DNA of 52,585 bases, taken from an uncultured Gammaproteobacteria bacterium. Its GTDB lineage: Bacteria; Patescibacteriota; Microgenomatia; Curtissbacterales; GWA2-41-24. This document shows, piece after piece, positions 1 through 52,585 of this stretch. Under the pieces are notes generated by a model. That model ran no database searches and was not told where the DNA came from. It worked only from the letters and a program-made list of their open reading frames with translations. The stretch covers positions 1-52,585 of the forward strand of contig CAZLVB010000002.1 in the NCBI GenBank assembly GCA_964562855.1, written 5' to 3'. The stretch's first letter is position 1. Every line of letters starts with the position of its first letter. The translations under genes were made by a program, and so were the position numbers.

Positions 1-1
1 C

Positions 2-826
2 CAACAGTTTTGCCGGGGGCCAACGGGCTGCTCACGAGAAGGCCCGGTCATTCCCCAGTCAGAAGGCCCCTTTGTAGAAATAACGGCTATCGACAAAGAC
101 GGAAATAACATTGCCCACTACCAGACAGGCACACCGCCCGAAACGCCGAGTCCATCGCCGACACCTGCGCTTTCCCCAAGCCCAACTTCCCAGCCGCCTG
201 CCGCAACTGTTAGTGAGGTTGAAAAAGAACAAGTACCCCAGGTAAAGCAGCCGCTTCTTTCCAACCGGAATCTGGGCATTTTGTTAATTTTAATTGCCTT
301 GGTATTAATTGTCTTTGCGACAACTAGCGGCGGCTGTTCCGACCTTTGTACTGAAGGAAGTTGCCGAGACTGTGAACTGACCGCAATTAGAGTAGCCGTC
401 CACGGGACTGAACCCGGTGAGATAGAAGAAATGCTGGAAGACTTAGATGTTCTTAAATGGTTCAGGTGGATACCGGGGGCAACACCCGGCGGCAAAGAGT
501 TAATTCCCCAAATCGTTGAAAAAGCCAAAAAAATTGGCCAAAAACTCAAGGAGCTCGGGATGAAAATAAATGGGGCGGATGTTTATGCCACTATTTCCTG
601 GGAAGAATGCCAAAGGGTATCCTGTTTGATTTTTTGGACACGAACAACATGGGTCAAAGCCCAAAAAGAAATTAAAATACCTCCGGTCCAGCAATATCGG
701 TATCTTGACATTGATAATCCCGACGCCTGGAAGCCAGGCTGTCTAGTTGATGAAAAGCAGAGAAAGGGAATCCATCGTTACATAGAAAGAGTAGCCCTTA
801 AAAACTGCCCCGAAAAGTGCCGCTAA
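2..826 (+). CDS. Membrane-anchored Cys-rich hypothetical protein, 5' truncated by the window edge
   Basis: The frame of ORF 281..826 is open from base 2 (QQFCRGPTGCSREGP...), followed by a Pro/Ser/Thr linker, a TM helix (LGILLILIALVLIVFA) and a Cys-rich C-terminal domain. Confidence 0.7.
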   Translation, partial: QQFCRGPTGCSREGPVIPQSEGPFVEITAIDKDGNNIAHYQTGTPPETPSPSPTPALSPSPTSQPPAATVSEVEKEQVPQVKQPLLSNRNLGILLILIALVLIVFATTSGGCSDLCTEGSCRDCELTAIRVAVHGTEPGEIEEMLEDLDVLKWFRWIPGATPGGKELIPQIVEKAKKIGQKLKELGMKINGADVYATISWEECQRVSCLIFWTRTTWVKAQKEIKIPPVQQYRYLDIDNPDAWKPGCLVDEKQRKGIHRYIERVALKNCPEKCR

Positions 827-829
827 AAC

Positions 830-852
830 CTTTTGGAATTTAGAAGTCAAAA
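830..852. repeat. 23-bp junction repeat copy 1 (CTTTTGGAATTTAGAAGTCAAAA)
   Basis: Exact copies at 2692 and 7773, 20/23 copy at 8101. Lies between two convergent stop codons (826 and 857). Confidence 0.9.
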
Positions 853-856
853 AATA

Positions 857-1132
857 TTAGGATTTTCTATACAATTCGTCATGAGTTCCCAGTGCAACAA
901 AGTAAGCAACAGAGTCTCCTCCTATTTGTATTTCTTTGTAGACTGCGCGGTAGTTGGAAGTTATATCGATACTCCTATATCCTTGCCATTCTCTTTTCAA
1001 CGGATGATTATCTAACCGAAGATCTGCGGGATCTTTGGTAAATAATAGGATTCTTTCTTTAAAACTTTTGCGGATTCTAACGTCTAATTTCTTTAGTTTT
1101 TTGACAACGCCAGGGCTTAACTTGACGTTCAT
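857..1132 (-). CDS. Type II toxin, RelE/YafQ-family mRNA interferase
   Basis: 91 aa, basic, motifs LDNHPLKREWQGYRSIDI and C-terminal LGTHDELY. Overlaps the upstream antitoxin. Confidence 0.85.
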   Translation of the reverse strand: MNVKLSPGVVKKLKKLDVRIRKSFKERILLFTKDPADLRLDNHPLKREWQGYRSIDITSNYRAVYKEIQIGGDSVAYFVALGTHDELYRKS

Positions 1133-1410
1133 ATGCCCTGTTTCTCAAGCCACTTGACTGCATCCTCTCCGGTATGAAATATGGGGGATCCCTTACCCTC
1201 TTCTAAATCTTTTTGCGCTTGCTTAATAGTTTTGATTAGATACTCACTGGGTTCTTCATCTCTAGCGCTGAACTCTACAGTTTTAGTTTTTATAAATTGC
1301 TTTAAGAAAGCCTTAATAACAACGGACAAAGGCATACCAAGTGCCGCAGCCGTTTTTTGAGCTTCTTTCTTGGTTTGGGGATCAACCTTGATGGTAACAA
1401 CAGTACTCAT
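1129..1410 (-). CDS. RelB/DinJ-family antitoxin
   Basis: N-terminal RHH-like TIKVDPQTKKEAQKTAAALGMPLSVVIKAFLKQF and acidic C-terminus. Start set at ATG 1410, downstream of the promoter. Confidence 0.85.
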   Translation of the reverse strand: MSTVVTIKVDPQTKKEAQKTAAALGMPLSVVIKAFLKQFIKTKTVEFSARDEEPSEYLIKTIKQAQKDLEEGKGSPIFHTGEDAVKWLEKQGI

Positions 1411-1450
1411 GGTATGCCAAAGTATATACGATAGCATACCAATTTGTCAA
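1411..1450 (-). promoter_or_regulatory. Sigma70 promoter and probable autoregulatory operator of the TA operon
   Basis: Minus strand TTGACA (1450-1445) ... TATACT (1426-1421). Inverted repeat GGTATGC (1411-1417) / GCATACC (1434-1440) brackets the -10. Confidence 0.6.
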
Positions 1451-1456
1451 CCTCAG

Positions 1457-2628
1457 CTATTGAAAAACTTTTTGAGCTTTTTCAGCGTCCCTGCCTCTGT
1501 CATCAAGAGCCCAGACAGTAACCACGGCATCAACACATTCTCCCGGAGTATCATAGTACCAAAGTATCTGTTCTGCCTTAGCAGGCCCAACAAAGTATCC
1601 GCAGTTTATTTTCCAGACATATCTGAGGTTCTCCCCACGGGCCGAGGCTTTTAGCAGATATCGATGAGGGAGTTCCTCATAAGAACCGTGAAGCTGGGTA
1701 TAATCAACCCTATCTATACTAACTGTATTCTCTGTTTCTTTCTTAGCCGAGCATTCTACCTTCGTACTTACTAACACTCTCTCATCAAAATAAGTCGAAT
1801 TTAAAAAACCATTTCGATTCTCTTCAGGAGGGGGAGTAAACAATCCAGTCATTTTCCCTCTTAAGCGAGCCTCAATGCTGACCACGGAAAAACCTTCTTC
1901 TCTGCAAAAAAAGTCTCTTCGGTAGAAACAGAATCAAATGCCTCAAGCGTAGTTAAATTTGGACGAGACTCAACTAAAGTTGGCCCTACAACTTCGCTAG
2001 CCTGATCTACGATGAATTTACCCTGGACACTTGAAGTCCTACTAATATAGTCTTTGACTATAACCCCGTCATCTAGAACTATGGTCAATATGTTGCCTGT
2101 ATTTTTTATTTTTGCGCGCACCAAGAACGAATCGGCAACATTAACTGGTAGAATAGGTCCAGTTATATCTACATTAAAAAATCCTAATGTGACCACCAAA
2201 GAACTAAAATGAGATAATTCAGCCGAAATTTTAGTTTTACCTGCAGCTTCCATAATCACCTCTACATTCTCAATAGGTAGAAAATCTTCACCAGAAAGAT
2301 GAGAAATCACGGGGATAAAGCCTCCCGAGTCCACATTGATTTTGACAGTAGCCGGTTGGGAGAGTGTTAATCCACCTGGAATTAGCTCATAAACTAAAAC
2401 ACCTTCATCATCTTGATTAGCCGTTCGTTTTACGGCAATATCTTTTTCTGATACGCCCTTAGGCAAGCTGCCTCGAGGAATTGTCAGCGCGACCTTTGCG
2501 TCATCCGACGCAACCTCAAACGTATTTAAGCCCTCATTTCTGCGGCTCGTAAACCACATAGCCAAAACCAAAGCAACAACCAGAACAAATACAACCACTA
2601 AAGGTAGAGCAAAGCCTCTCTTTGTCAC
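1457..2628 (-). pseudogene. Membrane-anchored/secreted beta-rich protein split by a 1-nt frameshift (or assembly homopolymer error)
   Basis: ORFs 1861..2628 and 1457..1885 join into one frame (..EETFFCREEGFSVVSIEARL..) if one A is added to the A7 run at 1906-1912. N-terminus MTKRGFALPLVVV is signal-anchor/prepilin-like. Confidence 0.65.
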
Positions 2629-2691
2629 AATTTCAGTCTAGCATTTTATGTGAGAGTCAACAAAATTGGGGCTAAAGTAACTCGCCATACG

Positions 2692-2714
2692 CTTTTGGAA
2701 TTTAGAAGTCAAAA
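2692..2714. repeat. 23-bp junction repeat copy 2
   Basis: Exact match to 830-852 and 7773-7795. Confidence 0.9.
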
Positions 2715-2792
2715 TTAACTTTTTTCTAATAAAGACCTTTTTATATTCGTAGCAATTACACGACTGAAAAGAATATATTCCTATGAAAACGG

Positions 2793-2993
2793 TTATGCAG
2801 CAAGTTTTACGTTTTTTGCGCTTGGACCTTTTTCACCTTCCACAACATCAAACGTGACAGCTGCTCCTTCTTGAAGTTCATCAAAAGTGACACCAACTAA
2901 ATCTGTAGAGTGAAAAAAAAGATCCTTTTCTTCTCCTTCACGGGTAATGAATCCGTATCCTTTATCGGTTTTTGTTTTAATTGTTCCATTCAT
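2793..2993 (-). CDS. csp: Cold-shock domain protein (CspA family)
   Basis: RNP1 KGYGFI, RNP2-like LFFH, C-terminal KGPSAKNV. 66 aa. Confidence 0.95.
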   Translation of the reverse strand: MNGTIKTKTDKGYGFITREGEEKDLFFHSTDLVGVTFDELQEGAAVTFDVVEGEKGPSAKNVKLAA

Positions 2994-3408
2994 AAATGTT
3001 TGTAAATTGATTTACTAAATCTACTTGTCCTCCTTTCCTTCTTGTTATTGTACTATTTTGGGCGAAAATTGCGTAGAGGCCCAAAAAACCTTACTTCGTA
3101 TTTACTAAATCAGCCCGAAAAATTCAATCAGCTCCGCGATGTTAACGCCAAGTCTGACTTGGCAGTCGCGTCTAACGCGGCGCACTTACCTGTCCGCCGT
3201 AATTTTCTTGATCCTCGAAGCTCTTGAGCGTAGTAGATAGCGTAGTAGATAATAAAGGCGGAGGACTTTTTTTCTAAAGACCAATGCGGAGTTCGAGCCG
3301 ATATCTTCGTGATTAGGGGATTTTCGAACCTTGCGCTGATCAGGTAACTAAAATCAACCGCGCTTGACAAGTATTAAGCGTCAATGATAAGGTCTTATTT
3401 ATCTTATA

Positions 3409-3912
3409 ATGGCAGAAGAAACAAAATCCAGCCTTAGCCCGGCAATCGTCGTTGTTGGGATTGTGGCGCTGGTAATTATTGCGATTGCCCTGTTCTTCGC
3501 TTTCGGTAAATCACAGCAATCAGTAACTTCTTCCCAAGAAACTGGTGAAGAAATCACAGCTTCACAGGAAACCCGAACTCCTACCGGCTCATTCGAGTTT
3601 CGGGGTCCCGGATACGTAGAAGTTTCTGATCCCAGAGAAGCAAGTATCATCATCGTCAACGCCCCAGGTGCCCAAGCAGCGAGGCCGATTGACGTCACTT
3701 TAAAGGTCGACGGCAAAGAAGTATGGAAAGAAACCATCAAAGCAGGTGAGTCCAATTGTGGTGATGCCAATACGTGCAGCATCACAGCTCCATCCAAACA
3801 AACCTGGGAAGGCATTCGTGAAGGCCAATATGGCCCAACACTCGAAGCGACTGACGCCGCCGGGAATCTCCTCGCACTCTTCGCAAATCTGGGCGCCTCT
3901 GAAGGTTTTTAG
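3409..3912 (+). CDS. Single-pass membrane protein with small extracellular beta domain
   Basis: N-terminal TM, S/T/E-rich linker, Cys pair (CGDANTC). TTGACA at 3364 upstream. Confidence 0.7.
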   Translation: MAEETKSSLSPAIVVVGIVALVIIAIALFFAFGKSQQSVTSSQETGEEITASQETRTPTGSFEFRGPGYVEVSDPREASIIIVNAPGAQAARPIDVTLKVDGKEVWKETIKAGESNCGDANTCSITAPSKQTWEGIREGQYGPTLEATDAAGNLLALFANLGASEGF

Positions 3913-4050
3913 ACCAGTTTTCCCTTCAGTAGATCATCACTCTACAACCTTCAAGATAGACTTGGGTTGGCACATAGTGGAGCGGAAAAATTTTACCTCT
4001 TTCTGTTTATCAGAGGGCAAAATTGGAAGTTAAAAATAGTTGCAATTCCC

Positions 4051-4911
4051 TTATTTTTGGACTACAACCCTGTGCGGATATGGAATCTCAATCTTTTCGC
4101 GGTCAAATGCAATCTTTATCCTCTTTCTCAATTCTCTTGCCACATCCCACTGTTTGATCGGTTTTGTTTCCCCCAATACCTTAATCTCAATTGCCGATTC
4201 CGCAAAATCGTCAACCCCTAGAACTTCTGGGGTTTTAGTAATCAGAGGCCCAAATTCTTTATCACGTAACATTTCCTTACCAACTCTGTTTAGAACTTTA
4301 ATAGCTTTATCTAAATTTGTTTCATATGCAACTGGAACGTTCAAATTCACCCTAGCGTAGCCTAGTGTCAAATTGGAAGCTGTTTTAATTTCTCCATTGG
4401 GAATGGAATGCACAACACCGTCCAAATCCCGCAAAATTGTCCGCCGCAAGTTAACATCCTCAACCAGACCTGCCGAATCGGCTATTTTAACCACATCTCC
4501 CTTTCGATATTGATTCTCCATGATAATGAAAAAACCAGCTATCAAATCCCTCACCAAATTTTGAGCCCCGAATCCAAAAGCAAGACCTACCAATCCTGCT
4601 CCAGTCAAAAGAGGCACAATATCTATCCCCAATTCCGAAAGTATCATCAAACCCCCAAGTAAAAACAGGACAGCAGCAATGGCATTTGAAACAACCGAGC
4701 CCAAAGTTTCCATCCTTTTTACAAAAGATTCTTTATTTTCTCCTGCTCGCCTTTCTGTCAAAGCGAGTATTTTAGGGGTAGTTCTTTTCAAAAAAAGTCT
4801 GGCTACAAATACAACCAAAACTATAACGAGAATTTTTAATCCGGAGGAAAAGACCTTGGCAATTATCAATTCAAAATCTATTTCAAAACCCACGACCATT
4901 AACTTAACCAA
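4051..4911 (-). CDS. Small-conductance mechanosensitive channel (MscS/YbiO family)
   Basis: GAGLVGLAFGFGAQNLVRDLIAGFFIIMENQYRKGDVV, G-x-VE-x-VNLRRT-x-LRDLDG-x-VH-x-IPNG. Start uncertain (possibly 4896). Confidence 0.92.
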   Translation of the reverse strand: MVKLMVVGFEIDFELIIAKVFSSGLKILVIVLVVFVARLFLKRTTPKILALTERRAGENKESFVKRMETLGSVVSNAIAAVLFLLGGLMILSELGIDIVPLLTGAGLVGLAFGFGAQNLVRDLIAGFFIIMENQYRKGDVVKIADSAGLVEDVNLRRTILRDLDGVVHSIPNGEIKTASNLTLGYARVNLNVPVAYETNLDKAIKVLNRVGKEMLRDKEFGPLITKTPEVLGVDDFAESAIEIKVLGETKPIKQWDVARELRKRIKIAFDREKIEIPYPHRVVVQK

Positions 4912-4987
4912 AAGGCCAAACTATGTCAAATTCTAGAATACGCGGGGTCTTAAAAGTATTCACAAGTCATGATATCTTAAGATTAAG

Positions 4988-6223
4988 ATGCTTGACTTAG
5001 CAGTTTTGCTGTTGATTCTGATTCTGTCATCCGCCTTTTTTTCCGGCGCAGAAGTTGCCTTCCTTTCAGTCAGTCAAGTCAAAATAAGATCTTTGATAAA
5101 AGAGGGGAAAATCGGTGCCGGTGCCTTACAACGACTCAGGTCGAAACCTCAAAAAATGATTATAACCATATTAATTGGAAACAATGTCGCCAATTTCTCA
5201 GCAGCAGCCCTAGTTACAATTATTGTCGAAAATATGCTTGGATCCCGGTGGATTGGTGCAGGAGTGGGTATCCTCACACTCATAATACTAATCTTTGGCG
5301 AAATTATCCCTAAATCAATATCAACAACTCACTCACAAACAATCGCTCTATCACTGGCTCAACCTATCGAAATTTTAAGTATAGCCCTTTCACCTATAGT
5401 TAGCCTACTAACAAAACTCTCAACAGTCATAAACAAGTTAATCAAGGCAAAATCTTATACGGCACTTACCAGAATGGATGTAAAATCGGTAATTGAACTG
5501 GGGCTGCAAAGCCATGTCATAGAACCTCATGAAGAGAGAATCTTACTTAAGACTTTAAAACTTCACGACATTTTAGCTTCAGAAATCATGACGCCGAAAG
5601 ACAAGATTTTTTCCCTAAACTCCAACCTAAGAGTTACAGAAACACACGCAAGAATCGAGAATCTGCGCTACTCTAGAATTCCTGTCTACGAGAAAAACCC
5701 AGACAATATTGTAGGTGTTGTCAACACGATTGATATCCTAAAATCAACCAGAATTGGAAACGAAAATCAAACCCTCAATGAAATTGCCGCAAGTCCGACC
5801 TTCGTAGCTGACGAGACCAAAATAGACTCTATTCTCAGATTCTTCCAGCGTAACCAGTCACATATGATTATAGTCATCAACAACCAAAAGAAGCTTGTGG
5901 GGCTCATCACCCTCGAGGATATTCTGGAGGAAATAGTCGGGGAAATCACAGACGAAAAGGAATTATCTCCGGGTGCAATAGTTCGTATAGATAAAAACAC
6001 AATTATCGCCCACGGCCAAACACAGATCTCAAGGATCAACCGTTTTTTAAACATTAATCTTCCGGAAAATTTAAAAACCTTATCAGAATTAATTCGCTCA
6101 AAAACCACTAAAATCAAAACAGGCGACAGTTTTGAAATTAACGGGGTTAAGATAACAATACTGCAAATTTACATGCATTCCTTAAGAAAAATTAGGTTGG
6201 AAAAAATAAACCCAAGTGTCTAG
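4988..6223 (+). CDS. CNNM/HlyC-CorC family transporter (DUF21 + CBS pair + CorC_HlyC)
   Basis: SAFFSGAEVAF, ILIGNNVAN, FGEIIPKS, YSRIPVY, GLITLEDILEEIVGEI. Confidence 0.92.
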   Translation: MLDLAVLLLILILSSAFFSGAEVAFLSVSQVKIRSLIKEGKIGAGALQRLRSKPQKMIITILIGNNVANFSAAALVTIIVENMLGSRWIGAGVGILTLIILIFGEIIPKSISTTHSQTIALSLAQPIEILSIALSPIVSLLTKLSTVINKLIKAKSYTALTRMDVKSVIELGLQSHVIEPHEERILLKTLKLHDILASEIMTPKDKIFSLNSNLRVTETHARIENLRYSRIPVYEKNPDNIVGVVNTIDILKSTRIGNENQTLNEIAASPTFVADETKIDSILRFFQRNQSHMIIVINNQKKLVGLITLEDILEEIVGEITDEKELSPGAIVRIDKNTIIAHGQTQISRINRFLNINLPENLKTLSELIRSKTTKIKTGDSFEINGVKITILQIYMHSLRKIRLEKINPSV

Positions 6224-6390
6224 CTTAAAAGTATATCAGAAGCCTAAATTTGAGGCTAGAATAATCAGCTCGCAGGATGGGACGATTTCAGAACGGCCAA
6301 TTGGCCGGAAATCGTGGATTATCCGGAAATTACTTTACAACAAACACAACAACTTCTTCAGTTGGTCACCTGACATTTCGGGTAAAATAT

Positions 6391-6669
6391 TTATGATCTA
6401 AGTTCTTTATCAACTCTATCTGACAAGAAAATCTTTATCAATGACTGATAAGGGACATCTCTTGCATTAGCAATTTGTTTTATTCTCGCCAGTAAATATT
6501 TGGGCAATCTTAAGGATATCGATTCAGTCGAAGGTCGTAGATTTGGGAAAATGACGTGTTCCGCTTTGGACCAATCTATATATTCAGTTGAATCATGCAC
6601 TGCCCAGAATGCTCTCTCTTCGTCTTCGGTTTTAAACTTAGGAATCAATTTTAACTTTTTCATATTCAC
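6391..6669 (-). CDS. BrnA/CopG-family antitoxin
   Basis: IPKFKTEDEERAFWAVHDSTEY...ISLRLP...A..DVPYQSLIK. Overlaps the BrnT gene. Confidence 0.85.
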   Translation of the reverse strand: MNMKKLKLIPKFKTEDEERAFWAVHDSTEYIDWSKAEHVIFPNLRPSTESISLRLPKYLLARIKQIANARDVPYQSLIKIFLSDRVDKELRS

Positions 6670-6943
6670 CCCTCTCTTTAATATTCATATCTCGAAAAGA
6701 AATAGGTCTTACTTTCCGATTTCTTATTGTAAAAGATATGAACAATAGCCTATTTTGGTTTGTTTTTCCTAATGCTTGATACCTTATCTCTCGATCCGAG
6801 TGTGCCTTATCTTCGTTAAGTAACAAAGGCTTATGGCTGAAAATTTCCTCTGCTTCTTGATAAGTGACATTATGTTTTATTAAATTTTTGTCGATATTAC
6901 CCTGATCCCAATCAAAAGCAACGGGCTCAGGTAGTATCTTCAC
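6638..6943 (-). CDS. BrnT-family ribonuclease toxin
   Basis: FDWDQGNIDKNLIKHNVTYQEAEEIF, HSDREIRY, VRPISFRDMN..ER. Confidence 0.9.
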   Translation of the reverse strand: MKILPEPVAFDWDQGNIDKNLIKHNVTYQEAEEIFSHKPLLLNEDKAHSDREIRYQALGKTNQNRLLFISFTIRNRKVRPISFRDMNIKERGEYEKVKIDS

Positions 6944-6949
6944 TTATTA

Positions 6950-6978
6950 AGTATATTACAAGAATATACAAAAGTCAA
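6950..6978 (-). promoter_or_regulatory. Sigma70 promoter of the brnT-brnA pair
   Basis: Minus strand TTGACT-N17-TATACT immediately upstream of the GTG start, implying a near-leaderless mRNA. Confidence 0.6.
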
Positions 6979-7023
6979 TTATCCATTTGGGGTGTTGACA
7001 TTAAATTCTGGCTCTACTTAATA

Positions 7024-7042
7024 GACAACATTAGAACCTATT
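7024..7042. repeat. 19-bp direct repeat copy 1 (GACAACATTAGAACCTATT)
   Basis: Exact second copy at 7493-7511. Confidence 0.9.
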
Positions 7043-7427
7043 TTATTAATACATGACCAGCAACTACCGCCGCAGCAAGCTGTAAAAAGAAATCAACGGC
7101 CTTGTTCCCAACGTAATTTGTTATTCTGCTAAGTAGTTTTGCCTTTGCTTTGGCATCCATTGCCCCTTGCGAATAAAAGGCAATTATTTCTTGAAACAAT
7201 TCCTTCTTTTCAGTTGAAGACAAACCACTATTTCCGATTGTATTTACCAGCTCTTTTAATAAGTAGCTAGGGTCTTGGTTCGAAAAAGTGTTACTTTGTG
7301 AAACAAATCCTTCAACATTGTGCAGTTCGATGTCGGTTTCAAAACCTTGAAATTTACAATTTATAATTTTCAGGTCTCTAGAATTTGTTGCCTTAATAGC
7401 TGTTGACATAGTGATGAATTGTACCAT
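7038..7427 (-). CDS. Hypothetical protein
   Basis: 129-aa ORF (start may be 7409) bracketed by the 19-bp direct repeats. Short beta-rich N-terminus and helical C-terminus. Confidence 0.6.
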   Translation of the reverse strand: MVQFITMSTAIKATNSRDLKIINCKFQGFETDIELHNVEGFVSQSNTFSNQDPSYLLKELVNTIGNSGLSSTEKKELFQEIIAFYSQGAMDAKAKAKLLSRITNYVGNKAVDFFLQLAAAVVAGHVLIK

Positions 7428-7492
7428 GGGTTCGATTACCCAACTCGGAGTATTAAAGAATTGAGGCTAAGTTTTACTGGTTCCACCCCGTG

Positions 7493-7511
7493 GACAACAT
7501 TAGAACCTATT
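7493..7511. repeat. 19-bp direct repeat copy 2
   Basis: Exact match to 7024-7042. Confidence 0.9.
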
Positions 7512-7517
7512 ATTTAG

Positions 7518-7757
7518 TTAATTAGCTTCGTCGGATATATTTTTGTGGGTTTCAAGGTAGTGCCTTGCAACAGTAAAAAAAGCAGCTATGCTTACTCCAA
7601 CGAATATCAAGGCGAGCAAAATTATGACGGTATTTTCAAAACCAAATAATGATTTCAAAAATAACGCTGCTGCAACTGCTCCAGAACAAAGAAAGATAAA
7701 ACTCCCTAAAAAATCCTTCATATTTTCATAGAGTAAGACTCCTTGCCACTTTTTCAT
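7518..7757 (-). CDS. Small two-TM hypothetical protein
   Basis: Two hydrophobic segments. Start at ATG 7757 or 7721, because the ORF-track start lies inside the promoter/repeat. Confidence 0.55.
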   Translation of the reverse strand: MKKWQGVLLYENMKDFLGSFIFLCSGAVAAALFLKSLFGFENTVIILLALIFVGVSIAAFFTVARHYLETHKNISDEAN

Positions 7758-7764
7758 TAATAAA

Positions 7765-7795
7765 AATATATGCTTTTGGAATTTAGAAGTCAAAA
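7765..7795 (-). promoter_or_regulatory. Junction repeat copy 3, forming sigma70 promoter TTGACT-N17-TATATT
   Basis: -35 at 7793-7788, -10 at 7770-7765. The 23-bp core 7773-7795 abuts the stop codon at 7796. Confidence 0.75.
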
Positions 7796-8071
7796 TTAGA
7801 AAAAAATAAATTTAACTAGCCAAGCGACAACACCAAGACCTATTGAAAAAATGGCGAGCATGGTTAGTATAGAAGTGTTAACAAATGTTGCTTCGCTCTT
7901 TTGAATATTGCCGCCTAAAGAAGCCGATTTCCCTAATAGCCCAACTAATATTCCTAAAATTAGCCCCACAACAGAACCAATAATTACACCATTTGTCATC
8001 CCAAACACAGCTCCCCAGAGCAGGCCATTTATTGCTCCAATAATTAATCCATATATTATTGCTGGTAACAT
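7796..8071 (-). CDS. Small Gly-rich membrane protein
   Basis: Three hydrophobic segments with GxxxG repeats. Confidence 0.65.
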   Translation of the reverse strand: MLPAIIYGLIIGAINGLLWGAVFGMTNGVIIGSVVGLILGILVGLLGKSASLGGNIQKSEATFVNTSILTMLAIFSIGLGVVAWLVKFIFF

Positions 8072-8092
8072 TTGTACAGGCAGCTTGAGTAA

Positions 8093-8123
8093 AATATATG
8101 CTTTTGGGGTTTAGAAGTCAAAG
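8093..8123 (-). promoter_or_regulatory. Junction repeat copy 4, forming sigma70 promoter TTGACT-N17-TATATT
   Basis: -35 at 8121-8116 contains the TGA stop of the upstream gene. -10 at 8098-8093. 20/23 identity to the core. Confidence 0.75.
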
Positions 8124-9167
8124 CTGGGTTACTTCTATGTTGCTTATTATCACATTCTCATCCCCATAACACCTGAATCCAATCATTCCATATGTGTCAC
8201 GAAATCTAATAATAGACTCATCGCCAAAACCGTATTTTTCGCCTATTATTTCTTTTTCTTTCACTGGCCAATTTGCTCGATAATTTGAAGGTAGATTCCA
8301 TACGAATGGTTTTTCGCCAATCTCTTTAAAACTTAATTCGAGTTTATTCTTATTCACCAATATATTGACCTCGTGAGGTTTTTTTTCATTAAATGCAGTT
8401 TCAGCATTCATAGGATAAATCTCGTGCGTTAAAATATCCCAATTTCCATCTACTCTAACATGAGGAACTATCCAAAGCTGTTTTTTCTGACCAGAAACCG
8501 CATTTGATCCATTTAAATCCTTAATTCCTATCGCAATCATAAAATAATTATTAAGATCTAGTGCTCTAAAAACAAAGCCAAACCAATTGTTATTAGTTAA
8601 ATACTCAATCTTTTCAGCAACGTTACTTTCTCTTCTTTTTCTAGTGTACCCAAACTCTACAGATGTCTTAAACTTTTCGAAGTTGAATACAAAATCTATA
8701 GAAAAATTCTTCCAATAATAATACTTAATTAAAGCGCCAGAATCTGAACTCGTAATACGAAAGCCTCTTTTGCTTATTTTTTCTACCCTACCTTGAAAAG
8801 TTAAGTTATTCAAACAATCATCTAGAAAAAATTTTCTTGATTTTTCATATGCAGAAAATACATCAGTTATTTCTTGAATTAAATTCCACAGAATTGGCAG
8901 AAAAACAACTAAAATCCAAACAAGCAAAAGTACAAATAACGCAACAAGTACAGTTTCTGGGGCAAAAAGCATTTTGTCTTGCTGATTAGTAAACAATTCT
9001 GCGATGAAATCTTTATTTATGTGAGTAACATCGGGGGTTTCGTTCGGTAAGAGAAATCTATTTACGAGCCAAAGTAATAATAGTGTAGCAGTGTAAATCA
9101 GTAGTACATAAATGGTAAAAAGGGGCTTATTACTAACTCTAAACTTTAATAATTTTGACCAATCCAT
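8118..9167 (-). CDS. Two-TM protein with a C-terminal beta-sandwich (concanavalin/DUF1080-like) domain
   Basis: Two N-terminal TMs, then WFGFVFRALDLNNYFM and C-terminal GMIGFRCYGDENVIISNIEV, which resemble ConA-like folds. Confidence 0.6.
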   Translation of the reverse strand: MDWSKLLKFRVSNKPLFTIYVLLIYTATLLLLWLVNRFLLPNETPDVTHINKDFIAELFTNQQDKMLFAPETVLVALFVLLLVWILVVFLPILWNLIQEITDVFSAYEKSRKFFLDDCLNNLTFQGRVEKISKRGFRITSSDSGALIKYYYWKNFSIDFVFNFEKFKTSVEFGYTRKRRESNVAEKIEYLTNNNWFGFVFRALDLNNYFMIAIGIKDLNGSNAVSGQKKQLWIVPHVRVDGNWDILTHEIYPMNAETAFNEKKPHEVNILVNKNKLELSFKEIGEKPFVWNLPSNYRANWPVKEKEIIGEKYGFGDESIIRFRDTYGMIGFRCYGDENVIISNIEVTQL

Positions 9168-9207
9168 AATCCTGCCATTTAGGCAGGTTATAATAAGGGC
9201 AACTCAG

Positions 9208-9279
9208 CTCCCCGGCCTGGATTCGAACCAGGAACCTATCGCTTAACAGGCGAGCGCTCTACCGTTGAGCTACCGGGGA
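9208..9279 (-). tRNA. tRNA-Asn(GTT)
   Basis: TCCCCGG acceptor, anticodon loop CTGTTAA, T-arm GGTTCGAATCC. No encoded CCA. Confidence 0.95.
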
Positions 9280-9355
9280 ATATTAAAGTGCATTGAGAAT
9301 TTTACCATCAGACAATTCTTAATTCCACCCTTGACGACGGTGCTAAAATGGGTTT

Positions 9356-9706
9356 GTGATAAAGGCAGTTACAATTTCTATTATTCTCGCGCTTGCCGTA
9401 CTGGTAGCACCACAAGCACTGGCCCGTCACAAAACTCAGCCTCCTCAAACAAGTATTACCTCGACCAATACTAACAACAATGTCAACATAAACAGAAACA
9501 GCAATAAGAATGAAAACAAAGTTGACATTGATATTGAAAACAACCAGACTCAAACTCAAAACGTTACTTTGGGAACAAGAGTTGCTGCCGTTCCCAAAAC
9601 TTTGCCCGCAACCGGCCCGTCTACTTTGGCCTTATCTCTAATGGCAGGTGCAATTCCTCTGGGACTGTATCTTAGAAAATACGGGAAAATTACTGCAAAT
9701 CTCTAA
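9356..9706 (+). CDS. Small secreted protein with an LPxTG-like C-terminal anchor
   Basis: Signal peptide ending ALA, Asn-rich linker, LPATG + hydrophobic helix + RK tail. Confidence 0.7.
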   Translation: MIKAVTISIILALAVLVAPQALARHKTQPPQTSITSTNTNNNVNINRNSNKNENKVDIDIENNQTQTQNVTLGTRVAAVPKTLPATGPSTLALSLMAGAIPLGLYLRKYGKITANL

Positions 9707-11285
9707 CTGCCGCTCTGTAAGCCACTGTTGAATCCTGCCTCATTACAAATAACAATACTTGCGTTTTAGGTTTAATCTCGCAATCGGCCATATCAACATA
9801 AAGTACTTTTTTGCCGACAAATTGGTCTGCCCGGTGCGATGGACAGCCGTCGCGGGTAAATAAAACATTTTTATACTGAAAATTTTCACTTAAATTACTA
9901 ATATCGAATCTGATATTTTTATCAAAGATATCGGCAAAGAAAAGGTAGTAAAACGGAAAATTCGGGCCGTATTGGGCAAGCACTAGATCATATTCATTCT
10001 GGTGATTTAGCATATAAGTTGCTATTTCGCCTGCTCCCTGATCACGCAAAATCCCTTTATAGCCCTTCTGATGGACAAAATACTGATGGTTAAAATAGAA
10101 AAATTCGGCAAAAAGTAACATTGCAAATACTAAAATCAGGGCATTTCTTAGAAGTTTTTTGAGACTGAAAACAACCCAAAAACCATAAGAAGCCACCAAA
10201 ACCAGCGGGAAAATCATAAAAGAAGCACGCGTTACGCTGGGAATATCCTCATAGGTTAAAACCGCACCAATTGGCGAAACGGCAAGCCAAAAAATCGGCA
10301 GAATAAACAATTTAGGAGCTTTTAGAAAGAAAAAAGCGGCCAAAAGTAAAAGCGGTGCAAAAACAATATAGATTAAACCAGTCTGTGGTACCGCATACCT
10401 TTCCGGATAGCCACCACTCAAAAACAAAAAGCTTGGCGAAAAGTGCTGTAAATAATTAGTTGCCAATTCCCTGCTGTAAACCACAACTTTGTTGTGAAAT
10501 ATGCGCGCAATCGTTGGATTTGTATCCGCATAAGGCAGTTCTTTGATTTTCTGCACAATATCCGGATTCTTGTAAAAAACAACCTGCGATAACCTGCCCT
10601 TGCCAATAGGCGACAGCAAAATTGCCGCACTTATTACTGTCAAAAGAATAATAGTCTTTACTAAAATTTTATCCCGCCAAAGTAGTAGAAACCCCAAAAG
10701 TAGAATTGGTACCAACGTTCTGGTCCCATGATAAAAAAGGTAGGAGGAAACCAGAAACAGCAAACTGAAAACTAGAAACTTTCTATCCTTTGCTTCTTTA
10801 AACTTCAAAAGAAAATAGAGTCCGAAAATAATCAGGAAATAACCGACAATTGCCTCATGTCCGGCACGCGAAAGAGAAATATGCCATGGCAAAATCGAAA
10901 GAAAGAAAGATGAAATAAGGGCAATTTCCCTCTTTTTAAAAATCAAAAGTGACAGAAAAAATAACGGAAAAACTGTCAAAGCCCCAAAAAGAGCAGTGGG
11001 CAGCCTGGCCGCAAACTCATTTGTACCAAACACCAACTCAAAAACTCCCGTCAGATAAAAAAGGCCGGTAGGCCGAAAGTCCTCAAATTTATTGAAAGCC
11101 AAAGGCAGAAAATTGCCGGCCGGATCTCTACCGTTTAGGATTAAAAATTTGCCTACATAGCCGACATCAACCTCATCATTATGGAAACCTACAGGAATAG
11201 ACCCAAGCTTAAAAGTGCGCAAAAAGAGCGCCAGAAGAAAAATTAAAATTAAAATAAAAAGAAGGTTACCTTTTCTTAAATTCAC
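9690..11285 (-). CDS. ArnT/PMT-like GT-C membrane glycosyltransferase
   Basis: LALFLRTFKLGSIPVGFHNDE, FAARLPTALFG, WHISLSR. Polytopic. Confidence 0.85.
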   Translation of the reverse strand: MNLRKGNLLFILILIFLLALFLRTFKLGSIPVGFHNDEVDVGYVGKFLILNGRDPAGNFLPLAFNKFEDFRPTGLFYLTGVFELVFGTNEFAARLPTALFGALTVFPLFFLSLLIFKKREIALISSFFLSILPWHISLSRAGHEAIVGYFLIIFGLYFLLKFKEAKDRKFLVFSLLFLVSSYLFYHGTRTLVPILLLGFLLLWRDKILVKTIILLTVISAAILLSPIGKGRLSQVVFYKNPDIVQKIKELPYADTNPTIARIFHNKVVVYSRELATNYLQHFSPSFLFLSGGYPERYAVPQTGLIYIVFAPLLLLAAFFFLKAPKLFILPIFWLAVSPIGAVLTYEDIPSVTRASFMIFPLVLVASYGFWVVFSLKKLLRNALILVFAMLLFAEFFYFNHQYFVHQKGYKGILRDQGAGEIATYMLNHQNEYDLVLAQYGPNFPFYYLFFADIFDKNIRFDISNLSENFQYKNVLFTRDGCPSHRADQFVGKKVLYVDMADCEIKPKTQVLLFVMRQDSTVAYRAAVRDLQ

Positions 11286-13686
11286 TCCTAAACAGTAACA
11301 GAAAACAGCCGGCTAGACCAAGCGCCGAAACGCCCAAAGCCAACTTGAAAATATCGCTGTCATAATATAGACGAACTTCGTGCTCTCCGCGATTCAAAGG
11401 TACAGCCCGAAAGGTATAATTTGCCCTCAAAATCGGCACCTCATTCCCGTCGACTTGCGCCTTCCAGCCGGGATACCAATTGTCTGAAAGAAACAACAGT
11501 TTTGGCTCTCTTGAGTTTGTCGCAATAACAACCTCTTGGGATTTATAACTAATAATTTCTGCAGCTCCCTCTCCAAATTGCGCGCTTACAGGCGAAGGCT
11601 TTTCTAAAATCAATACGTTCCTAAAGTCAAAATCCGGCTCCTGTAGCTTTTGAAAAATAAGCTTTCTTCTTTCCTTCTCTAGCTTCTCAACCTCCTGACC
11701 GTTTAACCCTCCCAGTTGAGGAGGTCCTTCATAGTTTGACGCCAAGAACGCTCTAGGCAAAACCTGCAGGTTCTCAAAGACCGCTAAACCTTTATCTTCA
11801 AACACTTGCTTAAAATTATTTTCTTCCATAACTTCAACTTCGCCCACTTTAGCAATAACGAATTTAACTCCGACTAGGTCAATTAATCTTCTTCGGGGAC
11901 TTTCTATAAGTTCGGTAGTGTTTCCTCTGCCTAACCCGGCATCTGCTCTAAAGGTGTAACTTTCGAGCCTGTTGCCCTGCATTACATAAGTAAATTCACT
12001 ATAGCTCTGATTGTTCAACGAATCATAGCCTTCCGGCCAAAAAATTTGGTACTGGCTGGCAAAATTATTCTCCAGGAAACTGTCTCCCACTCCCCAAGAG
12101 CGAAAATAGCCTTGATTCTCCCTTATGAATTGCAAGATCCCATTATTGGGAAAAACGTATTGTCGCTCGCTAAAGGAAAAGTATTTTTGGGAAAAGTAAA
12201 AGGTATGCGCAAAAGCCAAAATTAAAATCGCCAAGGACACCCACGACCGTAATCTTGCTCGCCGCTGACCTGCTAAGATTAAAGCCGAGGTTAACACAAA
12301 AATGGAAAGGGGCAGCAGCAAGTTGCGCAGTGAAACAAGAGCATTATCGCCGCCACCAACAGTACTGACTCTTTGAAAATAGGGCAGACCAAGAAATTTC
12401 GCGGCTAAAAGGTAAAAGACAATGAGAAGATAGATCGCCCCCAAAACCCAAATAACTTTGAAAATTTGTCTGGCTCGATTTTTAAGCCACCGATCAAATC
12501 CGATTGCCGCTAAAATCGCCAAGCAAAAAGCCGGCACAAAAAGGATTCTGTTGGCAATCGAAGTCGAAAGGAAAGGAATGGGCAGGCTTAAAAATAATTT
12601 GGATGTAGGGAGCACAAACGTCGTAGATGCAGAAATTAACGCAAAAAGCGCCAAAAAGCGCACTAATTTATCTTTTTTCAAAACAAAGACGGCATAAACT
12701 GCGAAAATTAAGGCCGCAACACCCACAAATAGAATTCCTTCATAATATTGAGCCGCGCCTCCTCTAAAGAAATTGTGGGTGGCCGGATGGCCGAAAAAAT
12801 CCGGCGCCAAAAGTGTCACTAAACTCTCAATTGGCAATAAAAAGCTAAAAATTACATCCTTTAAGGGAATCGATGCCCTGCCCGAGTTATAAAATAGTTC
12901 TGCCGACGGAAAAAGTTGAATTGCCGAAATCAAAGTTCCTAGAACCATCCCGAAGCAGATTTGGGCCAAGTTACTTATTCTTACCCGAAATTTCCGAGAT
13001 TTTTCAAAAACCCTGAAAATCGCGTAAAAAACGGCAAAAATTGCTACGTAGATTGAGGTCTGCACATAGCCGGCAAAAAGAGATGCTGCCCAAGAAAACG
13101 CGATCACGGCAATGTATGGCTTTCTGCCATCTTTCAAAAATTTATCCACCGCCCATAGAATCAGCGGCAACCAAACTATAGAGTGAGGTGACTGCACAAC
13201 CTCTTCGCCCCAAGTGATCACAAACGGGCTAAATCCAAAAGTTAAGGCCCCGAAAAAGGCTGCCAAACTGGAAAGCTCCTTCTTGCCGACTCTTAAATTC
13301 ACCAAATATAAAAAAGTAAAGAAGGAGGCCAGAATTGTCGGTGTAATTCGCCAAAGATGCCAGGTGCTGATCTGCCCGAGAAACATCGCGGCAACATTCA
13401 AGGGATAAAAAACTGCCGTCTGAAAATCGGCAAGATGCGGATGACCGGAAAAGGCATGAGGGTTCCAAAACGGCAGCGCAAAATTCCTGAATGCATCAAG
13501 TGTCACCTTCAAAAAAGGAAAATAAATGCGCAGCTGATCCCAGCCGGTTAATTTATACGGCAAATTTTCCCCATAAGGAGGATAAAAGGAAACCAAAAGA
13601 TTGCCATTCAAATTAACTTTCCCAAAAAATATCGGCCAAAAAAGCAGTAGGGAAAGAATTGTAAACAATCCGAGGACTTTAATCAC
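11266..13686 (-). CDS. YfhO-family membrane glycosyltransferase
   Basis: PFWNPHAFSGHPHLAD, LPRAFL, LFLSDNWYPGWKAQVDG..ILRANYTFRAV. Confidence 0.88.
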   Translation of the reverse strand: MIKVLGLFTILSLLLFWPIFFGKVNLNGNLLVSFYPPYGENLPYKLTGWDQLRIYFPFLKVTLDAFRNFALPFWNPHAFSGHPHLADFQTAVFYPLNVAAMFLGQISTWHLWRITPTILASFFTFLYLVNLRVGKKELSSLAAFFGALTFGFSPFVITWGEEVVQSPHSIVWLPLILWAVDKFLKDGRKPYIAVIAFSWAASLFAGYVQTSIYVAIFAVFYAIFRVFEKSRKFRVRISNLAQICFGMVLGTLISAIQLFPSAELFYNSGRASIPLKDVIFSFLLPIESLVTLLAPDFFGHPATHNFFRGGAAQYYEGILFVGVAALIFAVYAVFVLKKDKLVRFLALFALISASTTFVLPTSKLFLSLPIPFLSTSIANRILFVPAFCLAILAAIGFDRWLKNRARQIFKVIWVLGAIYLLIVFYLLAAKFLGLPYFQRVSTVGGGDNALVSLRNLLLPLSIFVLTSALILAGQRRARLRSWVSLAILILAFAHTFYFSQKYFSFSERQYVFPNNGILQFIRENQGYFRSWGVGDSFLENNFASQYQIFWPEGYDSLNNQSYSEFTYVMQGNRLESYTFRADAGLGRGNTTELIESPRRRLIDLVGVKFVIAKVGEVEVMEENNFKQVFEDKGLAVFENLQVLPRAFLASNYEGPPQLGGLNGQEVEKLEKERRKLIFQKLQEPDFDFRNVLILEKPSPVSAQFGEGAAEIISYKSQEVVIATNSREPKLLFLSDNWYPGWKAQVDGNEVPILRANYTFRAVPLNRGEHEVRLYYDSDIFKLALGVSALGLAGCFLLLFRSEFKKR

Positions 13687-13910
13687 CGACCAAAATTATC
13701 CGATTTCTTAATCTAATTTGCAAAACTTAGCTGCGGGTGGCAGTCGTGGAAGGGCCCCGACAGCGCGCAGCTCGACATTGTCTTTCTGATTAACAACTGT
13801 TTTCTGACTCGAGCGAGCACTGGCGGGAGGCCCGCCTGCAACGCTATGCGTAGCATTGCGGGAGGGAAACGACTGACAGGAGCCGTAAGTACAGTCTGTG
13901 GTAACAATAA

Positions 13911-14090
13911 TCAAAACAACGTGTAGATAAACGGTGCCACGCCCGTGGTTTGGGCAAAGACCAAAAGCAGGCCAAAAATTAAAAGCACTGCAACAAACGG
14001 AATTAAAAACCAAAGTTTAGCTTTCCATAAAAATTCCAAAAGCTCCCCCGCCTCGCCGCCTCTGGAAAACATTTGTTTCAAAATTCTCAT
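13911..14090 (-). CDS. DUF5989/SxtK-like small membrane protein (absent from the ORF track)
   Basis: 59 aa MRILKQMFSRGGEAGELLEFLWKAKLWFLIPFVAVLLIFGLLLVFAQTTGVAPFIYTLF. The family-typical APFIYTLF terminus follows the carbamoyltransferase. Confidence 0.88.
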   Translation of the reverse strand: MRILKQMFSRGGEAGELLEFLWKAKLWFLIPFVAVLLIFGLLLVFAQTTGVAPFIYTLF

Positions 14091-14130
14091 GACAATATGA
14101 GGATATTATACATTGGAAATTTGAAATTCC

Positions 14131-15915
14131 TCAAAGATCTTCTTTGAGGACTATATATCGCTCCAATGCCAAAATATCCAGCCCCGACTTCGAAAAAGTA
14201 TTAAAAGCATTCTCGGGCGAATTAACAATCGGCTCGCCCTTTAAGTTAAAAGACGTATTTAAAAGCACATAAACTCCGGTTTTTTGACCGAATTTTTTAA
14301 TAATATTGTAATAGCGCGCGTTCTGATTCTTACTGATTATTTGCAGTCTGCCGCTTCCGTCTACATGTGTGACTGCCCGAATAACTTTTTGCATATTTTT
14401 CTTAACAGGAAAAACTGCCAGCATAAATTTTGTCAAATCTTCGTGCTTTAAATCCCCAACTTCAAAATAATCCTTTGCCTTTTCAGTCAAAACCACCGGC
14501 GCAAACGGTCTATACGGTTCTCTGAATTTAATTTTTGTATTGACAACATCCTTCATTTCCTCACGCCTTGGGTCTGCCAGAATCGATCTTGAACCGAGTG
14601 CTCTTGGCCCCCATTCTGCTCTGCCATGGAAAAACCCGATAACTTTGCCGCCGGCAATCTCACCAGCTAAAAAGTCGACCAACTTCTCTTCGGAGGTAAT
14701 TTTTTTATATTTAATCCTCTTGCCTTTCAAAAATCGCTCGATCTCGCTGTCCTCAAATTCCTCTCCAAAATAACAAGTCTCCTGGACAAATTTGCGCGCC
14801 TTGCCCAAAAGAGCATGATAAACATACATCGCCGCGCCTAAACTTCCGCCGTCATCACCTGCTGCCGGCTGAACAAAGACTCGTTTAAAGGGTCCTTTTT
14901 TAAGAAGAACTCCGTTGGCAACACTATTCAATCCAACTCCCCCGCCGATGCAAAGATTCTCACTTTTGACTTTACCATGTACAAATTTGGCCAAATTTAA
15001 AATCACTTCTTCAGTGAAGGCTTGAATAGATGCGGCAATATCCGCATACTTCTGGTTTAACTCGCAAAGCTTCTCAAAATCATCAGGTTTTTCTCCAAAA
15101 TACGAAGGATATCCGCTAGATTCGGTAAAAAAGTGTAAGTCGTAGGGTCTTGGTTGGCCAAAAAGCTCGACAAATTTCTGGCTGTATGCACAATCTGCCG
15201 ATTTATGAAAGGTAAAATAATCCATATTCAGTCTAAATGAGCCGTCGTTATACACTTTAACCAACCGTCTGACTTTATCGAAATATCGTGGCTTTCCGTA
15301 AGGTGCCATAACCATCACCTTATACTCCCCATCGTTAACCTCAAAGCCCAAAAAGGCGGTAAAGACAGAGTATAAAAGCCCTAAGGAGTGAGGAAATTTA
15401 ATTTCTTGAAAGATTTTGAGATCTTCTCCTTGCCCCTTGCCATATGCTGTAGTTGTCCACTCACCAACACCGTCAAAAGTCAAAACGGCTGCTTCATCAA
15501 AAGGCGATGCATAAAAACTTGAAGCCGCGTGGGAGATATGATGAGGGACAAAAAGAATTTTAGAAGGCGTAATTTCCAGTTCGTCTGCTATAATCGATCG
15601 TACCCATAGCTTATCTATAAGCCAGACAGTCATCGATTTGGCAAATAATCTGGAAGCTACAGGATAAGTAGCCAATGTCGAGAGTAAAATTCTCTGAAAT
15701 TTCCAAAAAGGTTTCTCGTAAAAAACTACGTAATCTAAATCCTTAGCATTGATTTCGGCTTTTTTAAGACAAAAATCAACTGCCATTTTGGGAAACTCAC
15801 TGTCATGTTTTTTACGGGTAAACCTTTCCTCGGCACTTGCGGCAATAACTTTACCGTCGGCAATTAAAGTAGCCGCTGACTCATGATAAAAACAAGAAAT
15901 ACCCAGGATATACAT
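14131..15915 (-). CDS. O-carbamoyltransferase (NodU/CmcH/SxtI family)
   Basis: ILGISCFYHESAA, EERFTRKKHD, HHISHAASSFY, DGVGEW, EWGPRALGSRSILADPR, KIKFREPYRPFAP, LNTSFN. Confidence 0.95.
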   Translation of the reverse strand: MYILGISCFYHESAATLIADGKVIAASAEERFTRKKHDSEFPKMAVDFCLKKAEINAKDLDYVVFYEKPFWKFQRILLSTLATYPVASRLFAKSMTVWLIDKLWVRSIIADELEITPSKILFVPHHISHAASSFYASPFDEAAVLTFDGVGEWTTTAYGKGQGEDLKIFQEIKFPHSLGLLYSVFTAFLGFEVNDGEYKVMVMAPYGKPRYFDKVRRLVKVYNDGSFRLNMDYFTFHKSADCAYSQKFVELFGQPRPYDLHFFTESSGYPSYFGEKPDDFEKLCELNQKYADIAASIQAFTEEVILNLAKFVHGKVKSENLCIGGGVGLNSVANGVLLKKGPFKRVFVQPAAGDDGGSLGAAMYVYHALLGKARKFVQETCYFGEEFEDSEIERFLKGKRIKYKKITSEEKLVDFLAGEIAGGKVIGFFHGRAEWGPRALGSRSILADPRREEMKDVVNTKIKFREPYRPFAPVVLTEKAKDYFEVGDLKHEDLTKFMLAVFPVKKNMQKVIRAVTHVDGSGRLQIISKNQNARYYNIIKKFGQKTGVYVLLNTSFNLKGEPIVNSPENAFNTFSKSGLDILALERYIVLKEDL

Positions 15916-16026
15916 TTTTAAAGTTAAAAGTTTAAAGTTAAAAGTTTAAAGTTGTCGAAGTCAACTTTTATACTAACTTTAAATTTTGAATTGTAACTTT
16001 GCATTTTGAATTTTGAACTTTGAATT
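15916..16026. repeat. Inverted arrays of 7-nt repeats (empty four-helix-bundle-type hairpin)
   Basis: (T/A)AAAGTT tandem copies followed by AACTTT/TTTTGAA tandem copies in inverted orientation. Confidence 0.7.
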
Positions 16027-16030
16027 ACCT

Positions 16031-16261
16031 TTAATATTGCTTTCTGGCGCTTTTTAAATCGCCTTTCTCATGTTCCCATTTCTCAAAATTGCTTCTTCCT
16101 GGCCTTCGCAAATTTAATGGATCGGCAACTGCCCGAAACACCAATCCCACTGGCGCCAAAATCACCAAATAGAAAATAGAAAGAATTACCTGAGACTGAA
16201 AGTTGCCAATAATTCTGGCAATTTTAAGCCACCTTTTCCAAAGAGGTTTGACAAGATTCAT
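16031..16261 (-). CDS. SxtJ-like small membrane protein
   Basis: LWKRWLKIARIIGNFQSQVILSIFYLVILAPVG...DPL...ARKQY. Upstream of the carbamoyltransferase. Confidence 0.8.
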   Translation of the reverse strand: MNLVKPLWKRWLKIARIIGNFQSQVILSIFYLVILAPVGLVFRAVADPLNLRRPGRSNFEKWEHEKGDLKSARKQY

Positions 16262-16316
16262 TGCACAATTAAACCACGACAGCACCCCATACTGCCAAGG
16301 TGAAGGCAAAAAGTAA

Positions 16317-16595
16317 CTATTTAAGTGAGATATGAAACTTCAATGAAGCCGCCAAAAGCAGCACGAAACCTAAAACAAAAAAAGCATCAGTGAATGTGAT
16401 ATTGCCAAAAAACTTTAGATTTGTCAGAAATTTTTCAAAGACTAAAAAAAACAAAAATGAAACCATCGCCAAAGCAATCAGAACCTGCATCCAAGCCATT
16501 TTTCCGCCTCGCAGTAAAAAGGCATTATAGGTAGCCGAGATTGAAATTAAAAGGACGATTACGGCAACAGCCGTCGAAACCGACAATGTCATCAC
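16317..16595 (-). CDS. Small three-TM hypothetical protein
   Basis: Three hydrophobic segments, co-oriented with neighbours. Confidence 0.6.
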   Translation of the reverse strand: MMTLSVSTAVAVIVLLISISATYNAFLLRGGKMAWMQVLIALAMVSFLFFLVFEKFLTNLKFFGNITFTDAFFVLGFVLLLAASLKFHISLK

Positions 16596-16650
16596 ATTTA
16601 GTTTGTCGCAAACTGACCTAAATTGTCAAACCACCTCAGGTGCGGTCAAA

Positions 16651-17793
16651 CTATAGATAATCCCGCAGCTTCTTAGCCCGTGTGGGATGGCGCAATTTTC
16701 TGATCGCTTTGGCTTCGATCTGCCGGATTCGCTCCCGAGTCACTCCAAATTCTTTGCCAACCTCCTCTAAGGTTCGCTGTTTACCGTCTTCAAGGCCAAA
16801 ACGATACTCCAAAACCTTGGCCTCTCTTGGCGAAAGAGTTTCCAGAACTTCCCTTATATGGTCTTTTAAAAGCGCTGCGGTTGCCTGGTCTGTCGGTGAA
16901 GCCGACGCATCCTGGATAAAATCTCCGAGTCTCGAATCCTCTTCCTCGCCAACGGGTGCTTCCAAAGAAGCCGGCTCCTGGGAAACCTTGATGATTTCGC
17001 GCACTTTGTCAACACCAATATCCATTTCCACAGCCACTTCTTCAGGCAAAGGCTCTCTTCCCAATTCCTGCATTAATTTTCGCGAAATCCTATTGAATTT
17101 ATTGATTGTCTCTACCATATGGACAGGAATACGAATCGTTCTTGCCTGATCGGCAATGGCGCGTGTTATCGCCTGTCTAATCCACCATGTCGCATAAGTT
17201 GAAAACTTGTAGCCGCGGCGCCAGTCATATTTCATCACTGCTCGCATCAGGCCGATATTTCCTTCCTCGATAAGGTCCAGGAGCGTCAGGCCCCGGTTAA
17301 CGTATTTTTTGGCGATCGAAACCACCAGCCGCAAATTGGCATTAATCAATCTTTCCCGGGCTTTTCTATCGCTCTTTTCGACTCTTTTTGCCAAAGCGAC
17401 TTCTTCCTCGTAGGTTAAAAGCGGCACCCTGCCGATTTCCCGCAGATACATCCTTACAGGATCGGAAAGATAGCCCTCTTCGAGCGTTGCCAGTCTCTCC
17501 AGCTCTTTTTCAAGTTCACTAACAGATTTGGAAATCTCCGCCGAATCAAGCTCGGTCGTATCAAACACATCTACTTTTTCATTCAAAAGTTTTAAATAAA
17601 GTTCGTCGATTTCGCCGATATGATTTTCCGGTTCGGGAAAAATCGCCAGAATTTCGTCTTGAGTAACAAATCCCTGTTCTTTGCCGCGCTTGATTAATTT
17701 TCTAAGCTCCACTTTCACATCGATCTTTTTTTGCGCTTTTTGCTGATCGTTTTTTTCAGATTCTGTCACTTTCTCATGTGTCTTTTTGTTCAT
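16651..17793 (-). CDS. rpoD: RNA polymerase primary sigma factor
   Basis: [75 protein letters not shown]. Confidence 0.98.
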
Positions 17794-19577
17794 GACTCCT
17801 GCTCCTTTAAAAGTTTCGAAAGCTCGTCGAATTTTTCGGTTAATTTATTAATATTCTTATCTTCTTTTGCCTTCTGAGCCAGTTTCAACTCCGCTGCGAT
17901 TGCCATAATCTGTCTTCTCAGCGAAAACTGCTTTATGCGCCTGGCGACTTTTGTTATCTCTTCCGCCCAAAACTCCTTCTCGGAAAAGATTGGGCTTACA
18001 TTAACAAGATACAAATTATCAACGAATTTATTCAAATTTTGTGGCAATTTGCTTAACAACTTTTTAACATTTCTCGTTTTCGAACCTCTAATTATAGCAT
18101 GCAGCCAACTAGAAAAGTCTCTTGCGTCTTCATTGTCAAAATCAGCTGGCGAAATTTTAGCGGTGATCTTTTCCAAAATTTCATCCTGATGCAAAATCAG
18201 GGCGCAAAAATATTCCTCAAGCACTTGTGAACTTTTGATCGACTCGGCAGCTTCAAAGCTTGCCAACTCACCCATTTTGGCACCAAAACCTCTATTTTTT
18301 TCAACGGCCGCTGCAACGAAAGAAATCTCCAAATCCAAAACTTGCGCCAATTTTTCTGTGTAATGGGCTCTTGCCAGATCATCTGAAATTTTGGATATGG
18401 GACCAATTGTTTCCTGTCCGATTTTCTTCTTGCCGGCGGCCGTTTTCGGGTCATTGCGGCGGATTGCCGATTCGATCAAATAGTCATAAATGTCTGCCGC
18501 TTCAGAAAGTGCCTTTTTAAATCCGGCAGTATCGGCTCGTACAAATTCGTCGGGATCTTTGTACTTGCCCAGATCTACAACCTTGATATCGACACCTGCC
18601 AAGTCCAAAAGCTCAATGCCCCGGTGGGCGGCCGCATCGCCGGCAATATCCGCATCAAAGCAAAGAATTACGTTTTGACAAAGACGCGAAAGCAAAGCCA
18701 CCTGTCTTTCGGAAAAAGCAGTCCCTTTACTAGCCACAACGTTGCCAACACCAGCCTGAAACAGCGACAAAACATCAAATTCACCCTCAACCAAAACTGC
18801 CTCGTTTTTCTTCTTGATGGCTTCGCGGGCAACATCCAAACCAAATAAAATCGCTCCTTTGGTAAAAATCGGCGTTTCCGGCGAGTTGACGTATTTTGGC
18901 TCATCCTTTTTATCAACAATCGTCCTTGCCGAAAAACCCAAGATCTGGCCTCGCCCATCCGAAAGCGGGAAGACGATTCGATCTCGAAAACGGTCGTAGT
19001 AGCCGCCCGGCGCGCTGCCTCTTCTTGCTTCCCTGGCAACTACTAGACCACCAGTGGCAATGTCGGCAAGGGCAAAATTTCGTTTGGTCAAAAAGGACAA
19101 CAAATTCTCCCAGCCTGCGGGTGCGTATCCTAGCCTGAATTCTTCCAAAATGCTTTTTTTAATGCCCCGTTCGGCAAGATAATCTCTGGCTTTTGCACCG
19201 GCCGGATGAGCCACTAGAAGGTGACTATAAAATTTTGCGGCCAGTTTATTAATCTCCATTAATTTTTCCTTTAATTTCGAAGTGCCGGTTGGCGCAAAAG
19301 AAGTCAGCTTGACGCCGGCACGCTTCGCTAGCTCCTCCAGGGTTTCGCGAAAATCCCAGCCTTCCATTTTCTCCAAAAATGTAAAGACGTCGCCACTCTC
19401 ATTACACCCAAAGCACTTAAAAACCTGCCGCTCCGGCGAAATCATAAAGGAAGGTGTTTTTTCGCCGTGAAACGGGCAAAGCGCACTAAAATTCCGTCCG
19501 GATTTTTTTAGAGGAAAATAGGAAGACGCAACCTCTACAATATCAACCCTACTCTTAACTTCGTCAACTTGATCCAT
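17790..19577 (-). CDS. dnaG: DNA primase
   Basis: CHC2 Zn finger (CPFH..KTPSF..CFGC), [37 protein letters not shown]. Confidence 0.98.
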
Positions 19578-19637
19578 GCCAGATCTGTATAATACTTCTT
19601 TTAAGCGAAGTCAAAGGATTATATAATATTGACCCAA

Positions 19638-19724
19638 GGAGAGGTGCTAGAGTGGACGATTAGGCAGACCTGGAAAGTCTGTATAGCCGCAAGGTTATCG
19701 AGGGTTCGAATCCCTCCCTCTCCG
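19638..19724 (+). tRNA. tRNA-Ser(GGA)
   Basis: GGAGAGG acceptor, anticodon arm CAGAC-CTGGAAA-GTCTG, long variable arm, GGTTCGAATCC. Confidence 0.95.
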
Positions 19725-19767
19725 CAGTTTTTGGCTTTCGATATTTCGGAAGACAAAAAGTGTTGAG

Positions 19768-19846
19768 GGAGAGGCAAGAATCCTTCAGGGTTCGTTTATA
19801 ACGAAGTTATACTATTCCGAAGGAATACATCCCTCCCTCTCCGCCA
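19768..19846 (+). other. tRNA-Ser-like mini element (acceptor stem + interrupted T-arm + CCA)
   Basis: GGAGAGG ... CAGGGTTCG [two hairpins] ATCCCTC CCTCTCC G CCA. Its 3' 16 nt duplicate the tRNA-Ser(GGA) end. Confidence 0.6.
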
Positions 19847-19852
19847 CGTAAT

Positions 19853-20212
19853 ATGAATTTCGTGCCTTTTGTAGAAACAGCAATCGCCAGTTTTCTTTCC
19901 TGGATAATAGTTTTAGCATTCCTTTCCAAACTTATGTCGCTACCTCGACTAAGTTTTGTAATTTCCCATTACTTATTGAACATTTTGATCTTCGGAATTG
20001 TTTTTAGCGCTCTCTATAAATTCACTAAGCCCCTTTCTCCTTTCACCACTATGGCGACTGCAATGGTTACCCTATTTGCGGTAGAATTTATTTTCTGGAA
20101 GTTTATTTACACCGGAAAAATCTGGTTTCTGAATTTTTTTGACTGGATCTTACCGGCTTTTCTAGTTGCCTCAACTATCTATCTGGTTGGATTGTACTTT
20201 AAAGGTTCTTAA
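19853..20212 (+). CDS. Four-TM hypothetical membrane protein
   Basis: Four hydrophobic segments, ATG start. Confidence 0.65.
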   Translation: MNFVPFVETAIASFLSWIIVLAFLSKLMSLPRLSFVISHYLLNILIFGIVFSALYKFTKPLSPFTTMATAMVTLFAVEFIFWKFIYTGKIWFLNFFDWILPAFLVASTIYLVGLYFKGS

Positions 20213-20639
20213 TTTTATCCTTTGCCTGTCCCCAAAGTTTTTTTGTATCTTTAAAAGTCAGCTGATCTTCAACCTCGTCAATCGGCAGCCATTTCATATC
20301 ACTGACTTCAAACGCAGTCGAGGCCTCGCCGCGGCCGACGTATTTCATCAGAAAAAAAACAACTGTTTTAAAAACTTTTTCCTTGTCCTCATAGTAAAAA
20401 TAACGAGTTTCCCCAACCCGCTCGATAATCTCCGCTTTTACTCCCGTCTCCTCTTCCACTTCCCGAACGGCAGTCTGCTCTTCAGATTCATAAATTTCCC
20501 GATGACCTTTGGGAAAATCCCAACCCTTATGCTTTGAATGTTGGGTTACTAGAACCTTTGGCTCATTTGACTCTTTTGAACCGTTTGTCTCTTTTTTAAC
20601 AACGATTCCGCCCGCTGAAAAGATCCTCTTGATAGGCAT
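20199..20639 (-). CDS. NUDIX hydrolase
   Basis: Nudix box WDFPKGH.E..ESEEQTAVREVEEETG. Confidence 0.93.
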   Translation of the reverse strand: MPIKRIFSAGGIVVKKETNGSKESNEPKVLVTQHSKHKGWDFPKGHREIYESEEQTAVREVEEETGVKAEIIERVGETRYFYYEDKEKVFKTVVFFLMKYVGRGEASTAFEVSDMKWLPIDEVEDQLTFKDTKKLWGQAKDKIKNL

Positions 20640-20643
20640 GAGG

Positions 20644-20730
20644 CGGAGGAGAGAGGATTCGAACCCCTGATGACGTTTCCGCCATACTCGTTTTCGAAAC
20701 GAGCCCGTTAAACCGCTCCGGCACTCCTCC
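20644..20730 (-). tRNA. tRNA-Ser(CGA)
   Basis: Anticodon arm CTCGT-TTCGAAA-ACGAG, long variable arm, GGTTCGAATCC. Confidence 0.95.
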
Positions 20731-20735
20731 TCTTG

Positions 20736-20809
20736 TACGCCCGACAGGATTCGAACCTGTGACCTTCAGCTCCGCAAGCCGACGTTCTGTCCAACTGAAC
20801 TACGGGCGC
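20736..20809 (-). tRNA. tRNA-Arg(GCG)
   Basis: Anticodon arm TCGGC-TTGCGGA-GCTGA, T-arm ACAGGTTCGAATCCTGT. Confidence 0.92.
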
Positions 20810-20894
20810 AAAGTGACGTAATTATAACTCAGTCAGGAATGTTTTTCGAAGCTTTTGATACTTCTGGTACTTTTGGTACCTGTGGTACTTTCAT

Positions 20895-21470
20895 TCAGTC
20901 GAAGTTGATGCGTTTCTGCAGTGATTGGGCCCATTTGTCAAAAAGGGTATGGACCGGAGCCGGATGGTAATGAAGGTGTTTTTCGATAACATCGAGTAAA
21001 GTCCGCTCTGTCACATTAGATAAAAGAATAATCAGCCTTGTAGGAAAATGCAGATTGGTCTGCACCATTAAAAGCCTGTCATCGCCTCGCTTCTCAAACC
21101 AGAATGAATCAAGTTCTTCCCATAAAAAGGCCCGGCCGCCGGAAATAATGCCCATATTGGTCACTTTGTGCTCGATAACATCCGGCTGGGCCGTTGCCAG
21201 AACAAAAGCCACAAAAACCACGGCAATGATTACACCAACCAGGAAAAATTCGCCAAAAGCAATAGCCGCCAAAACAAAGATCAAGCCGTAAAGCGTCACT
21301 TTGGTAAAGTATCTTTTAGATCTGGCCTTAAAAATTCTGACCGGAGATTTCCAGGAAACTATTGCCTTTGCCTCCAGTGCCGCTACGTGCTTGGCATCCA
21401 GCTCTTCCTTTGTTAAAAGAACCCCTTTGTGGTGGTCTATGTGATGCTCGCTTTTTCGAAACGTCGGCAT
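20895..21470 (-). CDS. Two-TM protein with a PH-like C-terminal domain
   Basis: W..P.R.FK.RS, TM hairpin, then G..F.WEELDSFWF. Typical conserved CPR hypothetical. Confidence 0.7.
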   Translation of the reverse strand: MPTFRKSEHHIDHHKGVLLTKEELDAKHVAALEAKAIVSWKSPVRIFKARSKRYFTKVTLYGLIFVLAAIAFGEFFLVGVIIAVVFVAFVLATAQPDVIEHKVTNMGIISGGRAFLWEELDSFWFEKRGDDRLLMVQTNLHFPTRLIILLSNVTERTLLDVIEKHLHYHPAPVHTLFDKWAQSLQKRINFD

Positions 21471-21642
21471 TTGGGCAGAGGAATACTCTAACTACCAGTT
21501 TATCATAAAGAAACTGAGGGATCTCAGTCTTTTTCTAGAATCTCAAAATTGCAAAGCAATTTTGAAAAGGAGCAACAGACTTATTGTGAAGCATTTTTGT
21601 GAATATAAAAATACGGAATATTAAAGTCTAGTTGCGACGCGG

Positions 21643-21729
21643 CGGTGGGGGTGGGATTCGAACCCACGATGACATTGCTGCCACAATCGTTTTCAAGACG
21701 ATCCGATTCAACCACTCTCGCACCCCACC
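21643..21729 (-). tRNA. tRNA-Ser(TGA)
   Basis: Anticodon arm ATCGT-CTTGAAA-ACGAT, long variable arm, GGGTTCGAATCCC. Confidence 0.95.
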
Positions 21730-21808
21730 AGAATTAAGTCTAATTTTAACAGACTCAATGGTCATTTACCATAATTTTAGCTATAATTATTGCAGAGTGG
21801 CTTAGTAA

Positions 21809-22543
21809 ATGATAATAGGTTTTTGCAAAAATTGTAGAAGAAAATTTAGAAAGAGAGAAACTAAATATAAATTCTGCTCCTTAAAATGCGCAAACAGCTA
21901 TAACAGGAACGGTTTAAGCTTGGTCCACTTACCAAAACACAATTCTGATTTGGCTGAGTTTATAGGGGTTTGTCTCGGCGATGGCTGCACATCTAGATTT
22001 CAGGTGACAGTCTTTCTTAATTCGATAGCTGATAAAGAATACATCTTTTGCATTATCAGCTTAATTAAAAGATTGTTCCCAGGAGCAACAACCTCTGTTT
22101 TTAAAAGAAAAAACTACAATATGGTTGATATCAAGATTAATTCAGTTACAGTCTCTCAGTTTATGAAGAAAAACGGCATAGTTTCAAACGCCAAGTTTAT
22201 ACCTAACTGGATTCTTAAAAGACCAATTTATATTAAATCATGTATACGGGGCCTATTTGATACTGAAGGAAGTATATCGTTTAAACAATACGAGTCTAGA
22301 TTAGGGGTAAGTTTATATAAGCAACTTAACTTTAGGAACAATGACATTCAGTTAATGACATTTGTAAGAGACAATCTTCTGAAATTAGATTTCAAGCCTA
22401 CGGTTACATTAAAACAATCTTTATATTTGAGTACTCATGAAGGAATTAATAAATTCTCAAAATTAATTGGCTTCAGTAATCCGAAGCTAAATGCAAGGAG
22501 CAAGATCGAAACCATTGAACAGTATCACAGGTTTTTCCGTTAA
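21809..22543 (+). CDS. Free-standing double-LAGLIDADG endonuclease-like protein with N-terminal Zn finger
   Basis: LAEFIGVCLGDG and CIRGLFDTEGS motifs. N-terminal CKNC...FCSLKC. No intein or intron context visible. Confidence 0.85.
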   Translation: MIIGFCKNCRRKFRKRETKYKFCSLKCANSYNRNGLSLVHLPKHNSDLAEFIGVCLGDGCTSRFQVTVFLNSIADKEYIFCIISLIKRLFPGATTSVFKRKNYNMVDIKINSVTVSQFMKKNGIVSNAKFIPNWILKRPIYIKSCIRGLFDTEGSISFKQYESRLGVSLYKQLNFRNNDIQLMTFVRDNLLKLDFKPTVTLKQSLYLSTHEGINKFSKLIGFSNPKLNARSKIETIEQYHRFFR

Positions 22544-22550
22544 CCTTGTA

Positions 22551-22626
22551 CGGTGGGTACAGGATGTTCACTCCGTGAAGAACAGTGCCTTTCAGTTGCA
22601 CTATTTACGAACCTGTAAACTTCACC
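22551..22626 (-). other. Second tRNA-like mini element with interrupted T-arm
   Basis: GGTGAAG TTT ACAGGTTCG [two hairpins] ATCCTGT ACCCACCG, 8 nt downstream of tRNA-Ser(GCT). Confidence 0.55.
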
Positions 22627-22634
22627 TGTACTTG

Positions 22635-22721
22635 CGGAGGAGGTGGGATTCGAACCCACGTGAGCCTTACGACTCAAGAGATTAGCAATCTCCCGCAATG
22701 GACCAACTATGCGACTCCTCC
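22635..22721 (-). tRNA. tRNA-Ser(GCT)
   Basis: Anticodon arm GGAGA-TTGCTAA-TCTCT, long variable arm, GGGTTCGAATCCC. Confidence 0.95.
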
Positions 22722-22760
22722 AAAAAACATGTTCGTCTTGCCACCAAAAGCTTGAATATT

Positions 22761-23953
22761 TTAACCTAACCAGTACCAATTAACAAACAGGATTGAAGCA
22801 GCAAAAAGTCCAATTAAAAACATGCACAAAACAATAAAGTAGCTGATTTTCTTTAAAATGTGGGCCAGGTAAATAAAAACGGGGAAAGCAACAATCTGAT
22901 ATCTGGTGTATGACATGGTATCTGTAACTAATAGTGGTGTCAGCCACAGTAAAAAACTCATCCACCAAAGCTTATATCCCAGAAATTTTTTACTCTTAAA
23001 CAAAAGCAAAAGCAAAAGAATAACCGTCAAATAATCAATCATTGAATAGTGAAAAGAGTGAAGTGGCAGTGCCGGAATATAAAAGAGCAGCGCAAAATTC
23101 CAAAGCAGAGGAGAGAGAGGAAAATACGTCTTGAACCACTCACTGCGTATACTGTAGAAGTACAAAGGGTTACCGGTGTAGATATAATTAAACACGATCC
23201 ATAACAAAAACGGGGTAAAAATGATCGCCAGTAAGACCATCAAATCCTTTTTAAGGAATTTCTTCGGTTTAGCTTCCCGAAAATAGGTATAGAAAAATAA
23301 AACTGTTAATAGGATAATATTGCCTCTCGTAATATTTAAAAAAGATAAAAAGATTGCCGATTTTACCCATCGCTTCTTAATTAGAAAATAACTAAACCAG
23401 ATTAGCAGAAACAGTTGTAACCCTTCCGTAAAATAACTTCTAAAAAAATTGCGAATGGGAAAGCAAATATTAAAAAAATAGATTTAAGGGCAAGATCCTT
23501 TGAAAATAATTTTCCGATAACGTAATACAAGCCAAAAAAGTTCAGCACTAAAAGCAGATTGGCAACAACAAATGCTGTCAACTCAATATTGCCAAAGAGC
23601 ATGTTAAACAAAAAAAGAGTAAGTGGATACAAAGGGAAAAATGCATATGTTAAACCATCTATGGCGCCTTTATCCCGTATCTCTCTAGTCTGAGGATTTT
23701 TTGGATAACCTACGCTTGCAATCTTCAAGTACCATTGGGCATCATACTGTCCCAAGGCTCTCAAAAAATTAAAAGAGCCGCCACTAATACGTTCATCTTG
23801 AAAATAATGGTGAGCACTATACTGATAGTTAAAACGGTTGAATTTTATAATTTGATTGAAATTTTGAATGAAAAGATAAAGCACAGAGTTGAAAAGTATA
23901 AAGAAGCACAAGTACAACAATAAAACTTTATTCTTTTTAATCAATGCCATCAT
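22761..23953 (-). pseudogene. PIG-V-like GT-C mannosyltransferase split by a 1-nt frameshift (or homopolymer error)
   Basis: QYDAQWYLKIA..GY, AFFPLYP. Adding one base to the A7 run at 23442-23448 gives FPFAIFFRSYFTEGL and reads through into ORF 22761..23243. Confidence 0.8.
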
Positions 23954-23965
23954 TATCGATTTTTC

Positions 23966-24664
23966 CTATCCCAAAGCCACCGCACAAGCCCAAACAGCTT
24001 TTGCACCAGCTCTTTTTAAAACCTTTGCACACTCGGCCATTGTCGCGCCGCTGGTAAAAACATCATCAACCAAAATTATGTTCATGCCGGCAACGTCAGA
24101 TCCTGAATCAAGTTCAGGATAACGGGCGGGGTGTATCGCAAAAGCTCCTCGCACATTCTTGTGTCTGTCATCCTTTTTTAAACCGACCTGACTTTTTGTT
24201 TCGCTGATACGTATCATCGTATCGGCAATCGGCACATTAAATTTTTTGGCCAACAGTTCTGCTAAAACCCTCGCTTGATTAAACCCTCGCCATTTTTCTC
24301 TTTTTGGATGTAGAGGAACGGGCGTTAATAAAAGGTCAGTCGGCAAATCAAAACGCCAAATATTTTCTACAACCAGGTCGGTCATCAACTTGCCAATGTC
24401 ATACACCCACTTGTATTTAACCTTGGCAATCGCTTTCTTGACCGTACCTTGATAACGGCAGGCAACTGCCAAACCGTCAAGGCCATATTTCGTCACACAG
24501 CCGGGGTGAGTCTTGCCGCCGATAGCCTGTCTTTGGCAAACGGGACAAACAGGCTTCTCGATATATTCAATTTTCGAAAGGCAATCGCGGCACAAATAGC
24601 TGCCGACTTTACCACAGGAAACGCATCTTTTGGGAAATATTAAGTCCAGGGGAGAAAAAGGCAT
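23966..24664 (-). CDS. comF: ComF-family phosphoribosyltransferase-like competence protein
   Basis: Double Zn ribbon, PVPLH..RE.WRGFNQA, ILVDDVFTSGATM. Confidence 0.93.
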   Translation of the reverse strand: MPFSPLDLIFPKRCVSCGKVGSYLCRDCLSKIEYIEKPVCPVCQRQAIGGKTHPGCVTKYGLDGLAVACRYQGTVKKAIAKVKYKWVYDIGKLMTDLVVENIWRFDLPTDLLLTPVPLHPKREKWRGFNQARVLAELLAKKFNVPIADTMIRISETKSQVGLKKDDRHKNVRGAFAIHPARYPELDSGSDVAGMNIILVDDVFTSGATMAECAKVLKRAGAKAVWACAVALG

Positions 24665-24685
24665 CTTCTGATATCATTATGCATA

Positions 24686-25126
24686 ATGAGAATCGTAAAT
24701 CGCAAAGCCTTCCATAGATATCAAATTCTGGAAAAAGTCGAGGCGGGGATCGCACTTCGCGGCGCCGAAATTAAATCAATCAGGGCAGGCAGGGCCAATA
24801 TCAGCGAATCTTTCGCCAGGACAAGAGACGAGGAAGTTTATCTTCTAAATGCCCACATTTATCCGTGGATGGGCTCGCAAAAATATACAGACGAAAGACG
24901 CGAGCGCAAACTTTTACTTCACAGAAAACAGATCTTGAACTGGCAGGGCAAAATCGCCGGCGGCAACTTAACAATTGTGCCTTTGTCAATTTACATTAAA
25001 CACAATCTGGCCAAAGTCGAGTTGGGCTTAGCCAAATCAAAAGCCAAATTCGACAAACGCGCTGCTTTGAAGAAGAAAACGATCGAGCGGGAAGTCGCCC
25101 GCCAGCTTAGAGGCGACAAAGATTGA
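24686..25126 (+). CDS. smpB: SsrA-binding protein
   Basis: NRKAFHRY, EAGIAL.G.EIKSIR, RKLLLH, DKRAALK. Adjacent to tmRNA. Confidence 0.97.
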   Translation: MRIVNRKAFHRYQILEKVEAGIALRGAEIKSIRAGRANISESFARTRDEEVYLLNAHIYPWMGSQKYTDERRERKLLLHRKQILNWQGKIAGGNLTIVPLSIYIKHNLAKVELGLAKSKAKFDKRAALKKKTIEREVARQLRGDKD

Positions 25127-25265
25127 ATCCAAAGCTGGTTTCTGCTAAAATTCACTCTTGCCATTTATCAAAATCCTCAGGATTTTGAAGAGGAGAAACA
25201 AACTTGCGATAAGATTTTAGTTTTAGCTAAAATCGGAAAGCAAAGTTTCGTTTCGACGACGACGC

Positions 25266-25691
25266 GGGGATGTATCGTTTCGACAGGATAGCTCTTTAAA
25301 AACCGCAAGCCGAATATGATTCTAAAGTGCGCAGTCTTTGAATCAAACTTACGTGCAAAGAACAAACTTGCACAACTGGCTGATGCCGTTTTCGGCGTCA
25401 GGCAGCCAGCTTACGCTTTTGCTGCATAAGCAAGCTTGAGCTTGTCTCTCTGGCTTTTTCTCGGTGAAGCTTTTTGAGGCACAAACTTAGCCGAGAGTAG
25501 GTCTTCAGCCTTGATCAGGCTTCAGACTGAAACTGCCGATCTTTGTTTGAATTTAGCCTGTTAATCGGCCACAAATTTAAACGAGAATTTATAGATTCCC
25601 GCCATAGGCGGGTCAGCCTCTGGCTGAAACTAAGCTTGTAGATGTTTTTGATTAGTTGTTCTGGACCCGAGCTCAACACTCGGCATCTCCA
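25266..25691 (+). ncRNA. ssrA: tmRNA; tag (A)AKNKLAQLADAVFGVRQPAYAFAA at about 25355-25429
   Basis: 5' GGGGATG..TTTCGAC, 3' CCGAG-CTCAACA-CTCGG CATCTCCA (G3:U pair), tag ending AA*, follows smpB. Confidence 0.92.
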
Positions 25692-25696
25692 CTTTT

Positions 25697-27613
25697 TTAC
25701 TCTATAGACGCTCCCAACACCTTATTTTCGACCCCAAGATACATCATCTTCTCATCGTCCGAAATGACTACATCGCTGGCCCTGGCAAATTCACTCGACT
25801 GATATGCCCTCCGGTAAACCCCGTCTTTACCAATCACCAAAAGCGCCGAATTGCCTTTATCAACTACATAAATATTATCAAGACTGCTACTGGTGTAAAT
25901 TGACTCCAATGTTCCAATTTGTCCGGAAATCCCCGAAATTTCAAAGTTTTGATTTTCGCCTCGCAAAAAGTTTAAAACACGCGACCCTGATGTTACCCAG
26001 ACAGACCCGTCAATCACCAATCTAGAAGCGGCATCAAGATTCGCCTTTTCCCTCAAATAATCAGCTGAACGACTGTAGCCGCCCACAACCGGCACAAATT
26101 TGGCAATTTGATCGCCACTTGGCAAATAAACATTTCCCAAAAAGACAGCAACGTCGCTAGCCTCAAAATCAAAAAGGTCATCGGATTTCTCTGTCGCCAG
26201 ATCGACTTTATAAACTTTGCCGCCCGAAAGAATAAAGGCTTTATTGTCAAAAACAAAACCGCTTTTGGTATCGGCAACCCCGCCGATTGTCGAAAGGCCA
26301 TCCTTGCTATTGCCCACCAAAATTTTGTCACCGGCAAATACCACCAAGTTTTTACTGGAAAACGACAGCGACCTGACCGGACCCTCTGCTTCATATAGGG
26401 TCGTGAAATTTATGTTTTTTGTCTCCTGGACATCCTTAAGCTTATTGGCTATATCCCCCGAAAGTACACGAGCCTTTTCATCATTTTTATAAATGGCCAA
26501 AGCCAGCTTAATCTCCTTGTCGGCCTCGCCTAAAAGCTCTCTGGCTTTTTGTCGATTGAGCTCAAGAATTGCCTGCGCTTCACTGTATTTTGTTTGCGCC
26601 AAATTAAAATGTTCACCAAAATCTGCCAGTTTATCTTTTTGGATTCTTTGTCTTATTGCCAGAGACGCAGAAATTACTAAAATTAAAACAATTACGCCAA
26701 TAACCAAAGCAATGTTTCTTCGAAGTCGAAAAACTGCTCCGAGATCGCCCCGCTTAAGCTTTTTGATTTCAGCCCAAACGGATCTCAAGAAAGAAGCACC
26801 AAACGCGACCAAAATTCCAAAAGGTGACGACCGACTCTGACTGGTCTCTGGCGACAACTGCTGATTCGCAACGACCGCCCCTGTCTCTTTCTCGCTATCT
26901 ATACCCGCTTTTGCTTCCTCAACCACTTCGGCGCCAGATTCGCCCCTTGTCAAAATAGACTCCCCCGTTCTTCCGGCCGCGACCATCTCTTCTTCACTAG
27001 ATTCGGCTTTCATACTCCCGTTCAGAATAAAAACCGCTCCCATCTCGGCCTGGTCCTTATCGCCGGAAAGTTCTGTCGCCAAGCCATCGATTATCTCCTC
27101 AAGATCAATATCACCACCGCGCCTAAAAACTCCCACATCAAATTTCTCCAAAAATTTCTCGGTCGCCATCAACATCAGTTGACCGGCACGAACCGGACCG
27201 GAACCGCTTTCAAATTTAATCTCCGCTTCCTGCGGCGGCTCGAAAACCAAAACTCTGATAGCATCGCCACGACGCCCAATATAGGCCACATTTTTGTAAA
27301 AAAAAGTATGGGTAAAGCTTACTTGCAGATTTTTGGGCGCAAGATAGTCATGTGTCGCCTCACCGCATAACTCAACGGCCTCCAAAATTCCGTCACCCAA
27401 TCCTGCCGATTCCAGTTTATTGGTTGAAAGCTCAAAAATATCGCGAAGAAGAATAGAAAGATCCTCGTCTTTGCCGTCTTTCAAAAGAACACAGCCAACA
27501 TATGTTCCAATACTTCCATCAACTAGCGTAATCCTTTTGCTAAAAACCCCGCAGGCAGAATTTTCGCTGGGGTTCCCGGCTATTTTTTCAATTTTTAAAG
27601 GCAGATCTTCCAT
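25697..27613 (-). CDS. Membrane protein: degenerate PP2C-like N-domain, TM, helical linker, C-terminal beta-propeller
   Basis: SGPVRAGQLMLMATEKF, central TM, repeated strands (IYVVD, MMYLG). Start ATG 27613 or 27628. Confidence 0.65.
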   Translation of the reverse strand: MEDLPLKIEKIAGNPSENSACGVFSKRITLVDGSIGTYVGCVLLKDGKDEDLSILLRDIFELSTNKLESAGLGDGILEAVELCGEATHDYLAPKNLQVSFTHTFFYKNVAYIGRRGDAIRVLVFEPPQEAEIKFESGSGPVRAGQLMLMATEKFLEKFDVGVFRRGGDIDLEEIIDGLATELSGDKDQAEMGAVFILNGSMKAESSEEEMVAAGRTGESILTRGESGAEVVEEAKAGIDSEKETGAVVANQQLSPETSQSRSSPFGILVAFGASFLRSVWAEIKKLKRGDLGAVFRLRRNIALVIGVIVLILVISASLAIRQRIQKDKLADFGEHFNLAQTKYSEAQAILELNRQKARELLGEADKEIKLALAIYKNDEKARVLSGDIANKLKDVQETKNINFTTLYEAEGPVRSLSFSSKNLVVFAGDKILVGNSKDGLSTIGGVADTKSGFVFDNKAFILSGGKVYKVDLATEKSDDLFDFEASDVAVFLGNVYLPSGDQIAKFVPVVGGYSRSADYLREKANLDAASRLVIDGSVWVTSGSRVLNFLRGENQNFEISGISGQIGTLESIYTSSSLDNIYVVDKGNSALLVIGKDGVYRRAYQSSEFARASDVVISDDEKMMYLGVENKVLGASIE

Positions 27614-27614
27614 C

Positions 27615-27854
27615 CTAAAAAAGTCCAATCACCAAAAATAACAGCGAGATTGAAACACCCAAGTTAAGAATGCCTATAAATCTTAAAAACGGCATAATCG
27701 GGGTAGGAAGCTCTCTGGTCACATGCTGTATTTGCTTAATAAGCATGAAGGAGAAAAAACAATAAAAGACTATAAAGAGCAAAAAAAACGGCTTAATCCA
27801 GAAAACTACGTTTACGCTGGAGATAATACCTAATGTGCCCTGTTCCACTGGCAT
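27615..27854 (-). CDS. Small two-TM protein (DUF5657-like)
   Basis: Two TMs around IKQIQHV, in operon with neighbours. Confidence 0.6.
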   Translation of the reverse strand: MPVEQGTLGIISSVNVVFWIKPFFLLFIVFYCFFSFMLIKQIQHVTRELPTPIMPFLRFIGILNLGVSISLLFLVIGLF

Positions 27855-28429
27855 TATGCTATTTCCCCCGGCTTCTCTGCTCTCTCTTTGTTAACTTGAT
27901 CAAGTATCTCCCTGGAAACTTCCGTCGGTTTTTCGACTGCATGGAATTCAAATTCCGGTTTCTGTGCCGCGGTCTGGATATAAACATTCCCAAAGTGAAA
28001 AATCGTCCCGAAAAACCCGATCACCTTAGGATTAACATCCTGAACCTGGCTTAAATGTGCATAAGATGTTTCTTTATGTGATATTCCTTTAAAATCAATG
28101 TCAATTATCCTCTCATTCGTTAGCAAATAAACATTAAAGTACCAAATTACGAATTTATAAAAAGCGTAACCAAAAGTGAATAAGTACCAAAAAAAAGTGA
28201 TTAAAAATAATTGTCGGGAGGCAAGCGTGTCAAAAATATTAAGGTTAAGTATCGAAAGGGCTAAGGGAACAAGAGACGGCATAAAAATTAAGAAAGCAGT
28301 CGTTACTGTCGCAGGAATTAGAGTTATAGGGTGGGCTCTCAAAAGTAAAATTATGCGCTCGCCCTTTTCAAGGGCTTCGAAACTAACCCCGGCCGGATCC
28401 GCCTCATAAACCGCAAAAGGATTATACAT
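27854..28429 (-). CDS. Bacterial PH-domain membrane protein
   Basis: GERIILLLRAH, WYFNVYLLTNERIIDID, FHFGNVYIQTA. Confidence 0.8.
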   Translation of the reverse strand: MYNPFAVYEADPAGVSFEALEKGERIILLLRAHPITLIPATVTTAFLIFMPSLVPLALSILNLNIFDTLASRQLFLITFFWYLFTFGYAFYKFVIWYFNVYLLTNERIIDIDFKGISHKETSYAHLSQVQDVNPKVIGFFGTIFHFGNVYIQTAAQKPEFEFHAVEKPTEVSREILDQVNKERAEKPGEIA

Positions 28430-28437
28430 CCCCTTAA

Positions 28438-29847
28438 TTATATGGGTCTTGTATATATCTTAGCTACCGGATCCTCATAAACTTGCTGCCAGCCGGCAAA
28501 GCACGTAAGTTGAAAATCATGCTTTACTAAAAGTGTTTTTATTGGATATTTTTGCGCAACTTCACAGTCACCGGACTTAATTTTTAAATAATCCGAAAGG
28601 ATATGGCTACCGTCTGCTTTGCGCCAGCCGGCCATCCTGCCATCGATAAACACTTTGGTTTCTGGGCTCCGCCACAAGATAATGCCGCCCCATGAATATT
28701 CGTTTAAAAGACCTTCAGTCAAATTCTCCCGCTCTAGAAAACTTAATGCCTTCACCGGATATTGGTCAAAAGCAAGACGTGCCTCTAGGTTCCAGGACTT
28801 TAGAACATTTTCCAAAAAGGTCAAAGCAATCGTTGCAACCAGGGCAAAGGTAGAAAGGTAAATGGGAATTTTGGCCGCAAAACTTGTCTCAAGATTCAAT
28901 TTAAAATCCAAAAACCGAACACTTATAAAAATAAAGATTGCCCCCCAGTAAAAAACAAAATTAGTTGCCAAAAACGGCAGCGTAAAAAATAGAGCTGTCA
29001 GGATAAACCAGACCGGATCAGCCTTCCTGAAATTTTTAAGAAAAATGTAGACAAATATTAAGCCGGAAAGTGCAAACAGGAGATTAATCGGGAAGTAAAC
29101 AACAACCGGCTGCCATTCGGCGATATTTAAAATATTAGCCGGACTGGTAAAATCTAGAAAAAATCCGGACTTGACGGGGCCAAAAGGGAAAGGCGTAACT
29201 AGGCTGCCTATTGCAGCTGCTGCAATGCCCAACAAACCTAATCGGATAGTCGCCAGCTCTTTTCGCTTCTGTTTTAAATAGACAAAAAATAAGTAAAGTC
29301 CCAAGGTTAAAATCCCCACAATAAAGCCCCGGTGCAGATTTGCCCAAAGGGCAAAAAATAAAAACCAGAAGAAAACATGGCCAATTTTTTTAAAAAATCT
29401 CCTCTCCAAAAGAACCAATAAAACGGCAAACAATACAAAAGAAAGCGAGTGAGGACGCACCGAAAGATTAATGGTTACAATTACTGTTCCTAAAAGTACT
29501 GCCAATACTCGCCACAAATTGAGCTTTTGACCCCAAGCCAAAATCGCAACCCCTAAAGTATTTAAAAGTGCAAAGACAAAAGCTGTAGCCATATGGCCCC
29601 AATTAAAAAAAATGAAAGCGGTCGCAATCTGATAAAGAAAATAAGAATTTCCCCACAAATAGCCCGGCATCGTCCAGGAAAAAATATCCCCACGAATAAT
29701 TCGTCCGGCTTCTAAGAATTCGCGCCCATAGGCCAAGTGCCAACCCAAATCCGGATCGATTTTAAAACGGGCGAGGATGAGAAAACTTAGGAGAAATACT
29801 AGTAATTTCCAATAATTACCAATTTCAAATTTCCAATTTCTAATCAC
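28438..29847 (-). CDS. Polytopic GT-C-like membrane protein
   Basis: DPDLGWHLAYG, RPHSLS, LWANLH.GF, I.EWQP, NEYSWGG..KVFIDGR. The N-terminal ~12 aa derive from the adjacent repeat array. Confidence 0.75.
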   Translation of the reverse strand: MIRNWKFEIGNYWKLLVFLLSFLILARFKIDPDLGWHLAYGREFLEAGRIIRGDIFSWTMPGYLWGNSYFLYQIATAFIFFNWGHMATAFVFALLNTLGVAILAWGQKLNLWRVLAVLLGTVIVTINLSVRPHSLSFVLFAVLLVLLERRFFKKIGHVFFWFLFFALWANLHRGFIVGILTLGLYLFFVYLKQKRKELATIRLGLLGIAAAAIGSLVTPFPFGPVKSGFFLDFTSPANILNIAEWQPVVVYFPINLLFALSGLIFVYIFLKNFRKADPVWFILTALFFTLPFLATNFVFYWGAIFIFISVRFLDFKLNLETSFAAKIPIYLSTFALVATIALTFLENVLKSWNLEARLAFDQYPVKALSFLERENLTEGLLNEYSWGGIILWRSPETKVFIDGRMAGWRKADGSHILSDYLKIKSGDCEVAQKYPIKTLLVKHDFQLTCFAGWQQVYEDPVAKIYTRPI

Positions 29848-30212
29848 TTTCGATCTTTATTACTTTTAGCAGTATTCTTGATAATCGTACTGACTATTGC
29901 AACAATCTCTTTTCCTTCAGCTACAAGATCAAAAGCTTCTTGGCTGAATTTTGACAGGTTAGTATTCTCAATAATTCTTAGCCAAAATACAGTCTCTTTA
30001 CCTTCTTTCCTAACAACAGTAAAACCGTGAATGAAATCCTTTTTGGTCAAAGCGCCATCTGCCTCTTGGTCATTTGCTCCCATTGATGTAACAGAGCGTG
30101 TAACCTGATTAACAAAAATTAAATTCGTTGGGGTTTTTGGAAGCTTGTTAAGAAAATTTATAACTTTGACTATAAAATTAAAAATTCTTTCATGGATATC
30201 ATAATTCTTCAT
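29844..30212 (-). CDS. Four-helix-bundle protein (23S rRNA IVP / bAvd-like family)
   Basis: QVTRSVTSMGANDQEADGALTKKDF....VVRKEGKETVFWL. Flanked by inverted 7-mer arrays. Confidence 0.88.
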   Translation of the reverse strand: MKNYDIHERIFNFIVKVINFLNKLPKTPTNLIFVNQVTRSVTSMGANDQEADGALTKKDFIHGFTVVRKEGKETVFWLRIIENTNLSKFSQEAFDLVAEGKEIVAIVSTIIKNTAKSNKDRK

Positions 30213-30255
30213 TTGAAATTATAAATTTGACATTTGAAATTTGAAATTTCTAACC

Positions 30256-31905
30256 TCACTTCTTCTCAATGTTAAAGAAGGCAAACCCCGACTGGGGGAT
30301 AGAAAGTCTTCCAGGAGCCCTAAGATTGAAGGCTCTTTTAAAATCAGCTCCTGAAATATTTTTGCCGTTTATTGTAACGCTTCCTGTTGTTCCGCTGCCT
30401 TGAGAAACGGAAGCACTGCTTGCCGATGAAATTCCACCGCTTCCCGACACCAAATCCCTAAGTTCACTAATACTATACGGGTTACCACCCCAACAGGAAG
30501 TTGTTACCGGTGTTATTCTGGAGGTATCAATGCCATCCCTACTTAGGGCAATTGCAGCATTAACAATGTCTGCCATTTCTTCGGGCGACAACCAGGCATT
30601 AGATCTACCACATTTGTCAGAATTATTTCGGTAGGTTTCGGTATACCAAGCCTTATAAACCCACGGCGAACCAGCAATTTTTTCAAAAGATTTATCAATA
30701 AAACTTGATCCTCCCTGACCGTCAGTAGTATCCCAGCCCAAGCCGTTAACCCATCCGCCTGTTGTCGAAGAATATTGCCAGTTACTTGGTCCACCTGACA
30801 TGACTAATCCCTCCGTGTCTCTCACCGCCTGTTTCCAGCTCTCTGCATTTTCCTCGCGTTTAAACTCTTGACATCCTTGTCCCGGACAAATGGTTGATTT
30901 ACCGTAAGCGTAGCTTCTTGCAGCTATAGCTTGCGCTTTAAGAATTTCTGTTGGCCAAGAAGAAGGGACTTCATATATATGTTTTAAATAATCTTCAAGC
31001 TGATAGGTTTCGTTATTGAAGGATTGTTTGTAGCTGTTGGTACCATTTACAGTGATGCTATCATTGCCGATTTTATTAATTGAAATTCCTGGATAGTAAT
31101 ATTTTAAGATTTGTTCGTAGTTCCAGCTCTGATTTTTGACATGTCCGAGAGCTCCATATTGGCTCATCCCGTTCCTATGTGTATATGCTCCAAATGAAAA
31201 AACTGCAAAAGAACCGGAAGGTGCCGATTCCCTAAACCCCTTAATTGAGGCATTGTAATCATCAGCCAGCTCGCTATCCCCGATGCTTGCCGTAAATTGT
31301 CCGGATCTGGCACTAATAATCTCCTGCTGTCTGGCAGAAAGCGCCGCTATCTTTCCCGAAAGTTCACTCTGAAACGCTTTGGCCGAGGCAATTTCGCCTT
31401 TTAAAAACTGCGACTGCTTATTTATTTGCCCTTGGGCGGAAGCCAGCCTCTTTTTGACATCTGCAAGCTTGGCGATTTTTTCGGAACTTTGCCTGATTAT
31501 ATCCTTATCTTCTTTGCTGCTTGTCGCCTGAAAAGCAATCAGCTTTAAGGTTTCCGAGGCGTCGCTTGAAGCAAAAATTGTCAAAAGGGGAATGTCCACA
31601 AAACTTCTGATGTAAAAATTACGAACGGTTGCCGCCAGAATTTCTTTTTGATCAACAAGTTCATCTTCGCTTTTCTGGATATCTTTTTGAACCTGGCCTA
31701 ACCTCGCACGAATGGAGGCAAGCTGGGCTTCCAAGGATTTTACTTCCGATTCCAGGGGTGTCGTGGCATTTTTGGAAAGTTCCAGCTGTTTCTGTAAGTC
31801 GTCAATTTGCTTTTGGATATCGCTAATCTCATCCGCGCGGATTAGATTAGTTATCGAAAACAGTAAAACAAAAGAGATTAAAAGAGAAATAAAGACTTTG
31901 AGCAT
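30256..31905 (-). CDS. Secreted coiled-coil + SpoIID/LytB-domain peptidoglycan hydrolase
   Basis: Signal peptide, long coiled coil, HRNGMSQYGA, YEQILKYYY, LEDYL..IYEVPSSWP.EILKAQAIAARSY. Confidence 0.85.
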   Translation of the reverse strand: MLKVFISLLISFVLLFSITNLIRADEISDIQKQIDDLQKQLELSKNATTPLESEVKSLEAQLASIRARLGQVQKDIQKSEDELVDQKEILAATVRNFYIRSFVDIPLLTIFASSDASETLKLIAFQATSSKEDKDIIRQSSEKIAKLADVKKRLASAQGQINKQSQFLKGEIASAKAFQSELSGKIAALSARQQEIISARSGQFTASIGDSELADDYNASIKGFRESAPSGSFAVFSFGAYTHRNGMSQYGALGHVKNQSWNYEQILKYYYPGISINKIGNDSITVNGTNSYKQSFNNETYQLEDYLKHIYEVPSSWPTEILKAQAIAARSYAYGKSTICPGQGCQEFKREENAESWKQAVRDTEGLVMSGGPSNWQYSSTTGGWVNGLGWDTTDGQGGSSFIDKSFEKIAGSPWVYKAWYTETYRNNSDKCGRSNAWLSPEEMADIVNAAIALSRDGIDTSRITPVTTSCWGGNPYSISELRDLVSGSGGISSASSASVSQGSGTTGSVTINGKNISGADFKRAFNLRAPGRLSIPQSGFAFFNIEKK

Positions 31906-32070
31906 TTGGAAATTCTGATACTTTGAATACTTATTATATCAGCGAGCGTTAGCGAGATGATATATCAGAGGAGCGCTTTGAGCATGACCGGAGGGTGCTC
32001 AAAGCGACCTGCTGATATATCTTATGTCGCGGGACACAACTTTCCAAACCTAACCTCAACCCTAACAATC

Positions 32071-32115
32071 CAACAATTTAACCCACTTCGACTCGCGTCG
32101 AGCGAGGCGAGCAAT
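32071..32115. repeat. REP-like palindromic repeat embedded in AACAAT-type arrays
   Basis: 42/45 identical to 46154-46198 (core CTCGCGTCGAGCGAG). Confidence 0.8.
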
Positions 32116-32196
32116 TTAGCAATCCGACAATTAAACATTAAATCGTTTTTATCTTTGACAATTATCTTCAAAAAGTATCATCATGGATTAAGAAGC

Positions 32197-33048
32197 ATGC
32201 TCAAAAAAATACTATTACTTGCCTTTGCGCTACTTTTTTTTACATCAACATTAACACCTAAAACAATTCTTGCCACGCATGAACAAAAATATAAAATCAT
32301 AAATGGAGTATTTGGGAAACAATGTGTAATAGATAGCAGCGGTCCCTATACTTATGACCAATGTCAAAATCTTATTAATCCAGGAACATATTCATTGGTG
32401 GATGACTTCGGGTTTGCTGGTGTTCAAAACTGTATTCCTGATTCAAATGGTCCATATTCCTATAGTGAGTGCCAAAACGCACTTCATGGAGGAAGCTACA
32501 AGATTATTGATCTCGGCTACGGAAACCAATGCATACCGGACAGTAATGGTCCATACTCTTTTAATGAGTGTCAACACGAAATACTTGGGGGAAGTTATAG
32601 CCTTATCGAATCAGGTGCTGCTGGCGTTTATGCTTGTATAGCAGACCCAAATGGACCCTACACTTACGATGAGTGTCAAGAACAACTAGCAAGTACAATA
32701 CCCGACCTAGATTCACCAGAAAACGGGGATGGCGAAGGGACAGGAGGAAAGCCGGGCACAAACCCCTGCCCGGGAGGAAACTGCCAAACAGCAATTGGCA
32801 ACTTTTCTACCAATCCTCAAGATTTTGTTGAACAAGTCCTTAAAATTGCCATAGGCCTTGCCGGAGGTATTGCCTTTATCCTAATGGTTATTGGCGCAAT
32901 ACGGGTTTTAACTTCAACCGGCAATCCCCAGAACGTCAATGCCGGCCGTGATATGATAGTTGCGGCTTTGGCCGGACTTTTGTTTTTGATCTTTTCGGTA
33001 TTGATTTTAAAATTTATCGGAGTAGAAATCATCGGACTTTCTGGATGA
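32197..33048 (+). CDS. VirB2/TrbC-like CPR pilin with four N-terminal Cys-paired repeats
   Basis: C-terminal GIAFILMVIGAIRVLTSTGNPQNVNAGRDMIVAALAGL. Four CxxDxxGPY[ST][YF]x[EQ]CQ repeats. Start ATG 32197. Confidence 0.8.
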   Translation: MLKKILLLAFALLFFTSTLTPKTILATHEQKYKIINGVFGKQCVIDSSGPYTYDQCQNLINPGTYSLVDDFGFAGVQNCIPDSNGPYSYSECQNALHGGSYKIIDLGYGNQCIPDSNGPYSFNECQHEILGGSYSLIESGAAGVYACIADPNGPYTYDECQEQLASTIPDLDSPENGDGEGTGGKPGTNPCPGGNCQTAIGNFSTNPQDFVEQVLKIAIGLAGGIAFILMVIGAIRVLTSTGNPQNVNAGRDMIVAALAGLLFLIFSVLILKFIGVEIIGLSG

Positions 33049-33467
33049 AAAAACCGACAATAATAGCTCTAATAATCGGTATAAAAAGTCTAAGCCTCCC
33101 CTCATCTACTCTAGCAGCAGATATACTTCCACCCCCAGCGGACACCAGTTGCACTGGTTTTCTCAGTTGCATTGGCAACATACGTCCTCCTGGAATTAAA
33201 GTTAAATATTGGAATCAGCAAGGTTTTGTCGGAACATTAATTAGTGACATCCTCCCCATCATCTTAGGACTTGCCGGTTTTATTGCAGTAATCATGATAG
33301 TTATTTCCGGAATCCAGTTTATGACATCAAGCGGCAATCCGGAGGCAGCAGCGGCTGCAAGAGGAAGGCTCATATTTGCACTTATCGGTTTTGCCCTGAT
33401 CGTTTTATCCTATTTAGTCTTGCAATTTGTCAATCAGCAATTTCTTAATACAACTATTACCCCATGA
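33045..33467 (+). CDS. VirB2/TrbC-like CPR pilin
   Basis: ISGIQFMTSSGNPEAAAAARGRLIFALIG. Confidence 0.82.
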   Translation: MKKPTIIALIIGIKSLSLPSSTLAADILPPPADTSCTGFLSCIGNIRPPGIKVKYWNQQGFVGTLISDILPIILGLAGFIAVIMIVISGIQFMTSSGNPEAAAAARGRLIFALIGFALIVLSYLVLQFVNQQFLNTTITP

Positions 33468-33772
33468 ACACCTATCTAGCCCAGATTACCGGCAATATCG
33501 AAGGCAATTTCCCTCCTGCCGGGGTAGTTGGCTCCTTTGGCGTTCTCGCCACCAAAGTAGTCACTATTCTGACCGGCATCTCCGGCTCAATTGCCATAGT
33601 TTTGATAATCATTGCCGGAATCAGGTTTGTAACATCTGGAGGTGATCCCAAGAAATTAGCCGCAGCCCAGGCCACAATTACTTATGCTATTATTGGAATA
33701 GCGGTCACAGTTTTAGCCTTTGTCATTTTAAAAGCATTACAAATTTTTATCGGATCAAACGTTCCTGTATAA
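33464..33772 (+). CDS. VirB2/TrbC-like CPR pilin
   Basis: IAGIRFVTSGGDPKKLAAAQATITYAIIG. Confidence 0.85.
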   Translation: MNTYLAQITGNIEGNFPPAGVVGSFGVLATKVVTILTGISGSIAIVLIIIAGIRFVTSGGDPKKLAAAQATITYAIIGIAVTVLAFVILKALQIFIGSNVPV

Positions 33773-34105
33773 ATGAAATTTTTAGCTCAAATCGGCACAA
33801 TTCAACCCCCTCCTAATACCGTACCTTCGGGTGATCCCGAATCCACCATCGCCGGCTTAATTAGAAACGGCATATCACTGCTATTGATCGCCTCGTTTGT
33901 CATTGCCCTAATCTGGACAATCATTGCCGGCCTGCGCTTTGTCTTTTCCGGCGGTGACGAAAAGGCAATCGGCCAATCGTGGGCTTCAATTTACTGGGGC
34001 CTAATCGGCATGGTAGTAGTTATGGGTTCCTTTGCTATAATAAAATTGGTTGAAACCTTTTTTCAGGTAGATATCCTTACAGGTGGTCTTAAGCTGACAC
34101 CATGA
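33773..34105 (+). CDS. VirB2/TrbC-like CPR pilin
   Basis: IAGLRFVFSGGDEKAIGQSWASIYWGLIG. Confidence 0.82.
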   Translation: MKFLAQIGTIQPPPNTVPSGDPESTIAGLIRNGISLLLIASFVIALIWTIIAGLRFVFSGGDEKAIGQSWASIYWGLIGMVVVMGSFAIIKLVETFFQVDILTGGLKLTP

Positions 34106-34117
34106 TATGAATACGCT

Positions 34118-34190
34118 TAACGCAAAAAGACTAAAGACTAACGCTCTAAAAACTCATTCTTGCGTTAGTCATTAAGCGTTAGTCATTTAG
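34118..34190. repeat. Inverted short-repeat hairpin between pilin genes
   Basis: GACTAA(A/C)G/TAACGC copies followed by two GCGTTAGTCA copies in inverted orientation. Confidence 0.55.
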
Positions 34191-34225
34191 CAACTTATTT
34201 AGAAGGGGGTGAGAGAAAGAATTTA

Positions 34226-34621
34226 ATGTTTAATAAATTTCGAAAATTCATACCGCTAGCTGTCGTTCAGGCATTTTACCTTGCCAGTCCGGCTTTGGTT
34301 CTGGCCGCAAACACCGAACTTGTTCCCAACGATACAATCGGTCAAGTTAACGACATAGTCGCCGTCGTCCGTGGGGTTATCAGATTCATCTTAGTGGTTG
34401 CCTTCGTTGCCGCTTTCATCATGCTTTTGATAGGAGGTATCCGCTGGATCACCGCAGGCGGTGACGAAAAGGGCGTAGCCTCGGCCCGTAACATGATTAC
34501 TGCCGCCCTGATCGGTCTGGTAGTAGTTCTAGTTGCTTACGCAATTATCAGATTGGTCGAGATATTCTTTGGCTTTAATATAATTACCGGCGGAGTCAGT
34601 ATCCCAACGATTAATGATTAG
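34226..34621 (+). CDS. VirB2/TrbC-like CPR pilin (candidate major pilin)
   Basis: IGGIRWITAGGDEKGVASARNMITAALIG. Purine-rich GAAGGGGGTG upstream. Confidence 0.85.
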   Translation: MFNKFRKFIPLAVVQAFYLASPALVLAANTELVPNDTIGQVNDIVAVVRGVIRFILVVAFVAAFIMLLIGGIRWITAGGDEKGVASARNMITAALIGLVVVLVAYAIIRLVEIFFGFNIITGGVSIPTIND

Positions 34622-34964
34622 CAGTGCGTTAAGACTCATTCTTCCGGCAGTTTATCTGTTTTTTTTAGCAACCCCCGTCTATGCTGCACCGGCCGAGCTC
34701 TCCGGCATTGTTGCGATAATCGAAAACATCATTAAGCTTTTGGCGCCTGCCGCCGGCATCGCCTTTTTTGTGATGCTTTTATTCGGCGGTTACCAGTTTT
34801 TAACTTCCGGCGGCGACCCTAAAGCCGTTGGCGCAGCACGCGGAACTTTAACATACGCTGTAATCGGCATAATCTTGGTAGTTTCTGCGTGGCTGATTTT
34901 GCAGCTTGTTCAAAATATCACCGGTGCTTCTGTCACAACAATCGAATTCCCGGAAGCCCCTTAA
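34614..34964 (+). CDS. VirB2/TrbC-like CPR pilin
   Basis: FGGYQFLTSGGDPKAVGAARGTLTYAVIG. Confidence 0.85.
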   Translation: MISSALRLILPAVYLFFLATPVYAAPAELSGIVAIIENIIKLLAPAAGIAFFVMLLFGGYQFLTSGGDPKAVGAARGTLTYAVIGIILVVSAWLILQLVQNITGASVTTIEFPEAP

Positions 34965-35099
34965 CCCAACTGTCACCCCGTGTCCAGTAGCCGTTCCGGC
35001 CCCAGTACCTTGCGCTACTCCATAATCCTCACAGATCACGATACGGGATCGTGATCGTACCGCTCTTGCGTCAAAACTTGCTATACTAAAACTAGCCCT

Positions 35100-35171
35100 C
35101 CTTCGTCCTGAGCGAAGTCGAAGGACTTCGGAAGGGCAAAGCCTGCACTCGTCCTGAGTGCTATCGAAGGA
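35100..35171. repeat. REP-like repeats (two TCGTCCTGAG..TCGAAGGA copies)
   Basis: Two similar copies just upstream of ATG 35171. Related sequences at 39608-39693. Confidence 0.65.
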
Positions 35172-37687
35172 TGGGAAAATTTGCTGCCAGTCTGCTTTTT
35201 AGTCTTCTTGTTATCTTAAGCTCTTTTCTGTTCGCTTCAGTCAACTCGTCTAGTAGCGCTTTTGCCGTAACCATTTGCCCGGATGATCCAAGCCCCGGCG
35301 GCGAACCTAATCCCCAACCTTGCAAATACGCCTGCTACACCGACAAATTAACCGATAACTACGTAACAGATGCAGACGGCAAAGCTCCAATTGAGATACC
35401 GATTACAAAAGACGATCTTGCACACGACCAGCCATTTACTGTAGACGTCAGCGAAAATTATGTCGTCGATTTTTCCAAATTACAGGGCATTTTTGGCGCT
35501 GCCAATTCCGATTTTGGCGAAGGCGGCTTTCAGGATGATTCCCACCGCCAAGAAGATATATCCGGACTTAATTCACAGGATTTTAATAAATTCCATGGTC
35601 CGGGTCAAAAGATCGCCGCCAAAACTTTGATCGACGACCTCAGGGTCAAATACGTCAAGTATATCTGGCTAAATTCGCACCTGCCGGAAGCATCGCACGA
35701 ATATACAGACTTCAATAACGAAGGCGATCCGGTAACTATCTACCAGATGATTACCGATCTGGGCTTTCCAAATCCCCCGGAGCCGCCTCCGCCGGGTGCT
35801 GACGAGGCAGCCATCAAAGCCTGGCAAGATACTTGGGGTAAATACTGGGAAAAAATCCCCACAACTTATAGTGAGTTTTATAGAGGATATTTAGTATTCA
35901 GATATGCCATGTCGGAAAAGAAATTCCTGGCGATAGAGACTGCAGGTGACTGCCCCGATGATACCGGCCGTACACCCATTGAATTTATTATGCCGGAATT
36001 CCAAAGAACAACTTCTATCTTCGACCAGCTAAACAAAATTATCGTCCCATGCGCCGCTCAATCGTTTCGCCACGGAGAAGGCCCAAACCCGGACGATCCC
36101 GACAATTGCTTCCGGCAGTATCTGGCCGCAAATTCCACCCAAAACAAAAACGCCAGTGTTCTGGGCAAATTTATTAAAGCCTGCAAAGACATTATCAACG
36201 GCGCCAGTAAAACCTTAATTAAACAACTAAGAAATGCCGGCCAAGTATCATTTAAAATCCTAAATCCCGTCAAGATTGCTTTGGCTGCAAGTCCCACGCC
36301 TGCACTAACTCCGACGCCTGCTCCCTGTTTTGTACCGCTTAAATCAGGAAAAGAAGGAACCGCGCCGTTTTGCGCCCTGCCGGAGTTCTCCGAATACACA
36401 ATGAATGGCGTGCCTCAGCGCATACCCAACTTGGGTCCAAACGATCATTGTCTGGATAAACCTACGACTAATAAACTTGATAACGACGGCAACCCAAGGG
36501 TTGTTTGTGTATTCAACATCTCTTTTTCCAAAACCTTTATTGCCAGCTCCAACATTCCTCAAGAAATCGGGAAAAGAGCTGATACGGATTTTGACAATTG
36601 TGTAGATCATGACGGGGACGGAGATTTACGGTGCACAGTCAAATTGAGAATATGGCCAGTCTACCACATCCCCTTTCTTTCGGAAATCTGGAACAACACT
36701 TTGTATTCCAATGAAGATGAAAGGGGCGTCGGCTCCCCTCAGTTAACCGGCAGACCCGGTGTTTATTCCAATTTCATTCCCAAAGCGATTTCCGAAATTC
36801 TCTTTGACAGCCCCAACGAACAAGCTCTCAGACTACTAAGAGAATGCTTACCAAACTATGATCAAGGTGATTATGGAACAATTGACCCTGCAGGATGCCA
36901 AAGACTTATTGATTTTCTCAATGCAAGTGGCCAAATAGGTTGTGTTTTAGGAACGCTAGGTGTTCCCGAACCATACAAGGAACTGGAAAAATGCATTACC
37001 AACATTCTTTCCAGAAATCTACCGGGCCAGGTTGCCTCTGATGTTCAGGGCACAAGCACTTCCAATGTCCTGGCTGCCAACTCCGGCTCCGATGCCAAAC
37101 AGCGCTTCATTGGCGCCACCGACTGTGCAAAGGTCTTTACCCGCGACATCTCGCTGAAACCCCGGGCGCTTCAAAAAGAACAAGGCATCGAAGAACAAAA
37201 ATGTAACTTACAAGCAAGGGCCCTGCCGGAAGGACCGCCGGGCCAACTTGGTCCTGCCCCGCCAAACGTTCCTCCGAATAACAATACCTGTCCAGGCACA
37301 CACGATTATGTCCTTAACAATCCTCTTGGAAATTTCGGCGACCCCGAATGCAACTTCTCGATAACTGACCTGACAGAATATCTTGAGCAGATTGACCCGA
37401 CAAATGTTGCTGATTGGCTCACAATAATACTTGACGAGAGTGGAAACAACCCAAATTCCTGGCTGACTGGTGATCCCAGCGCTCTTTACCACTCTCCAGA
37501 TCCTGCTGGCGCCTGGGGTCTCTTCCAAATGGGTAGGGGCAAAAACGGTCAATACGATCACGGAGATGTTGTTTGGCAACTGCAGGTTTATAATGCCGTA
37601 AGTTATAACAATTATTTAATCTCTATCGGTATACCATTTTGCTATTGGGAAGCAGCAATGAATCACGGGATCGCCCAAGGATGTTAA
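35171..37687 (+). CDS. Large secreted Cys-rich protein with a C-terminal lysozyme/SLT-like domain
   Basis: Signal peptide and many Cys pairs. C-terminal IILDESGNNPNS...AWGLFQM matches lytic transglycosylase ES and GLxQ motifs. Confidence 0.7.
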   Translation: MGKFAASLLFSLLVILSSFLFASVNSSSSAFAVTICPDDPSPGGEPNPQPCKYACYTDKLTDNYVTDADGKAPIEIPITKDDLAHDQPFTVDVSENYVVDFSKLQGIFGAANSDFGEGGFQDDSHRQEDISGLNSQDFNKFHGPGQKIAAKTLIDDLRVKYVKYIWLNSHLPEASHEYTDFNNEGDPVTIYQMITDLGFPNPPEPPPPGADEAAIKAWQDTWGKYWEKIPTTYSEFYRGYLVFRYAMSEKKFLAIETAGDCPDDTGRTPIEFIMPEFQRTTSIFDQLNKIIVPCAAQSFRHGEGPNPDDPDNCFRQYLAANSTQNKNASVLGKFIKACKDIINGASKTLIKQLRNAGQVSFKILNPVKIALAASPTPALTPTPAPCFVPLKSGKEGTAPFCALPEFSEYTMNGVPQRIPNLGPNDHCLDKPTTNKLDNDGNPRVVCVFNISFSKTFIASSNIPQEIGKRADTDFDNCVDHDGDGDLRCTVKLRIWPVYHIPFLSEIWNNTLYSNEDERGVGSPQLTGRPGVYSNFIPKAISEILFDSPNEQALRLLRECLPNYDQGDYGTIDPAGCQRLIDFLNASGQIGCVLGTLGVPEPYKELEKCITNILSRNLPGQVASDVQGTSTSNVLAANSGSDAKQRFIGATDCAKVFTRDISLKPRALQKEQGIEEQKCNLQARALPEGPPGQLGPAPPNVPPNNNTCPGTHDYVLNNPLGNFGDPECNFSITDLTEYLEQIDPTNVADWLTIILDESGNNPNSWLTGDPSALYHSPDPAGAWGLFQMGRGKNGQYDHGDVVWQLQVYNAVSYNNYLISIGIPFCYWEAAMNHGIAQGC

Positions 37688-38181
37688 ATCTTAACGAATT
37701 ACAACCGAAAATCAAATTGTTACTGCTTATATCACTGCCTATTCTTGTAATAATTGTAGTCCTTGCCATAACCGCTCTTAGACCAGGTAAAAAACCAGTT
37801 GGGGAACAACCGACAGCAAAACCGTCCTTGACACCGGAGAAAGTAATCCCTCCCAAAAGCGTAACTCAACAGCAACCTCAACGTGTTAAGGATATAAAAC
37901 AGGAAATTATCGCCAAGCCAATTAGAAATCAGGGGGGCGATTTAATTCTAAATGAATCATCCGCTTTAACCATAAGTTATGTCCCTAAGCTGGAAATCTT
38001 TTTTGTATCAATCAAAACAGAACCCGTGGACAACCTAAGAGAAGAAGCACACCAGTGGTTTTTAAATTTTGGACTTAAAAATGAAGATCTTTGCGGTCTG
38101 CCAGTACGACTTACACTATATTATCCAACACTTAAAAATGCCCACCCTGACTTTGGAATCTTACCGGACGGTTGTACATAA
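37681..38181 (+). CDS. Single-pass membrane hypothetical protein
   Basis: TM, Pro-rich linker, small domain with two Cys. ATG 37681 overlaps the previous stop. Confidence 0.65.
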   Translation: MLNLNELQPKIKLLLLISLPILVIIVVLAITALRPGKKPVGEQPTAKPSLTPEKVIPPKSVTQQQPQRVKDIKQEIIAKPIRNQGGDLILNESSALTISYVPKLEIFFVSIKTEPVDNLREEAHQWFLNFGLKNEDLCGLPVRLTLYYPTLKNAHPDFGILPDGCT

Positions 38182-38196
38182 CTTTCTCTCTCTTGG

Positions 38197-39351
38197 TCAC
38201 CTCCCCGATAGCTGTTTAAAATCGTAGTCTTTCTTTGTCATATGACAGTTGTCGCACTTCTGTGCACTTGCTTCCAAAGCCGCACCGCAATTTGGGCAGG
38301 GTTTTGACCCTGCACGAAACAAATCCGGTGCCAGATTAGCTAAGGTGTTAATCGGTGACTGATATAAGTCGCTCAGCACTGACAGACCGCAGGTGCCGCA
38401 AGCAAATCGCCTGATTTGGTTTCCGTACTGAGCCACAAACCCCCCGATACTTGCGTAAACTTGGCGCGCAAATTCGCGGTGTCTGTCTTGTAAAAGTTGC
38501 CCCGCATCAATTAGAGGCAATTCAACACAGCCGTCAACTACCCATTTGGCAAAAGCCATCTCTATCTTTGCCTGCCCCAGTCGCAAGGTTTTATCATCCG
38601 CACCGTTTGCAATCAAGGCGGCCAGCATCCCGGCAAGACTATTTACCCCATCTCGATATTTGGAAAAGTCTTTGCTCTTTGCTTCTAAAAATTCTGCTTC
38701 TGTAGGCATGTCACAAATGTCCTGTCTAAAGACCGAAAAGTCTGCCCCGTCAACAATAATCGGATTTCGTAAAAAATCATTCGGATGAACCTCGCTGCTA
38801 AAATAATTTCCAGCCAGAACAGAATTTGCTTCGCGCCGCTGTCCGTGAAGCGACTTTTCATTCCTCCAGGCGTACATGTCGATTTGCCTCTCTTGCGGAT
38901 CGTATTGCCCGAAAAAGTAAAAGCTGTAACTTCCGCACCCGTCCGGAGGACTTATTAAAAGTACCGCCTTTGGGCCCTTGGAATTTTTAAGCTCCCTTAT
39001 TTTCAAAAATCCCGAAAGCTCGGCCTCTTCTCTGTCACTCGATTTGCCCGCAAGCTTACGCATGTCAATTGCTGCCTGATAACTTTCAATAACATCACCA
39101 AGTGCTTTGTATTTCGGAGAGATTACGCCGTCATCAGCAAATTTGTAACTAAAATGCACTAATTTCTCCTTGGTAAACCTTTCCCAAAATAAATAGACAA
39201 GATCCCGCTGAATCATTCCTCCTACTTCATTCCTGGCTATATCGCTGGAACTCTCATGCTCAAGATGCTCAAAATGCCTTCTATAAAGTTCCGGCCTAAA
39301 ATCCAGATTTTTTTCGCAGGATAATGTGGAATTACAAGTTTCTACTCTCAT
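38197..39351 (-). CDS. Hypothetical protein with CGTCG motif and C-terminal Zn ribbon, downstream of the cobalamin riboswitch
   Basis: Long ORF with ACGTCG and CPNCG....CDNC. Start ATG 39351, since the track start lies in a repeat. Confidence 0.75.
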   Translation of the reverse strand: MRVETCNSTLSCEKNLDFRPELYRRHFEHLEHESSSDIARNEVGGMIQRDLVYLFWERFTKEKLVHFSYKFADDGVISPKYKALGDVIESYQAAIDMRKLAGKSSDREEAELSGFLKIRELKNSKGPKAVLLISPPDGCGSYSFYFFGQYDPQERQIDMYAWRNEKSLHGQRREANSVLAGNYFSSEVHPNDFLRNPIIVDGADFSVFRQDICDMPTEAEFLEAKSKDFSKYRDGVNSLAGMLAALIANGADDKTLRLGQAKIEMAFAKWVVDGCVELPLIDAGQLLQDRHREFARQVYASIGGFVAQYGNQIRRFACGTCGLSVLSDLYQSPINTLANLAPDLFRAGSKPCPNCGAALEASAQKCDNCHMTKKDYDFKQLSGR

Positions 39352-39363
39352 GCCTGCTCGGGT

Positions 39364-39424
39364 CCCTCGCATTCGCTCGGGATAAACTCAGGAAAGTTTA
39401 CCCTGAGGAGCGTAGCGACGAAGG
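39364..39424. repeat. Two-arm REP/MITE-like element
   Basis: Left arm 25/27 identical to 51503-51529. Right arm CTGAGGAG.G.AGCGACGAAG also at 51568-51595. Confidence 0.75.
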
Positions 39425-39576
39425 GCGGTCGGTCTCCTGGCTTCCCAAAAACCCAAAAGGGCTGGGTTACAGTTGCGGCACAGCTCCGGATTCACACCGG
39501 ATTTCCGTTTGAAGTATGAGCCTTCTCTCCATCCGAAGCTTTATGCGTAGGACGGAAATGACTCAAACCGCTCCTT
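39421..39576 (-). promoter_or_regulatory. Cobalamin (B12) riboswitch
   Basis: Minus strand: P1 AAGGAGCGGT/ACCGCCCTT, core AAACGGAAATCCGGTGTGAATCCGGAGCTGTGCCGCAACTGTAA, B12-box GGAAGCCAGGAGACC. Confidence 0.88.
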
Positions 39577-39740
39577 CATTGTTAACCGTCAGTTGTCAGA
39601 TGTCAATCCTTCGACGTTGCTCAGGTCTTCGACTCTGAGGAATGAGCCATTGGCTCAGACTCGAAGAGATGGCCCTGAGTTATATCGAATGGGTCAATTG
39701 TCAATTGTTATTTCAGGTGCTACTATTGAATTAGCCTGTA

Positions 39741-41303
39741 ATGATAAAAGTAGCTGCCTTGCCTGCGTTAGTCGTTAGTCGTTTTGCTTTAGTCATACTT
39801 GTCGCTTTCCTCTTTTCCCTTTTCACTTTGATTCTCCTCGCCCGCCCCGCCCACGCCACCAGTCACGAACCTAGTCCGTCACCCAGCGCTGAATGCCAAG
39901 TACCAGAGGGCGCTACAGGCCAGCAAGTAATTGACACCTTTAACAAGTGTGCAATTAAGAAAAACGTCTTTGACGACAAGGTCTTTAACATGAACCAAAT
40001 AGCGGGAACGACAGACAGTCTTTACACGATCTTAATCGGTAAATCTCTCCTTCACCCCGAAACTGACGAAGTTACCCAAGGCAAAGGTGCGGTTGCAGCA
40101 ACAGGTAAACTGGCGATGAGCCTGTTCTCTAGGCCCCCGGTTTCCGGTGTAGATTATTTCGCCTCGCAAATTCAGAAATTTAATCCTATTCAGCCAGCCT
40201 ACGCTCAAGGTCTAGGCTTCACGGCACTCACACCCGTTCAGGGATTATGGGAAAAATTCAGGAATGTTTCTTATTTGGGATTCGTCATTGTCTTTGTGAT
40301 CATCGGTTTTATGATTATGTTCCGGGCTCATATTTCCCCGCAGGCAGTGGCTACGGTGCAGGATTCTTTGCCTAGAATTGTTATCGCCTTAATTTTAGTT
40401 ACCTTCAGCTATGCTATCGCCGGTCTGATGATAGACGTAATGTTTTTATCCATTAATGTTGCTATCAAGCTACTACAGCCTGACTATATAGGAGCAGGTA
40501 AAGAAAATCTGGTATTCGAGCAAAGCATCATCCAAATAACCGTACATGCCTGGGACAACATAGTAGGCGGTGTGGCCGGTGCCCTTAATAACATTATAGA
40601 GAGCACTATCGATATTGGCCTTGGAACCATTGGCGATCTTATAGAATGGGGGCTTTCCGGAATCGGAGGACTGATTGCCGGAATTGCCATGCTCTTTATT
40701 ATGTTCAGAGTTTTTCTAATGCTTCTGATGGCATATGTGATGATTCTGATCATGACTTTAGCAGCCCCTTTTTACTTCTTGATTCAGGCTCTTCCCGGCA
40801 ACAACGGCGCCAAGGAATGGTTTAAACAAATGGCCGCAAATGTTTCCGTATTCCCAGTAGTGGCCTTAATGGTCCTGCTCGCCGGAGCACTGACTGGAAT
40901 CGGGGACCTTGGAGGAGGGGGCACAGCTAAAATACCGGATGCAGAGGTTCTCAAGTTTCCGCTTCTTGTTGGTGGTTTTGAAGGAGATAAGATTATTAAA
41001 CTTATCGGATTTGGCATTTTGTTTATGACTCCCGAGGCGGCCAAGATGATTAAAGAAGCAATCGGCGCCAAAGGTCTCGGCGGGGGAGCCGGATTGGGTG
41101 CCGGCGCAGCCGCACTTGGGTCTGGGGCTGGCGTTCTTGCTGCTGGAGGAAAACGCGTTGGTGAGAGCCGCCTTGGAAGAGCCTATTCAGACATTATGGA
41201 ACATCGAGGTCGAGAAGGGTCTCAAAGGATAATAAATAGAATTTCCGGAACCAATGCCGAGGGAGCACCAAATATACTAGCCAGAGGCAAATTGCCGAAG
41301 TAA
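39741..41303 (+). CDS. VirB6/TrbL-like polytopic membrane protein
   Basis: WEKFRNVSY, GFMIMFR, SLPRIVIALILVTFSYAIAGLMID, Gly-rich tail. T4SS-locus context. Confidence 0.7.
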   Translation: MIKVAALPALVVSRFALVILVAFLFSLFTLILLARPAHATSHEPSPSPSAECQVPEGATGQQVIDTFNKCAIKKNVFDDKVFNMNQIAGTTDSLYTILIGKSLLHPETDEVTQGKGAVAATGKLAMSLFSRPPVSGVDYFASQIQKFNPIQPAYAQGLGFTALTPVQGLWEKFRNVSYLGFVIVFVIIGFMIMFRAHISPQAVATVQDSLPRIVIALILVTFSYAIAGLMIDVMFLSINVAIKLLQPDYIGAGKENLVFEQSIIQITVHAWDNIVGGVAGALNNIIESTIDIGLGTIGDLIEWGLSGIGGLIAGIAMLFIMFRVFLMLLMAYVMILIMTLAAPFYFLIQALPGNNGAKEWFKQMAANVSVFPVVALMVLLAGALTGIGDLGGGGTAKIPDAEVLKFPLLVGGFEGDKIIKLIGFGILFMTPEAAKMIKEAIGAKGLGGGAGLGAGAAALGSGAGVLAAGGKRVGESRLGRAYSDIMEHRGREGSQRIINRISGTNAEGAPNILARGKLPK

Positions 41304-41306
41304 TTT

Positions 41307-44300
41307 TTATTTCCCTAATTCTGCAAAAGTATAGCCGAATAGTCTTTTAATAAACTCCCAGATCATCGCAATCGAAACTCCAAATGGTAAGAATTTACTT
41401 TCCCAAGCGGCAAAACGGGCAACTTCCCCATATTGCCTCGTTCTTCTAAAAACTACATTCCCTAAAAATTTTCCTTTTGCAAACCCTAATAACTCATGCT
41501 TAAAATAATTCCCCTGCTCCTTCTTAATCGCACCATTTTGCACGAGGAGGTCTACAAGACTTTCGCCAGCACCTGACTGCATATTATCAACGTCTAATAA
41601 TCTTCTCCAATGCTTATTGGCAATCTCCCAATGAATTTTAACTGCCATGTTCATCCAAGGCCAGAGTCTGACATTTCTCCCAGAGTAAAAAACAGCGTCT
41701 TTATCGTTAATTTGTAAGAACCTTTCGTTTGATGGATCACGCATGTAACCCTGAAGTTGACTCCTGTCAAAATATGCCAACGCTGCTTTTCTATCAGAAT
41801 ACAAATCGATCATTTCAAATTGACGTAATTTATGGGCGATTGTACTAAAGCGCGCTTGAGAAAAAGAAAAAAATGAGGTATCACCGCTGTCGATCATTTC
41901 AGCAATTGCTGCTGATCTCGCCCAACCAATAAACCCTTCAAAATAAGGGTCCCTGACACCGCTGTTTGGATCATTTGCGCTCTCAGTCTCAAGCGCACGG
42001 CGGTAACTTTCGTCCGGAACAAAATCAGCTTTTCTCATCATCTCTTTTGTACGTCTCTCGACTTCTTCAAGCTGTTCAGCCGTCATAAAATATTTTGCAA
42101 ACCGAACCATCGTTCTGTTTTGAGGTAAAAGATTACCGTGCTCTCCAAGAAGTTTTTTTCTGAAAATAGCATTGACCTCAGTCTCTTCATACCCCCGACC
42201 ACGCTCTTCATTGATAATAAAGTCCATAAAATGATCTATATGCCTGCTGTAAAACATCTTTGTGTGCTGGGCAAAAGCAATTTGCTGGGGAACTTGCGCT
42301 AACTTTTTGGTTTTATAATTGACACCATAAATTCGAATGATGTCAAAATCCGACCAGGCAAAGGCCCAAGCTAAATGATAGGCGTTCTTATCGACAGCTT
42401 CCAGAAAACCGAATTTATCCAACTCGTCAATTAATTCTTGAGTCCGCTGCTGGCGCAATTCCTCAATCTTGCTTTCCAATTCCTGGCCTGTATATTTTTC
42501 TCTTAACTGTTGCTCTAACATTAAAAACCGCTCATCTTTTTCAAGACGAAGTCCTCGTGTTACCAACACATGTTTAAGACGTTCTCTTAATTCAGCACGG
42601 CGTTTATCCAAATTGTCGGCACCGTCTTTGTCCTTGCCGAATGCTCCAAGAAGCGTATTAGTATCCAACCAGCTTTGGATTGCTTCTGCCATATTAGCCA
42701 CATCGTATCGCCATGCCCTGTTGATTATCCTCATCAATTGCTGTTTTTCCGAAGGCGATAAATTATCAAGATCTGCCACACTGTTAATTCTGCCAAATAG
42801 CGTTTCGTTACCTCTGGACGACAATTTTTTAACAAATTCAAATATTACGATTTTTTCATCATCCCCTGTGTTTGCATCAAGGTGCAATTCCCTTTTTGTC
42901 ATTTCTTCGACGTTGTTCATTCTCTTTCGTTCATCTTCAAGCTGACCGAAATAAATGCTCACCGCCTCATCTAACAAGTTTAGATATTCCTGATCATTTT
43001 CACTCATAAACTTTCTTAATCGGCTATCGTGTGCAAATCTTTTGGCAAAGTTGACCCAAGTCTCATCGTCAAAGAGATTTTGGAATACATTAATTAACGT
43101 ATCAGGATTCATAGTTGCCCTCTCAAGCTGTACACGAAAGGAATGAAATGCCTGGAAAGCTTTTAGTTCTTCATTCAGTTCATTTAAAATTCTGCGTCCT
43201 TCTGAATCCTCGGTTTGAACCCTTTCAATCATACGGATTGCTTTCCCGATGTTCTCTTGTAATTGTTCAGGCGTGTAATCCGTCCTCTCGATAAAGCGAT
43301 AAATATTGGTGATACGCTCTGGAACCTCCTGCCACCTTGCTGGGGGTTTTGTTAAAAGGTCAATGCTTACGCTTTCCTCGGTTCCATATATCTCTTTTGT
43401 CGCTCTCCATGCCCTAAGACCAACTACCTCCCCGCCTATGCTTCGCTCATAATCTCTGGAGACTTTATCGATAATTCCTCTTGTACGTGTCACATTCCCT
43501 TCAGAATCAGTGTAAATTCCACCAAAAACATACGCCCGAACATTCTCCGGTTTGTTCCAGCCGGCAAGAATTCCCTGAAGCTGGGTACCTAAGGCAATTT
43601 CCAAATCTTCCAGTATAATCTTTCTCATTTTGTCATCCATTCGGTCATAGACAGTTTGAAAGTCTTTGTCCAAATCCTCAAATTTGCTCTTAAAGTTTTC
43701 AATTGGCCTGGAAGTTAGAAATGTTTCCAAAATTTCGATGGCTTTTCTACCATCAGGCAGTGGAGGCTCGTAATGCTCCGAAGTATATATCGCCTCTTCA
43801 ATTGTAGTAACAAAATCATACACATTTAAAAATTGCCTTTGCTGGACCGACAGATTAAACTCGTTGATTGCCTCCTGCAACCTACCTGTCCAAGTGATCC
43901 ACTGTGGATTATCTGGTGTATTGTCCCCCGTGCGGACTAAAATCTTTAATTTTGCGATAATTTCTCTCAAAGGAAGTGTTTGAACTGCGGTTTCGGCTTC
44001 TGGTTCTTCTTCTCCTTCCATTGCGCCCGGCCCGCCTTTTTCGGTTGCCTGGGCAAATTCTTCGACCTCCAAATAATGTTCGGCCTTATCAGCAGTTAAT
44101 GTTTCCTCGTCAGTACTCTGTACTTTAGCAATTAATTTCTTAGCCAGTGCTTTTTCTACCTTTAAATGAGTCTCAGTACCCTCCATGCTCTCCTGTTCAT
44201 ACTCAAAATCTTTATCGTCTAATTTAATAGCCTTTGCGTTTCTTAAAACACTTTGTGCTTCCGCGACAATCTCTCCGTCCGTCATCTTATTGACTACTTT

Positions 44301-44624
44301 CTGGTCAAGCCCTCCAAATTCAAGGAGTAGATTTTTGAACTGAAGTAATTCCCCGGGAGAAACTACTACTTTGTGCTCATCTTGGATCGCGGCTATTATC
44401 TTTATCGCGCTTTTTGCTTTTTTGTAAGGGATTACAGGATGATCTTCTTCTTTTACCTCTAGCTTTCTAGTTTGAGACTGCTGTTTTTCTTCATTTTGCT
44501 TTCTCTCTGCTCGTTTTTGGCTGCGTTTTTCCTCTGCCTTGCTTCTGGCGCGTTTCGTCTCGCCATCACTTTGCCTTTTTTCTTTGGATTCCTCTTCTTG
44601 GCGTTGTGGCACTGCCTCCGCCAT
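41307..44624 (-). CDS. Large alpha-helical, charged hypothetical protein with a C-terminal amphipathic/hydrophobic tail
   Basis: About 1105-aa ORF. ATG 44624 is preceded by AAGGGGG. Confidence 0.8.
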   Translation of the reverse strand: MAEAVPQRQEEESKEKRQSDGETKRARSKAEEKRSQKRAERKQNEEKQQSQTRKLEVKEEDHPVIPYKKAKSAIKIIAAIQDEHKVVVSPGELLQFKNLLLEFGGLDQKVVNKMTDGEIVAEAQSVLRNAKAIKLDDKDFEYEQESMEGTETHLKVEKALAKKLIAKVQSTDEETLTADKAEHYLEVEEFAQATEKGGPGAMEGEEEPEAETAVQTLPLREIIAKLKILVRTGDNTPDNPQWITWTGRLQEAINEFNLSVQQRQFLNVYDFVTTIEEAIYTSEHYEPPLPDGRKAIEILETFLTSRPIENFKSKFEDLDKDFQTVYDRMDDKMRKIILEDLEIALGTQLQGILAGWNKPENVRAYVFGGIYTDSEGNVTRTRGIIDKVSRDYERSIGGEVVGLRAWRATKEIYGTEESVSIDLLTKPPARWQEVPERITNIYRFIERTDYTPEQLQENIGKAIRMIERVQTEDSEGRRILNELNEELKAFQAFHSFRVQLERATMNPDTLINVFQNLFDDETWVNFAKRFAHDSRLRKFMSENDQEYLNLLDEAVSIYFGQLEDERKRMNNVEEMTKRELHLDANTGDDEKIVIFEFVKKLSSRGNETLFGRINSVADLDNLSPSEKQQLMRIINRAWRYDVANMAEAIQSWLDTNTLLGAFGKDKDGADNLDKRRAELRERLKHVLVTRGLRLEKDERFLMLEQQLREKYTGQELESKIEELRQQRTQELIDELDKFGFLEAVDKNAYHLAWAFAWSDFDIIRIYGVNYKTKKLAQVPQQIAFAQHTKMFYSRHIDHFMDFIINEERGRGYEETEVNAIFRKKLLGEHGNLLPQNRTMVRFAKYFMTAEQLEEVERRTKEMMRKADFVPDESYRRALETESANDPNSGVRDPYFEGFIGWARSAAIAEMIDSGDTSFFSFSQARFSTIAHKLRQFEMIDLYSDRKAALAYFDRSQLQGYMRDPSNERFLQINDKDAVFYSGRNVRLWPWMNMAVKIHWEIANKHWRRLLDVDNMQSGAGESLVDLLVQNGAIKKEQGNYFKHELLGFAKGKFLGNVVFRRTRQYGEVARFAAWESKFLPFGVSIAMIWEFIKRLFGYTFAELGK

Positions 44625-44805
44625 CTTATTTCCCCCTTTAATTCTAGGGTAAGAGCTTTGGGTACCAATTGCAACAAATTGCTCGTTCATTGGGGGAGAG
44701 TTTAACTTAAGTATGTCTAGCTCGTCTTGATATCTAGCTAACAAAAGGCTAACAAGAGCAAATGGTGATAATTGTTGGATTGTTATATTGTTAAATTGTT
44801 CAAGA

Positions 44806-45186
44806 ATGGCTGAACAAAAATATTTGCAGCTAAATGACCTTAGCTGCTATAAAAGGGCCTTAGCGCTATCAAACTACGTCTGGGATATTGTGATCTCATG
44901 GGAGTGGTTTGCCAAAAGAACAGTTGGGGTGCAGTTTGTCACGGCGATTGACTCGATATCAGCAAACATTGCCGAGGGTTTCGGAAGATATGGTAAAAAG
45001 GATAAAATTAAATTCTACTTTTACAGTTTTGGTTCAGTTAAAGAAGGCTTAGACTGGAACGAAAAATCTAAAATCAGAAAGCTTTTAACTAAAAAGCAGT
45101 ATGAACACATTCTCAATGAACTCCAGGCCTTACCTAAAGAAATCCACCATCTTATAAAATTCACCAAGGAGAAACTAAAAGATTAA
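44806..45186 (+). CDS. Four-helix-bundle protein (23S rRNA IVP / bAvd-like family)
   Basis: LNDLSCYKRA, QFVTAIDSISANIAEGFGRYGKKDKIKFY.YS.GS..E. Flanked by inverted 8-mer arrays. Confidence 0.9.
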   Translation: MAEQKYLQLNDLSCYKRALALSNYVWDIVISWEWFAKRTVGVQFVTAIDSISANIAEGFGRYGKKDKIKFYFYSFGSVKEGLDWNEKSKIRKLLTKKQYEHILNELQALPKEIHHLIKFTKEKLKD

Positions 45187-45222
45187 CAATACAACAATAC
45201 AGCAATATAACAATCTTGTCTT

Positions 45223-46560
45223 ATGATCATCTTCGAATCCACCTTTCCCGCAAATTACAGGGAGAAGGAAATAAAAGCAATATTAGATCTGTTAACCACC
45301 GGAAAATTCTGCCAAATCGTCTGTATTCCGGGCGCGGGCAAGGCTACCATCTTGCGGCTTCTTGCCCACAACCGCGATGTTTTAAAATTTCACCTCAAAG
45401 AAAAAGAGATTAATACTCGCTTTTTTTATCTAAACCTACTTGAGCTTGCTGATTTCAGCCAGGCTGATATTGCCACGTTCATACTTACTCACCTTGAGGC
45501 GAAAGTCGAGGGCTCGCCTGACCCGCTAGCTTTGACAAAAAAAGTTGCTGAATCTGTCAATAAACTGGTCACCTCCGGCCAAAGCGTCTTTCTCCTTTTC
45601 GACCATTTCGACGAATACCAGAACAAGCTGCCCAGACCCCTCTTCCAAATGTTGAGAAATCTGAGGAGTATAGCTAAATATAAGTTCGCTGTAGCCTTCG
45701 CTACAAGGCGAGACTTAGTTCAACTTGTTGATCCTGAAATACTAAAAGATTTCTACGATTTTTTTGTCGACAACTGCGTTTATCTTTCTGTGTATGACGA
45801 ATCCGCCATCAATCTTCTTTTTTTGCAGATTGAGAAAGTTTTTGCAAAGAAGCTTTCAGGCGCTGACAAACAGAAAATCACACATCTTGCAGGCGGACAT
45901 ATCAAACTCACTAAAGTCATAGCGGAATCGTTTCTTCGAGACAACATTTCTCTTGATAGTGCAAACTTACTTACTACACCGATTGTCAAAGCAACACTTT
46001 CTGAGATTTGGCTAACACTTACTGCCCAAGAACAGCAAACCACTAGATCGATTGTCCAAAATCAAAAAGTCGCAGAAGATGCCCTGGAAAATCTTCTCAA
46101 GTTCGACCTGCTCAAAAAACAATTCAACCTGCCTCGCCGGCAGGCAGGCAATACAACAATTCAACCCGCTCCGACTCGCGTCGAGCGAGGCGAGCAATAT
46201 CTCTTTACCATCCCACTTTTTAAAGAATTTGTAGCAAGTATCCCTCCAACCATAATCGAAGAAAAAATCACTTTTGATCCCAACACCAAAGACATACTTA
46301 AAGGCCAAAATCTGCTTACCGATTTGCTTTCGCCTGGCGAATACCGCCTCCTACAGTACTTCATACTCAATCAAGGCAAAGTTGTCACTCGCGACGAAAT
46401 CATCAAGGTTGTCTGGCATGAAGCCCAAATCGCCGAAGGTATCACGGACGAGGCCATTGACCAGCTAATTTACCGGCTTCGCAAAAAAACCGAGGACGAT
46501 CCGAACAACCCAAAACACACACAGACAGTCAAAGGCCAGGGCTTCCGCTTCCAACCCTGA
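45223..46560 (+). CDS. P-loop ATPase-like domain fused to a C-terminal OmpR/PhoB-type winged helix
   Basis: Walker A-like IPGAGKAT, Walker B-like LLFDHFDE, LAGGH. C-terminal LSPGEYRLL..VVTRDEII..VW..IDQLIYRLRKK..TVKGQGF. Confidence 0.82.
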   Translation: MIIFESTFPANYREKEIKAILDLLTTGKFCQIVCIPGAGKATILRLLAHNRDVLKFHLKEKEINTRFFYLNLLELADFSQADIATFILTHLEAKVEGSPDPLALTKKVAESVNKLVTSGQSVFLLFDHFDEYQNKLPRPLFQMLRNLRSIAKYKFAVAFATRRDLVQLVDPEILKDFYDFFVDNCVYLSVYDESAINLLFLQIEKVFAKKLSGADKQKITHLAGGHIKLTKVIAESFLRDNISLDSANLLTTPIVKATLSEIWLTLTAQEQQTTRSIVQNQKVAEDALENLLKFDLLKKQFNLPRRQAGNTTIQPAPTRVERGEQYLFTIPLFKEFVASIPPTIIEEKITFDPNTKDILKGQNLLTDLLSPGEYRLLQYFILNQGKVVTRDEIIKVVWHEAQIAEGITDEAIDQLIYRLRKKTEDDPNNPKHTQTVKGQGFRFQP

Positions 46561-46723
46561 CTTTAAAACATTTAACGTTAATCGGTTACGAGGCTCGTAT
46601 CACGAAACGGGCATCGTCACCGCAGAACTCTTAACGACTGCTTGTGAAAATTAGCCAAAACTGAGGCTATGTGGCTCCACTTTCCGCCTCTTGTTTCATA
46701 TGGTATGGTGCTAGGGAACAGCC

Positions 46724-48358
46724 ATGGAACAACACCCTGTCCCGCAACATATCGCCTCGTTTGAATTCAAACTCTTCGGCAACTTAACAGTCAGACAGTT
46801 TGTAACTCTGGCTATTCCCATGTCTTTTGCGGCCATATTCTTTTTTTCGAATTTAAATCCTATCATCCGATTACCCCTGGCTCTGCTTTTTGGCGGATTT
46901 GGAGTTTTCGCCGCACTCATTCCCATAGGCGGCAGGCCGTTTGACAAATGGGTAGTCGCCTTCATTAAAGCCATCCTTTCACCGACACAAAGGATTTGGG
47001 TAAAAGAAGAAAAAATACCGGAATTCTTAAGTGTGGTCACTTCGCCCTCATACGCAGCTGCAGTTCCCGAAGAAATCACTATCGCCAGCAAAGAAAGGCT
47101 CGTTTCGTATCTTTCGACACTGCCAAAAACCGTCGAAACTCCGCTTGATGTCAAGGAACAAACCGCTATCTCCAGACTCGATTTAACTTCATATGACACA
47201 ACCGGCGGCAGGTTGCCTGCCCCGATCATTTTTGCTTCGCAAACCTACCCACAAGCTCCAGTCTATCTGGGTGCATCTCTTCCTCAACAGAATACGCCTA
47301 CCGGTATTAGAGCAATGAAAGAGCCTGAAGAAGAATATCTGGGCAAAATGGAACAGGCGTTGCCCCAAGTCCATCCCCAGATTCCCAAAGAACAAGCAGC
47401 TCCTACACCAAAGGCGGCAAAAAAACCGCCCAAAAAGGTCACAATTGCCGATCACGCTAAACCGTATACGCTTGCCGGTATCGAAAAAAGGCTTGAAAGA
47501 TCGCAAGAAAAATTGCCAAGCCACACCGGTTTTGAACCGGTAGAACTTATCAAATCGCAGGTAATAGAACCGGCGGCACATTTAGCCGGAGAAAACAACT
47601 TTCTCTACGAGGTTTTCATTCCGGTCAGCCATAGAGAAACGATTAAATTCGTACCCGGAATCGGCAAAACACGTGTGCGAAAATTGCATTTTGCACCTCC
47701 TGTCAATTTCAATATCGCCAATTTACCGATTAGAGGAGAAAGGCGGTTTGAAATCTCCGAAGAATTAAAAAAACTCTATAATATCGAAGACTTGCCGATA
47801 GACAGCGAAGAAGCTCCTCCGGTCGTCTTACCAACTGAATTTGAAAAAAAACCGCAAGAGGCGACAAAGCCCTCTCAAAAACCAAAAGATAACACTGATC
47901 TTTTTAAGGTTGACGAAACGCTCCTTGCAAGCTCAGCCAAGCTTCAGGCAGCACAGGGAGTAACGCTTAAAACCGCAAAAGAAGCAACCCAAGATTCCAA
48001 AATTTCCGTAAATTATCAAAAGTCGCAGGCTGCGCTTGCCTCTGAGGCTTTACAAAAAGCCCAAATTGTCCCTTTAACCTCAAGACCGAATGTCCTCTCC
48101 GGTCTTGTCACAAGAATTGATGGCTCTCCTGTTTCCGGTGCCATTATCACAGTCCGGGATACAAACGGCATTCCGGTTAGAGCCTTAAAAACAAACAAGC
48201 TTGGCCAGTTCCTTTCGGCTACATCTCTCACAAACGACACCTACACTCTGGAGGTCGACAGTCACCAGGCGCATTTTGAACCAATTAAACTCAACCTGAC
48301 AGGCGAAGTTCTCTCACCCTTAGCCATAGAGGAAAAGAAGGGGGATGGAAATGCCTAA
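46724..48358 (+). CDS. PrgI-family protein with a C-terminal carboxypeptidase-regulatory-like Ig domain
   Basis: MEQHPVPQHIASFEFKLFGNLTVRQF, two TMs, GRPFDKW. C-terminal PVRALKTNKLGQF. Confidence 0.85.
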   Translation: MEQHPVPQHIASFEFKLFGNLTVRQFVTLAIPMSFAAIFFFSNLNPIIRLPLALLFGGFGVFAALIPIGGRPFDKWVVAFIKAILSPTQRIWVKEEKIPEFLSVVTSPSYAAAVPEEITIASKERLVSYLSTLPKTVETPLDVKEQTAISRLDLTSYDTTGGRLPAPIIFASQTYPQAPVYLGASLPQQNTPTGIRAMKEPEEEYLGKMEQALPQVHPQIPKEQAAPTPKAAKKPPKKVTIADHAKPYTLAGIEKRLERSQEKLPSHTGFEPVELIKSQVIEPAAHLAGENNFLYEVFIPVSHRETIKFVPGIGKTRVRKLHFAPPVNFNIANLPIRGERRFEISEELKKLYNIEDLPIDSEEAPPVVLPTEFEKKPQEATKPSQKPKDNTDLFKVDETLLASSAKLQAAQGVTLKTAKEATQDSKISVNYQKSQAALASEALQKAQIVPLTSRPNVLSGLVTRIDGSPVSGAIITVRDTNGIPVRALKTNKLGQFLSATSLTNDTYTLEVDSHQAHFEPIKLNLTGEVLSPLAIEEKKGDGNA

Positions 48359-49481
48359 AACAGGCGCCAAAATCAAAGCTTCCACCCAGCAGCATCTTGA
48401 TCTCGATGATATCGCTGATGATCTGATTATTTTTAAAACCGGTTGGGTCGGTTTAGTTTTATCAACAACCGCAGTCAATTTTGACCTTTTATCCGAAGCT
48501 GAACAAGATGCCACAATTTACGCCTATGGCGCTTTTTTGAATTCGCTAACCTTCCCCGTGCAGATTTTAATAAGATCTAAAAAGGCCGACATCACTGCTT
48601 ATTTTAATAATTTAGAGGAAGCAGAAAAGGTTCAGCCGAATCCCGATATCAAAAGGCAAATTCAAAAATACCGCGATTTCATCCAGTCAATCGTTCAGCA
48701 AAGAACAGTCTTGGACAAAAAATTCTACATTATCGTCAATTTTTCACCTTTGGAGTTGGGGTTCAAAGGCCTTACGAAAAGAAACGTTGAAAAAACAAAA
48801 AGTAAAAGGGCGCTAATCGAAGATGCCAAGGCGACTCTGATGCCCAAAAGAGATCATATTATTAAACAATTGGCCAGACTTGGACTTGTCGTGCGGCAAT
48901 TGACTAGCCAGGAATTAATCGAATTGTTTTACGACATTTACAACCCTGCCCCAACAGGCACGCAAAGAGTAATTTTGGACTCGGCATCTTACACTGTGCC
49001 GATAGTCGAACCCGCAGTCGAAGTACCTAGTCCAGCACCGGCGCCACAGCCTCAGTCGAAAGCCGCCGATACCCAACCGCAAAGCCCACCACCTGTGGCA
49101 GAAACTACACCGCCTGCCCCGACACCGCAGTCAAACGCGGCAGGCGAGTCTGACTCGCCACCATCTGGTGCAGGGCCTGTTCCTGATCTGATTCCGGTAC
49201 CCCCGCAGCCAGCACCCGTCACTCCTGCCCCGACACCATTCGCGCAGGAACCAACCGTCCCGGCTCAACCACAGCCGGCAGCCCCCCAAAATCCGCCAGC
49301 CAGCAACCTATCTGGTCAACAAGCAGCAGCTCTTTCTAACTTGCAGCAAGCAGCGGCCAAAGCTGCACAGATGGCGAATAAGCAAAGCTTTTCTGCGAAT
49401 AAGCAAAGCTTTTCTGCGAATAAGCAAACAACCCAAGCCGTCAGCCAAAACAGCCAACAGGAACTAAAGCCGAATGTTTGA
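48345..49481 (+). CDS. VirB4-associated (TraC N-terminal-like) protein with a Pro/Gln-rich tail
   Basis: STQQHLDL, VNFDLLSEAEQDATIYAY..FLNSL.FPVQI, ELIELFYDIYNP. Precedes VirB4. Confidence 0.75.
   Translation: MEMPKTGAKIKASTQQHLDLDDIADDLIIFKTGWVGLVLSTTAVNFDLLSEAEQDATIYAYGAFLNSLTFPVQILIRSKKADITAYFNNLEEAEKVQPNPDIKRQIQKYRDFIQSIVQQRTVLDKKFYIIVNFSPLELGFKGLTKRNVEKTKSKRALIEDAKATLMPKRDHIIKQLARLGLVVRQLTSQELIELFYDIYNPAPTGTQRVILDSASYTVPIVEPAVEVPSPAPAPQPQSKAADTQPQSPPPVAETTPPAPTPQSNAAGESDSPPSGAGPVPDLIPVPPQPAPVTPAPTPFAQEPTVPAQPQPAAPQNPPASNLSGQQAAALSNLQQAAAKAAQMANKQSFSANKQSFSANKQTTQAVSQNSQQELKPNV
49374..49428 (+). repeat. In-frame 21-bp tandem repeat (about 2.6 copies, ANKQSFS)
   Basis: GCGAATAAGCAAAGCTTTTCT x2 followed by GCGAATAAGCAAA. 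Confidence 0.9.
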
Positions 49482-49527
49482 AAAAAATTGAAAATTGAGA
49501 ATTAAAAATTAAAAATTATCGGAGATT

Positions 49528-51390
49528 ATGAGCGTCCTTGATTTACTAAAACCCAAAAAACCCCAAAATGCGCTTCCTGAAAAGGAGAAAAGATGGGCGC
49601 AAACGCTTGCCGGTGGTGTCGTTTCGGTCAAGGATATTGTCGCCCCTCCCGCGATCGAGGTCGATTTCGATTACTTAAAAGTCGGCTCAACTTTCTATAG
49701 GACTTTATTTGTGGTTGGCTATCCACGATTCGTTCAGGCCAACTGGCTTTCGCCTTTAATCAATTTTGAGCACACCTTGGAAATTGCCATGTATTGCTAC
49801 CCGGTTGAAGCCAAGGGGGTGCTTGACGATTTGAAAAGGAAAGTCACCGAAATGGAAGCCACCATCGCCACCGATATCCAGCACGGCAAAGTCCTTGATC
49901 CGGCAGTTCAGGCAGCCTTAGAGGATGCCCAGGTCCTGCAGGAAGAGCTGGTCAAGGGCGCCGAACGCTTCTTCCAGTTTGGGCTCTATGTCACAGTCCC
50001 TGCGGATTCACTTGAAGAATTAGCCTCAGTATCAAAGCAAGTGGAATCGACCCTCGGTGCTCTTTTACTTGTGCCCAAACATGCCACCCTCCAGCAGGAA
50101 GACGCCTTTAAAACTACCCTGCCCCAGGGTACCGATCACATCTACATCACCAGAAACATGGATACCACTTCCCTGGCCACTACCTTTCCTTTTATCTCCT
50201 CGACTCTTTCCAGTAATTCCGGCGTCATGTATGGCGTCAACGAACACAATGGCTCGCTGGTCATCTTTGACAGGTTCACCCAGGAAAATGCCAATGCCGT
50301 CATCTTCGCAAAGAGCGGTGCCGGCAAATCCTACATGGTTAAACTTGAAGCTTTAAGATCCCTAATGTTTGGCACGGAAATTATTGTTATCGATCCGGAG
50401 GAGGAATACAAAAATCTTTGCGAAGCCATAGGCGGCGAATACATTTCGTTCAATTTCAATTCGCCGGCCAAAATTAATCCTTTTGACCTTTCCGGCGTCT
50501 ACGAAGAAGGCGAAAACGAACTTGGCCTAAAAATTCTGTCACTTCACGGTCTTTTGCGGGTCATCATGGGCCAGTTGACGCCAACCGAAGACGCCATTTT
50601 AGATAAAGCTTTGGTTGCCACCTATAAATCCAAAGGCATTACGCCCGATCCGCAAAGTCAGAAAAACGAACCGCCTTTAATGGAAGATCTCTACAAAGTC
50701 CTTCTTGGCATGGAGGAATCGCAGGCAAAGGGCCTTGCCGACAGGATCGAAAAATTCGTCAAAGGGTCTCTAATTGGCATTTTTAACCAGCAGTCCAATA
50801 TCGACATTAAAAACACATTTACTGTCTTTTCGATCAAAGACTTGGAAGATGAACTTAGGCCCATCGCCATGTATCTAATCTTGGACTACATCTGGACACG
50901 CATTAAAAACGACATCAGAAAACGCCTCCTGATTGTTGACGAAGCTTGGTACCTGATGCAGTACCCGGACAGTGCCACTTTTATGTATTCCATTGCCAAA
51001 CGAGCTCGAAAATACTATCTTGGGCTAACAACCATAACCCAGGACGTACAGGATTTCCTAAATACGGATTATGGTAAAGCGATTGTTACCAACTCCTCGA
51101 TTCAGATTCTTCTGAAACAATCGCCGGCAGCCATTGACCAGGTTTCGGAAGTCTTTTATCTTTCCGAAGGCGAAAAGCACCTGCTTCTTTCTGCAGACGT
51201 CGGTGAGGGCATCTTTTTTGCCGGCCCAAACCATGTAGCCATTCGCGTTGTTGCCTCGGAAGACGAACACTATTTGGTTACCACCAACCCTGAAGAACTT
51301 TTGGAAATGCAGAAAAAGAGTGCCGCCGTTCTTAAGGAGTTTGAAGAACAGGCGCCTAAAGACTCCGCTGAATCTCCCCAATCCGTCTAG
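49528..51390 (+). CDS. VirB4-like T4SS ATPase
   Basis: Walker A AKSGAGKS, IVIDPEEEY, INPFD, Walker B LLIVDEAW, KRARKYYLG...ITQ. Confidence 0.92.
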   Translation: MSVLDLLKPKKPQNALPEKEKRWAQTLAGGVVSVKDIVAPPAIEVDFDYLKVGSTFYRTLFVVGYPRFVQANWLSPLINFEHTLEIAMYCYPVEAKGVLDDLKRKVTEMEATIATDIQHGKVLDPAVQAALEDAQVLQEELVKGAERFFQFGLYVTVPADSLEELASVSKQVESTLGALLLVPKHATLQQEDAFKTTLPQGTDHIYITRNMDTTSLATTFPFISSTLSSNSGVMYGVNEHNGSLVIFDRFTQENANAVIFAKSGAGKSYMVKLEALRSLMFGTEIIVIDPEEEYKNLCEAIGGEYISFNFNSPAKINPFDLSGVYEEGENELGLKILSLHGLLRVIMGQLTPTEDAILDKALVATYKSKGITPDPQSQKNEPPLMEDLYKVLLGMEESQAKGLADRIEKFVKGSLIGIFNQQSNIDIKNTFTVFSIKDLEDELRPIAMYLILDYIWTRIKNDIRKRLLIVDEAWYLMQYPDSATFMYSIAKRARKYYLGLTTITQDVQDFLNTDYGKAIVTNSSIQILLKQSPAAIDQVSEVFYLSEGEKHLLLSADVGEGIFFAGPNHVAIRVVASEDEHYLVTTNPEELLEMQKKSAAVLKEFEEQAPKDSAESPQSV

Positions 51391-51502
51391 GTCTCAACAA
51401 TAAAACAATAAAACAATTTAACAATTGACTTCATGGTTAGGCCCGCAGCTTGCGAGGACCGCATGGCACGGTATATATTTAAACTAGCCAGGAGTTTCAG
51501 TC

Positions 51503-51595
51503 CCCTCGAATTCTCTCGGGATAAACTCAAAGCGGTCTAAAATTGCAAAATACCCGGGTAGAAGTCATTTATGCTGAGGAGTGAAGCGACGAAGT
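51503..51595. repeat. Two-arm REP/MITE-like element
   Basis: Arms match 39364-39390 and 39397-39424. Ends at the ATG of the next gene. Confidence 0.7.
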
Positions 51596-52585
51596 ATGCC
51601 TGTAATAACGTCTGCCAAGCCTGCCCAGAATAGTACCTCCACGCTTGAAATATCAACTCTTCAAAAAGATTTAGCTAGTCATCAAAGCACTGCCTCCCAA
51701 AAACTAACTCCGACTCTGACCGAAAGAATCAAGCAAATCTTACCCAAATTTGCTCGTGATTTGCCTAAAGATTCACTGGATCAAATCTCTGCAGAGATTG
51801 CCCAAGAGAGCAGTCAGGACATCCTGGCGAACATCGGTAAGATTAATAACTTTGAGGAGGCCAACACGATAGTTGCCGACAGTCTTACGCAATCAATAGT
51901 CGCCCATCCCCAACTAGAAGGTAGGACCAAGACGAACGAAGGCAAAATATTTGAAAATCTCCTAAAACAAACCGACGATATTGTCCAGGCCCACCAACAG
52001 GATTTACAGAAAGCGGCAGTCTTAGGCTCAATCGTCGCAATTGCCAGGATCCAAAAACCGGATGAACAGCTAAGATCGCAAGTTACTGAAGCTGTAGATC
52101 AAGCCGTAGCCGCACGCATGCCGCTTGCTCAACCTGAAATTAATAAGACCCTATATGGCAACGCTTCCGGCTTCTTGCAAAGTTATCTTGGACATTTTAA
52201 CAAGGACATCGGTCCTCAAATTGCCAGCGGCAAAATTCCTGACTTTAAGACTTATCAGGATATTAAATCAAAAGCCTTTAGTGGAGCTTCAGGCGAATTC
52301 GCAAAGAACGTCAAATTCAAAGGCCGCATTGAGCCCACCGATATTACCAACAGAATTGGCTTCATTTTAGGACTAGACTCAAGTCAAGTTCAGTTTTCGT
52401 CGGTAGGCCAAGCAAAAGGCGTCAACGCTTTCATGATGAGAATGATGCTTTCATCAAACAAAGGCCAGGAAGAATTAGACAACGCACTGCTCAGCCACGA
52501 CAGAAGTTGGCTGGAAAGACAATTCGCCACCTTACGGGGCCAAGTGGAAAGATTTAAAAAACAAAGAAACCTAAGGTACAAAGAC
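51596..52585 (+). CDS. Hypothetical helical protein, 3' truncated (absent from the ORF track)
   Basis: Frame is open for 330 codons from ATG 51596 (MPVITSAKPAQNSTSTLEISTLQKDL...) to the window end. Confidence 0.8.
   Translation, partial: MPVITSAKPAQNSTSTLEISTLQKDLASHQSTASQKLTPTLTERIKQILPKFARDLPKDSLDQISAEIAQESSQDILANIGKINNFEEANTIVADSLTQSIVAHPQLEGRTKTNEGKIFENLLKQTDDIVQAHQQDLQKAAVLGSIVAIARIQKPDEQLRSQVTEAVDQAVAARMPLAQPEINKTLYGNASGFLQSYLGHFNKDIGPQIASGKIPDFKTYQDIKSKAFSGASGEFAKNVKFKGRIEPTDITNRIGFILGLDSSQVQFSSVGQAKGVNAFMMRMMLSSNKGQEELDNALLSHDRSWLERQFATLRGQVERFKKQRNLRYKD

Follow-up and report, generated by a model that had tools for sequence, protein, structure and literature searches.

The 23-mer CTTTTGGAATTTAGAAGTCAAAA is probably (we put this at roughly 0.55) the −35 hexamer and spacer of a portable promoter module that marks the seams within hyperplastic accessory DNA. 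In the window, the whole 52,585-nucleotide stretch of DNA analysed here, this box is exact at 830–852, 2692–2714 and 7773–7795 and present with 3 mismatches (20/23) at 8101–8123, always on the plus strand as written, that is, in one shared orientation; a motif search confirms the positions, orientation and imperfect fourth copy given in a preliminary description of this DNA. Chance expectation is 0 matches (100 shuffles), and the complete 839,781-bp assembly contains no fifth match at ≤3 mismatches; its counts at 5–8 mismatches (3/23/84/410) show no excess over a reversed-sequence control (3/15/80/352). All copies fall within 7.3 kb, in one variable region of the source genome (G000), and are not scattered genome-wide in the manner of an operator. 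When their surroundings are aligned, nothing matches but the 23-mer and, for copies 3 and 4, up to 10 bases more. Independently assembled contigs (four public runs, one study) bridge every copy without differences; together with the shuffles and conservation in other genomes, these contigs refute chance resemblance or an assembly artefact, which we dismiss. Read on the minus strand, the copies are as follows:

830–852, minus strand: copy 1, the 23-mer alone, without a −10 box
2692–2714, minus strand: copy 2, the 23-mer alone, with TATGGC in the −10 place
7755–7795, minus strand: copy 3, full predicted promoter (−35 at 7793–7788, conserved spacer, −10 TATATT at 7770–7765, ATG at 7757)
8069–8123, minus strand: copy 4, full predicted promoter (−35 at 8121–8116, −10 at 8098–8093, conserved leader start, ATG at 8071)

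On this strand the 23-mer comprises the −35 box TTGACT and a 17-nt spacer, to which copies 3 and 4 add the −10 TATATT; the promoter shape described earlier, degenerate in copy 2 and absent from copy 1, is borne out. Both full copies score 10/12 in a consensus scan, among the top five of 26 sites. The gap from −10 to ATG is 21 nt in copy 4 and 7 nt in copy 3, which is therefore predicted to have a leaderless start. No promoter-like site is listed by the consensus scan at copy 2, which lies 78 nt downstream of a cold-shock gene (2793–2993); beyond it, a TG-extended −10-like box (2643–2635) stands 6 nt ahead of the GTG at 2628. Copy 1 is wedged between the stop of a relE/parE-like toxin gene (857–859, 4 nt after the copy) and that of a convergent plus-strand gene (824–826, 3 nt before it), and is directed at the 3′ end of the latter. 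A stop codon at 7796–7798 directly adjoins copy 3, and the stop of a 349-aa gene (8118–8120) is the TGA within the TTGACT −35 of copy 4, so the reported adjacency to or overlap with stop codons (826/857, 7796, 8118) holds for copies 1, 3 and 4.

The same geometry recurs among relatives. Across 40 non-redundant copies, 26 have the full promoter layout, with CATATAT (≤1 change) at exact 17-nt spacing, and 14 keep the 23-mer only, without a −10; some of the latter are still 23/23 identical (window copies 1 and 2), and in several (window copies 1 and 2, L072, L084, L100 and L104) homology ends ≤2 nt after the box. TTTGACT is invariant in 39 copies, with 12 further columns ≥90% conserved; conservation is nil upstream of the box and fades about 36 nt from its first base, and downstream starts lie mostly 14–60 nt past it. 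The full module spans about 33–45 bp, made up of the box, the TATATT −10 and, conserved as well, about a dozen bases from the predicted transcription start; its promoter activity is inferred from sequence. Of 6 copies folded, 4, from relatives, have a stable hairpin and U-run after the −10 or after the box (z −3.2 to −4.0); folding reveals no stem-loop in the window copies (copy 4, z −0.2).

The array belongs to a tiny groundwater bacterium and sits beside a tRNA gene. Its genes and repeats are these:

857–2628, minus strand: module between copies 2 and 1, with two orphan genes, a RelB-like antitoxin and a ParE/RelE-like toxin
1861–2628 and 1457–1885, minus strand: the orphan genes of that module, no PHROGs or PADLOC match
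1129–1437, minus strand: RelB-like antitoxin gene (Pfam)
857–1132, minus strand: ParE/RelE-like toxin gene (Pfam)
7008–7042, minus strand: copy a of D4, a second short conserved repeat, at the 3′ end of a 129-aa gene
7477–7511, minus strand: copy b of D4, 7 nt past the stop of the 79-aa gene
7518–7757, minus strand: 79-aa small membrane protein gene downstream of copy 3, no family
7796–8071, minus strand: 91-aa glycine-zipper-like small membrane protein gene between copies 4 and 3 (weak Gly-zipper match, E 0.008)
8118–9167, minus strand: 349-aa orphan membrane protein gene, first after tRNA-Asn (ORF and family searches)
9207–9279, minus strand: tRNA-Asn(GTT), with the variable region and all four copies downstream of its 3′ end, in the same direction

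As first described, the repeat separates modules of one gene or a small operon, and these share a single direction. Copy 4 is about 1.1 kb downstream of tRNA-Asn, and the variable region of the source genome extends 8.4 kb from this gene to a conserved gene, with a GC content of 0.35–0.36 against about 0.43; it differs between the congeners G000 and G001, the latter having, without a box, a small homologue of the first 24 residues of the 91-aa protein. Nine ORFs without known family in the window region returned 0 PHROGs and 0 PADLOC matches; the contig carries rpoD, dnaG, smpB, tmRNA and tRNAs. The consensus scan also places a TTGACA-18-TATACT site at 1450–1421, ahead of relB. The sole rearrangement in the population contigs ends at a D4 repeat (copy a forms one end of it in co-occurring contigs) and at the tRNA end, not at the 23-mer. 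D4 may, rather than the 23-mer, play the part of a tRNA-derived repeat, its likeness to the tRNA 3′ half being limited to 8 + 5 bases.

Searching the 34 genomes of the order at ≤3 mismatches located 19 copies in 8 genomes (reversed control 0); a profile of 39 copies extended this to 10 genomes at E<0.005, leaving 24 without a profile match, including ones 96–99% complete. In the rest of the class, 7 matches in 6 of 372 genomes, each with 3 mismatches, are not above noise (6 control matches). Six of 10 loci in a species-genome collection come from Curtissbacteria records and the other 4 from unrelated taxa, and a scan of viral contigs gave 0 matches. The module, on these searches, appears specific to one order of candidate-phyla-radiation bacteria, whose carrying relatives are titled Candidatus Curtissbacteria. 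Carriers have 1–9 copies, clustered in G000 (4 in 7.3 kb), G018 (4 in 3.3 kb) and G032 (7 profile matches, up to 9 with looser matching, in 6.1 kb); every cluster keeps a single direction throughout, shared by the flanked genes in these three genomes. The layout of tRNA-Asn with a downstream box also occurs in G004, G013 and G032 (the tRNA of G032 recognised by DNA likeness only, not by ARAGORN), and in G004 a large serine recombinase overlaps or abuts the tRNA.

What follows the box is almost never the same. All-against-all BLASTP detected only 3 homologous pairs among downstream ORFs, most of which lack a Pfam family, and the copy 4 sub-variant likewise precedes unrelated genes in L073, L085 and L103. 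The box mostly precedes orphan genes or comes after toxin–antitoxin pairs (RelBE in 3 loci, BrnTA in 2), often downstream of tRNA-Asn, csp or dnaJ, at synteny breaks. In 4 loci the box comes after csp, with unrelated genes beyond; outside the window, csp stands upstream of it in L072/L095, L082 and G013; dnaJ precedes it in 4 genera, twice with a different toxin–antitoxin pair between. That related genomes would break at the motif was foreseen in the preliminary description, and homology and synteny do break at or beside it: homology of G000 to G001, of the same genus, stops near position 822, leaving 7 nt to copy 1; L073/G004 homology resumes with the box's first base; and two G032 cassettes have 100 nt in common at 92% identity, beginning exactly at the box. 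These blocks begin or end at the box in distant relatives, and none of the genomes compared form a close strain pair differing by an indel that the box bounds. In a compact genome, moreover, breakpoints would fall at gene ends in any case, and surviving insertions must lie upstream of a promoter.

In the promoter-module reading, most copies would act as sigma-70-type promoters, with little or no leader, for the gene that follows, which is usually an orphan. Because near-identical boxes precede genes unrelated to one another, across genera and in a patchily distributed set of genomes, the box would have been copied and exchanged, not reinvented; and since it is the sole sequence common to otherwise unrelated neighbours, where homology starts and stops, it is itself a likely point of genetic exchange, which may resemble that at the promoter/stem-loop cassettes of T4-type phages. 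We infer that it spreads by recombination between copies and that it has a sequence-specific binding partner; such a partner would account for the one third of copies that keep the exact 23-mer without a −10, whose exact box and abrupt homology end a plain promoter-plus-copying model does not explain. At 23–45 bp, however, the conserved stretch barely reaches the length that homologous recombination requires.

A second reading takes the box as the operator of a lineage-specific DNA-binding protein (repressor, activator or roadblock) that binds the 23-mer full length and co-regulates acquired genes; the overlap with −35 and spacer would arise since such proteins act there, and the reading is compatible with a promoter module. 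Spacer bases as invariant as the −35 across genera suggest such a protein, as do the copies without a −10, where the box is exact and sharply bounded at either end, the small outer dyad TTTTG...CAAAA, and the persistence of a dnaJ-linked copy in 4 genera although their dnaJ genes are only about 67–73% identical in DNA. The dyad is weak, however: the outer 5 + 5 bases pair as had been claimed, but nothing else does. Unlike a regulon, moreover, the source genome has only 4 copies, all in 7.3 kb, and the genes downstream of the box are almost all of different families, unrelated between loci; genomes hold only 1–9 copies, with 24 of 34, some nearly complete, holding none; and no candidate regulator gene recurs beside the arrays. 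We consider an operator unlikely, if worth keeping in mind.

The preliminary description had favoured an integron-like system. On that reading a site-specific recombinase would insert and excise gene cassettes at the 23-mer, crossing over immediately past the box so that every junction makes a promoter as well. Its most far-reaching form would be a hitherto unrecognised cassette exchange of candidate-phyla-radiation bacteria, in which a host enzyme (Xer-type or unrecognised) would exchange DNA right behind the box, each junction rebuilding a promoter from the resident −35 and spacer and an incoming −10. As in integrons, small orphan or toxin–antitoxin modules stand in co-directional arrays with a repeated boundary sequence, and the right-hand homology ends ≤2 nt past the box, the copies on both sides of some genes (the window modules; a 333-aa gene in L078/L086 versus L094/L087) and the serine recombinase abutting tRNA-Asn in G004 are consistent with it. 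Against this, the tyrosine or serine recombinase expected nearby was not found among all window ORFs (Phage_integrase, Resolvase), nor, with these two families only, in the 7.5 kb of the 60-kb contig beyond the window, nor in 9–13 kb around the arrays of G013, G018 and G032; the source genome yielded only two Xer-like tyrosine recombinases, on other contigs (C13 and C15/C46), and no serine recombinase. Nor did the contigs of four runs, which drop rare forms, contain the circular junctions suggested earlier, or any joint or excision, at any copy. The box lacks recombinase-type architecture (no inverted binding arms around a short spacer, no hairpin), and toxin–antitoxin modules inserted beside it have no second flanking copy. 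Integrons differ further: the array has no integrase beside it, no intI-type gene at its end and no identified attI end; no attC-like hairpin-forming repeat bounds the window modules; and the cassettes are not promoterless, their boundary being a 23-bp non-hairpin repeat that carries a predicted promoter. Promoter shape, module boundaries and breakpoints thus survive from the original claim, but recombinase, joint, second flanking copy and site architecture do not; with the box neither scattered genome-wide nor free of breakpoints in relatives, the cassette idea is not refuted, and its mechanism remains unproven. We regard it as improbable; if true, it would function as integrons do, but through a recombination site that itself forms promoters.

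Insertion-sequence ends form hybrid promoters with a flanking −10, and the box could similarly be the last 23–25 bp of small mobile units, its −35 pointing outward. Homology does end abruptly after the box in copies without a −10, and RelBE, BrnTA and csp units are each followed by the box with unrelated DNA beyond; yet no transposase, matching inverted or direct partner end or target-site duplication was seen, RelBE loci place the box anywhere between 4 and 49 nt from the preceding gene, and the −10 and leader conserved in 26 of 40 copies are hence not random flanking DNA, all of which makes such an element very doubtful.

Among known systems, the closest analogue would be the PeSL (promoter-early stem-loop) cassette of T4-type phages, described as a promoter/stem-loop motif that joins modules in hyperplastic regions, mostly before orphan genes (PMC2839356; also treated in PMC4122927). 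By that account both are short conserved sigma-70-type motifs between genes (a predicted promoter in 26 of 40 copies here), with the upstream stop just before and the next start just after; both mark hyperplastic regions, mostly ahead of orphan genes, as the common sequence where unrelated modules join, and some relatives' copies of the box add a terminator-like hairpin after the −10. The box differs in residing in the chromosome of a candidate-phyla-radiation lineage rather than a T4-type phage, in being shorter than PeSLs, without a stem-loop in its window copies, in that conservation of one sequence spans an order instead of a single phage pair, and in retaining only the −35/spacer part in a third of copies; mini-circles and recombinants are part of the PeSL case, whereas the contigs of four runs showed neither at the box. 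Putative mobile promoters, as presented in PMC3575422 (with the NAR 2012 survey cited there), similarly place near-identical upstream sequence before non-homologous genes and between genera, their mode of movement unexplained, but copies of the box also cluster together and coincide with breaks in synteny. To be counted in that survey, a sequence had to match over at least 50 nt at ≥80% identity between −150 and −50; the box, with conservation over about 36 nt, would escape it because it is too short and too close to the start codon. The setting recalls tRNA-linked genomic islands, with a variable, lower-GC region directly 3′ of a tRNA gene and, in one relative (G004), a serine recombinase at the tRNA; the G000 region has no integrase, though, and the 23-mer is not tRNA-derived.

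To our knowledge, hardly any work has addressed how candidate-phyla-radiation bacteria regulate and exchange genes, because they are uncultured, and we know of no PeSL cassettes described outside T4-type phages. The module provides a concrete predicted promoter for this lineage, a marker of the hyperplastic regions where its tiny genomes acquire new genes and a putative bacterial counterpart of PeSL cassettes. Should the box prove to bind a protein or to serve in recombination as well, it would reveal how minimal genomes bring foreign genes into their own circuitry.

The 23-mer observation is confirmed: the repeat lies on the plus strand throughout, exact at 830, 2692 and 7773 (copies 1–3) and with three mismatches at 8101 (copy 4), where no match is expected by chance (100 shuffles), and the stop codons adjoining the copies and their −10 boxes are as given in the preliminary description. 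Read on the minus strand, this box is a −35 hexamer, TTGACT, followed by a 17-nt spacer. Scanning the whole assembly (genome G000; 839,781 bp in 46 contigs, 94.9% complete, the window being the first 52.6 kb of a 60-kb contig) reveals no further copy at three or fewer mismatches, and counts at 5–8 mismatches do not rise above the reversed-sequence control, which rejects the box as the top of a general promoter consensus. Because there are neither further copies nor an excess of degenerate ones, the 23-mer is a sharp four-member family within 7.3 kb. Alignment of the four sites yields the 23-mer only, which copies 3 and 4 extend by about 10 bases; none of the copies matches Rfam, and each is bridged without differences by independently assembled contigs (four public runs, one study).

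The copies are set among minus-strand genes that start from a tRNA-Asn, together with a second short conserved repeat, D4 (window copies a and b).

Elements of the region from tRNA-Asn to copy 1, in minus-strand order, with a further D4 copy of G000 and two ordinary features of the window
9279–9207, minus strand: tRNA-Asn, first element of the region
Between tRNA-Asn and copy 4, minus strand: gene for a 349-aa orphan membrane protein
Between copies 4 and 3, minus strand: gene for a 91-aa glycine-zipper-like membrane protein
Between copy 3 and D4b, minus strand: gene for a 79-aa membrane protein
7477–7511, minus strand: D4 copy b
Between D4b and D4a, minus strand: 129-aa orphan gene
7008–7042, minus strand: D4 copy a
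Next after D4a: BrnT/BrnA
Between BrnT/BrnA and copy 2: block with CNNM, MscS and a cold-shock gene
Between copies 2 and 1, minus strand: two orphans and RelB/RelE
Directly beyond copy 1: stop codon of a convergent conserved gene
C34:747–765 (another contig of G000): D4
25266–25694, plus strand: tmRNA gene beside smpB
39410–39548, minus strand: cobalamin riboswitch

The tRNA-proximal part has a GC content of 0.35–0.36, below most of the window, and the nine unknown ORFs lack a family in PHROGs, PADLOC and, at E 0.001 or better, Pfam. Copies 3 and 4 read TTGACT-17-TATATT, score 10/12 in a consensus scan and have ATGs 7 and 21 nt away. Copy 2 is without a −10; the sole candidate of the operon after it is a TG-extended −10-like box 6 nt before the GTG, whose 14-nt spacer rules out a 17-nt-spacer promoter and leaves at best a TG-extended −10. 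Copy 1 lies between two convergent stop codons, takes up 23 of the 30 bases there and has no gene that it could serve. Two other stretches of the window recur in relatives (G0xx, genomes of the order). A GC-rich, structured-looking stretch of about 95 nt at 13733–13828, upstream of a yfhO-like gene, recurs with 85–91% identity at several sites, on different contigs, in G004, G013 and G018, with no tRNA or Rfam match (Rfam search of 13600–14150); between the cold-shock gene and the next gene (3172–3304), short stretches are 82–91% identical to places in G018:C15 and G013:C6, with no Rfam match in 2990–3420.

The box-bearing relatives are titled Candidatus Curtissbacteria. Within the order, 19 copies at three or fewer mismatches occur in 8 of 34 genomes (reversed control 0), and a profile built from 39 copies finds the box in 10 of 34 at E<0.005; the remaining genomes, some of them 96–99% complete, give profile matches at E>0.009 only. 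Sampling 372 genomes from the rest of the class returned 7 matches in 6 genomes, all at three mismatches, against 6 control matches. Exact scans with a degenerate form of the box gave ten loci of which four, from unrelated taxa, are read as chance matches, as well as 42 loci on metagenome contigs, several of them duplicates; judged by their sequence, about 31 of these are real and 11 chance. Viral contigs gave 0 exact matches to the degenerate form. From these taxonomic counts, the box is lineage-specific yet patchy, the behaviour of accessory DNA. Full-text literature searching identified no paper combining Curtissbacteria with promoter, and papers on the candidate phyla radiation with gene cassettes and integrons were, by title and abstract opening, unrelated.

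Comparing 40 non-redundant copies reveals a shared anatomy. Conservation has a sharp onset at the box's first base: the −35 and most of the spacer are near-completely conserved (variation falls mainly at spacer bases 15–17 of the box) and, in 26 of the 40, CATATAT and a dozen transcribed bases are conserved as well, with conservation fading about 36 nt after the first base. The other 14 keep the box and lose similarity within about 2 nt after it, examples being window copies 1 and 2 and the copies at loci L072, L084, L100 and L104 (L0xx, loci in relatives or metagenome contigs). The start codon of the next ORF mostly lies 14–60 nt after the box, so the leaders of many transcripts would be short or absent. 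In four of the six copies from relatives that were folded, a GC hairpin with a U-run follows the −10 or comes immediately after the box itself; window copy 4, on folding, has none. Judged by this geometry, most copies probably act as sigma-70 promoters. Several relatives have another recurrent promoter-like box, a TG-extended −10, directly before the starts of unrelated genes (L082 ~640–660, L037 ~6030–6052, L042 ~4270–4290 and L099), sometimes 30–90 nt downstream of the 23-mer module. L096 and G032 have in common an upstream extension of about 22 nt, which recurs, with no box after it, in the spacer next to the tRNA of G013. Many copies in L038, L039, L100 and L082 adjoin runs of degenerate short repeats in which CTTCGG- and TTCGAC-like words are frequent.

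One-direction clusters occur in relatives too: G018 has four copies within 3.3 kb and G032 seven to nine within 6.1 kb, and one or two small genes follow each copy. The downstream genes are nearly all unrelated, with three homologous pairs only in an all-against-all comparison, and most lack a family assignment (Pfam search of 60 of the 116 listed ORFs, those nearest the box). Box regions also carry toxin–antitoxin pairs, small GIY-YIG genes and an insertion-sequence transposase. Upstream, three anchors recur: tRNA-Asn (G000, G004, G013 and G032, the last by DNA likeness alone), the cold-shock gene (G000, G013, L072/L095 and L082) and dnaJ (G004, G006, G010 and G016); in every anchored case, the genes beyond the box differ. 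Between dnaJ and the box lie a HigBA pair in G004 and an antitoxin–PIN pair in G016, both without a second box copy, and the box follows RelBE pairs at three loci (gaps of 4, 22 and 49 nt) and BrnTA pairs at two. In the congener G001 (L027, G001:C28, 277–705), the tRNA-Asn gene is apparently split by about 350 nt, which contain a further tRNA-like sequence and a short ORF; in G013, tRNA-Asn and a small GIY-YIG gene overlap at the start of the tRNA gene.

Homology breakpoints fall at or near the box. Between L073 and G004, homology resumes exactly at its first base, as it does between two cassettes within G032; between G000 and G001, homology stops 7 nt away from copy 1. Box and gene occur independently of each other: the start of the glycine-zipper gene has a small homologue in G001 that lacks the box, and a histidine-phosphatase gene preceded by the box in L082 has none in G013.

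Population contigs from the four runs, a form of data that hides rare variants, contain no joint at any of the four copies. Two short skips at 1081–1364 (sides of 21–22 letters) were set aside as foreign toxin–antitoxin look-alikes, and the contigs of one run that break off at 7761, 7763 and 7798 come from other organisms, which have nothing but the box in common with this region. One structural variant alone was seen, in two runs: 17 other letters link 9196, immediately beyond the end of the tRNA, with 7019, a position within D4. It may be a re-ordering of modules or a circle. This variant suggests a breakpoint active in this population at D4 and the tRNA end rather than at the 23-mer. One of the co-occurring strains seems to have the module of the 349-aa gene behind a D4 copy and not behind the tRNA-Asn end; the D4 copy and the tRNA-Asn end lead into the same short sequence. 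D4, of which there are 15 copies in 10 of the 34 genomes of the order, lies just after stop codons and comprises a 19-base core and then a small hairpin, whose stem varies by paired substitutions between copies; as a possible fragment of the tRNA-Asn 3′ end, it has just 8 + 5 bases in common with the 3′ half of that tRNA.

Identical stretches of 23–45 bases before unrelated genes cannot have arisen independently, so some form of copying is needed under every reading. The earlier proposal is largely right in describing a cassette-like array with a repeat at its boundaries that also serves as a promoter, and this description applies to a whole lineage. The integron-like recombination that it proposes may occur but has no direct support: no recombinase gene is present in the window nor, by scans with two recombinase families, in the rest of its contig, no hairpin site was found in G000 and the contigs of the four runs have no joint at the box. 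G000 has only two Xer-like enzymes, elsewhere in the genome, and no serine recombinase. An Xer/dif-type site was dropped, the box being without dif-type arms; a genome scan with a dif arm (at most one change) gave 33 scattered matches and no clear dif. One Xer-like tyrosine recombinase gene is divided, with overlap, between the end of contig C15 and the start of C46, which are therefore probably adjacent. G004 has a 516-aa large serine recombinase (L040, G004:C6, 4549–6110; Resolvase, Recombinase and zinc-ribbon domains) whose 3′ end overlaps tRNA-Asn, with a box 5.75 kb away at the contig start; this region may be a small integrated element.

In T4-type phages, according to two reports (PMC2839356; PMC4122927), recombination between shared promoter-early stem-loop (PeSL) motifs shuffles orphan genes; the box is alike in module-seam position, orphan cargo and mosaic homology. 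Promoter reuse is a general phenomenon (PMC3575422), and the box module would be too short to count in that survey, which required at least 50 nt. Promoter geometry, the PeSL match and promoter reuse lead us to a portable-promoter reading, in which the locus would be a hyperplastic accessory region downstream of tRNA-Asn, its modules led by a portable promoter. That reading alone leaves unexplained the near-invariance of the spacer across genera and the exact boxes without a −10, which suggest a regulator or a recombinase as sequence-specific partner. We rate the element as PeSL-like or mobile-promoter-like, in the chromosome of a candidate-phyla-radiation bacterium; its interest would be far higher if the box were a recombination or binding site.

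Follow-up and report, generated by a model that had tools for sequence, protein, structure and literature searches.

The stretch of DNA analyzed in this work (hereafter, the window; 52,585 nucleotides) carries a cobalamin riboswitch followed on the same strand by the gene of a 384-aa protein, and this cassette is placed among T4SS-like genes, i.e., those of pilins, a PrgI-family protein and a TraG/VirB4-like ATPase (Table 1).

Table 1. Features of the riboswitch locus and of its surroundings in the window.
Feature	Position	Strand	Basis or remark
Pilin genes	31957-34964		
Convergent ORF downstream of the family gene	37639-38181	+	
384-aa protein of an unnamed family	38197..39351	-	family alignment, AF2 model
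Expression platform	39352..39409	-	sequence and fold: 12-bp hairpin 39407-39376, then CCCGAGCAGG 39362-39353
Cobalamin riboswitch aptamer (RF00174), short P6 extension	39410..39548	-	covariance model
Aptamer core CTGTGCCGCAACTGT	39483-39469	-	unique in genome
Promoter candidate, sigma-70-like, TTGACA-17 nt-AACAAT	39578..39606	-	consensus match only, 10/12 positions
PrgI-family gene	46724-48358		
TraG/VirB4-like ATPase gene	49528-51390		

The aptamer covers the full RF00174 model (positions 1-189) and scores 56.3 bits, well above the gathering score of 31.5 bits (cmscan; E-value of 2.2e-11 over the whole window), which confirms the clear B12 aptamer of the original prediction. RF00174 has no other match in the genome of 840 kb. 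A degenerate motif of 15 nt, derived from the core of this aptamer, occurs only once in 839,781 bases, both strands included. Its P6 extension, a variable part of the aptamer, has 13 nt versus 59 nt in the model. With the AdoCbl-II model (RF01689) the window aptamer reaches 25.5 bits, i.e., less than the gathering score of 36.5, unlike the aptamers of many relatives, which attain that score. Judged by sequence, this is a genuine cobalamin riboswitch, for which ligand binding is predicted.

The 3' end of the aptamer lies 58 nt (and not about 70 nt, as had been estimated) from the ATG at position 39351, whose start codon is abutted by the conserved element CCCGAGCAGG. Neither a U-run terminator in this leader nor a terminator-like site on the minus strand was found, and the leader would act at the translational level. 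The promoter candidate is located approximately 30 nt upstream of the 5' end of the aptamer, in a region that gave five promoter-like sites (2.4 expected from shuffles). The DNA of this genome was encountered in four DNA sequencing runs, all from one groundwater study, and in 0 RNA runs.

The longest frame (38197-39372, minus strand) would encode 391 aa; most likely, however, translation begins at the second ATG, at 39351, because the database copy and a 74%-identical relative both begin with MRVETC, and because relatives, too, have an N-terminus of the form M-x-V/I-E-T immediately behind the conserved element of the leader. The resulting stand-alone 384-aa ORF contains the motifs ascribed to it originally, i.e., CGTCG (C318-G322), CPNC (352-355) and CDNC (366-369). 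Its claimed lack of resemblance to BtuB/BtuF, MetE and Nrd proteins also held in Pfam and NCBIfam scans: the ORF and eight family members gave no profile match to BtuB, BtuF/Peripla_BP_2, BtuC/FecCD, DUF4430 or DUF6580, and the ORF gave none to MetE, NrdD or NrdAB/EF. Only zinc-ribbon models (PF13248, PF13240, and PF12773) were matched, all below their cutoffs (17-22 bits versus 25-27).

The AF2 model of the 384-aa protein (pLDDT of 90.4, pTM of 0.82) predicts a bundle of helices, a core beta-sheet that may be PAS-like and, at the C-terminus, a putative zinc-ribbon/rubredoxin-like Cys4 knuckle (C352, C355, C366, and C369), with Cys321 placed in a G-S/T-C-G loop. Foldseek comparison of this model with the PDB returned nothing at an E-value of 0.001 or lower (the best was 0.065), and a wide search with VIA-align reached a Z of 5.3 at best, which is below the background of that tool. 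Coverage of the last 60 residues in the fold comparison was minimal. Below the VIA-align background are also the alignments of residues ~64-168 with PAS/LOV domains (3cax, 3fc7, 3mxq, and 6pps; Z 3.8-4.6). A profile of 95 family members matched, among PDB sequences, only zinc-ribbon/rubredoxin knuckles (E-values of 0.003 or higher), and the ESM Atlas search was uninformative, its best score (0.76) falling on a 40-aa hypothetical protein. The fold of the protein is confidently predicted and has no solved relative.

Profile searches recovered 269 family representatives at an E-value threshold of 10-3 and 101 at 10-10, whereas a single-protein search of genome contigs retrieved no relatives. Within one class of small-genome, CPR-type bacteria, the family is present in 58 of 301 genomes, a number which includes weak partial matches (39 genomes reach an E-value of 10-20 or lower). 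In the alignment of 95 sequences, all members share R107, P197, C321, C352, and C366, and at least 90% of them share E57, E108, E111, S134, P135, P136, Y142, R163, E264, C355, and C369 (the knuckle cysteines C352, C366, C355, and C369 in 95, 95, 92, and 93 sequences, respectively), and the conserved polar residues form what looks like an enzyme-like constellation. A Kyte-Doolittle value of 1.6 over 19 aa is reached in none of the 95 members, and the N-terminus is not signal-like; by sequence, the protein is soluble, and probably cytoplasmic. Behind the zinc ribbon, 67 of the 95 members have a cysteine within the last four residues, which is absent from the subclade of the window protein. The 13 longer members (423-509 aa) contain no additional Pfam domain. 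In other lineages, the riboswitch slot after pduO is filled by ORFs of 440-508 aa, with a mutual identity of 10-18%, of which only some match the family HMM (L065 2.5e-24, L078 2.6e-14, L061 4.8e-5, and L059 0.004); these were kept apart from the family and not merged with it. A full-text search of the literature found no publication dealing with this family or with cobalamin riboswitches in CPR bacteria. The window ORF is a member of a real, previously undescribed family with no known fold.

The riboswitch accompanies the family far beyond the window. Among 29 non-self loci, 21 have a same-strand match to the cobalamin clan of Rfam upstream of the family gene (17 at or above the gathering score), and of the remaining eight, two are cut by contig ends and six carry a divergent riboswitch recognized by motif, five of them with the strict form of the core, which the genome of the window contains only once. 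Thus, as far as sequence can tell, a cobalamin riboswitch precedes the family in essentially every examinable locus, and its control seems nearly universal. The relatives did not show the riboswitch to belong to a deleted canonical gene, an outcome which the original prediction had allowed for.

The co-directional order nrdJ-pduO-family gene was found in 15 of the 29 loci; related genomes share synteny by descent, so such locus counts are not independent events. The riboswitch is located before pduO and the family gene in seven loci and between the two genes in six. In several loci (L025, L026, L027, and L045), the family ORF overlaps that of pduO or almost touches it, which suggests their translational coupling.

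In the relatives, as in the window, the aptamer is followed by the CCCGAGCAGG element. There its sequence complements one arm (5') of a hairpin, and the other arm (3') includes the SD and is followed by T5-7 and the ATG; a hairpin of -8 kcal/mol or lower before the T-run was found in 16 of 20 loci examined, and the duplexes of element and hairpin range from -9 to -20 kcal/mol. These leaders have the apparent layout of an antiterminator/terminator-SD and seem to be built like an OFF switch; by analogy with them, the window switch would probably work in the same direction. Other targets of cobalamin riboswitches in the class are nrdD, pairs of DUF4430 and DUF6580 proteins, alpha/alpha-toroid proteins, pduO, and additional unknown ORFs that occupy the same slot. 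The DUF4430+DUF6580 pairs and the alpha/alpha-toroid proteins resemble the two transcobalamin domains.

Small-genome, CPR-type bacteria are unable to synthesize B12. A search of the genome for nrdJ, proposed along with the original prediction, was positive: its NrdJ scores 652.9 bits on TIGR02504 (cutoff 399.95), and no NrdD, NrdB or B12-binding domain was found in the genome. By sequence, the AdoCbl-dependent NrdJ is its only ribonucleotide reductase (RNR), so that deoxyribonucleotides would not be synthesized without adenosylcobalamin. PduO is encoded near nrdJ, and a search of the genome for a B12 importer (BtuF, FecCD, DUF4430, and DUF6580) gave none recognizable. Across the class, NrdJ occurs in 265 of 301 genomes (a tally that takes in the unpublished genome G451, on which no claim is based), and most members thus depend on this B12-requiring enzyme for the whole of their DNA synthesis. 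The family occurs in only 58 genomes, hence most NrdJ users do without it. Presence of NrdJ does not discriminate between family-positive and family-negative genomes (55/58 versus 210/243, counted by eye), while PduO is commoner in the former (48/58 versus 157/243, read from tables). Strict dependence of the family on PduO was considered and rejected, because no PduO was found in ten of the 58 family-positive genomes, nor in any of the 19 genomes of lineage f8, which has the riboswitch and family gene cassette.

We propose, with a probability of about one half, that the family protein is a soluble factor of B12 salvage or processing, which is produced under B12 shortage and works with PduO to supply NrdJ. 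It would be part of a NrdJ-centred salvage module of this one class, for which nrdJ-pduO-[riboswitch]-family gene may be the ancestral or commonest layout. The OFF-built riboswitch would permit expression of the single family gene only at low cellular cobalamin; scavenged cobalamin would be turned into AdoCbl by the PduO-type adenosyltransferase, and the family protein would handle or process the corrinoid that enters the cell, either jointly with PduO or immediately ahead of it. Upper-ligand removal or exchange, cobalt reduction, or holding and handover of the cofactor are its possible activities, with Cys321, invariant in the family, and the metal knuckle of four cysteines as candidate working parts. 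Neither sequence nor fold reveals a biochemical function, and the role given here is one that we infer. The new B12-linked function that had been predicted from the window is supported by the unnamed family itself, the riboswitch in essentially all examinable loci, and the nrdJ-pduO linkage in half of them.

Expression at low B12 fits equally well a B12-independent back-up or sparing factor, sustaining deoxyribonucleotide synthesis without AdoCbl, e.g., by activating or substituting for a cofactor-less NrdJ. Elsewhere, riboswitch-controlled nrdD, nrdAB and metE act as B12-independent isozymes, and the family is regulated like one of them; in the same class, a cobalamin riboswitch stands directly before nrdD (locus L052). 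Of 131 genomes sampled, 20 have NrdD and all of these are family-negative; NrdD is absent from the family-rich lineages (f1 0/5, f4 0/3, f7 0/5, and f8 0/6). Also the position of the family gene after nrdJ and pduO, and the terminal cysteine behind the zinc ribbon, reminiscent of the Cys-rich C-terminus in the NrdJ proteins encoded nearby, are in line with this view. On the other hand, a protein of 384 aa with no RNR-like fold or motif cannot itself be an RNR, the subclade of the window lacks the terminal cysteine, and the seven loci in which pduO is co-transcribed behind the same switch fit making AdoCbl better than doing without it. In literature searches directed at other questions, no earlier case of a class II RNR activated by a protein came up. 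On balance, we consider a back-up role unlikely. Its narrower form, in which the protein is a partner that activates or rescues the class II NrdJ without cofactor when adenosylcobalamin runs out, is compatible with the data, because the family gene would be derepressed by lack of B12 like nrdD of the sister lineage, it adjoins nrdJ, no B12-independent RNR was seen in its genomes, and most members have the NrdJ-like Cys tail; we regard it as very improbable, but if true, cofactor-free activation of NrdJ would be a new way to run a class II RNR.

A role in acquisition of B12, either as a high-affinity cytoplasmic trap or partner of an unrecognized importer, or, in a bolder form, as a protein exported (perhaps via the T4SS-like machinery) to capture host or environmental B12, seems unlikely. 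Genes of transport and capture are the commonest targets of cobalamin riboswitches, the DUF4430+DUF6580 pairs and alpha/alpha-toroid proteins are targets in this class too, and in the genome without a recognizable importer the family gene is the only riboswitch target. Nonetheless, none of the 95 members has a signal peptide or membrane segment, and the many invariant charged residues with the invariant cysteine look more like an active site than a plain binding pocket. Adjacency of the cassette to T4SS-like genes, which speaks for such a role, is confined to lineages f1 and f8 and may be inherited synteny; in other lineages it lies away from any detectable T4SS-like gene, and in loci where no such genes were detected the family sits with cytoplasmic enzymes. 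The same distribution bears on the original idea of B12 as a host-contact cue, with the riboswitch coupling the T4SS-like locus to B12 availability. The cassette does lie inside such a locus in the window, and the same membrane-protein gene adjoins it in seven loci of lineage f1. However, the switch of the window controls one gene only, since the next gene downstream is convergent, and no T4SS-like gene stands behind it. Moreover, in G166 the cassette has the opposite orientation between the same neighbours, which argues that it is an autonomous unit, and 15 of the 29 loci are linked to nrdJ-pduO instead, so we hold coupling to host contact to be extremely improbable. The C-terminal zinc ribbon and weak structural matches to TetR-like and sigma-factor helical bundles (Z of about 4) would suit a regulator or nucleic-acid-binding protein with a B12 link that is regulatory only. 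These Z values are, however, lower than the background stated by the tool for helical proteins, no DNA-binding domain was matched in Pfam, and a metabolic role is indicated by the recurrent operon association with pduO and nrdJ, which makes a regulator quite unlikely.

Almost always under the control of a cobalamin riboswitch and often in one operon with the adenosyltransferase gene, the family is a tangible candidate, open to testing, for a step that is missing from B12 uptake and processing in this class. With a confidently predicted fold that has no solved relative, it could represent a new kind of corrinoid-handling protein. The survey of riboswitch targets is, furthermore, a first sketch of the B12 regulon of the class.

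Several known systems may be compared with the proposed one. CblC/MMACHC is the eukaryotic cytoplasmic cobalamin-processing enzyme acting upstream of the PduO-type adenosyltransferase MMAB, and the family protein would take a similar place in the pathway (soluble, before PduO-type adenosylation), as the gene order suggests. It has, however, no Pfam match to CblC, no flavin- or glutathione-binding features were recognized in it, and CblC is absent from the rows of the fold search, though such absence does not exclude a family. In BtuM, a cysteine-ligating B12 transporter and decyanase, a conserved cysteine is reported to serve as a cobalt ligand and to mediate removal of the upper ligand (PMC6072759), which is a precedent for such a role of a cysteine; the family has the invariant Cys321. 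In contrast to the integral membrane protein BtuM, the family has no hydrophobic segment and no detectable BtuM homology. Cobalamin reductases (PduS, CobR, and flavodoxin systems) serve adenosyltransferases, and provision of reduced cobalamin for PduO is a possible role of the family as well; its Cys4 knuckle with CPxCG resembles rubredoxin knuckles (weak matches, E-values of 0.09-0.7), but it has no flavin or Fe-S domain match in Pfam. Class II RNRs (NrdJ) carry a Cys-rich, zinc-finger C-terminal tail, and most family members share with the NrdJ proteins encoded next to them the arrangement CxxC-(8-12)-CxxC followed by a C-terminal cysteine; this is a resemblance of short motifs only, and the window protein lacks the terminal cysteine.

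A further parallel is with the cobalamin riboswitch regulons (btuB, btuFCD, cob/cbi, metE, and nrdDG/nrdAB; clan CL00101). The locus shares with them a bona fide RF00174 aptamer, relatives' leaders with a seemingly typical OFF-switch antiterminator/terminator-SD, and a target linked to B12 metabolism. It differs in the very short P6 extension of the window aptamer, in the window leader without a terminator, in the relatives' aptamers, which are best matched by the AdoCbl-II model RF01689, and in the controlled gene, which lies outside the known target families. As a principle of regulation, this is ordinary.

The cobalamin aptamer that the original prediction placed upstream of the 384-aa ORF at 38197-39351 (-) was borne out: in the Infernal search it matched the Rfam cobalamin model RF00174 over the whole model with 56.3 bits, above the gathering score of 31.5 (E 2.2e-11), its P6 extension having 13 nt versus 59 in the model. 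This was the one RF00174 match in the genome (839,781 bases; 94.9% complete), and a degenerate motif of 15 nt from the aptamer core also occurred once, both strands counted. The ORF is thus the single cobalamin-riboswitch target in this genome. Its frame is open from 39372 (-); translation almost surely begins at the second ATG (39351), judging from the N-terminus MRVETC, found in the database copy as well as in the nearest relative (74% identity), and from a conserved leader element abutting this ATG, since relatives show M-x-V/I-E-T directly after the same element.

The ORF founds a protein family (hereafter, the family; its gene together with the riboswitch is called the cassette), of which we found no description in the domain libraries and literature searched. 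Pfam and NCBIfam gave zinc-ribbon models only, all under their cutoffs; a word-based search recovered just seven relatives. An exhaustive profile search recovered 269 representatives (E<=1e-3), of which 101 reach E<=1e-10; almost all have lengths of 340-440 aa. None of the eight members for which a name was sought carries one, and no extra domains were found in the longer members. In a 95-sequence alignment R107, P197, C321, C352, and C366 are invariant, and conservation is 90% or higher at E57, E108, A110, E111, S134, P135, P136, Y142, G148, R163, E264, G319, C355, and C369; the Cys motifs noticed earlier are indeed present in the ORF. No member of this alignment contains a hydrophobic segment. 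A Cys lies among the last four residues in 67 of the 95 but is absent from the subclade of the window protein. AlphaFold2, run with the family alignment, gave a confident model (pLDDT 90.4, pTM 0.82) with a helical bundle, a sheet of five strands at about residues 64-164, and a knuckle at the C-terminus. Foldseek gave no match in the PDB (best E 0.065), and the best Z in an exhaustive VIA-align search was 5.3, below the stated background of that tool; PAS/LOV domains appeared at Z about 4, below background and in the sheet region only, and the family profile hit only zinc-ribbon/rubredoxin knuckles among PDB sequences. The predicted fold therefore appears, by whole-model search, to be one without a recognisable solved relative.

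The family was found in six of 401 sampled genomes of the phylum, all of the same class, and in 58 of 301 class genomes at E<=1e-8 (39 of them at E<=1e-20), concentrated in a few lineages (f1, 13/16; f4, 13/15; f7, 9/14). Within the 29 best non-self loci, a same-strand upstream riboswitch of the cobalamin clan was detected with Rfam in 21, in 17 of them at or above the gathering score. Two of the remaining eight are cut by contig ends, and six carry a motif-only riboswitch that, on inspection, shares its core, its CCCGAGCAGG element and its terminator with the others, the strict core being present and unique in the genome in five of the six. The riboswitch hence accompanies the family almost constantly, whatever the context.

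A frequent context is the co-directional order nrdJ - pduO - family gene (NrdJ, AdoCbl-dependent class II RNR; PduO, adenosyltransferase making AdoCbl), seen in 15 of the 29 loci, with pduO and the family gene overlapping in several. The riboswitch precedes pduO in seven loci (L025, L026, L031, L032, L033, L045, and L047) and lies between pduO and the family gene in six (L019, L024, L028, L030, L042, and L048); the motif-only riboswitches of this group occupy the former position in L027 and the latter in L021. No homologues of the T4SS-like genes of the window were detected where nrdJ-pduO is the neighbour. In f1, the lineage of the window, seven loci share its neighbouring gene for a 520-aa membrane protein, which has no Pfam family and is called VirB6-like only as a working label. 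In genome G166 (L005/L022) the cassette is flanked by the two genes that adjoin it in the window (37639-41303) but has the opposite orientation, so it would have undergone inversion or reinsertion as one unit. In f8 the cassette adjoins a PrgI-family gene. Fur-family and ZnuA genes follow the family gene on the same strand at L044 (G530), where it also faces a gene for a DsbA-like thioredoxin; this arrangement may hint at a connection with metal or thiol metabolism.

Downstream of the aptamer most relatives have, in this order, CCCGAGCAGG, a hairpin, 5-7 T and the start codon. The 5' strand of the hairpin is CCTTCTCGGG, to which CCCGAGCAGG is complementary, and the 3' strand, GAGAAGG, contains the SD sequence. 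Among 20 loci examined, 16 have a hairpin at or below -8 kcal/mol before the T-run; the competing element-hairpin duplex reaches -9 to -20 kcal/mol. An aptamer-proximal element forming an antiterminator is the standard OFF design, e.g., of the guanine xpt switch. In several loci lacking the terminator the SD sequence is carried by the element itself. The window leader is atypical, with a 12-bp hairpin, no U-run and the element directly before the ATG, from which we infer translational repression.

The search for nrdJ suggested by the original prediction was positive: NrdJ (TIGR02504, 652.9 bits; cutoff 399.95) is the only RNR large subunit in the genome, its gene adjoins nrdR, and the gene for a PduO-type adenosyltransferase is some 1.3 kb away. 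NrdD, NrdB, and a B12-binding domain were sought in the genome and not found, nor were BtuF, FecCD, and DUF4430; DUF6580 was also not found, a weak negative, since the control search matched no control genome either. The organism therefore needs AdoCbl for DNA synthesis and is able to adenosylate cobalamin, with no known importer seen. This NrdJ (L002, G000:C5:27453-32120) has 957 aa and carries a long C-terminal extension of about 270 residues, as the TIGR02504 match covers residues 43-690. Across the class, NrdJ was found in 265 of 301 genomes and in 55 of the 58 family-positive ones, and PduO in 205 and 48, respectively; these counts were cross-tabulated by eye, with no statistics attached, and related genomes share traits by descent. 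Lineage f8 has the cassette, although PduO was detected in none of 19 genomes. The family is accessory: most NrdJ users do without it, and it is enriched with PduO, not bound to it. None of the 20 NrdD-positive genomes (of 131) is family-positive; organisms with the family are thus wholly B12-dependent for dNTPs.

Cobalamin riboswitches of this class serve other targets as well, and RF01689 matches were found in 65 of 141 class genomes. At L052 (G441:C9) the riboswitch is immediately followed by nrdD, which has an ATP-cone, the classic arrangement for a B12-independent isozyme. DUF4430+DUF6580 pairs stand behind it in L057 and L066, and DUF4430 alone, within the stretch examined, in L072 and L076; as we take DUF4430 to be a transcobalamin-like C-terminal domain, the pairs would be capture/uptake systems. 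In L057 (G461:C4:184472-187551) two tandem riboswitches follow pduO, the first preceding the pair and the second an unknown ORF exceeding 490 aa. In L074 (G260) and L075 (G509) the riboswitch precedes a protein of roughly 205-219 aa without a family and then an alpha/alpha-toroid protein with squalene-hopene-cyclase-like matches; these controlled proteins may include a transcobalamin-like binder. Heterogeneous unknown ORFs of 440-508 aa, some weakly family-like, also occupy the post-pduO slot.

In the window the family gene is monocistronic, with a convergent next gene, and sits within a T4SS-like locus of six pilin paralogues, a PrgI-family gene and a TraG/VirB4-like ATPase gene. The product of the first pilin gene has 363 aa, and its pilin domain is confined to the C-terminus. 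Homologues of the 838-aa protein lie close to the family gene in L034 and L043, and a further PF05635 gene in L038. Two of the four long-arm tRNAs score identically, which suggests duplication.

Features of the window with their coordinates
Feature	Position	Strand	Remarks
tRNA gene cluster	19638-22721		four 87-nt long-arm tRNAs within
87-nt long-arm tRNA	19638-19724	+	
87-nt long-arm tRNA	20644-20730	-	
87-nt long-arm tRNA	21643-21729	-	
87-nt long-arm tRNA	22635-22721	-	
tmRNA gene	25266-25694	+	RF00023, 100.4 bits; long insertions vs model
23S rRNA-intervening sequence protein gene	29844-30212	-	PF05635; flanks T4SS-like region
Six consecutive paralogous T4SS-pilin genes	31957-34964	+	PF18895
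838-aa ORF	35171-37687	+	Cys-rich, signal-like N-terminus; no Pfam/NCBIfam family
12-bp leader hairpin	39407-39376		
Cobalamin aptamer	39410-39548	-	RF00174
Promoter-like TTGACA-17-AACAAT	39606-39578	-	sequence match
1145-aa ORF	41307-44744	-	Glu/Lys-rich; no Pfam/NCBIfam family
23S rRNA-intervening sequence protein gene	44788-45186	+	PF05635; flanks T4SS-like region
AAA/NACHT-like ATPase fused to Trans_reg_C (OmpR-type) DNA-binding domain	45223-46560	+	inside T4SS-like locus

The best-supported reading, to which we give about an even chance (roughly 0.5), is that the family protein acts as a cytoplasmic corrinoid-handling step feeding PduO and NrdJ, by ligand removal, reduction or hand-over. 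The protein is soluble, would be made when cobalamin is scarce, and is linked, often via probable translational coupling, to the adenosyltransferase and its client enzyme. Glu, Arg, Tyr, Ser, and Cys are among its invariant residues, an enzyme-like set, and it has a putative Cys4 metal site; this site and C321 are the candidate working parts. The same regulatory logic would fit a protein that captures or acquires B12, which we consider unlikely, and also a B12-independent back-up for NrdJ, a role we hold to be a little less probable still. The use of B12 as a cue for host contact, put forward in the original prediction, is not supported and seems very improbable.

The riboswitch and its regulatory logic are ordinary; what appears to be new is the protein component of this cobalamin regulon, which is of solid interest for B12 trafficking and for CPR physiology. 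If it performs ligand removal, reduction or hand-over, the family protein would be functionally analogous to CblC, and the proposed step would also find a functional analogue in the Cys chemistry of BtuM (PMC6072759).
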